In this document: one piece after another, positions 1 to 64,000 of the stretch
Layout: each line of letters begins with the position of its first letter
How positions within the stretch are numbered: the first letter of the stretch is position 1
Source of the DNA: Octopus vulgaris
Taxonomy: Eukaryota
Direction: 5' to 3'
Length of the DNA: 64,000 nucleotides
NCBI GenBank assembly: GCA_951406725.2
Contig: OX597816.1
Coordinates: 177,568,001-177,632,000 of the forward strand
Made by a program: the position numbers and the translations under genes
The notes under the pieces: generated by a model
Told to the model about the DNA's origin: nothing
Seen by the model: only the letters and a program-made list of their open reading frames with translations
The model's database searches: none

Positions 1-38
1 TACACTCACATGCGCGTAAGGAGGGTGTAGTTTCCATT

Positions 39-51
39 TATATATATGTAC

Positions 52-128
<77 letters not shown>

Positions 129-169
129 TGTGTGTCTGTGTGTCTGTGTGTGTGTATACATATATATAT

Positions 170-216
<47 letters not shown>

Positions 217-250
217 TATTTATATAATTTTACATGTGTGCGTCTGCGTG
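39..250. repeat. (TA)n/(TG)n/(CA)n compound microsatellite
   Basis: Directly visible dinucleotide runs; they explain ORFs 6..332, 46..309 and 74..379. Confidence 0.95.
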
Positions 251-854
251 TGCGTGAATGTGTGTTCTGTATACGTGTGTTATTATGTAGTTTCGTATGG
301 AATTCGTAGTCATTGCCGTTATCGCCGCACACGAAAAGACAAAAAAGAATATAGAAAGAAAGAAAAGAAGAAAAATTAGAAAGATATAAATAAATGAATT
401 AACAACACATACGAGTAGAGTAAGGTTTGAAAGTGTTTTTGCATGTCAAATTTAGTTGAATGGAAAGTGGGCCGGTTTGGTGATAAAGATCGCAGCAATC
501 CGGGTCGGTCTCTCCATGTTGGCTGCCAGACACTGGAGCACTCACGGTATAATTTTCTTATCTAAAGCATCTAAGCATCTTAGTTCTTGCTGGGATTTAT
601 TTGGGGTTTTTTTTTTCCATTTTCTTTTTTGGCTTTGCATCCATGTTTTTAATTTTCTGTATATATTTGCTTTTTCTTTCTTTCTTTCTGGCTTTTCGTC
701 TTTTTTTTTTCTCTCGTAATCTTACTAAGATAAAGAAAATAATTCAAACTACCTGGACCTAAATGAGGGCGATAAATATTTGAAATAAATATATAAATTT
801 ACTTTTGAGTAGAAGCAAATTCACTGTATAGCAATGTAGGCAGAAAAGCAGAAT

Positions 855-1100
855 GCGGCGATTCGGCAGAATAAGTAGAATGTTTGAGATAAAAGCCGCG
901 CAGTATCTGTCACGATTCTCTGCTCGATGAGTTCAAATTCCGCAGTGGTCAACTTTGACTTTCATTCTTTCGGATTCGATAAAAGAAGAAGCAATTCAAG
1001 ACGTCTGGATGGATGCCTTGAGGTATCTCTTCACATTTTATCTGCTCTCTGAGTTCAAATCTCACCGAAGTCCCCTTTGCCTTCCATCCTTTCGGGGTTG
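855..1100 (+). mobile_element. Degenerate SINE family B fragments
   Basis: GAGTTCAAATTCCGC...GACTTTCATTCTTTCGG motif, present twice here and shared with the copies at 18345-19360, 40095-40290 and 59325-59520. Confidence 0.6.
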
Positions 1101-1154
1101 AAGTTTGTTTCCCAACTACGTTTTCAGGTTCAATCTCAACTTGAGTAAATTCTG

Positions 1155-1730
1155 GTCGCATGCATGGCTGGTTGGTAAGAAGTTTACTTCTCAACCACAT
1201 GCTTTCGGGTTCAGTTCCACTGGGTGACACTTTGGGCCTGTGTCTTCTAGGCGCACGCATACCAGTGGGAAAAGCAGTTTTCCTTCTAACCCCAAGGTTT
1301 TGGGTTCAGTCTCACTGCGTGGCACTTTGGGCAAGTGTATACTAGGCGCAAGGATAGCTGTGACCTAAGAAATTTGAATCTCAACCACTTGAATTCGGGT
1401 TCAATCCCACTGCGTGGCACCTTATGCCAGTGTCTTCTACTATAGCTCCAAGCTGACCAAATTCTCGTGAGTGGATTTGGTTGGTGGAAAATGAAAGAAA
1501 GCCGTCGTATATACACATGTGTATATGTATGTGTGTGTGTGTTTGTGTCTATCCTCCAACCGCTTGACAACCGGTATTGGTTTGTTTAAGGCCCTTTAAC
1601 CTAGCATTTGGGCATAATGAATCGATAGAATAAGTACTAGACTTTGAAAGTAAGGACCGAGATCGATTTGTTTGATTAAAACCATTAGTAGTGCCACAGC
1701 ATGGCTGCAGTCCAATGTGACAGATAAAAA
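1155..1730 (+). mobile_element. tRNA-derived SINE family A: three stacked heads plus one body
   Basis: Repeated GGGTTCA.TCCCACTGCGTGGCAC.TTGGGCAAGTGT head (B-box-like), then GTGAGTGGATTTGG...GATAGAATAAGTAC body, homologous to 10290-10735 and 56589-57010. Confidence 0.75.
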
Positions 1731-2151
1731 AGCATTCTTGGGAATAAGATTATGGGAACTGAAAAAAAACCATCATTGAATCGGATTCCTAGGGGTTTAC
1801 TGCTGTTTGAGTTTCCAGTTCGAACCCCACCATAGCCTAGTTTTGCGAGGCGGGCTTAATCCGTCACCAAATCAAACACCACCACCTGATACTGGTTGAC
1901 TTTACGGAATTCATTTTCTGCTTTCTTTCTGTATAAATACTTGGACCAGGTTCCAGTTTGAAGATATTTACACCCTTTCCATGCCTCACACTCGGAGGCC
2001 TTGTAAAGAATCACACTTGTTTAGGCACAACTCTACTCTGATCGAACATACAACTTCAACGACATTTCAATTGTGACGACCCAGTCTTTTTTTCTGCTTC
2101 AGACATGCTGTAGACAGTAGCCCATGTAATACTCTTTCTTTGTAAGATTGC

Positions 2152-9713
<7,562 letters not shown>

Positions 9714-10208
9714 CGAGGACAGTGAATAGGAAAAAGAGATAGAAATGACATCAACGACTTGGAAATTGATGATGACAAGGAAGAAGATGCGGGCGAACAG
9801 GGTGGTGATTACAAAGGTAACGACGACGTTGTTATTTAACCCCAAATAAGCCCTGAACGAGTAGTCCAATGATTAAAGGCATTCTAGCCAGAACAAACAT
9901 CGTATTTTGAAGAATATGCAACTAATGCTTCTTACTTTTTTTTTTTCAGACGTTAAGAGATGCTTTGAAGATGTGGCTATTTTTTCTACCAGGTCTTACG
10001 ATTCTTAGCACAGCTTACAATTTGACTTTTTAAAAAATTTCTTTTTGTTTGTCCCTTTTGTTGTAACTCTCAACATACGAAATGGTGCCTTGAGGCCTGT
10101 TTATTTGTTAGTTGCTTACTGACATGTAGGGAGTGACTTCCAATAAAAAGGAAAGAGAACTTCGCGTGGCGACGCTGACGCACAATCGTTTGTACAATAG
10201 TGGCGACA

Positions 10209-10244
<36 letters not shown>

Positions 10245-10289
10245 GTTTATACACACAACACACACATATATATATATACATACATATAT

Positions 10290-10468
10290 AGGCGTAGGAG
10301 TAGCTGTGTGGTAAGTAGCTTGCTTACCACATGGTTCCGGGTTCAGTCACACTGCATGGCACCTTGGGCAAGTGTCTTCTACTATAGCCTCGGGACGACC
10401 AAAGCCTTGTGAGTGGATTTGGTAGACGGAAACTGGAAGAAGCCCGTCGTATATGTATATATATATAC

Positions 10469-10502
<34 letters not shown>

Positions 10503-10735
10503 TTGTGTGTATATTTGTGTGTCTGTCTTTGTCCCCCCCCCCAACATCCCTTGCCAACCGATGCTGGTGTGTTTACGTCCCCGTAGCTTAGCGGTTCGGC
10601 AAAAGAGGCCGATAGAATAAGTACTAGGCTTACAAAGAATAAGTCCTGGGGTCGATTTGCTCGACTAAAGGCGGCACTCCAGCATGGCCACAGTCAAATG
10701 ATTGAAACAAGTAAAAGAGTCAAAGAGTAAAAGAG
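10290..10735 (+). mobile_element. Full-length tRNA-derived SINE family A
   Basis: GGCGTAGGAGTAGCTGTGTGGTAAG A-box-like start, GGTTCAGTCAC B-box-like motif, internal TA/TG microsatellite, (AAAGAGT)n tail. Confidence 0.85.
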
Positions 10736-11092
10736 AGAGTATACATATATATGTTACCACACGTTTAACCAATCGCTCCCAGTCTGGTGATGAAGTCAAT
10801 TTGGTTTAGGTTCAGTATGACATTCAGCAAATCGAGGCTTCTGCAGGAAGAAAATAATTTTAAAAAAATAGAAAAGAAAAGAAAGCGTGGGTGAGATTTA
10901 GGAGTTCCAAGTGAGCTGCAATCTCTGCAGGAAGGATTAGGTTCTGGTGTCTAGTGCAAATTGTTGAAGGTGACACACAGAAGATGTGACGAAAGGCGCT
11001 GTCATCAAGTGCAATATTTCGCAACTGCAAGGGAATTTTGAAAATGAAATAACGATGTTTACGTACGAAATGTAATAATAATCCGTATGTAC

Positions 11093-11186
<94 letters not shown>

Positions 11187-11212
11187 ATGATATATATGTA
11201 TGTTTATTCATT

Positions 11213-11309
<97 letters not shown>

Positions 11310-11365
11310 ATGTATGTATGTATATAGAAGCTAATTAGTTTGTGAGTTTGTTCGGCATCAGGTAA

Positions 11366-11445
<80 letters not shown>

Positions 11446-11851
11446 GACTTGACTGCTTACTGGTCACCCTCACAGTGTTCGTTTTGCATCTGGTTAATGA
11501 GAGACGGAAGAATTTTTATTAATCATTACCATTGTTCACCACATCGATCTTGCGCGGGTGGGATACTTAACAACTGGTTCAGGAGCATCCGACGGTGCAG
11601 ATGTGTCTCTTCGGGTGATAAACAGATGCAACTCGTTAAAATAACACTTTCGCAACTTACCTTTCCAGTTCTTTTGAAGAAAAGCAGCAAATTACAGGAT
11701 ATATTGGTAGCTTCATTTACATAAAAGAACAATAATAAAATTTAAAATGCAAAAAAGAAACCAACACGCAATACAGCAAAAAATGCTAGATGTGTCGAAA
11801 CAATTGTCGTAATTAATAAAACTCTCGTATTTTCCACTTTCCGTTTCTCAT

Positions 11852-11925
<74 letters not shown>

Positions 11926-12210
11926 CCTTTACATTTTACTTTTTTCAGTCATTTGACTGCGGCCACGCTGCACCTCCAATGGTTTTGGTCGAACAAATCG
12001 ACCCCAGGACATTTTTTAAAGCCTAGTATTTATTCTATTAGTGCTTTTGCCGAACAGCTAAGTTATGGGGCCGTAGGTAGTGGGAGACATACACACACAT
12101 ACACAGATATATATACGCATGTATACAACGGGCTTCTTTCAGTTTCCATCTACCAAGTCCACTCACAAGGTGTTGGTCAGCTCGAAAATGTGGTTGGAAA
12201 GCAAGCTTCT

Positions 12211-14209
12211 TTATTTCATTACATTTGCCATGAAGGCAGTACATAGAGTAAAGTAGCTTTGCGGGCTGGACGAGGACATTAATGAAATGGATGATAATGA
12301 AAGAAAGATGATAAGGATGGGAGAAAACAAAAAACGCCCGCCGACTTCTGCTTCTCTAAAACATTGTTCTTTAAAACCAAACACAAAACAAGGTATTAAA
12401 CCTCTTACAACTTTTACAACTTTTCAATTTTTGGACTTAACAGTCCATTACAAACAACAACATAGTTCAATAATTACATATAATATAAATACAATACACA
12501 AAGCCCCTCCTCCCAGACCTGGCTTACACTTCCCTTAGGAATGCGCCAGCTCTAGGTCGGGGCCCCTCAAGTCGTATCTAAACATGTCCTATCAAACATA
12601 AAATATACATTATCACTTCTCCCTTTCTCCTCTTTCCGGACCTCCAGTCAAATATCCAGCCGCCTGCAGAGCAGATCACATTGACAGAAACAAAGCGAAG
12701 TGCCTATTATCAAATGTTTGTATCACACAGTGCCACAATTTATGACTCATCCTCAAAATAACTTGTGCCCGCATCCTCTGCCATCCTCCACGCCTCTTCC
12801 AAAACCACACCGAGTTCCGTGTTAGCGTTGCCTGGGAACAAGCGATATTCCTCATTGAGCTCCTCCAGCTCAAACGTCACGTCGAACGTCGTGGCCTCCA
12901 CAGCTATCTGCGGAGGCCATTCGGGGTCCTGTGTGAAGGCTGAAGGTGCTCCCTTATGGTGCTTTTCCATCACCTTTTCAATCTCTCCGCCTCTATGGAA
13001 GAAGATCAATACATCGTCTTTCCCCGGGGGCGGGATATTTAATTCTTTCATTGGCGGCACAGTTCCCGCCAACGGTGTTTCTTCTCCTGTCGGTGGATCA
13101 ACCCCAACCGACGTAGTTCCGGGACATTCCGGTACTATGTCACCGACTGCCGGCAATGTCCCGTTTCTCTTCCTCTTCCTCTTTTTTTTCTTTTCAACTG
13201 AGGGAGGGTGCGTCTCCTCCGTGGCCGGAAGATTCGCCTTTCCCTTCTCATCCCTAGGATCCTTTGGTGAGCACCCATTGTTGCTCACCTTCTTCCTCTT
13301 ACGGCCCACTAGGGTTTTATCCCGGGTGGTAGCCCGCAGATCCAAGCTTTCGTTAACCTCTTCCCATGATACGTGAGAAGAAATAAAATTTCCTTACCCT
13401 CCAGGGGTTGACTAGCAAATTTGCGAGCCTTTTCAGGGGTGTCAAATAGCAACCACACCGTTGCATATCTGACACCCCCGGAAATGAATTTAATTGTTGG
13501 CAAATACTCTGCCAACTCCTTTTCAATTGCCGTCTTTTCGAATAGGGCGATGGTGTCGAGTGCCTTGGAGTAGGTTTTCAACACCACCGTTTCTTTTTTT
13601 TTTTTAAATATATTCAAAATAAAACTTAAAAAGCGAGAAGAAAAAAGAAATCAAAAGATAGTCATAATAAACAAAAAGGAGCAAGTTAAATAAAGTTTAG
13701 CAGGAAGTCAATAGTTCAGGAACATAGCAAAAAAAAATCTTCCGGCCATTCGGTACTCCCGCCCTAGGTTGAATCCGGAACGCCACAACTGGAACACGAC
13801 TTCCACAAAAATTGATATACAAATTGTTCAATCTTCGGAGGTAAAACATTCCTCCAAATAGCAGTTCTCACAATTATTAAAGTTCTTCAAAAGGCACAAT
13901 ACAAGCAGTATTCTCATACTTAAGTGAGAAAAATATTCACTCAACATAAACCAAAGACGAATACGCCTCCAAACAAAAATTTTCACAATTCAGCGAGAAA
14001 AATTATTTGCTCGATGTCGGCAGAACCAGAATTCTGAATCCAGTAGGAATTCCTGCCTGTACAAAAACAATTCTCAACAAAAATTCTCACTGGACCCAAA
14101 ACACAGAATCTTACCTTACAATGGAGCTTCAAAATTTTTCAATTCGAGGCTTCAAAAGCATGTCTCATCTCTTTGGTGCCGAACACTACAATTATTCGCA
14201 CATGCGCAG
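12211..14209 (-). mobile_element. ORF1-only (HAL1-like) non-autonomous non-LTR retroelement, degenerate copy E
   Basis: Flanked by a ~15-bp target-site duplication GGAAGCAAGCTTCTT, with AATAAA at the 3' end. ORF 13309..13617 (ETVVLKTY...GGVRYATVWLLF...TYHGKRLTKAWICGLPP) aligns by eye with the ORF1s at 44-51 kb. ORF 12740..13345 has the basic KKKKRKRKR tract and EIEKVMEK C-terminal block. No RT or endonuclease is present. Confidence 0.75.
12740..13617 (-). pseudogene. Frameshifted, internally deleted ORF1 (gag-like) lacking the zinc knuckle
   Basis: Two ORF pieces match the N- and C-terminal blocks of the 44063 and 45745 proteins; the CCHC knuckle segment is absent. Confidence 0.65.
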
Positions 14210-14399
14210 TGGAAGCAAGCTTCTTATCACACACTCGCCCCTGTGCCTATATATATATATATATATATATATATTGTCAATACTATTTACCCGTGGTTCA
14301 AGCCAACAATGCCTTGAGGTTAATGGCTTAAAATAGATCACTTAGTTCTACAACAAACCACATTGACATACAATTTGATTTTCTGATGAAAGCTGGTCA

Positions 14400-15320
14400 T
14401 CAAACAGATAACGCAAAGCAATGGAATTGCAAACATCATGAAGCATTTCTTTCCCTATTTCTGCTCATTCACGTTCAATGGCTGCTCTGAATTCATCGTC
14501 TGTTGCTGATTTTTACCACAAACTTTATGTTTTAAACATCTCCAATTAAACCGCACCAAATTTTCTACTTGCGCTGTCCCCGGTGAATGCAGAGGGTATC
14601 GTACTGAATTTCTTCGTCCAATCCACCTATTCGCCAAAACCTCATCCAGGTAGGTCCTTACATTACTATAGATATGTGGGAGTATCCAATCTTGCAGGAA
14701 ACAAACATGACCAATTCACAGAACAGTCAAAAAGAATTGTCCAATTAATCCTTTTGATTATATTTCCCCCCATACCCTACTCCATTGTAAACTAATATAA
14801 GGTTCTTTCGTAATATATGGATTCTCGGGTCCACAGAATTTGCAATTCTGGCGGTTAGTTGAGCCACTTAATCTAATGCAGCGTCATCACTCAACATAAA
14901 CCTTTGTAGGACATTGTGCATCTTCTTCACATCCTGTCAAGTACAGCTGCTCATAAAAATTCATTCTTCGATCCGATCAACTTCATTGAGAACATAGACA
15001 CTTCAAAATGCGATGCACATTTCATTTTGAAATTCCTATCTCAGGTTTCGCTTGCCACAAACAGTATCTTGCATTCTGACAGTACGTTTCCAGCAGCCTT
15101 TCTTTTATAGTAGGGCTCATAGATATCCGCAGTGTCCCAGAACCTTTCTTCTCGACATTCTGAATAGTTCCATCTACTGCAAACTTAACTCTAATTTGAG
15201 TGATGGTAAGACTAGTTGATGGATCTGATTGAAACTCCCTCCTAAACTAGCCTTGCACTTCTACTTTGCTTTCAATCTTTACTTTCTTCAAAGCTTACTC
15301 AGGCTCTTGTCATTGTTTCT
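14400..15320 (-). pseudogene. Tc1/mariner-superfamily transposase relic (DUF4817-HTH type)
   Basis: Minus-strand peptides PSTSLTITQIRVKFAVDGTIQNVEKKGSG, SDDA (cf. SDEA) and VRTYLDEVLANRWIGRRNSVRYPLHSP (cf. WIGR...PPRSPDL); many stops. Confidence 0.7.
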
Positions 15321-15987
15321 AATGGAGAAAATTTAAAAAGAAAATGAAAGCAATCGGCTGTTAGTGTATACATTTTTTGAAATACAGTACACACACACGC
15401 ACACACACACACACGTGCACACGCGCACGCACACACAATAACGATCTGGAGACGGTTTAAACATTTATCCTGCAATGGAGTAATGCTATCCCTTTCTTAA
15501 AGACAGAAATAACAGTAGCACCTTAAAATTCATTTGGGCGAATTTCTTATACTTTTAGAACCAGAGCGAAAGCTTGGTTTTGAGAAATAGTCCCCTATTT
15601 TTAATAATGCAAGAGGTACATTGTCCAGTCCCTGGGATTTTCGTGGTTTCTTTGTTTAGGGCATTTTCAAACTCTCAAAATGAAAATTGTACATTCATCC
15701 ATAACTATTCTGGATGATGCGTGAGATTTTTTCAAGATATCCGTTGTTGAATTCCTATTCTATAGGGAAGAAATGTTGTGGACCTGTAAGGAAAGTACAG
15801 CTGTCTGTAACCAGAATATTGCCCTTTCTTGTTTGTACTAGATCAAACACTTGCCTCGTCCCAGCAAAGAGTTTCTTTGATATCTACATATTTTTTAATC
15901 TGTATCTGAAACTCTAATGCCAATCACTTTGTTGTTGATTTTAGCTGACCGTTACGAGCTTTGAAATGACGTTTTCTCGTTGCAAAC

Positions 15988-16265
<278 letters not shown>

Positions 16266-16267
16266 TA

Positions 16268-17152
16268 AGGGCCGAACACAAAACGAATAGGGACAATACG
16301 ATACGAGGGACAAGTGGGGTGTTGAACAATGACTTGTATACAATGAATAACAATAACAAATAATCATAAAATTCTAACAACGGTAATCCCCAATAGGAGG
16401 CGTTCCACCATCCAGGGCCAACCAAAGCACCCTGAACATCCTCGTCACCCTGACCACCAAGAGCATGTCAGGCAGGCACCTCCTATTCCCTTTAACCGTT
16501 CAGGCCTACATACGAATGTTCAGGGGAGGCCCATTCACACGGGCCATCCGCGCCACATTCACCCACCTTTCAACAAAAATACTGGGCGGGAGAAGAACTT
16601 GCTTCTCTACCCACACTTTCCTCAAGTGCAACTTGAAAAAGTCGATGAGGGTTTGGCCGAAGAGGAATGTACCAGTCCTCAGTCCTTTCAGTCGCGTCCA
16701 CAACACTTCGCTATAGCCACCAAATAGAGGTTACTGCCTTCCCCGACCAAAGGAAGGCAGCGGGGTGATCTTCACGATGGACTCGGCTGATATCTGGATC
16801 CGTCATAAATGCGACAACTGCTGTTCGACAAAGCTCTACAAATCAGTAATGTACGGACACTGGACGAGTGAATGCAGGACGGCTTCATCGCACTGCACAG
16901 ACCTCGGACAGGTCCGTCTGACAGCACTTCTGTGTCTGTAGAGCTTCTCTCGACCGGTAGAGTTCTCTGGTAGCAATTCCAGGGATTTCTAAAAGTTATC
17001 CATAAGCCCTGACACAAAAGTACTACGGAAAATATACCTCCCAACGCCCAGAGCTTCCCCGAGAACGTCGTTGCTCTTGCCCGCTATTAATCCCCAATAG
17101 AACTCCATAGTGAAATTTCCACCGACCGAGTTGCCCGACTTGTAGAAAGCTG
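16268..17152 (-). mobile_element. 5'-truncated Tx1/L1-like LINE: ORF2 C-terminus with CCHC zf-RVT, plus 3' UTR
   Basis: Frameshifted CPR.C..CDEAVLHSLVQCP motif near 16850-16915, followed by LWTRLKGLRTGTFL...FVERWVNVARM. Confidence 0.7.
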
Positions 17153-17226
<74 letters not shown>

Positions 17227-17229
<3 letters not shown>

Positions 17230-18274
17230 ATAGACACACAAGAAACAAGCACAGAAAAAGCTAAGCGTATGAAAACCCGTGCCAAAACTGCGGCCTTAGA
17301 TATTCTGAATAATAAATGGCAAGAAAAACCTCTCTATGGCAAATACCCAAAGAGAGCGAATAATGCAGTTATCGACAAAGCCCTGACACATCAATGGCTA
17401 ATGGCCTCTGGCTTAAAATCTGAAACAGAGGGGTTTATCATAGCAGCTCAAGATCAATACCTACCAACAAGAAACTACCAGGCCAACATATTAAAGAACG
17501 GCAGTAGCCCAACATGTCGTGTATGCCGACAACAAAATGAAACCATTGATCATGTTGTCTCCAAATGCAGTCTTCTAGCGCCTACAGAGTACCTCAATAG
17601 GCATGATAGAGCTGCACAATATATTCACTGGGTAATTTGCAAAAACCTGGATTTGCCCCATGAAAAAAAACTGGTGGGAACACAATCCACCTCCTGTGCT
17701 TGAAAATGACCACATCTCACTCCTCTGGAACTTCACCATTCAAACTGACAGGAAGATAGATGCAAATAGGCCAGACATCATATTGAAAGACTTCAGGCAA
17801 AGAACATGCCTCCTCATTGATATGACTGTCCCAATCGATATAAACGTATCTGTCAAGACCTACCAGAAACTGAGCAAATATAAAGATCTTGAAATAGAAA
17901 TCAGCAAAATGTGGAAGCTGAAGACTAAAACAATACCTGTTGTCATAGGTGCCCTGGGAATGATAGCGAAAGGGACTGATTGCTATCTAACTCAGATACC
18001 AGGAAACCCCAAAATGGCAGAAATTCAAAAGATAGTGCTCATGGGAACTGCTCATATCCTACGCAAAAAGGTTTAAAACAAACTTTTTTTTATTTTACTT
18101 ATTTTTTTTTATTTTTTTTTTTTATGTATTAGACATTCACTAGTACAACACCAAAAAAACTCCCCAAAAAACCCTCCAAATATATGGCACAGAACTTCCA
18201 ACCTGTTGTCTCTTGAGGTTTCTGGGTGAGACTTGGAGCCAACTTGTACAAACATAAAGCAAAAGTCAAACATA

Positions 18275-18277
<3 letters not shown>
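17227..18277 (+). mobile_element. 5'-truncated Dong/R4-like non-LTR retrotransposon (restriction-like endonuclease) in (TAA)n
   Basis: CRVC..NETIDHVVSKC zinc finger, RHD, RPDI, LLIDMTVP, KYKDL and PVVIGALG motifs across ORFs 17152..17703 and 17660..18076 (frameshift in an A-run). Flanked by (AAT)n on both sides. Confidence 0.88.
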
Positions 18278-18331
<54 letters not shown>

Positions 18332-18344
18332 TAATAATAATAAT

Positions 18345-19360
<1,016 letters not shown>

Positions 19361-21438
19361 TAATAATAATAATAATATGTAATAACCGCAATATTTTTCC
19401 TCATTTAGATAGAAGGTCGTAAGTTTGTTGAAAGAGTTAGTCGATTAAATTGACATCAATGCCGACCTACTTTATATCAGGATTTGTACCCAGAACGTGA
19501 AAAGCCGTAATTACATATTTCGCAAGACATTTTGTTCTAACAATTGGTACAATATTATGGTAATCTTGTTCAGATGTCCGGATGTACCTAGTTCAACTGC
19601 TTATGGTGATCCGGGCAACTGGCAGTATGTGCGGCGGTGCAGTAGACTAACCTATCCTGGAATCCCTGAGCGGTAACAGTCAACGTGGGGGTCCGAATGA
19701 GGTCGATAAGGTTTATAGAATAATGTGGGGAAGTGGATGAATGCTGTAGTAAAGAAGTATGATGTGTGAGAAGGAGGCAGCAGTACATTAAGAAACTCAA
19801 CCGGCCTCAACTGACTTCGGTTATAAACCGGTTTGTTGTAATGTTTGAAGAAGAATTATTGAATCATCCTGCGACATGTTAAAAATTTGAAATAAGTTTA
19901 ACACAGAATAAATAGATAATTATTTTAAAACACGCAATGATTATAAAGGTACGATTAAAAACCACGAAAACAGAAAAACTCGAAACCTCATTAACTTTTG
20001 AGAGGAAATTGAAAGGTTCATCCACACTCATGGCGGGCTAAGAGAAATTCATCGAGCAAGGAGATACACACTTTTGTAACACACCACTGCCATCTCCTCA
20101 TATTTTATGCTATTTATTTGTCTTACACTACACTGAAACTGAAAGTTTTTGGAGAAAACAACGCTCGCAAAGCAACTTTCAAACCTATTCACGTTTACGC
20201 TCGGCAAAATCTGTTTGTGAGTGCTACTGTTGTTATTTGCGTTTTCGCTTCGAAAGCTTAAGTCAATACCATCAGCGTTATTTGTCATGAAGTTATTAAT
20301 TTTTCTCCGAGATTTTTCGATGTTGTTAGGTTTATTTTATTTCATTATTTTTGTCGCCCCACCGCTTTTTCAACTTGTGTTTTTTTTGTTTTTCGTCAAT
20401 GTTGAAGTGTTCGTCGAGGGCAGGTGTATTTCTTTATCTTGGTGCTATCAGCAATGTCGAGAGCACTTCTACCCGCTGCCAAAATTCGAGGGGCAATACT
20501 GAATTCTGGCTAAGCAAATAAAATAAACAAATAAATAAACACGAAACAAATATTTTCGAAAACGTCTTTTATACCCAAACATAGCAGAAAAAAAACATTG
20601 AAAAACAATCATCTCATTTCTATATGTAATTTATTCTGTGAGGCACGATGCATAAATACTTATTCATCAGATATTTGAAAAAATAAGGAAAGAATGAAAT
20701 CCAAAACATGATCGTTAGTGCGTCAGAAGAAATACTTTGAGGAGTTTCTGTTGTTTTTTTTTAACATTCTCAGTTCAACTTTGCCTTTCACATTTTCAGG
20801 GTCGATAAAATGAGAATTAGTTGGGTACTGGGGTCGATTTGATTTACTGTCCGACAAATAGTTGGCCTTGTGCCAAAATTTGAAATTAATATCAATATTA
20901 CTGACAATACTGAACGCCATTCAAAAGCAGTTGTTTTGTGGTATTAAGTTCCTTTGTTCAAATCCTGCCCAGACTGATTACACCTTTTATTCTAAAAAAG
21001 ATGATATGAGCCCCAGTTGTTGTTTCTGTTGTTTTTGGTCTTGTTTTTAATCCCTAGATCAACGTTTAATCGAGCGGATTAATAATCAAAGATGCTTCAT
21101 CTGTGGCATCCTGATTTCTTTCTATTTTCATATATTGGGAACTGCATTGTACTGTGTGTCCTTCATTTTTTAAAGTGGTAGAGTAAGATTCGATTGCCAC
21201 TTTTACTAGGCCAACTAATCGCGCAGAGTAGTGAACGAAGTAGCATCTGCGGAGAAGTTCCTACTCGCCAGAAATAGGAGTCAACTCTCGCTTAAATCTC
21301 ATCCTACCATCTTTAAGAAACGGAAAGATGTATTTTGTATTGTAGTGTGAGATAAAATTGTTTGAAATGATGAGATGGTCGCACATAGAAAACCTTTGAT
21401 CATAGATTTATTTCTCTCTCTCTCCCACTCTCTCTCTC

Positions 21439-21532
<94 letters not shown>

Positions 21533-21552
21533 ATATACGCATTTGTATATAC

Positions 21553-21879
<327 letters not shown>

Positions 21880-22489
21880 TATAATGATAATAATAATAAT
21901 AATAAAAAAGGTAAAATTAAGTGATTAATTAATAATTAATATTAATTAATTAATTTTACCTTTTATTATTATTATTGACAATGCAATTCTCTCCCTGATA
22001 ATAGACTACATATTTTTTTCTGTAGAATTTTTGCTTGACAACACACGTGGGTGGACGGGGGAGAATGCGGGACCTCATTCGCATGTTTTGAATTCGGCGG
22101 TACTGGTCATGAATATAATTTGTCTGATGTTACTGGAGTCAGATAGGTATGTTCAGTTCTTTCAGTGCTACCAAATTTAGAATATATTGAAATACTGTGC
22201 TGAAGAGAAAAGGGATTAGAATGGAAATGTGATTCTTGCATTTTTCATATCTATCTAATTTCGAAACGCGTCCACAGTTCATCAAATGCTGGGTGAATTC
22301 CGTTGTTTTCTTTCTCTGCCTACGTGATATGTTTTCGAGCATATATTGTTTGGGAGTTGTTTCTTACAGTAGAAGAAACAGCTAGATTCTTTAGCTGCAA
22401 TTTCTAAAGTTCGGTGTGCGGTGAAGCAAATTCTTTTGCCTAACCCTTATTATAATATATATATAAATTTAATCATAGTATTTTAATTA

Positions 22490-24215
<1,726 letters not shown>

Positions 24216-24447
24216 ATATTTATTACGCAGGAAAACCGAGATTTGTAGGCGTGGTTAAAGGAGAGGTTGTGACTTTCATATCTTTCCATAATAAATAGGT
24301 CGGGAACTCGGTTCACCGTGAACTTAACCGCCACAGTACGGCGTCCGCCACCTCAAAAGAAATATAATATCAACAATAAGCAGAGAAGCAGCCGCAATAA
24401 CAACAACAGCAATAATGATAATAAGCAAACAAGAGAAGTGGGAAAGT

Positions 24448-24448
24448 C

Positions 24449-24510
<62 letters not shown>

Positions 24511-24750
24511 AGAAGAAGAAGAAGAAGAAGAAGAAGAAGAAGAAGAAGAAGAAGAAGAAGAAGAAGAAGAAGAAGAAGAAGAAGAAGAAGAAGAAGAAGA
24601 AGAAGAAGAAGAAGAAGAAGAAGAAGAAGAAGAAGAAGAAGAAGAGAGAGAGAGAGAGAGAAGAAGAAGAAGAAGAAGAAGAAGAAGAAGAAGAAGAAGA
24701 AGAAGAAAGAGAAAGAGAGAGAGAAAGGGAGAGAAGGGAGTAGAGAGAGA
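24448..24750. repeat. (TG)n-(GA)n-(GAA)n polypurine tract
   Basis: Directly visible. Confidence 0.92.

Positions 24751-37810: not shown

Positions 37811-37811
<1 letters not shown>
36875..37811. repeat. Large inverted repeat (~448-bp arms, ~40-bp spacer), probably derived from a Penelope-like element
   Basis: 36875-37322 is the near-perfect reverse complement of 37363-37811. Each arm carries a hammerhead-like motif. The left extension (36803-36880) also occurs reversed at 26790-26873. Confidence 0.85.
37735..37784 (+). ncRNA. Minimal type I hammerhead-like motif (mirror copy at 36902-36951, minus strand)
   Basis: caaaaactgt-CTGATGA-a-cg-gcaa-cg-a-GAAAC-tcaga-GTA-acagattttg; stem I pairs 9 of 10. 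Confidence 0.6.
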
Positions 37812-37877
<66 letters not shown>

Positions 37878-38044
37878 GGGGGCGGGCGGGGAGAATTCAC
37901 AAAAAAAAGAACAAGAGACGAAAACAGGTGGTGTAGAAAACAAACAGATGTATTAGTATAGTGGTCGGGAAGTGAAAAAGTCTTCAACGTTTCGAGCCTA
38001 TACTCTTCCACAGAAAGGAACACACACACACACACACACACACA

Positions 38045-38109
<65 letters not shown>

Positions 38110-38110
<1 letters not shown>

Positions 38111-39158
38111 CTCTATATAAAACTGAGAATGTGTGCCTGTCTGTCTGTCTGTCTGTGTGTTTCCCTAAAACTTGAGAACTACACAACCAATTTCATTCAA
38201 ATTTTACACATGCCTTACTTAGGGTCCATGTAGTTTCATGGGCAAAAAAAAATGTTCAACTTCTTGCCTAGAGCGAGCCCATAGCAATATCATATCTTCT
38301 CCACTATTTCAGTATTATGTGTTAAAAGTGAAAAAAAAGCATTTCTCTATTTTATGTCACATACTTTCACTTTAACAATAAAAATAATAACAACAATTGA
38401 ATTATATGTAGTAAGTAATAATTAAGATTAAACTAAAGTATATAATATAAGCGTAACATAACAAAAGTAAAAATAGCAATTGGTATAAAATTGCATCAAT
38501 GACTTGAACTTGAATAAGTGGTTTCCCATGAATGGGAATAAATTAAAAATAAAAATAAAATTAGCGTGCAGAAATAGAATAGTCCAGATGGATAATAAAA
38601 AATTAAATGAAAGAAAAGACTATTGTCTATAAAGTATACAATGTAGAGAAAAAAGATTTGAACACCTGGAGGAAAATACCATCGAAAAGTGTCTTGGTGC
38701 GACTATGAAAGATATCTAACCAGAGTCGGTAAATTCGCCACAATAGAAGCAAGGTTCGAGTCAACGGAGCATGCAAGGGAGTACTCGACTCGAACTTGCA
38801 AAGTGGAAATATTTTATTTTTACCTTTATATCTGGGACGTAGGACGTCCCGGATAAAAATTTAAAATATCCGCCCCCCACACAATAGCAGTAGAGGTAGG
38901 CTGGATTGTAGCCACACTTCTATACACGAGGGAGGACAAGATACAATTGATCGAAATTGCAAGAGACGGGCTTACAATTCCAGTCTGTTATATATTTTGA
39001 GTATTGTTATCACTAGCGATATCAAGATATAACTTTGTATTTTGTATTTTATGTGTAGATGTATATATAGAGATGTACATGTATATGTACACATATATAT
39101 ATACACATATATACATGCACTAGCACTATGACCCGGCAACGACGGGTCATAATGCTAG
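38110..39158 (+). mobile_element. Non-autonomous Helitron carrying a captured ORF1 fragment (empty copy)
   Basis: A|TC 5' end (TCTCTATATAAAACTGAG followed by (CTGT)n), subterminal hairpin ATGACCCG-gcaacga-CGGGTCAT, 3' end CTAG|T, no TSD. Confidence 0.85.
38611..38975 (+). pseudogene. Captured fragment of a Tx1/L1-type ORF1
   Basis: Reads KTIVYKVYNVEKK...TIEKCLG...RVGKFATIEARFE...VEVGWIVATLL...EDKI, aligning with RTIVYRV...RGSKYGTVVVHF...VEAEWIVAAVI...EDEV of ORF 45745..47163. Confidence 0.7.
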
Positions 39159-39268
39159 TATATATATATATATATATATATATATAACAATTGCAGCATG
39201 GAAGGTGTTTATAAGTCATTTCAGAAACACACAAAAACCGTTAGATTCACTTCAACATTTAAATTTAA

Positions 39269-39319
39269 TTTGTCAAAATATTTTCGTCGCTTTGAGTCCG
39301 CGACCTGTTCACTGACAAA
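39269..39319 (-). ncRNA. Hammerhead-like motif with G3-C8 swapped core
   Basis: Minus strand: tttgtca-GTGAACA-g-gtcgc...gcgac-GAA-AATATT-T-tgacaaa. Confidence 0.5.
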
Positions 39320-40094
39320 ATTCTGTGCTGCATCTTATTTATATATATATATATATATATATATGATATTTACCACGTGAGCTGCGAGGAAAAGAATATG
39401 TAAAAGATATGGTATATGATTTTTTTTTTGTGCAAGGGTTCCTTGAGACATGTAATTTATTTTAAGGGTTATGTAAGGGTAAAATGGTTGAGAAATATTG
39501 GTCTATGGCATAGATGCTATAGAGGAGATGGTCACTCTGCATTTCATAAGGGTGGGTGGGGGTAACTGAGAAGAAAATAAAGAGGGTAGTGAAAGAGTAC
39601 CAGAGTAAACTGTCCAGAAGCAAGGAAGTGAGCACAAGAGAGGACATGGTCAGTGAATGAGGAGGGTAAAGGAGAAGGGTATGTGGTTATAAGAATGTGA
39701 GGGGAGGAGTAACAGGTGGTTAGAGGTGGGGTAGAGATGAATGTAGTGAGTGATGAAACGGGTGGAGGTGTAGCATGATGGGAGATATCAATATGGGTGA
39801 GGGTGGGTGGTTAAGGCGTGAGAGAGAAAGAGGTTACATAGGGATGAGAGGTCAGGAAGTAGGGAAAGATGACCAAGGCTTAGGGAGAGTGGAGCAAATG
39901 TAGAGGGAGATAAGGGTGGCTACAGTGAGTGTGGCACAGCAACAGGTATAAGAGGTATTAAGATGGGGTACGGCGGAGGAGGAGAGGAGATGAGTGGAGG
40001 CTGAGAAAGGAAGTAATCAGTGAAAATAGTGTGAAAGGGGATGAGGATGAGAATGAGGGATGGAAGTTGTGCGTGGGGGGCGGAGGCAGTAATT

Positions 40095-40290
40095 GGTGGC
40101 ACAAAAGAAATTTTTTTTGTGGGTGGGGGTCGTCGTTGTCATCGCCCCCAATGCGTAACTGGTACTTATTTAATCAACTTCAAAAGGATAAAAAGCAAAG
40201 TCGACCTCGGTGGAATTTGAACTCAGAAGATGGTCAAAATACTCGCAAAGCATTTTGCCTGGCACGCTAACGCTTCTGCCAGCTTGCCAT
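40095..40290 (-). mobile_element. SINE family B
   Basis: Homologous to the 18345-19360 copies. Confidence 0.7.
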
Positions 40291-40562
40291 CTTACCTCAG
40301 CATAATGATAACAAATCAGAATATCTCTGGAGAACATCTACAGTTATTTTGAAACTTATAAGATAACTGGAAGTTAATAGAGGACCCATGAAATATATAC
40401 TGTATTGCCTGTGTACAAGGCACACCTTTTGTTTACTTTTAAATATATCAAAATATTGTTAGGTATCAGACGTGGCCCTGTTATGGATGAGAGACCGACT
40501 GTTGTAGGGCTGGAGCATAAGATGAGCAGAAGTTTGCTGAGTATAATAATTATTACTAATAC

Positions 40563-40977
40563 TCTCTTTTACTTGTTTCAGTCATTTGATTGCGGCCATG
40601 CTGGAGCACCGCCTTATTCTTTGGTGCTCCAAGGACTTATTTGGTGCTTCAAGGACTTATTCTTTGGAAGCCTAGTACTTATTCTATCGGATTCTTTCGC
40701 TGAACCACTAAGTTACGGGGACATAAACACACCACCATCGGTTGTCAAGTGATGTTAGGGGGACAAAGAGACACAAACATACACACACATACATATATAT
40801 ATATACATATATACAACAGGCTTCTTTCAGTTTCCAACTACCAAATCCACTCTCAAGGCTTTGGTCGGCCCGAGGCTACAGTAGAAGACACTTGCTCAAG
40901 GTGCCAAGCAGTGGGAATGAACCCGGAACCATGTGGTGTGTAAGCAAGCTACTTACCACACAGCCACTTCTGTACCT
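40563..40977 (-). mobile_element. SINE family A, full length
   Basis: Reverse complement of 10290-10735. Confidence 0.82.
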
Positions 40978-40986
40978 AATAATTTC

Positions 40987-41824
40987 CTGACTGGCTGGCC
41001 CTGTTTTGGATGCCTGGCTGGCCCGGCCTTGGCTTGCTGGCTGGAATCTGGCCTAGGCTGGCTGCCTGGCCGGAAGTTGGCTGCCTGGCTTGCCCGGCCT
41101 TGGTTTGCTGGCTTGAAATTGGCCTAGTCTGGCTGGCTGGGCGGTCCTTGGTTGCCTGGCTGGCTCGGTCTTAACTTGCTGGCTGGAAACTGGCCTAGCC
41201 TGGCTGGCTGGCCCGCCCTTCGCTTGCTGGCTGGAAACCGGCCTAGGCTGCCTGGCTGGCCCGTCCTTGGTTTGCTGGCTGGAAACTGGCCTAGCCTGGC
41301 TGGCTGGCCCGCCCTTCGCTTGCTGGCTGGAAACCGGCCTAGGCTGCCTGGCTGGCCCGTCCTTGGTTTGCTGGCTGGAAACTGGCCTAGCCTGGCTAGG
41401 CCTTGGCTGCCTGGCTAGGCCTTGGCTGCCTGGCTTGCACGGCCTTGGTTTGCTGGCTGTCCGGGCCTTGGTTGCCTGGCTGGCCCGGATTTGGCTTGCT
41501 GGCTTGAAATTGGCCTAGTCTGGCTGGCTGGGCAGTCCTTGGTTGCCTGGCTGGCCGGGCCTTGGTTGCCTGGCTGACCCGGCCTTGACTTGCTGGCTGG
41601 AAACTGGCCTAGGCTGGCTGGTTGGCTGGCCGGGCCATGGTTGCCTGGCTGACCTGGCCTTGACTTGCTGGCTGGAAACTGGCCTAGGCTGGCTGGCTGG
41701 CTGGCCGGGCCTTGGTTGCCTGGCTGACCCGGCCTTGACTTGCTGGCTGGAAATTGGCCTAGGCTGGCTGGCTGGCCGGGCCAGCCAGGCATCAATGGTA
41801 CGGCCAGCCAGCTAGCCTAGGCTG
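40987..41824. repeat. GC-rich minisatellite (CTGG-based; ~38-bp subunit, ~75-bp higher-order unit)
   Basis: TTGCTGGCTGGAAACTGGCCTAGGCTGGCTGGC...CCTTGG is repeated; the translated ORF 41152..41418 repeats every 25 aa. Confidence 0.85.
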
Positions 41825-41899
41825 TAAAATAGAAATGTGACTTACGCAATTCTGTGTCTTACATGCTAGAAAATATAGTGTAAAAGGGAGGTATGTGAA

Positions 41900-41946
<47 letters not shown>

Positions 41947-42241
41947 AATGGAAGTGAACATGAAAAGGAAAATCAAACAGCGTTTCAGCTCTGTGTGTGT
42001 ATGTGTACAAGGGGAGTACGTAAATGTATGTGTGAACCAGCATTCTTTCAGTAACAAATAATGATCAATGTCACATCTCAAAAGACAACCACCAGATAAC
42101 ATTGACAAGTGTATTAATTTGATTTACCATCCATAGTTATATAAAAAGTACTACAATTAGCCGTCATTTTTGATGGCACGGGGCCAGCTAGTATGCATGT
42201 AATTATTGCAAATGTATTAAAAATATATGTGTGTGTGTATG

Positions 42242-42277
<36 letters not shown>

Positions 42278-42279
<2 letters not shown>

Positions 42280-42388
42280 TTGTGGAATGTCTTGTTGGCG
42301 AAGAATGTGTTAGTGATGCACAGGTTATGGTATGTACAAAATTCAAGTAGTCTCTGACCATTATCATTCATGTTGCCAATACCAAAAC
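42278..42388 (-). pseudogene. RTE-like LINE apurinic endonuclease fragment
   Basis: FGIGNMNDNGQRLLEFCTYHNLCITNTFFANKTFHK is a typical RTE-clade endonuclease segment. Confidence 0.7.
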
Positions 42389-42474
42389 ACATACACTTAC
42401 ATATATATATATACATATATATACGATTGATTTGTTTCAGTTCCTGTCTACGAAATCCACATATATATATGTAT

Positions 42475-42510
<36 letters not shown>

Positions 42511-42599
42511 AAACACACACACACACACATAGATAAATTGATAGATACAACTGAGTGGGCAAACAAAAATATGAGACACTGCGTAGTGCTTTTTTTATA

Positions 42600-42885
42600 T
42601 TTTGATAAGCCTGGTACTTATTCTATCAGTTTCTTCTTGTGAAACCAGTAAGCTATGGGGATGTAAATAAACGAACACCAGTTGTGAAGCAGTGATGAGG
42701 GAGAAACACAAAAACACATACATAGATTTACATATATACATACATATACATATAACTGAATTCTTTCAGTTTCTGTCTACAAAATCCACTAACAAGGCTT
42801 TGGTTGGTCTGGGGCTATAGCAGAAGACATGCCAAGTGACCACAGTTTTGGAACCGAGTTAGTTACCACACAGCCACACCTGCAC
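42600..42885 (-). mobile_element. SINE family A, degenerate
   Basis: Homologous to the other family A copies. Confidence 0.65.
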
Positions 42886-43093
42886 TTATGTATGTGTGTG
42901 GGGGGGTGTATGTGTGTATGGGTGTATATATGTATGCATGTATATATGTGCAAACATATGTGTACATATTACATGTACATCTATATAAATATACATCTAG
43001 ACATACATGTATACACATACATGTATATCTATAGAAATACATTTATACAGCTATACATATACATGTATACATATACAGCTATATATATGCATG

Positions 43094-43125
<32 letters not shown>

Positions 43126-43152
43126 TACATTCATATATATACCTGTATATGC

Positions 43153-43195
<43 letters not shown>

Positions 43196-43916
43196 CATAT
43201 ACATACATTAGAGAGATGTTTTTGTTTCACTTTTAACACGTAATACTGAAATAGTGGAGAAGATAAGATATTGCTGTGGGCTCGCCCTATACTAGTATTA
43301 AAGACCCGTCGTTGCCGGGTCATAGTGCTTGTGCATGTATATATGTGTATATATATGTGTACATATTACATGTACATCTATAACTTTTTTTTTCTTTTAC
43401 TTGTTTCAGTCATTTGACTGTGGCCATGCTGGAGCACCGCCTTTAGTCGAGCAACTCGACCCTGGGACTTATTCTTTTGTAAGCCCAGTACTTATTCTAT
43501 CGGTCTCTTTTGCCGAGCCGCTACATCAACACATAAAATACAAAATACAAAGTTATATCTTGATATCGCTAGTGATAACAATACTCAAAATATATAACAG
43601 ACTGGAATTGTTAGCCCGTCTCTTGTAATTTCGATCAATTATATCTTGTCCTCCCTCTTGTATAGAAGTGTGGCTACAATCCAGCCTACCTCTACTTCGG
43701 GGGGGGGGGGCATTTTAAATTTTTCTCCAGGACGTCCTAAGTCCCAGATATAAAGGTAAAAATAAAATATTTCCACTTTGCAAGTTCGAGTCGAGTACTC
43801 CCTTGCACGCTCCGTTAACTCGAACCTTGCTTCTATTGTGGCGAATTTACCGACTCTGATTAAATATCTTTCATAGTCGCACCAAGACACTTTTCGAAGG
43901 TGCTTTCCTCCATGTT

Positions 43917-45591
43917 ATTTCTTTATTACCCACCAGGGGCTACGAAGAATGGCGGACATAACAAAACATGGGGGACATAGAACAATATGATTAAATTCAT
44001 GAGCAAATGAAAATGAAAAAATGATAATATGAAAGCGATGCTAACGGCCCCCTCCGCCAGCATCACTTACCTGTCCTTTTGTTTTCACTGTCACCTGAAT
44101 GTTCATTCCCAATACGAAGACCATCCATATCCATTCTTACTCCGAAACTGTCCTCCATATATTCCACGAATTCATCGCTCATTCTTGTATCTTTCACCTC
44201 CCAATTCTCCCTTTCACACCTCAACACAAACTCATCTATATTCTTCTTTTCCAGCACTGCATATCTGGTCCCATCCATTTCATACCATTCATACTCCTCC
44301 ATTACCCTTTCAACCTCTTTCTGTTCAGTCACAATATAAATGTTCGGCCTGGGTTCGTTTTCAAACTCTTGTCTGTCTGTATTATTATTTTTCTTTTGTT
44401 TTCTTGTTGGAGGGGAGCGGGTGGGTTCACTGTCTGCGGGGGAAGGGTGGGATTCAGAGGGTGCGGGTGGTGTTGGGGTGGGTTGGGGCTTCGCACAGTT
44501 TTTCTTTTTCTTTCTTTTTCTCTTTTTTCTTCCTTCTTCCCACTCTTGTTGCATCTCCTCTTCTTCTGTCGTTTCTTTTTCCCTTTGATTCTCTTTGGTT
44601 TCTTCCTCTTTTGGGGCTTCCGCGACGATTTCCTTTTCTTTTTCCTTTGGTGGGGGAGGGCAGTAGGCTCTTATGTGACCCCTCAGGCCACACTTGTAGC
44701 ACCTGGGCGCCCTACCCTCCACCCACACTCTCATAATAATATTTCCAGTTTTTATACTGTCCGTAAGCTTTTCTATAACTTCCGCCTCCGTCTGTATGTT
44801 CATTACTAGTGTGGCACCTCTCACGCCTTCATATTTCATAATGGCGTGGAGGATGTCCACTTTATCTTCATTTCCTTTGATAACCGCAGCCGTTATTAAT
44901 TCGCCCTCTAGGTGTGGAGGTATTCCTTCCACCCTAATTCTGGTGGTCCTTCTATTCAAATACGAAGGGAACAAGTAAAACTTTTCTGTACTCACCACCT
45001 TGGCTGCTATATTCCTGGCTGCTTTCTCCCTTTTAAATTGTACCGTTATGGTTCCATATTCTAATCCTTTTGTCATGTACACAATTTCTTCTCCTGTCTG
45101 TTTGAAAGCCTCTTCAATTGCTTCCATGTTAATCACTTCCATTTTTCTACCTCCATTCATAAATACTTTATATTTAATGGTTCTACGATAGAACCAGTCT
45201 CCGCGCCCTGCTAGAGGCAACAGCTCAACCTCTCCGTTCTCCCCCTCCTTCATGAACTCCTGGAAGTCCGTCAACTTAGCCAGGTCTATCTCTTTTTCTG
45301 TTGACTTCTTCGTTATACCTGCGTAGGTGCTTTCCATTTTTTTCACCGCCAACTCCTTCTCAGATGTCGACGAATTTTCAGAGAAATTTCTCCCTTCCAT
45401 CTCATCCGTTTGGTAGAGGCGGCTCATAGTCGCCTCAGACCGAAAAACGGCCTCCCGAACAGAAAACGTGCGACGCACAGAACCAGTGCGACGCGAAACC
45501 GCACCAACCGACGTTCCAATTCCGCAACCACAATTCACTTTTTGTTCTTTTTTCTTTTTTAACCGAATTTTACTGAGCGCAAAAAAACGCG
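43917..45591 (-). mobile_element. ORF1-only (HAL1-like) retroelement A
   Basis: 5' end CGCGTTTTTTT, a single ORF, ~150-bp 3' UTR ending TGTCC...CTTCGTAGCCCC.GGTGGGTAATAAA, no ORF2. Confidence 0.8.
44063..45427 (-). CDS. Intact ORF1/gag-like protein (~454 aa from MSRLYQ) with CCHC zinc knuckle
   Basis: RVWVEGRAPRCYKCGLRGHIRAYC (CX2CX4HX4C), an upstream RRM-like region typical of Tx1/L1 ORF1, and a basic NLS-like tract. Confidence 0.8.
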   Translation of the reverse strand: MSRLYQTDEMEGRNFSENSSTSEKELAVKKMESTYAGITKKSTEKEIDLAKLTDFQEFMKEGENGEVELLPLAGRGDWFYRRTIKYKVFMNGGRKMEVINMEAIEEAFKQTGEEIVYMTKGLEYGTITVQFKREKAARNIAAKVVSTEKFYLFPSYLNRRTTRIRVEGIPPHLEGELITAAVIKGNEDKVDILHAIMKYEGVRGATLVMNIQTEAEVIEKLTDSIKTGNIIMRVWVEGRAPRCYKCGLRGHIRAYCPPPPKEKEKEIVAEAPKEEETKENQREKETTEEEEMQQEWEEGRKKRKRKKKKNCAKPQPTPTPPAPSESHPSPADSEPTRSPPTRKQKKNNNTDRQEFENEPRPNIYIVTEQKEVERVMEEYEWYEMDGTRYAVLEKKNIDEFVLRCERENWEVKDTRMSDEFVEYMEDSFGVRMDMDGLRIGNEHSGDSENKRTGK

Positions 45592-47342
45592 TATTTCTTT
45601 ATTACCCACTAAGGGGCTACGAAGAATGGCGGACATAACAAAACATGGGGACATAGAACATTATAATTAAACTATATGAACATGAAGTGTTAAACGAAAA
45701 AAATGATAAAATGAAAGCGATACCAACGGCCCCGTCCGTCAGCATCACTTACCTGTCCTTTGTTTTTCATAGTCACTTGAATGTTCTTTGCCAATACGAA
45801 TAAATTCCATATCCATTCTTACTCCGAAATACTCATTCATATTTTCCACGAATTCATCGCTCATTCTTATATCTTTCACCTCCCAATTCTCCCTTTCACA
45901 CCTCCCCATAAACTCACCTATGTTCTTTTTTTCAATCACAGCATACCTAGTCTCTCCAACATCATACCGTTTATACTCTTCCATTAGACTTTTAACTTTC
46001 CTCTGTTCAGTCATAGTACAAATGTACGGCCTGGGTTCGATTTCAATCTCTTGTGTGTGTGTATTCTTTTTTTTCTTTTGTTTTCTTGTTGGGGGGGAGC
46101 GGGTGGGTTCAATGTCTGCATGGATAGGGTGGGACTCAGAGGGTGTGGGAGGTTTTGGGGTAGATTGGAGTTCCATATTATTTTCTTTTTTTCCACATAT
46201 TCTTCTCTTCCTCTTACTTCCAGCTTCCTTCCATTTCTGTGTATTCTCTTCCTCTGTTTCCTTCTCCTCTGGTTTCTGCTTCTCTCTCTCTGGTTCGGGA
46301 TCCATTTCTTTCCCTGGGGGAGGGCAGAAGGCTCTTATGTGACCCCTCAGGCCACACTTGTAACAACGTGGAGCCCTGCCCTCCACCCACACTCTCATGA
46401 TCACTTCTCCCAGTCTGATGCTTTCCGTCAGGTCCACCAGTACCTCGGTCTCTGCCTGTACGTTCAGCTCCACTGTTACGCCTCTCCAGCCCTCAGACTT
46501 AACCGAGGCATGGAGAATATCCACTTCGTCCTCGTGGCCGCTGATCACAGCCGCCACAATCCATTCTGCCTCCACGTTTGGTGGCACTCCCTCCACCCTT
46601 ATTCGTGTAATCCTCCTGTTTAAATACGTAGGTAACAGTGTTACCTTTTCCGACTTCACCGCCTTCGCTGCCATCTTCCTCGCTGCAGATTCACTTTTAA
46701 AGTGCACAACTACGGTCCCGTACTTGGATCCTCGAGTCAGAAAATTTATTTCCTCCTCAGTTCTTCGCAGGGCTTCCTCTATCCATTCCATGGATACAAC
46801 TTCTACCCTCTTCCTTTCGTTTGCGCACACCCTGTAAACAATGGTCCTCTTGTCATACCATTCTTTTCTCCTGGGTGTCGGTGATAGTTCCACCTCACCG
46901 CTTTCCTTTTTCATGTATTTCTGGTAACTTGGCAACTTGGCCATGTCGACCCCTTTCTCTTCCGCCTTCTTGGTTACACCGGCATAGGTATAACCCAGCT
47001 TCTCTTCCAATTCCCTTGCTGCCATTTCTAGCTCCTTCTCAGACGTAGGCAAGTCTGATAAAGACTCGAAAACTCCAGCCTTTTCTTCCATCAGCTTCAT
47101 TGCAATTGCCTGTTCCAGTTCCTCATCTGTCGTGGACAAGTCTGTTAGAGACTCAGAATCCATTTCCCTCTGTCTGACAGACCGAAAACGGCCGCCAAAA
47201 CAGAAAAAGTGTAACGCGCTGAACGAGTGAAACGCGAAACCGCGTCAACGCCGTTCAGAATTTCCACAACAACAACAACGCTTTTTGTTCTTTTTTTACC
47301 GAATTTTACGAGCGTAAAAAACACGGAGCCGAAAAAACGCGA
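45592..47342 (-). mobile_element. ORF1-only (HAL1-like) retroelement B
   Basis: Same termini as A, with a near-identical 3' tail, directly abutting the 5' end of A. Confidence 0.8.
45745..47163 (-). CDS. Intact ORF1/gag-like protein, 472 aa, with CCHC zinc knuckle
   Basis: ATG start; RCYKCGLRGHIRAFC; clear but diverged paralog of the 44063 protein. Confidence 0.82.
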   Translation of the reverse strand: MDSESLTDLSTTDEELEQAIAMKLMEEKAGVFESLSDLPTSEKELEMAARELEEKLGYTYAGVTKKAEEKGVDMAKLPSYQKYMKKESGEVELSPTPRRKEWYDKRTIVYRVCANERKRVEVVSMEWIEEALRRTEEEINFLTRGSKYGTVVVHFKSESAARKMAAKAVKSEKVTLLPTYLNRRITRIRVEGVPPNVEAEWIVAAVISGHEDEVDILHASVKSEGWRGVTVELNVQAETEVLVDLTESIRLGEVIMRVWVEGRAPRCYKCGLRGHIRAFCPPPGKEMDPEPEREKQKPEEKETEEENTQKWKEAGSKRKRRICGKKENNMELQSTPKPPTPSESHPIHADIEPTRSPPTRKQKKKKNTHTQEIEIEPRPYICTMTEQRKVKSLMEEYKRYDVGETRYAVIEKKNIGEFMGRCERENWEVKDIRMSDEFVENMNEYFGVRMDMEFIRIGKEHSSDYEKQRTGK

Positions 47343-49125
47343 TTTTTTTATTACCCACAAGGGGCCACGAAGAGGGGGACATTACAAGACGGGACATGGG
47401 GTACATAAAGTAAAAATAAAATATGAAGTAAAAGATGAATTTATATGTAATGAGATGGAACGGCTTACGAACCCCCAACTCGCAGTTCCGTTTAAAATAC
47501 AATTATACATTTCATATATTCCAGTTCAAAATACAATTTTACAGTTACATATATTCCAGTTCACAGTACAATAATTTTACAATTTTACATGTTAACATTA
47601 CATATATTCCTGTTCAAAAACACAACTTTACATCAAATAATTTTACAAGTAACAATTCTAATTCTTTTACATTAGACACTCGTCCGTCATATAATCCAAT
47701 AGGTCCGTTTGATCTATTACATCTGGTAATTTATCATACCGTACATAATGCATTATATGCATAGCATGATATATCTTTTTTAATTTTGTGTATGTCTCCT
47801 TTTACATCTTCACCATACAGTTTTGGGTTCACCTTCACCCTGACCAACCCTTTCTTACCTACAAGTCTCTTTTCCACTTCTGTATTCTTGATATACATCA
47901 CAACTGCCTTCAAGTTTTTTCCTGTAGGCCTTCTTCCATATTTACACGATTCCAATTGTTCGTTCACTCTTGTCTCCCATTCTTGTTCAAACTCTGTCCT
48001 TGGTCGCTCTCTCACCTTTTCTTTTACTTCCTGTTCTTTTTCTCTTCTCTCTCTTCTGCTATCTTGCTTTTGATTTTTTTCTTTTTTATATCTTTCGGTG
48101 GTGATTCCACCCTTGATCTCTTCTTGTCTTCTGTTTTTTCCTCTTCTGCACTTGCTCGTTCTTCCTCATTTAACTGCTCCTCCATTTGTGTTTCCTCCGC
48201 TTTCGCTTCCTCCACACACGCTTCTTTACACTCCTCTATCACAACCTCTGGTGCTTTTGTTTTTTCTCGCGGGCACACATCCTTCATGTGGCCCCTCGAT
48301 TTACAGTTATAGCAAATTGGGGGTCTTCCCTCTACCACAACTCGGAGCCGTGTTTCGTCAGGGTAGACCAACTCCTCCGGGATGTTGTACAGGTCTCGCA
48401 CGGTTATGTGTGCCAGAACCTGCACCGTATATCCCCACCACTTCACCTCTGCTGACTTCTCCACCTTCAGTACCTCCACATCATCCTTGCAGTTAAACAG
48501 CACTGCTGCCAGCAACCTTTCCATATTAAATTCGGGTGAGATTCTATTGATTCTCATCCTCACTGCTCTCCTTCCGCAGTAACTTGGTAGCAAAGTCCAC
48601 TTATCCGATTTCAAAATTCTTGTAGCGTTCTTTTTTGCCTCCTCTTCTGTTTTAAAATACACCACTACCGTGGCATACTTCCTTCCTCTTTTAAAAAATG
48701 CTGGTTCACCCTCAATTTCCTTCAGACACCTTTCCACTTCTTCCATTTCCGCTACTTCAATCTTCTTCGACTCCACGCACCACGTCCTGTACGTTATAGT
48801 ACGCTTCTCTGCACTGCTTTCCTCCTCCTCGGACGGTGTGACTATCACACAGTCACCCTCCCTCTTTAAACTGTCGAAATACTTCTGTAAAGTCTTCTGT
48901 TCGACCATCACCTCCTCCATTTCCAGTTCACCGGCAACCAGGCCTCTGCCTGCCGCTCGCGCGTAAGTCTGCTCTTGCATTTTCAAGAAAAAATTATTCC
49001 ACGTCCTCCAACGAACTCGAACTCACAACCTCTTTACTCGAAATAAACACACCAGAATAAACACACCAGAATAACTCCAACTAACTAACTCAAAAAAAAC
49101 ACGGGAGCCGAAAAAAACGCGACCG
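47343..49125 (-). mobile_element. ORF1-only retroelement C (second subfamily)
   Basis: 5' end CGGTCGCGTTTTTTTCGGCTCCCGTG; 3' end ATGTCCCCCTCTTCGTGGCCCCTTGTGGGTAATAAA. Confidence 0.8.
47734..48980 (-). pseudogene. ORF1/gag-like with CCHC knuckle, frameshifted
   Basis: ORFs 48024..48986 (RVVVEGRPPICYNCKSRGHMKDVC) and 47734..48015; ~20-bp deletion relative to copy D. Confidence 0.75.
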
Positions 49126-49155
49126 TTTTTCCTCTACATTGTATACTTTATAGAC

Positions 49156-51005
49156 TGTTTTTTTATTACCCACAAGGGGCGACGAAGAGGGGGACATTAC
49201 AAGGCAGGACATGGGGTACATAAAATAAAATAAAATATGAAGTAAAAATGAATTTTATGTAATGAGATGGAACGGCTTACGAACCCCCAACTCGCAGTTC
49301 CGTTTAAAATACAATTATACATTTCATATATTCCAATACAATTTTACAGTTACAATAATTTTACAATTTTACATTTCATATATTCTAGTTCAAAATACAG
49401 TTTTTCCAGTTACATATATTCAGTTCAAAGTACAATAATTTTACAATTTACATGTTAACATTACATATATTCTTGTTCAAAATACAACTTTACATCATAC
49501 AATTTACAATTAACAATTCTAATTCTTTTTCTTTTACGTTAGACGCTCGTCCGTCATATAATCCAATAGATCCATTTGATCTATTACATCTGGTAATTTA
49601 TCATACCGTACATAATGCACTATGTGCATAGCATTATATATCTTTTTTAATTTTATGTATGTCTCTTTGTCTATAATGACGCCTTTTACATCTTCACCAT
49701 ACAGTTTTGGGTTCACCTTCACCCTGACCAACCCTTTCTTACCTACCAGTCTCTTTTCCACTTCTGTATTCTTGATATACATCACAACTGCCTTCAAGTT
49801 TTTTCCTGTAGGTCTTCTTCCATATTTACACGATTCCAATTGTTCGTTCACTCTTTTCTCCCATTTTTGTTCAAACTCTGTCCTTGGCCACTCTCTCTCC
49901 TTCTCTTTTACTTCCTGTCCTTTGTATGTTTTCTCTTCTGCTATCTTACTTTTGATTTTTTCTTTTTTAGATCTTTCGGTGGTGATTCCACCCTTGATCT
50001 CTTTCTATCTTCTGTTTTTTCCTCTTCTACACTTGCTCGTTCTTCCTCATTTAACTGCTCCTCCATTCGTGTTTCCTCCGCTTTCGCTTCCTCCACACAC
50101 GCATCTTTACACTCCTCTATCACAACCTCTGGTGCTTTTGTTTTTTCTCGAGGGCACACATCCTTCATGTGGCCCCTCGATTTACAATTATAGCAAATTG
50201 GGGGTCTTCCCTCTACCACAACTCGGAGCCGAGTCTCGTCAGGGTAGACCAACTCCTCCGGGATGTTGTACAGGTCCCTCACGGTTATGTGTGCCAGAAC
50301 CTGCACCGTATATCCCCACCACTTCACCTCTGCTGACTTCTCCACCTTCAGTACTTCCACATCATCCTTGCAGTTAAACAGCACTGCTGCCAGCAACCTT
50401 TCCATATTAAATTCGGGTGAGATTCTATTGATTCTCATCCTCACTGCTCTCCTTCCACAGTAACTTGGTAACAAAGTCCACTTATCCGACTTCAAAATTC
50501 TTGTTGCATTCTTTTTTGCCTCATCTTCTGTTTCAAAATATACCACAACCGTGGCATATTTCTTTCCTCTTTGAAAAATGTGGGTTCACCCTCAATTTCC
50601 TTCAGACACTTTTCTACTTCTTCTATTTCCGCTACTTCAATTTTCTTCGACTCCACGCACCACGTCCTGTACGTTATAGTACGCTTCTCTGCACTGCTTT
50701 CCTCCTCCTCGGACGGTGTGACTCTTACGCAGTCACCCTCCCTCTTTAAACTGTCGAAATACTTCTGTAAAGTCTTCTGTTCGACCATCACCTCCTCCAT
50801 TTCCAGTTCACCGGCAACCAGGCCTCTGCCTGCCGCTCGCGCGTAAGTCTGCTCTTGCATTTTCAAGAAAAAATTATTCCACGTCCTCCAACGAACTCGA
50901 ACTCACAACCTCTTTACTCGAAATAAACACACCAGAATAAACACACCAGAATAACTCCAACTAACTAACTCAAAAAAAACACGGGAGCCGAAAAAAACGC
51001 GACCG
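49156..51005 (-). mobile_element. ORF1-only retroelement D (close relative of C), flanked by a 30-bp duplication
   Basis: TTTTTCCTCTACATTGTATACTTTATAGAC occurs at 49126-49155 and 51006-51035. Confidence 0.8.
49534..50860 (-). pseudogene. ORF1/gag-like, broken into three ORFs
   Basis: ORFs 50492..50866, 49941..50546 and 49534..49851 together reconstruct the copy C protein. Confidence 0.75.
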
Positions 51006-51543
51006 TTTTTCCTCTACATTGTATACTTTATAGACAATAGTCTTTTCTTTAATTTCATTTTTTATTATCCATCTGGACTATTCCATTTCTGCACGCTAAT
51101 TTTATTTTTATTTTTAATTTATTCCCATTCATGGGAAACCACTTATTCAAGTTCAAGTCATTGATGCAATTCTATACCAATTGCTATTTTTACTTTTTTT
51201 ATGTTACGATTATATTATACTTTAGTTTGATTTTAATTATTACTTACTACATATAATTCAATTGTTACTATTTTTTTATTGTTAAAGTGAAAGTATCTGA
51301 CATAAAATAGAGAAATGTTTTTGTTTCACTTTTATCACGTTATACTGGAATAGTGGGGAAGATATGATATTGCTGTGGGCTCGCCCTAGGCAAAAAGTTA
51401 AACATTTTTTTTGCCGATGACACTCCCCGGACCCTAAGTAAGGCATGTGTAAAACTTGAATGAAATTGGTTGTGTAGTTCTCAAGTTTTAGAGAAACACA
51501 CAGACAGACAGACAGACAGACATTCTCAGTTTTATATATATAT

Positions 51544-51589
<46 letters not shown>

Positions 51590-51612
51590 CTGTGTGTGTG
51601 TGTGCGCGCGTG

Positions 51613-51665
<53 letters not shown>

Positions 51666-52224
51666 TTTATGTTCAATTATAATAAAAACAATTTTAGATT
51701 AATCTAATGGGTTACTCTACTTTTTTTGTAGAGTACAAATTTATCGTTCTTAAACAAAAATGTTGTTTACAGTGATTTCGATATATATATACACACACAC
51801 AGCATATATATAAAATGCAAATTGACCTCTAGAAGATTTAAAAACAGAATATCAGAATATTAAGTGCTAAAAGTGCTGAATCACACAAAGCATATTCCCG
51901 AAGCTCTAACAATTCAGCCAATCCAATGGTGACATTGCGTTTCGATATTCTTATTATAGTGGATCAAGTAACTCGATCGCTCTCCTTCATTTTTTGTGGG
52001 TCGCGGTTGGCAGAAGCATTCACAAAGATTTAAATTTGGTATTACCACATTCAGCATAAAAAAGAACACATTTACTTTCAAACCATTTAAAGAATACTGC
52101 AGTTTACAAGGCACAGGAGAAGTAGTATTTTACTATTCCAGTAAGGACAATCCATATATTTATTTAACATCTATATTGAAATTGTCGCTAGATTTATATG
52201 CATTTCTACTAGCTTAACAATGAA

Positions 52225-52810
52225 GGCGCATGGCTCAGTGGTTAGAGCGTCGAGCTTACGATCGTGAGGTTGTGAGCTCGAATCCCGGACCGGGCTGCGT
52301 GTTGTGTTCTTGAGCAAGACACTTTATTTCACGTTGCTCCAGTTCGCTCAGCTGTAGAAATGTAGAATGCTCAAGGTGCCAAGCAGTGGGAATGAACCCG
52401 GAACCATGTGGTTGGTAAGCAAGTTACTTACCACACAGCCACTCCTGCACCTAATAATTTCCTGACTGGCTGGTCCTGTTTTGGATGCCTGGCTGGCCCG
52501 GCCTTGGCTTGCTGGCTGGAATCTGGCCTAGGCTGGCTGCCTGGCCGGAAGTTGGGCTGCGTGTTGTGTTCTTGAGCAAGACACTTTATTTCACGTTGCT
52601 CCAGTTCGCTCAGCTGTAGAAATGAGTTGCGACGTCACAGGTGCCAAGCTGTATCGACCTTTGTCTTTCCCTTGGATAACACTGGTGGCGTGGAGAGGGG
52701 AGGCTGGTATGCATGGGAGACTGCTGGTCTTCCATAAAAACAACCTCGCCCGGACTTGTGTCTCGGAGGGTAACTCTCTAGGTGCAAACCCATGGTCACT
52801 CATGGTCACC
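52225..52810 (+). mobile_element. tRNA-derived SINE family C with an internal templated insertion
   Basis: GGCGCATGGCTCAGTGGTTAG A box and GAGCTCGAATCCC B box; related to 57805-58005. Confidence 0.8.
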
Positions 52811-55588
52811 CCTTACTAGCTTAACTCCATATTCGTGATTAGTGAATTATTTTCATTAGAGTTACACATGCCACATCAAGAATTATAACAGGGCTTGTCT
52901 ACACGATTTCGAAATGTTTTGCTGAAATACCGATAGTTTGTAATCAGTCACTGGTGCTGCATTGATTAAAAGCCTAACTTTCATCGGCTACCTAAAGTTT
53001 CCTCTCTAGGTGTTGTTTAGTCCTAGTTAAGGCCTGATCTAGGAGCAAAACTCTGATCCTAGCTCTCCTAACACGACTGCTCGTCGTCTTTATCACGAAC
53101 TACATTGTCCTTTCGTTTTTGGTGCCCTTTGATCTTTTCTTCAACTGCTATTTCTAGCTGGTCGAGTGACCACATTGAAGTTCCCTCATTGTGTTAATTA
53201 CTTGATCAGACCCATCGAATTCAGGGTAAAACAACACAAAAACTATGGAATGTGCCGTTTCCATAGAAATTAACAACAGTTAAAACTTCAAATATTCCAT
53301 TCCTTACAGTCGAAACTGGATTGCAAAACAATGATATAAGCATTCAGTTTTGTCGCTATGGGAAGTTGAATGTCTAACGTTTATAATTTTCTCAATATAA
53401 ATGTAATCAAATAGCTAGAGACCAAAAAGAAAACAAACTAGGGTCACTGGTTGTTCATCAACTGCTTTACAAAATAACGCAAATAGAGTCGTTCTATTTT
53501 GGAAGTAGTGAGAGTCGTGAAGGTAACTGTATTATCTTAGATGGATATATCTCACATATATAGAGGAAAAATTGCGTATTGGAGGTTAGTGGAATGGGAA
53601 AAGCACGAACCTGTTAAAATAAGTTGAAGATAAAAGTACTCCAGCAAAATACCTGGGCCTTTATTGATAAAGTCATTAGTTTTAACTCGGCTGAAAGGTG
53701 TATATTTTTAGGGGGTTGAAAAACGAATTCATGTCATTCATATTTTTCTCAATTTCTCACGCCCAACTAAAACTTTGCGCCAATGATATCAAGAACAAGT
53801 AACAATGACGAAATGAAATAACTTTCAAGTGACATGCAACTGAAACTAGGATTTGGATTCGAATTACCGAGAATATGCAGTTCACTGACTGCTGATTGCC
53901 TCAGTTTGTGGATAATTTATCTCATAAAAGTGATTCCTATTATTTTTAATGTGCACATAGGACGAAATAAAAATTCACTCACCTTTCAACATTGACAGAA
54001 ATATGTAAACCGTTTTGTTCGGTAGACCACATAACTAAATCCATTAAAATATTTCCTCTTTCAACGATCTGGTTTTAAATCCTGTCAGTAAAAACTTTGT
54101 TTTTGATACTCTGGAATCGGTAATATATGCTGGACGATACAACCGAAATCATCTTGTGTTTGAACGAGAGTTAGCATACATTAAGCTGTAAAGCGTGCGA
54201 CGAGGCACATAGAGCAAAGATAAACTTCCGGCTGAGACCACAACCTTGTTTATATTCCTGAATGAAGTCAGTTCACTTTAACTAAGCCGTCAGTATTGTT
54301 CGGAAGATAACTATCCATTTTCAGTGAAAAGAAACCAATCATTCTTAACTGGATGCCGTTGAAAAAAAGAGAGTTGATTTTTCCGGGCAATTTACGCTTC
54401 AAACTGGAAGTAAAATTATATGAAGTTAAATTAATTTGCCCTTGAAAAGATGCAAATATCAGTTTATTGAGCTCGTACATGGATTCATCCTCAATAAAAT
54501 GTACCCATGTAAGAAATTACTACAAGAAACGATGGTATTTTGTTTAATGGATTTGAGATTAGTTTTCCGTGAGCCAGTCTGAGAACCGGTGTCAATTCCC
54601 CGTTGTAGCCATTTAATTTCCCATATATAAAATTGATTGTGAGTTAATTTCTCAAATCAGTATAACGCTATGATAAAGGTAACTTTCAAATAGTAACTGA
54701 GAAGATAAATTAGCGGATTAAATGTCTTCTAGTATTTAGTTACATCCCTATATATTCTCGATCGCTATACGTTATTTCCTCGTTTGACTATAAAATTAGA
54801 ACCAGTCATATGCTGGGGTAGATTCAATCATGACAATAATGCAATTTCAGTTCCCAATTGAAATCACCACCGCCCCAATTATGCTACCAATGTCTAGTAC
54901 GTTAAATACATGTAACACTTTGCAAAGCTTTATCCCTATATTAAGACAGTTATTGTATCATTTGTCTATTATAGGATCATGACTCATAAGTGTACTACTG
55001 TATGATTGTTTCGAGGTAATTATTATATGATATATCTATTATTATAATATATCTATTATACGGTCATGTTATATCTGAAATAAGTCGTGTTGAATAGGGA
55101 ACAATTTGATATTTCTGAATTACTGCACCTGAAGTTTTTGATGTATTAAAGGCGAAAAATGATGGCTTTCAATGCTGAAGAGCTAAATGAATAACCAAAA
55201 TGTTTCCAAGTTGTATTCGAAGCCATTTCAAATCCAGTTCATAGAAACCATTTTAGAAGAGTATAGAGACAAACTGATGTATGAAATGTATTCTTTTACT
55301 CGTTTCGTAAATTGAAAAGTCGCCATTGTGAGGTATGGCCTTCAAAGACATGTCCACCAATATTTTTAAATTAGCACTCATGTGTGTCGAAAAGATTGGA
55401 AGAAAATAGAACAACAATCAACGTTGGCGGTATTTGAACTAAAAACGTACGAGAATGGGAGTTGTCGACCGACATTTAACCGATTCAATCATTTACCAAA
55501 ATAAAACCAGTCAACTTTTTACAAAATATTATAGAGAGCATTCGTACTAAAGTACTCAGGTAATGCAAGGAAAACTATTATAATTTAG

Positions 55589-55685
55589 ATACAAAATTAA
55601 GAGGAATGACCACTAATGGCGGTTTGACGTCTATATTTAGCATATTAGGAGTCCACTTTAGTGGTCATTCCTCTTAATTTTGTAT
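55589..55685. repeat. 28-bp perfect inverted repeat with a 41-bp spacer
   Basis: ATACAAAATTAAGAGGAATGACCACTAA / TTAGTGGTCATTCCTCTTAATTTTGTAT. Confidence 0.85.
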
Positions 55686-56588
55686 GTAATATACTTTTTA
55701 ATCTTCGGATTTTTAGGGGGTATTAATTGATTAATATCAATTTCTACCCTCATTATTTAATTTTATTATAATTTAGATTTGTTTTGTAAAATTATATCTA
55801 AATCATTAAAATTTCTTTGGCACTACTTAACATTTTAACCCTATAAAATTTTCTGCCATTTTGGAATACTACATATAGATGTATGATACACTTTTTTCCT
55901 TTTTCGCGAAGCCAAGACGTTTTTTTTTTTTATAAATCTACATTGATCATCTTATTAGGAAATAAAAATATTTCTAACATCTGTTCTCTTCTTTTCTAAT
56001 TGGATTTATGAAAATATTTAGACAATTGTCTTTTTTATTTTCGTGTTTTTTTTTCTTCATTTCTTACATGTGTCTAATACACAGGAATGTCAGTTGTTCA
56101 TACTCTGCAAACATAAGTTCGCTAAAGAGGACACATAGACGTTGTTATGATTCCTGTAAGGAAAAGTAAACTTTTAATGAGGTCTTAAATAACTTCAACT
56201 GTCATGATTAGGTTGCAAAGCGGGAGCTGATATCGAGGATACTAAAGAGAGGGCAACAGAAAGTTCGTACGGAAGGGAAGACAGAAAAGAGATAGAGAAC
56301 GATAGAGAAACGGGTACATCAAAGTACATCATGCTGATTCCATTAAAGTTTATTTACTAGTACTAAGAAAAGAGAATAATAAAAGCAACAGTAACAACTA
56401 GCAACAGCACCAGAGATGACTACCAACGAAAGGTGGGTCGCGTTGTGGGCCATTTGAACGTGCTAGAAATAACAGCCAAATCCCTCTCAACCTACACCTT
56501 GTCATCTTAAAAATGGACACATTAGATTTGTCCAGGTGTCCGATTTTAAGAAGTCCAGGTTACACAAATCTTAAAATGAAATAGATAT

Positions 56589-56754
56589 AGGCGCAGGAGT
56601 GGTTGTGTGGTAAGTAGCTTGCTAACCAACCACATGGTTCCTGGTTCAGTCCCACTGCGTGGCATCTTGGGCAAGTGTCTTCTGCTATAGCCCCGCGCCG
56701 ACCAATGCCTTGTGAGTGGATTTGGTAGACGGAAACTGAAAGAATCCCGTCGTA

Positions 56755-56797
<43 letters not shown>

Positions 56798-57013
56798 TTG
56801 TGTGTCTGTGTTTGTCCCCCTAGCATTGCTTGACAACCGATGCTGGTGTGTTTACGTCCCCGTCACTTAGCGGTTCGGCAAAAAAGACCGATAGAATAAG
56901 TACTGGGCTTACAAAGAATAAGTCCCGGGGTCGATTTGCTCGACTAAAGGCGGTGCTCCAGCATGGCCGCAGTCAAATGACTGAAACAAGTAAAAGAGTA
57001 AAAGAGTAAAGAG
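56589..57013 (+). mobile_element. SINE family A, full length
   Basis: Close match to 10290-10735, with an (AAAGAGT)n tail. Confidence 0.88.
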
Positions 57014-57409
57014 TATATAAACAACAAAGAATAAAACTAGTTTCTTTGGTACAAGGCCAGGATTTTTAGGGAAGGGAATTAGCCAATGCCATCTACCCAA
57101 ATACTTGATCCTAATATCTTATATCATAGGTCCCTCGGGGAGGGAAGAAAGACAAAATTGACCCCAGGGGGATTTGAACACAGAACATAGCGAGCCGGAA
57201 GAAATACCACAAAATATATTTTTCCTCAACTCTTTTGTTATTCTACCAGCTCGAATAAATAAATAAAGATAGGATTGTTATTGTTGCAATGCCTTTTAAA
57301 ATCATATATCTGCTCTACCAGTGTCGAGTTGAAATTGAACAGTAAAGAGCAACAATTGTAACAACAGCGTCATCAATATTTACTGAAGAACAAAAGTAAA
57401 AGCTTAAAC

Positions 57410-57729
57410 CACTGATTCCCAACGTGGGGGGATCCGCCCCACTGCTGGGACCTGGGAAAATTGTGGTGGGTTGTGAGAGCTAAATGTTTTTGCTACAGTA
57501 TAGCGCTATTCTCACGCCTTAGTGTGGATATTTCTTTGAGGAAAGTATATGATTGTGTGGAGCCGATACTCAGTACTTAATAAAAGAGTGACGGGTAGAT
57601 TCTTTTGTATAAAATATTTGTGATGGAGTATTAAAAAAAATTTTTTTGTTGTTTCCAAGAACCGATGGGGCATACATTATTCTGGAAAGTTATTGTAGGG
57701 CCCGGGGGAAAATAGTTTGGAAAACACTG
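57410..57729. mobile_element. hAT-like MITE
   Basis: Ends CACTGATTCCCAAC and GTTTGGAAAACACTG; 8-bp TSD GCTTAAAC/GTTTAAAC. Confidence 0.65.
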
Positions 57730-57804
57730 GTTTAAACAATAATGATTTCTGTCATAAATAACATAACACTTATTTTGGGGAGGATTATAGTTGATTATAG
57801 ATAA

Positions 57805-58072
57805 GGCGCATAGGTCAGTGGTAAGAGTGTCAGGCTCACAATCATGAGGTAGTGAGTTCTATTTCCGGATCGGGCAGTGTGTTGTGTTATTGAGCGAGAC
57901 ATTATATTTTACGTTGGTCCAATTCACTCAGCTTTAGAAATTAGTCGTGATGTCGCTGGTGTCAAGCTGTATCAACCTTTCCCTTGGATAACATTGGTGG
58001 GGTGGAAAGGCGGCGAGCTAGTAGAAACGTTAGCACGCCGGGCGAAAAGCTTAGCAGTAATTCGTCTGTCTT
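57805..58072 (+). mobile_element. SINE C / SINE B chimera
   Basis: A SINE C 5' part is joined at GGAAAGGCGGCGAGCT to a SINE B head. Confidence 0.7.
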
Positions 58073-58168
58073 GTGACCGCAACTCGAGCAGGTTCTCAGA
58101 GGCACAAGTGAAACTAGTTTTAATTGTGAACCTCTGTCCTTGTTTGAAAAGGAAATCCGAGCCTTCAA

Positions 58169-58216
<48 letters not shown>

Positions 58217-58429
58217 GCTTGAGAAAACGCCAGAAATTGTTCTTATTGAAGCCTTAATGGAAAGAGATTCTCCTTCGAAACAGCAATCCTCTTCTTCCCC
58301 GCTCCATCGTCTTCCTCGCGCACAAACATCTTTAAGGTAATTCGGTTAATAAAACCAGTTTACATATTTCTCTTACACTCTCTTTTTTATAGCTATCATT
58401 TTACTTGTAACTACAACTTTTCTGTTTTA

Positions 58430-58583
58430 AAATCCTTAAAAAATTATTTTAGGATGGTTTTGATGGGCTGGAACGGATTATTTTAGTTAATTTCAATGGG
58501 AAAATTGATTTGTAGAACGAGTAAATCGTAAAACGAGCTCAGTCATGGAACGAAGTAAACTCATACTGCGAGGTAACACTGTA
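58430..58583. mobile_element. pogo/Tigger-like MITE end
   Basis: Ends ...CGAGGTAACACTG|TA, resembling Tigger TIRs; the other end was not seen. Confidence 0.4.
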
Positions 58584-59324
58584 TTATCAATTTGCATTGG
58601 GGAGCTATCTCCTTTATATTTCTTAAGAATTATTAATTAATTCTTTTCATAACAGATGTAATCATAATTATTTAAAAATAGATTGTTGGCTTACTGCATT
58701 AAATGCCTTAGAACCCACTCAATTTATTCTTCATGCAGAAAGATGCCCCAGGAAATCTTTACAACATGTATATATGTACGTGTCTGTGTATATATATATG
58801 TGTATGTGTGTGTATGTGTGCTTATGTGTACATACACATACATATGAATGTATATACATATAAATAAATATATATAGACATTTATAAATATATAAATTAC
58901 TAAATAGACACACGGGGTTTCACAAAATAGCAACTCCCGGGCTCCATCAAAATATTAGTGAAATATTTTCTGTCTTCGTAGAAATCCATTTAATTCTTCT
59001 TTATTCATCATGGTTTGCCACCATTTAAAGAATAACGTTTATTACCATTTTGAGTTTATTAAACACAGCAACCATCGGCTGCAACTTTTCAATCTTTACA
59101 ACCTACTTCCCTTTGAGAGATACTGTCTTACATGATACACACCGTTAGTGATATAGACTTTGCCTTTTATCAATTTGGATCGACCGAGAAAACAAAGTAC
59201 CGGTCTTACCTTTAGGCCTATATAATCAACTATAAAAGGTAAAGACCCCCTTCGGTCATAAATGACCATGGGATTGCACCTAAAAGGTTCCCTCCTAGAC
59301 ACAAGCCCGGACTTCATCAATGTT

Positions 59325-59674
59325 CTTTTCTACTCGAGGTACAAGGCCCAACATTTTGGGGGACCCCCCAGTACGCAATTGGTACTTAATTTATCGACCC
59401 CGAAAGGATGAAAGGCAAAGTCGACCTCGGTAGAATTTGAATTCAGAACATAAAGACAGACGAAATACTGCTAAGCATTTCACCCGGCGTGCTAACGTTT
59501 CTACTAGCTCGCCGCCTTTCCACCCCACCAATGTTATCCAAGGGAAAGGTTGATACAGCTTGACACCAGCGACATCACGACTAATTTCTAAAGCTGAGTG
59601 AATTGGACCAACGTAAAATAAAATGTCTCGGAAATAGAACTCACTACCTCATGATTGTGAGCTTGACACTCTTA
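59325..59674 (-). mobile_element. Inverted copy of the SINE C / SINE B chimera with a complete SINE B
   Basis: 59452-59674 is the reverse complement of ~57821-58072 and has the same junction. Confidence 0.75.
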
Positions 59675-60299
59675 TATTGGACGGATGGATATGACCTTGA
59701 GAAAGAGAACCACTCTATATAAAGAACAAATCCGTTTCCCGCAATACAGGCAAAATTCCTCTCAGTGAACATATAGCAAAAAGTGCAGGTAACGTCAAGC
59801 CAAATTTCACAGTCTTCCCCTTCTACCAGTGCAAAGACACAATCTCTCCACAAGAACGTTTAAATAAAGAAACTTTTTTCATTGAAAAATACAGAACACA
59901 TCTTAATATGCACGCATAACCAACTTTTATCGTTTTATATATTTCAATTCACGATTACATCACTGTACATAAATACCCTCACTAAACAAGTTTTTCGAAA
60001 CCTGTTTTTGTCTATACATATATATTCCCCTCCCATTACCGAAAGCTGAACAGTTATCTCCCTTACCCACAACAATAACAATAATAACGATAGCCATTTA
60101 CCTCTCCTTATGTTTCTACTTGTGAAGTCATTCACTCGTAAATATCATCACACGTAACATGGACAAAATTTCTTCTTAAGGAAATACATATTCAAATAAG
60201 TAAAACATAATATCATGAATAGCGATAGCGAAACCGGTCGATATATTAAAAATTATATTAAAACTATGTAAAGTGTGCGTATTTTCCTTCTTTTAATTT

Positions 60300-60343
<44 letters not shown>

Positions 60344-60748
60344 TAAATAAATGAATGGAGTTGAACGAAGATGTTAACAAAATTCCTTTACTCTCGACAT
60401 ATATTTCGAAGACAACATGGTTTCATTCCAAAGGAATAAACGGTGCAAGATGCAATCTTCTCATCAGAAAAGAAAGGGAGCCTCTCTCAACAACAAGACA
60501 AACAAAAATTGCGATGACTGCCTACATGGTAAACAAAACGATAATAAGTGTTTTAAAAAAACCGTTAGTAGAATTGACGTCAAAGTTAGATAGTAGGAAG
60601 AGAAGAGTTAAAGGAACAATAGGTAGGGAACAAGTGGAGAGGGAAGGGTATGTTGATTAAAAGAATGTTCAAAGGCTTAGGAAAGAATTTCGCTATTGAA
60701 GTGGAGTGCACGTTAAGCTAATTGTTCAAACTATGATGACTATCGAAA

Positions 60749-63311
60749 TCATTTGTACGATTTCTCTATAAGTGTGTTTACAAGGGGAATCTTAGAGAAG
60801 AGAATATGGAAGAGTTCAGAGTTGCAAATGTTACAAAATCTCCTGCCCTTATCAAAAGGAAAGGATACAGACAGTATGAACCAATCTAACTTAAAATCTA
60901 TATTATTGTCTTTAAGACGCCAAACTAATTTACTTAGCCCTGTACTATGTCGTTTTTTACTATCCCTGAATGTTGAATAATGGTTTGAAATCCTCTTGGA
61001 TAACTGGGAAGTGGACACTCCTATATAGAAGAAGACATCGGTACCGGAAGAAATTCTATACTGGTAAATAGAATTCTTAGTCTTAGAATTACTAAACAAA
61101 AATTTAATTCTGTTGGGATTGTCCTCCGAGATCGAAACGAAGTTTTTATTGCTATGATTGTTGTTACTATTATTATTAGCACTACCAACAACACTATTCC
61201 TATTATTATTATTAGTATTATTAATGGTAATACAACCAATAATACCATCAACAATAATACCGTTATTGTTATTACCATTAACATTACCATTGTTATTAAC
61301 ACGACTATTACTATTATTATTATTATTATTATCATTGTTAACACTATCACTACTACCATTGCTATTACTATTAATACTATTCCTATTATTATGAATGTAT
61401 GATGGGTTGGAATTAGCAAGATTAATGCTGGAACTCCCGGGTGAAGAACCTTTATTTAGCAGCTTAGTTTTGTGAGAAGATATAATTTGTGAAAGATTTC
61501 TAGTGTTAGAGAAAGCGATTCAAACTATGTGGGAATTGATAATAGAATAATATCTAGAATGTTGGGGAAAGTTCCTAGCAACGGCTTCACGGAACTGCAA
61601 GGGAAGGTTCGATTTAATTTGTTTACCGAAAGGTATTACGACCCAGATACAGTTTTTAGTGACCTTTAAATTGTACGTAGTGTTATTTGTAAAAAGTAAG
61701 GAGAAAATTTCTGGGTTGGAAATTTGGGGTTGAATGGCGCTTACCTCCCCTGGTCTGTAAAGAATTTATATTGTGTATAAGGCTGCTTGCACTATTAGAA
61801 TTAAAATCACTATTCCTATTACAAGTAACTATTTTATCTGGCGAAGCAGATGTTGGTTTAGAATGAGCTGAATTGATGTATGACACTTTCTCTCTATAGT
61901 CGGCTTTTAACAAGGCGGCGTTATAGAAGTCTGCCTTTTGGTTAAAAATGTCAACATTGGCAGATAATTTAGACAGTCTCAGAGATATGTTTTTGAATAA
62001 GTTATCGGTAACTGGCCTAGCATGATTACTGTAAAGGCTAATATACTTAAGATTTGTGAAAGGTTTATGATAAGGGAAGTATGAGTTATTCTGTAAATTG
62101 AGGGTAATGTATAAGAAGTTGGCTTTAGTTAACTCATCGTCAAAAACGATGCGCAAGCCCATTCTACTAAAAACCTAACTAATCTGTTCTTAACCTTCTG
62201 TATTTTTTGGTTTGAAATGTTTTGGAGGTAAAGCAGAGAATCGTCACGATAAAGACCTCCTGCGCGTAAGATGTCCGGGAATTGGTCGACCAATTCATAA
62301 AGAATATATATTCCGACCAAATCGGCTATCTGGGCGCTGTTTGTACTTCCCATTAGTACATCAAACGCATTAGGAGTATCTCTGCGGACCCACAACTTGC
62401 TATCGAACTGGATGAATGATTTCCTATCAGTCAATATTACATTAATTTTTCCCCAGAGAGGCCTGCCTTACTGTGTGCGTGTCATAGGGCCTTATTAAGT
62501 ATAATAGGGTTGATTGAAGAATAGAAACTAGATATATCGAATTGGATAAATTTAGTGTTGGCCTTATCAGTAATAGAAGTAAACCAATCTACGACTTGAG
62601 CAGAATTGGACCATAAGCTAAGTTTTAATTTATTAATTAATATAGGGATATACTTATCTAATATGTATTTGCTAAGAGTACCGATGTCTGAGCTGGAAGG
62701 GCATATAAGCCGCAATGCTGGGTTAGCATAAAAGTTCTGCTTGTGGTCTTTTTAAATAAACCTGGGATGCCTGGGGTTCAATGGTTCTGTCTTCATCTGT
62801 AATCCATAAGTTTCCATAATCCATTTAGCTTCCAAGTTGGCCTGCCTGAGAGTATTCCTACTGGTGGTTTTGTAATTTTTATGGATCTCCTTTTCGAGCA
62901 GTTCCAAATAGTGGCTTTTGGTAAGCTTATAGAGGTTTCCGGTTTTATCCGATTGAACTAGGATGTAATCTAAGTTATTGATTTCTCTAGAGACGTTATT
63001 AAGGTATCTGAGGTGCTTATTCCTGAGGGGTGATCGATGAAATTTAATATTCTTTACGATGGCCCAAAGATCATCTTCGAATTTCTTCAATCTAGGATTA
63101 GGTGGAGGCGTAGCCTTCGATTTAAATAGTTTTTATATTCATTAGAGATGTCGTTACTGGTCTCTTTTAGGTCCTTATTGTTGTGGAAGAAGGCGAGCCA
63201 TCTGATGCGGATGATAAATACATTAGTCTTGTTAATGAGTTCCTTAAGGAAAGCTTTTTTCGGTGGAATAGGAATATCCTTAAGGGAGGCGTTAATATTG
63301 AACAACTCCAT
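60749..63311 (-). pseudogene. PLE RT + GIY-YIG polyprotein with multiple frameshifts
   Basis: ORFs 63087..63311, 62752..63090, 62482..62715, 62129..62434, 61683..62162 and 60749..61099 lie in collinear domain order. Confidence 0.85.
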
Positions 63312-63563
63312 TTGCGGTATCGGTTATGTTAGCAGGTTCTCAGGGAAACAGTATAAGAATATTTCGATAGGTGAATGAATTATCCTATGTTTACCGTCAA
63401 CATGGAAAATTCAATGAACCGATACCAGGGTAGCAAATTCACGTCAGAAACACGGTTGAAGCGACCTGTCCAAGGGTAGAAACTCCGGGTTCATGTGCAG
63501 AAATTTGTGTGTTATATATGAATAAATAAATGAATGGAGTTGAACGAAGATGTTAACAAAATT

Positions 63564-63656
63564 CCTTTACTCTCGACACATGTTTCGAAGACAACATGGT
63601 TTCATTCCAAAGGAATAAACGGTGCAAGATGCAATCTTCTCATCAGGAAAGAAAGG
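63564..63656 (-). ncRNA. Type I hammerhead in the PLE terminal repeat (second copy at 60385-60477)
   Basis: Minus strand: ctttc-CTGATGA-gaaga...tcttc-GAAAC-atgt-GTC-gagag; long stem II and very short stem III. Confidence 0.78.
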
Positions 63657-63746
63657 GAGCCTCTCTCAACAACAAGACAAACAAAAATTGCGATGACTGC
63701 CTACATGGTAAACACAACGATAATAAGTGTTTTAAAAAAACCGTTA

Positions 63747-63797
<51 letters not shown>

Positions 63798-64000
63798 TTT
63801 ATTACAGTTTGATTCAGCTAGCTTTAAATAATGAACTGCGTAACTGCCACTAAATGTGTTGAATGCCTTTCTTTCATTTGTCCGCTCACCCATGTATATG
63901 CAAGTTGATAATAATGTTAATTATGATAATAATTATAAATATGACAATCTTTACCTCCAACTTAACATGGACGTTGTGTCAGAATAGTAAATACTGCGTT

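Follow-up and report, generated by a model that had tools for sequence, protein, structure and literature searches.

What brought four retroelements to stand head to tail inside a small DNA transposon, at a point that is itself a remnant of a retroelement gene? The original prediction had answered with self-targeting or homology-guided integration. In the window (the whole 64-kb stretch of octopus DNA that was analysed), the anatomy of the transposon, the captured remnant, the inserted units and their junctions each bear on this question.

An empty and a filled copy of one Helitron

A small rolling-circle-type transposon, a non-autonomous Helitron of ~1.05 kb, is present in two copies that are arranged tail-to-tail and ~94% identical. 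Copy A (38110..39158, plus strand, 1,049 bp) begins with 5′ TC, has a (CTGT)n stretch near this end, and finishes with a 19-nt hairpin (39130-39148, plus strand) and CTAG. Copy B runs on the minus strand from 51546 to 43292 as a composite of 8,255 bp including the array. Its 5′ part, which stops at the insertion point (51006..51546, minus strand), is 94.2% identical to A, and the part after the array (43292..43915, minus strand), which holds the remainder of the ORF1 piece, a SINE, the hairpin (43321-43303), and the CTAG end, 94.7% (alignment, non-gap columns). Copy A is uninterrupted across the position where B carries the array, confirming the predicted pair of inverted copies, one continuous and one with a 7.1-kb array (7,090 bp as measured). 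The SINE-like dispersed repeat in the 3′ part of B (43394..43523, plus strand), on which the prediction was silent, is absent from A and has several further copies in the window.

Both copies have the same termini (5′-TC, 19-nt hairpin, CTAG|T), with 10-11 nt between the end of the hairpin and that of the element, as in canonical non-autonomous Helitrons, for which the available account lists 5′ TC, 3′ CTRR, a 16–20-nt palindrome ~11 bp from the end, and an A|T target (PMC4067079). Canonical elements insert there without duplicating the target. Both copies sit at A|T, A lying within microsatellites; the two 5′ flanks and the 3′ flank of A are TA/TG microsatellites in which no pre-insertion site was seen. 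The claim that both ends remain intact holds for TC, hairpin, and CTAG but not for the outer hairpin stem of B, which has decayed (fold z -6.6 in A, -1.8 in B). Transposition of the 8.2-kb composite of Helitron and array would in principle be possible. The empty site in A (38655..38663, plus strand) shows that 7-9 bp are missing from B and, since ACATGG is retained on the right side of the array, the target loss is 7–9 bp and not the 12 bp that had been implied.

A captured ORF1 fragment as the landing site

Capture of fragments is typical of Helitrons. Unlike in canonical ones, the captured piece is here a retroelement ORF1, and copy B has been swollen eightfold by nested insertions. In A, the piece (38564..38980, plus strand) is a decayed type-I ORF1 with the first RRM and the start of the second, interrupted by at least four frame breaks; it is present in both copies and the array in B interrupts it. 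A profile built from 23 relatives, window sequences excluded, matched it in each of three frames (26.5, 23.7, and 9.6 bits; best of 200 shuffles, 4.8 bits), and with 86 bits once four breaks, chosen by hand, were bridged with X. The ORF1 homology proposed for 38611-38975 is therefore supported, over a slightly longer interval, and the idea of a Helitron carrying an ORF1-derived piece later struck by retroelements holds for the broad ORF1 superfamily. That the piece belongs to the same family as the inserted units is true only at the superfamily level: their amino acid identity is 27-33%, and a quick tree, built on 123 columns and the 78 rows that cover the core, placed the piece with other subfamilies (SH-aLRT 99).

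At the DNA level, the piece has no similarity to the four units U1–U4 beyond that of shuffled sequences, 15-65 of 100 shuffles scoring equally in seven of eight comparisons; the eighth concerns an AT-rich 20-mer in a 3′ UTR (1/100 shuffles as good), and U4 was compared over 43916-45500 only. Inside U1–U4, the homologous coding stretch has never been struck. As the piece occupies 40% of the Helitron, an insertion there requires no targeting, and the first landing inside this distantly related fragment was likely a matter of chance. Relics of this kind are common, with 798 cluster representatives at E ≤ 0.001 and a further copy at 13.3-13.6 kb in the window. It is thus highly improbable that the decayed piece attracted its relatives through sequence homology or an ORF1-coding target motif, as the location of the array in an ORF1-derived stretch might suggest, given the subfamily distance, the absence of DNA similarity, the abundance of such relics, and junctions formed by element ends rather than ORF1 interiors.

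Four head-to-tail units with ORF1 and no ORF2

The array (51005-43916, minus strand) consists of four head-to-tail ORF1-only retroelements, all on the minus strand. U1 (49156..51005, 1,850 bp) has a frameshifted ORF and shares its first 276 bp with U2 (47343..49125, 1,783 bp), to which it is ~96% identical and whose ORF is open for 318 aa and frameshifted beyond. U3 (45592..47342, 1,751 bp) retains an intact 472-aa ORF (47163-45745) and U4 (43916..45591, 1,676 bp) an intact 454-aa ORF, with 61% amino acid identity between the two; between U2 and U3, protein identity is 34-42% and the 5′ UTRs have nothing in common past the head. Each unit has one ORF1 and no ORF2: the 148-405 nt from the stop region to the tail contain no frame longer than 42-53 aa, and U2–U4 gave no reverse transcriptase (RT) or endonuclease Pfam match. 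All four 3′ ends are AATAAA/A-rich; the tails have no significant fold (z -0.15 to -1.3). Rfam had no match in the array outside 45501-45569 and elsewhere just microsatellite-driven matches below gathering scores. Between U1 and U2, codons 44-298 carry 12 non-synonymous changes against 23 synonymous ones (dN/dS 0.14; Fisher's test, p = 6e-9), which shows purifying selection on ORF1. The two units therefore stem from two selected source lineages and not from a decaying local duplication.

The U3 protein is predicted to comprise two RRM-like domains, one CCHC knuckle, a low-complexity linker, and a C-terminal domain of ~95 aa. In its structure model (pLDDT 92.9), the first domain superimposes on the La RRM (Z 8.4, rmsd 2.6, 79 aligned) and the second is ferredoxin-like (Z 7.9); Foldseek retrieved tandem-RRM proteins as top matches (E 8e-5, TM 0.26-0.36). 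With zf-CCHC matched in 18 of 26 family members (E ≤ 1), the modelled succession of RRMs and then a CCHC knuckle is that of a type I ORF1, a type also found in I, Jockey, R1, L2, and CR1 according to the part of the literature covered (PMC4120745). Transposase_22 had no match in U2–U4; 26 members gave 27 families in all, and the 25 of these that were listed do not include it. A PDB sequence search returned zinc knuckles only, bar one chance row, and the Atlas neighbours (zf-CCHC and ZCCHC3-like clusters, 0.90-0.92; PRE_C2HC, 0.85) are leads without a clade. Taxa were looked up for 30 proteins of the related set, and P0007, a CCHC repeat protein, was left out of the U3-type relatives.

These elements would need a borrowed LINE enzyme. 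No RT family occurs among the matches listed for 35 ORF1 hits, and a weak search found no ORF1–ORF2 fusion in 7,999 candidates that were 924-2,635 aa long; neither the same weak search of longer proteins nor a metagenome scan found an autonomous partner LINE. The partner was probably of the Tx1/L1 type. P0004, alone among the relatives, contains an endonuclease-like piece that, by eye, we take to be a spliced-in RTE-type fragment. A solo ORF1-only element of another subfamily, located outside the array and serving as control (12213..14210, minus strand, 1,998 bp), has an A-rich end and a target duplication of ~15 bp (14225-14211 / 12211-12196) within a SINE-like repeat, which fits TPRT-type movement in this ORF1 superfamily.

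Nested duplications at the unit heads

The original prediction mentioned neither the nested duplications at the heads nor the Helitron sequence between U1 and U2. The duplications measure 10-11 bp around U3, 27-29 bp around U2, and exactly 306 bp around U1. Between U1 and U2 lies a 30-bp exact copy of Helitron-B sequence (49126..49155, minus strand), taken from directly upstream of the array and carrying B's own variant base. Together with the following 276 bp it forms the exact 306-bp repeat (51035-50730 / 49155-48850), for which the chance of full identity at the downstream U1/U2 rate is about 5e-7. Since this identity includes Helitron-B bases, one or more of the units joined the array here, at this very locus.

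The copies flanking U2 (left, 49094..49122, 29 bp, with no similarity beyond; right, 47316..47342, 27 bp, which is the U3 head; both minus strand) are identical at 27/27 aligned bases, with two 1-nt homopolymer gaps (score 44, maximum 29 in 500 shuffles). The right one contains the left copy of the duplication around U3 (47341-47332), whose right copy is the CGCG plus T-tract motif at the head of U4 (45581..45591, minus strand). The tails of both U2 and U3 adjoin this motif (two matches, 0 in 100 shuffles), and CGCGTTTTTT occurs four times in the 64 kb, every time at a unit head. The motif is doubled in the U3 head and single in that of U4. U3 and U4, the closer pair, are 73-78% alike over the head, so that a near-exact head in the distant U2/U3 but not in U3/U4 is easier to reconcile with duplication at insertion than with conservation. 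U2/U3 and U3/U4 are joined tail to head without foreign bases, and Helitron sequence is found in one of the three internal junctions; the copies thus have no constant duplicate of an external target between them. At this one locus, the four 3′ junctions show no consensus: two of the tails adjoin the head motif, and those of U4 and U1 adjoin unrelated Helitron sequence.

Proposed growth of the array

With moderate confidence, we infer from this anatomy a chance landing in the ORF1 fragment of the Helitron, followed by leftward growth as relatives, presumably with the help of a borrowed LINE enzyme, landed on the 5′ head of the resident unit or next to it. U4 would have arrived first, with an atypical target loss of 7–9 bp. 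U3 would then have entered the CGCG-T-tract head of U4, duplicating 10–11 bp, and U2 would have inserted one base further left, duplicating 27–29 bp. For U1, presumably the last, the nick may have fallen 30 bp upstream, in Helitron DNA, and the cDNA end annealed to the homologous U2, duplicating 306 bp. Every newcomer would come to lie behind a copy of a head, from which, more speculatively, it may have gained a promoter or initiator. Self-targeting, the part of the original prediction that stands, is on this one locus likely, though at the 5′ heads; the homology-guided part is not supported, given the DNA comparison, the subfamily distance, and the size of the piece. Against head targeting stand the variable duplication lengths assigned to the four insertions (none, 10–11, 27–29, and 30/306 bp), the brevity of the 10–11-bp repeat, a T-tract motif that could be a shared family head, and a deletion with an upstream-target spacer ending at the breakpoint, which is also the signature of target sequence carried along by R1A.

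An unlikely alternative is that U2, U3, and U4 arrived as a pre-built block, joined as the enzyme jumped from one full-length RNA template to the next, or as a read-through copy of an array elsewhere; the heads would then be conserved 5′ ends and U1 alone a local addition. The two joints without foreign bases, the apparent full length of all units, and the single deletion at the outer junction, which fits one arrival, agree with this, as does the existence of two relatives (P0006 and P0171) that have the two-copy layout and the spacer peptide in common; for SINEU, the portion of PMC4494074 available also considers template jumping and additions at the 5′ end. However, a block leaves unexplained the near-exact head shared by the distant U2 and U3 but not by the closer U3 and U4, and the motif present twice in the U3 head and once in that of U4; nesting at a source locus would again need head targeting.

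Somewhat less probable is a preference for the Helitron site modelled on Drosophila R1A, this homology-primed version remaining as a minor rival to head targeting. Here the partner endonuclease would prefer the site, transcripts would begin in upstream Helitron DNA, annealing of the cDNA would cause the 7–9-bp loss, and the 30-bp spacer would have been brought along as a 5′ extension. The spacer does end exactly at the deletion breakpoint and the U4 and U1 insertions both fall in a ~40-bp stretch of Helitron DNA; melanogaster-type R1 makes a precise 9-bp deletion and upstream duplications of 16-27 nt ending at the breakpoint (PMC2718515, as far as consulted), and Tx1 families have non-autonomous DNA transposons as their targets, where tandem copies enclose target sequence (PMC4494074, likewise). 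Nevertheless, two of the three internal junctions contain no Helitron sequence, copy A is empty, and the spacer has B's variant base and continues into 276 bp identical in U1 and U2, which indicates local copying. None of 18 U3-type gene models matches the Helitron at E < 0.1, a weak observation since the piece is frameshifted.

It is very improbable that U1 and U2 arose by local tandem duplication with conversion from another copy, or by haplotype mis-joining in the assembly, with the remaining nesting due to chance in a region full of repeats. Recombination or long-read consensus typically produces features such as the exact 306-bp repeat and the homopolymer indels, but the junction between the U1 tail and the Helitron is a new joint and not a product of haplotype switching, the U1/U2 divergence is synonymous-biased, and the heads of U2, U3, and U4 would stay unexplained.

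Possible arrays elsewhere and wider significance

Among the 18 proteins with a U3-type C-terminus, five hold two to three same-strand copies, two continue into another ORF1 family (clearly in P0048, weakly in P0004), and 11 are single-copy. Seven of 18 gene models thus hint that head-to-tail arrays exist elsewhere too, although these models are ab initio splices from which the spacing of copies is not readable. Those looked up come from contigs 41-226 Mb long, P0006 and P0171 being on contigs of different size. Neither a metagenome profile scan nor a junction-pattern search found related loci.

Extending head targeting to the whole genome is more tentative, and we consider it possible rather than probable: an octopus radiation of ORF1-only elements would use a borrowed endonuclease aiming at a shared 5′ head motif, forming mixed-family arrays throughout the genome in which newcomers use the duplicated promoter, with the Helitron possibly carrying an 8-kb cargo. 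If true, head targeting would combine a safe haven with promoter capture, and the parasites would supply their own target instead of using one provided by a host gene or a DNA transposon. Mixed-family arrays would then have an explanation, and a new site-preferring LINE endonuclease could be sought and tested with a defined motif. The Helitron coincidence is by itself of little importance. The locus also flags a diverse group of ORF1-only elements without RT, a cephalopod group by the taxa of the 30 proteins looked up, of which annotation makes spurious gene models and host-gene fusions.

Comparison with known systems

In the literature covered, to which subscription journals and Repbase reports did not belong, we found no description of cephalopod ORF1-only arrays or of element-head targeting. 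HeT-A and TART form telomeric arrays, and HeT-A encodes just a Gag-like ORF. Zepp-like elements form clusters (PMC9940879, in the part available). Both are likewise head-to-tail or clustered non-LTR elements but, unlike them, the octopus array lies interstitially within a Helitron, has flanking duplications, and shows no sign of a chromosome end or centromere. HAL1 (half-L1) is, like our units, a non-autonomous LINE derivative coding for ORF1p only; it derives from mammalian L1 and has a type II ORF1, whereas the cephalopod units have type I (RRMs and CCHC), and the consulted sections on HAL1 make no mention of head-to-tail arrays (PMC5753468).

R1 tandems in Drosophila 28S genes lengthen when a new copy enters at the 5′ end of a resident R1, as the passages seen describe (PMC2718515; PMC5932611). 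Growth at resident 5′ ends is what we propose here, and the 9-bp target deletion and upstream target duplication of R1A are comparable, but R1 is autonomous, always uses the same host target, and keeps its spacer constant, whereas the array has differing spacers and mixes three families at 34-61% amino acid identity. Nests of non-LTR elements in DNA transposons are exemplified, in the text available, by Tx1L in Tx1D of Xenopus and by Tx1-Mar LINEs and SINEU in Mariner-N4_AMi (Kojima 2015, PMC4494074). The octopus array resembles them in its nesting in a non-autonomous DNA transposon, its tandems, probably made by sequential insertion, that sandwich target sequence, and its adjacent mixed families; it differs in that its units encode ORF1, have no snRNA head (Rfam), and are hosted by a Helitron. 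In the Tx1 and SINEU systems the target is the DNA transposon, over hundreds of copies, whereas at this single locus it appears to be the elements' own head.

The Helitron pair

The window is animal DNA rich in repeats, and in protein comparisons it comes closest to gene models of Octopus vulgaris (79-99% identity across the matched parts), with further relatives in O. bimaculoides, O. sinensis, Argonauta, and ENA/Logan contigs. It contains two inverted copies of one non-autonomous Helitron, A (38110-39158, + strand) and B (51546->43292, - strand), alignable along their length with ~94% identity. Both start with TC preceded by A, end in CTAG preceding T, and carry a 19-nt hairpin 10-11 nt before the end; a TC start, a CTAG-type end, and a subterminal hairpin are the canonical Helitron marks described in PMC4067079. 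Neither copy encodes a transposase. The alignment, termini, and hairpins confirm the original prediction that A is empty and B filled with an array of ORF1-only retroelements, B having been struck twice independently, by this array and by a SINE (43394-43523). The ends of B, which had been considered intact, retain the termini and the core hairpin but have lost the longer outer stem found in A; it is possible that the composite of 8,255 bp could be mobile. Directly after the CTAG of B lies a third Helitron relic without ends (43289-43201 and about 43000-42930, - strand), formed by an 88-bp 5'-internal piece (~90% identical to A and to B), a microsatellite, and a 3'-subterminal-like stretch. 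No ORF1 piece lies between its 5'-internal and 3'-subterminal-like parts, and it may represent a pre-capture or deleted form. Between the two Helitrons there is also a GC-rich degenerate satellite of (CTGG)n-like units (40980-41822), with an inverted end (41757-41822); part of a second copy lies at 52.4 kb (52450-52550).

Elsewhere, a TTA/TAA-type trinucleotide run of ~7.6 kb (about 2100-9750) produces a spurious 2,550-aa ORF. Relics of transposable elements include a zf-RVT-bearing LINE 3' part (17269-18076, +), a mariner-type transposase piece (22817-23293, +), and a fragment without Pfam support (61683-62162, -), presumably Penelope-like. A solo ORF1-only element (14210->12213, -), internally deleted and frameshifted, shares 70% amino acid identity in its core with the homologue P0108. 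It bears a ~15-bp target duplication, the usual mark of TPRT, within the head of a SINE-like repeat that its subfamily may prefer as target.

The ORF1-only units

The array (51005-43916, 7,090 bp) consists of four head-to-tail units, U1 to U4, of 1.68-1.85 kb, each with a single ORF followed by 148-405 nt, which leaves no room for ORF2, and all sharing a tail of ~65 bp that closes with AATAAA and a few A. The ORFs of U3 (472 aa) and U4 (454 aa) are intact and 61% identical to each other, those of U1 and U2 are frameshifted, and U2 and U3 share 34% identity. The predicted fold of the ORF1 core (pLDDT 92.9) comprises two RRM-like domains and one CCHC knuckle, which on this model makes it a type I ORF1. 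Since type I ORF1 (RRM and CCHC) is present in several LINE clades (PMC4120745, PMC5203782), it does not fix the clade of the partner; 13 L1-Tx1 families are recently active in O. vulgaris (PMC13282606, Table 1). A separate, well-supported ORF1 clade (P0064, P0067, P0069, P0089, P0106, P0120, and P0138; on ENA contigs where looked up) has no fused ORF2 in the proteins seen, and its genomic context might expose the autonomous partner. U3 and U4 are 85% identical in their 3' thirds (45745-46120 and 44063-44437) and 71% in the RRM region, a contrast that suggests module exchange between families. The ORF1 proteins also have a ~95-aa C-terminal domain without Pfam name (46030-45745 and 49850-49560, both -). 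The coding end of U3 holds a strong splice donor, and many O. vulgaris gene predictions, P0003 for instance, include this exon as a fusion.

Junctions and proposed growth of the array

We read the junctions as nested duplications, which gives the arrival order U4, U3, U2, U1. The outer junction lacks 7-9 bp of the target and has no duplication. At U3/U4, a CGCG and T-tract motif adjoins the U3 tail, and the identical 10-11 bp precede U3's own head; the window has four occurrences of this motif, always at unit heads. At U2/U3, 27-29 bp are repeated on either side of U2's own sequence (27/27 aligned bases identical; score 44 versus a shuffle maximum of 29), with similarity stopping after the repeat, whereas U3 and U4, although much more closely related to each other, are no more than 73-78% alike in their head regions. 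At the U1/U2 junction stand 30 bp copied from the Helitron flank, B's variant base included, and U1 and U2 are identical over 276 bp and differ at 4.6% of the remainder.

We lean, by a modest measure, towards a chance first insertion followed by growth at the 5' head. U4 would have landed by chance in Helitron B, its original head forming the left edge of the array; U3, then U2, then U1 would have been added at the head, where newcomers might, speculatively, capture a promoter, and the U1 end would have been resolved by annealing to U2. Against such growth, the motif follows only two of the four tails, the duplications vary widely in length, the shortest being a simple T-tract. All our statements on targeting are based on this locus, the solo relative, and gene models without context.

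Clearly less probable is a block pre-built elsewhere or by template jumping. Slightly less probable still is targeting of the Helitron site itself, with upstream sequence carried along; the model for this is melanogaster-type R1, where a 9-bp deletion and an upstream duplication recall what is seen here (PMC2718515). Duplication, conversion, or assembly error is improbable: over codons 44-298, U1 and U2 are separated by 23 synonymous and 12 non-synonymous substitutions (dN/dS 0.14, p 6e-9), so that ORF1 was under selection and the two units derive from different source lineages.

Among 18 retrieved proteins with a U3-type C-terminus, five have two or three copies per gene model, two run on into another ORF1 family (P0048 clearly, P0004 weakly), and 11 have a single copy; none of the 18 has a Helitron match at E<0.1, and those looked up sit on contigs of 41-226 Mb. 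These multi-copy models, ab initio predictions that do not give the spacing of copies on DNA, suggest that copies cluster on one strand independently of this Helitron. The O. bimaculoides model P0113 likewise has two ORF1 starts.

The captured ORF1 piece

The proposed ORF1 homology of the Helitron piece is upheld by a profile of 23 relatives, window sequences excluded, which matches A 38564-38980 in three frames with 26.5, 23.7, and 9.6 bits, where 200 shuffles reach at most 4.8 bits. Read through, with X placed at four breaks chosen by eye, the piece attains 86 bits, the match covering profile positions 52-168. Its identity is 58% with P0154 and 49% with P0101, homologues with which it clusters (SH-aLRT 99; quick tree, 78 rows), but only 27-33% with U2-U4, and its DNA similarity to the units does not exceed that of shuffles, except for one AT-rich 20-mer in a 3' UTR. 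As the piece makes up 40% of the Helitron and the ORF1 superfamily has many members (798 representatives at E<=0.001, and one more copy within the window), the landing of the array there needs no special cause, and the coincidence is probably incidental. Given this different subfamily, the shuffle-level DNA match, and the size of the piece, the original idea that the relic attracted its relatives is the least probable of all. Some 20-35 bp upstream of the point where U1 joins, the Helitron has a stretch (about 51070-51056, -, and about 38588-38603 in A) whose likeness to the 3' tail of the units (GGATAATAAAAAA) is probably due to chance.

Comparison with known systems

In the literature searched, outside subscription journals and Repbase reports, we found neither cephalopod ORF1-only arrays nor heads as targets; the array offers head targeting as a testable hypothesis. 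Every ingredient has precedent: HAL1 is an ORF1-only LINE, like U1-U4 (PMC5753468), Tx1 and SINEU form tandems within non-autonomous DNA transposons, as the array does within the Helitron (PMC4494074), and R1 tandems grow at their 5' ends, as we propose here (PMC5932611).

Follow-up and report, generated by a model that had tools for sequence, protein, structure and literature searches.

A head-to-tail stack of ORF1-only non-LTR elements in Octopus vulgaris and its possible mode of assembly

HAL1 elements carry a poly(A) tail and a target-site duplication, and the 3' UTR of HeT-A carries the promoter for the downstream copy. HAL1 is described as non-autonomous and as encoding ORF1p only (PMC5753468), and HeT-A as a Gag-only element that has no pol, borrows RT, and forms head-to-tail arrays mixed with other families (PMC5537684). 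Tandem arrays of R1 are reported to arise when a new element inserts into the target-site duplication at a resident copy's 5' end (PMC2718515), and in the arrays and double-insertion dimers of Drosophila R1 a target duplicate separates the copies (PMC2718515; 10.1101/158386). The L1-type elements Zepp and ZeppL of green algae are described as targeting copies already present, clusters being built by nested insertion (PMC8226300). Two open questions, why non-autonomous elements keep an ORF1 under selection and how non-LTR elements choose their targets, are mostly pursued with HAL1 of mammals and HeT-A of Drosophila. The octopus elements described here offer a natural test of both that is independent, comprises many lineages, and was apparently recently active.

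Layout of the stack and its surroundings

The window (the whole stretch of DNA analysed, 64 kb) contains four same-strand units of 1.7-1.85 kb each, stacked nose to tail as A, B, C, and D. As stated in the original prediction, every unit has (i) a leader, here a CGCG-T-tract, (ii) one ORF1, and (iii) a common tail; the 3' UTRs measure 146-376 bp. Within the window, CGCGTTTTTT (leader) and GTGGGTAATAAA (tail) are each present exactly four times and nowhere outside the array, against 0.14 and 0.015 occurrences expected from base composition. The features are as follows.

43917..45591, minus strand: unit A; leader, 164-bp 5' UTR, intact 454-aa ORF1 (44063-45427), 146-bp 3' UTR, tail.
45593..47341, minus strand: unit B; leader motif present in duplicate; ORF1 intact (472 aa, 45745-47163), with the RRM-RRM-CCHC core near aa 100-282 and the C-terminal domain near aa 375-470; 152-bp 3' UTR, tail.
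47343..49121, minus strand: unit C; ORF1 stays open over 318 aa (48024-48980) before it is frameshifted, the C-terminal domain running on in other frames to about 47673; 330-bp 3' UTR, tail.
49122..49155, minus strand: copy of the 34-bp duplicated flank that separates D from C; 30 bp of host plus CGGT.
49158..51001, minus strand: unit D, of C's subfamily; ORF1 over three frames (50492-50860, 49941-50585, 49534-50004).
51002..51035, minus strand: upstream copy of the 34-bp duplicated flank, by sequence identity.
51006..51545, minus strand: 5' half of the host element; 5' TC end near 51545, contains the start of ORF1 fragment F (51003-51059).
43288..43915, minus strand: 3' half of the host element; rest of fragment F (to about 43600), 3' hairpin and CTAG near 43290.
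43383-43522: SINE-like insert in the host 3' half.
38108..39162, plus strand: empty host paralogue, 94-95% identical where ungapped; contains fragment F without interruption (about 38600-38990).
12200..13750 (ends approximate), minus strand: unit E, a solitary, distant ORF1-only relative, decayed or internally deleted (E 3.7e-10).

Endonuclease and RT are absent from all four units, which give no EN/RT Pfam match, and the 3' UTRs leave no space for an ORF2, their longest stop-free frames being 41-53 codons; the predicted lack of both enzymes is thus borne out. That the units follow one another without spacer holds at two of the three junctions, C/B and B/A, which show 0-1 extra base without host-derived duplication. 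It fails at D/C, where 36 bp intervene. Of these, 34 repeat without mismatch the 34-bp flank upstream of D; 30 have counterparts in the empty host copy, the remainder is CGGT, and the duplication stops precisely where an element tail ends. The upstream junction of C-B-A carries four non-host bases. Two of the four 3' junctions (B, C) abut a leader and two (A, D) abut unrelated host bases, and no common target motif was found at the four. B's doubled leader is shared with C/D over about 28 bp, yet its body is A-like. Tails consist of AATAAA and at most 7 A, no unit having a long poly(A). We claim no structured tail signal, the consensus fold being weak (-6.8 kcal/mol; compensatory change in 1/17 pairs); Rfam gave no match over 36000-45400. 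The DNA-level reading of stacking is that of this one stack, from which public runs of 8 studies contain 32-67% of the words sampled (20 of 24 listed rows); no RNA run with array words is on record among the runs listed.

The stack is nested inside fragment F, the decayed remnant of another relative's ORF1 on the same strand (22.1 bits; 1800 shuffled frames reached at most 5.1). F in turn lies within a Helitron-like element, of which an empty copy is found 5 kb away. Non-autonomous Helitrons have a 5' TC end and a 3' hairpin followed by CTAG, and the filled and empty host copies both show these ends. The empty paralogue is colinear with the host flanks and defines the insertion site; around C-B-A there is a 6-7 bp difference from this copy, likely a target deletion, and no clear target duplication. 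Rolling-circle amplification of the units by the Helitron was rejected, as the units lack host ends and the empty host lacks units. Around the insertion site F shares only short AT-rich words with A-D, and this lack of DNA similarity leaves homology-guided targeting of F unsupported. The surrounding fragment F, the Helitron-like host, and unit E had all been missed previously; E ends in AATAAAGAA-like sequence and groups with O. sinensis P0108.

The ORF1 protein and its family

The ORF1 protein combines two RRM folds with one CCHC knuckle. AF2, run on a 40-row alignment, gave block pLDDT values of 90-97 over aa 71-280, the suggested AlphaFold check thus returning two RRM folds at a pLDDT of about 90 or more. 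The best Foldseek rows are tandem-RRM proteins (top E 1.7e-5), VIA on the RRM domains reaches Z up to 9.5, the Atlas gives a cluster of ZCCHC3-like RBD1/RBD2 at 0.90, and zf-CCHC is present in 22 of 40 aligned members. L1 ORF1p is not among the fold matches listed, which excludes nothing. The C-terminal domain received no Atlas assignment (features under 0.9), and that of C/D type matches P0023 and P0013. By its modelled fold, ORF1 is of type I (RRM + CCHC) among the ORF1 types set out in PMC5203782, and not of the mammalian L1 type, so the proposed membership of HAL1 is not supported.

A and B are intact and well diverged, as predicted, with ORF1 proteins 58% identical. Given that their DNA is only 72% identical, the stack comprises, judged from its sequence, three lineages rather than the two subfamilies first proposed; the A, B, and C proteins are 32-58% identical. 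C and D had been described as encoding a much more distant protein: the distance is confirmed (C and B share 39% of residues across 207 aa), whereas each of the two frames is broken by two frameshifts, read off the alignment near 48054 and 47798 in C and near 50572 and 49961 in D, three of the four lying within or adjoining base runs or dinucleotide repeats. Across 1802 columns C and D show 69 substitutions, most of them synonymous; the first 306 aligned bases (34-bp flank included) are identical and the rest is about 4-5% diverged, a clustering with P of about 5e-5 under even spread. Simple tandem duplication, which the original prediction had dismissed, is likewise rejected here by the divergence of A, B, and C and the synonymous bias between C and D.

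The proposed dN/dS comparison of A and B gave 0.15 in the core; for C/D the ratio is 0.11-0.21 within the open frame, against about 0.33 in the C-terminal domain, and Fisher tests for selection gave p values of 3e-20 and 3e-8. On these substitution patterns ORF1 is under purifying selection, in line with the predicted non-autonomous family that keeps its own ORF1, and part of the signal could predate ORF2 loss. The C-terminal domain of A/B has a dS of about 0.2 and a dN/dS of 0.85, compared with a core dS of 1.8; given this low divergence of the 3' part, recombination may have spread an ORF2-less 3' end. The A/B and C/D pairs are both mosaic.

Searches returned 713 homologue matches; of 21 looked up, 9 were named, and 9/9 of these are octopods. 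Chains of 2-7 same-strand copies were found at 27 of the 37 accession-mapped loci of O. vulgaris gene models (26 by motif count, plus P0203), a sample biased towards proteins of at least 182 aa and their cluster mates (15 of the 19 members of the largest cluster were listed), and six further unmapped single-copy models would make the clustered count 27/43. Among 47 retrieved O. vulgaris gene models, 30 contain 2-3 chained copies, as exons, of the A/B C-terminal domain; neighbouring copies differ at up to 9 of 86 residues, with 0 differences in P0002, P0177, P0188, and P0196. Chained copies often come from different subfamilies, with no clear upstream/downstream polarity, and clustered copies lie on many chromosomes; in P0185 an A/B-type end is joined to another subfamily's core. 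Since B-type C-terminal domains in the gene models reach 99% identity with that of B, activity was apparently recent. Some models fuse family copies to a CFAP65-like gene. The family accounts for dozens of spurious O. vulgaris gene models, these fusions included, and may lie behind some of the 'Unknown' repeats (15%) of the latest annotation (PMC13282606 supplement table).

No autonomous RT-bearing partner was found in the protein, metagenome, viral, and prokaryote scans. A weak search with a 4-row core alignment returned no ORF1-ORF2 fused or longer protein among 8000 candidates; Pfam detected no EN or RT domain in 27 long homologues chosen from 150 of the 713, also a weak result; 14/14 metagenome loci match the knuckle only; the viral collections scanned held no relatives; and the tail pattern had 0 matches in prokaryote genomes. 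In the literature we found no ORF1-only or stacked cephalopod elements described, while the elements may be catalogued in Repbase, Dfam, or the Zenodo library of PMC13282606. The family is likely old and apparently undescribed. For O. vulgaris, 13 recently active L1-Tx1 families are reported (PMC13282606 Table 1).

How the stack may have formed

We put at about an even chance the reading that A-D are full-length, ORF1-only elements of octopods, copied in trans by the endonuclease and RT of another LINE and stacked by repeated separate insertions beside the 5' ends of relatives. They would belong to an old non-LTR family encoding only an RRM-RRM-CCHC ORF1p, which would package the RNA of its own element, and such packaging would explain the selection on ORF1. 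A putative autonomous LINE, for which the L1-Tx1 group is the likeliest candidate donor judged by ORF1 type, would supply the enzymes, with the conserved 60-nt tail serving as a presumed RT recognition signal, and new copies would enter at or beside the 5' end of relatives already present. Reverse transcription of D may have begun at a nick lying 34 bp upstream of C, its cDNA then pairing with C's 5' end to resolve, which would leave between 34 and about 306 bp duplicated. The addition of C and B upstream of A would have gone likewise, and B's doubled leader may be a target duplication left behind. Separate insertion is supported by the nesting in a same-strand relative (F), the host duplication around D, and the clustered gene models. 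The target specificity of Tx1 elements that had been invoked finds no support, there being no RT to place the units and no common motif at their 3' junctions. Upstream C and D are the more broken units (4 frameshifts versus 0 in A and B), which counts against 5'-ward growth and reverses its prediction unless the frameshifts are RT or assembly errors.

The original prediction had offered either 5'-end insertion or template jumping. A single jumping run cannot explain D, because a host duplication flanks it, and the best reading of D is a separate insertion; the clean C/B and B/A joins fit template jumping equally well as separate insertion. It is accordingly conceivable, though we doubt it, that C-B-A arose in one event, a borrowed RT jumping end to end along A, then B, then C RNA in one ORF1p particle, with D added later. 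The exact tail-to-leader joins, the full length of all units, the absence of host duplication between them, and the four non-host bases upstream would suit such an event; L1 ORF2p and R2 RT are reported to form such concatemers in vitro (PMC10830420, PMC11371274), and chained gene models mix subfamilies. It would, however, need co-packaging of three different lineages, and leaves unexplained D's position 34 bp from C, the stack's place inside F, and B's C-type leader extension. Growth in the 3' direction appears unlikely. Alu and L1 copies insert into poly(A) tails, and each new copy could have entered its predecessor's A-rich tail at an L1-type TTTT/A-like nick; the repeated A-rich AATAAA(G/A)AAAT after B and after A and the decay gradient from host through C (broken) to B and A (intact) agree with this, but D's 3' junction is not A-rich, no unit has a long poly(A), and solitary E ends in similar AATAAAGAA, so that the tail seems to belong to the element itself and not to a target duplication.

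Less likely still is an origin involving no targeting, by tandem duplication or unequal exchange, with dispersed copies as donors of later gene conversion, or in part through misassembly. Identical copies in the four chained models and the mosaic pairs are what it would produce; the low protein identity of A, B, and C, the mostly synonymous C/D differences, breakpoints exactly at element ends, host flanks colinear with the empty paralogue, and the array words present in public runs all oppose it. We regard it as very improbable that each unit is a recent internal deletion, arisen independently from an autonomous two-ORF LINE, and that no ORF1-only lineage has persisted. A separate ORF2 would be invisible to protein searches, and the A/B recombination leaves room for such deletions; against them, C and D share an ORF2-less 3' structure yet diverged under selection, the deep lineages A/B, C, and E are distinct from one another and none has an ORF2, and none of the 27 long homologues scanned showed an EN/RT domain (the weak result given above).

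A wider and more tentative proposal than repeated insertion beside relatives, rather doubtful at present, is that the elements form an ancient, deeply diversified octopod superfamily, without RT, whose insertions home in on other members and in which each copy is a landing pad, by its CGCG-T-tract leader or conserved ORF1 sequence, yielding mixed stacks at dozens of interstitial sites; if true, this would be a HeT-A-like lifestyle away from telomeres.

Comparison with known systems

The octopus elements work like HAL1 or HeT-A yet belong to neither. Like HAL1 as described, the units encode ORF1p and no ORF2; unlike it, their ORF1 is RRM-RRM-CCHC, the mammalian L1 type being given as Transposase_22 (coiled coil, one RRM, CTD), and the family occurs in octopods and forms stacks. 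As regards HAL1-type ends, the units show the short A-run and the duplication around D, and around C-B-A the 6-7 bp difference from the empty paralogue. With HeT-A, on the published account, they share an ORF1-only content and a head-to-tail array, whereas HeT-A lies at chromosome ends and has an unusually long 3' UTR, the octopus stack being interstitial, with host halves on both sides, and its 3' UTRs short. The duplicated flank at D/C resembles that reported in R1 dimers; in contrast to R1, which is autonomous and has a fixed 28S target, there is no fixed target motif, and two of three junctions have no host-derived spacer. Zepp-type elements are described as having EN and RT and as forming mostly 5'-truncated arrays, one cluster per chromosome, whereas in octopus many loci carry such units, which have their full length and no RT; copies beside their own kind are seen here at one DNA locus (D by C, and the stack in F) and in clustered gene models. 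Finally, tandem RRM plus CCHC is a likeness to the type I ORF1p of the L1/Tx1 group and to ZCCHC3-like proteins, as far as these are described in PMC5203782, from which the octopus ORF1p differs in having a single knuckle and an extra C-terminal domain.

Architecture and setting of the stack

Here we show that the stack of ORF1-only retroelement copies is real and recurrent. Its four units (A-D) all lie on the minus strand at window positions 43917-51001. Four copies each of the leader (a 5' CGCG-T-tract motif) and of the shared 3' tail motif are present across the whole window, every one of them within the array (0.14 and 0.015 expected, respectively), in agreement with the original prediction of four same-orientation units with leader and tail. 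The 3' UTRs of the units span 146-376 bp and contain no frame longer than 53 codons; ORF2 is therefore absent from the units, as had been proposed. The ORFs of A (454 aa) and B (472 aa) are, as predicted, intact yet diverged, being 58% identical in protein and 72% in DNA. C shares 39% identity with B over 207 aa and 96% with D at ungapped sites; C and D have two private frameshifts each, and the C-terminal part lost from both is genuinely coding, as its match to homologues P0023 and P0013 shows. The predicted lack of spacer holds at the C/B and B/A junctions, which run tail-to-leader with 0-1 extra base, but not at D/C, which contains an exact 34-bp copy of D's upstream flank.

The window is animal-type DNA rich in microsatellites. 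At the protein level it comes closest to gene models of Octopus vulgaris, which reach 99% identity to the unit B C-terminal domain.

Other features of the window
about 2100-9900: ~7 kb (GAT)n/(AAT)n microsatellite; GC 0% over 4001-8000
about 12200-13750 (-): unit E, a decayed, solitary, RT-less ORF1-only relative
17146-17703 (+): ORF fragment presumably akin to a Dong/R4-type LINE (C-terminal part)
22751-23293 (+): fragment we take to resemble Tc1/mariner transposase
28630-30720: 359-bp unit, six in tandem; 5/6 copies 99-100% identical
38108-39162 (+): host element, empty copy (no stack)
41000-41820: degenerate GC-rich, CTGG-rich tandem repeat; periods 48 and 75 bp
43201-43289: further short piece of host element adjoining the host 3' end
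43288-51545 (-): host element, filled copy (split by the stack)
43383-43522: SINE-like repeat breaking up the filled host copy; also at 10589-10734, 27993-28128, and 56868-57007
60749-62174 (-): fragments presumably akin to Penelope RT and GIY-YIG endonuclease

ORF1 and its family

In an AF2 model based on a 40-row alignment, residues 71-280 reach block pLDDT 90-97, and Foldseek and VIA matches are tandem-RRM and RRM proteins. The CCHC knuckle is present in 22/40 aligned members, and the Atlas places a ZCCHC3-like RBD1/RBD2 cluster at 0.90, ranked after unnamed arthropod zinc-knuckle clusters. By the scheme of PMC5203782, ORF1 is a non-LTR ORF1p of type I. It evolves under purifying selection, with dN/dS at 0.15 for the A/B core and at 0.11-0.21 for C/D; in the A/B C-terminal region dS is about 0.2 and dN/dS 0.85, and A and B are therefore recombinant.

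A profile search yielded 713 proteins at E <=0.001 (226 at 1e-10). Twenty-one family members were looked up, of which 12 are ENA/Logan records and 9 carry a species name, all octopods; named octopods with members are O. vulgaris, O. sinensis, O. bimaculoides, and Argonauta hians. Separate long branches lead to A/B, C, E, and F (a second relative in the window) in a tree of 33 rows whose backbone is weakly supported, and ENA records P0083, P0088, P0096, P0123, and P0132, whose conserved C-terminal domain is longer, form a well-supported sister clade. Among the matches listed, none of 27 long homologues has an EN/RT domain; the evidence is weak, as ORF2 normally forms an ORF of its own. That the units are mere deletion derivatives is the least probable reading considered.

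At other O. vulgaris loci, gene predictors splice from a donor at the A/B ORF end, joining C-terminal domains of adjacent copies. Among 47 models retrieved, 27 contain two copies and 3 contain three; with adjacent accessions merged, 27 of 37 loci have 2-7 copies (e.g. CAI9732827-29, CAI9726623-25, and CAI9718264-68), a figure that combines an accession-merged motif count with P0203 from the model survey and comes from a sample skewed to multi-copy models, six single-copy models being left out of the mapping. Adjacent copies differ at 0-9 of 86 residues, and model P0185 joins an A/B-type end to the core of another subfamily. What the models show is clustering rather than tail-to-leader contact. 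In P0003, P0182, and P0183 the gene predictors fuse the A/B C-terminal domain to sequence of unrelated origin, a CFAP65-like gene among it; these fusions are likely annotation artefacts, with exonisation as the alternative.

Insertion site and formation of the stack

The stack flanks are two halves of one roughly 1-kb host element, whose ends we take to be Helitron-like. Within the host lies F, about 370 bp of a decayed ORF1 from the units' own family (22.1 bits; 1800 shuffled frames reach at most 5.1), which the stack splits on the same strand. Set against the empty paralogue, the flanks of C-B-A lack 6-7 host bases and carry 4 extra non-host bases; a clear target duplication was not seen. 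Unit E has a T-tract close to its 5' end and the end AATAAAGAA; it is closest to XP_029652367 from O. sinensis.

Simple tandem duplication, proposed as inadequate for A/B versus C/D, is inadequate for D versus C as well. D as a neutral duplicate of C is ruled out because the repeated segment stops exactly at a tail, most C/D differences are synonymous, and 306 identical alignment columns come before any of the 69 substitutions (P about 5e-5). Most simply, D would derive from a separate reverse transcription that began 34 bp upstream of C, at a nick, with insertion resolved through pairing with the C 5' end, a geometry like that of R1 tandem arrays and double-insertion dimers (PMC2718515 and 10.1101/158386, respectively). 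The D event, nesting in F, and clustering elsewhere favour repeated insertion beside relatives, and we give roughly even chances to a stack built by sequential self-targeting. The clean C/B and B/A joins count against it, as do the upstream units being more broken than the downstream ones and the lack of a common target motif at the junctions. These joins fit the end-to-end jumps treated in PMC10830420 and PMC11371274, and template jumping is a possible, if doubtful, origin of C-B-A. On the side of sequential insertion, B combines an A-like body with a leader in which about 28 bp are common to C/D; this stretch could be a duplication left behind when C inserted. Tail insertion appears unlikely, and duplication or assembly error slightly more so. 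Thirteen recently active L1-Tx1 families, as well as CR1, RTE, and Dong-R4, are reported in O. vulgaris (PMC13282606).

Comparison with known systems

In the literature searched, which took in passages of PMC9115989 and PMC2881922 and the text of PMC13282606 but not repeat libraries, we found no cephalopod family of this kind; the family is apparently undescribed. It resembles HAL1 (PMC5753468) in keeping ORF1 alone, but the octopus ORF1 is of a different type, which places the family outside HAL1. It likewise shares mixed head-to-tail arrays with HeT-A (PMC5537684), but the octopus stack is interstitial and its 3' UTRs are short, which sets it apart from HeT-A. Zepp (PMC8226300) inserts beside relatives, much as proposed for growth of the stack. 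The family is a variant of known ORF1-only retroelements, one whose stacking mechanism is directly testable.
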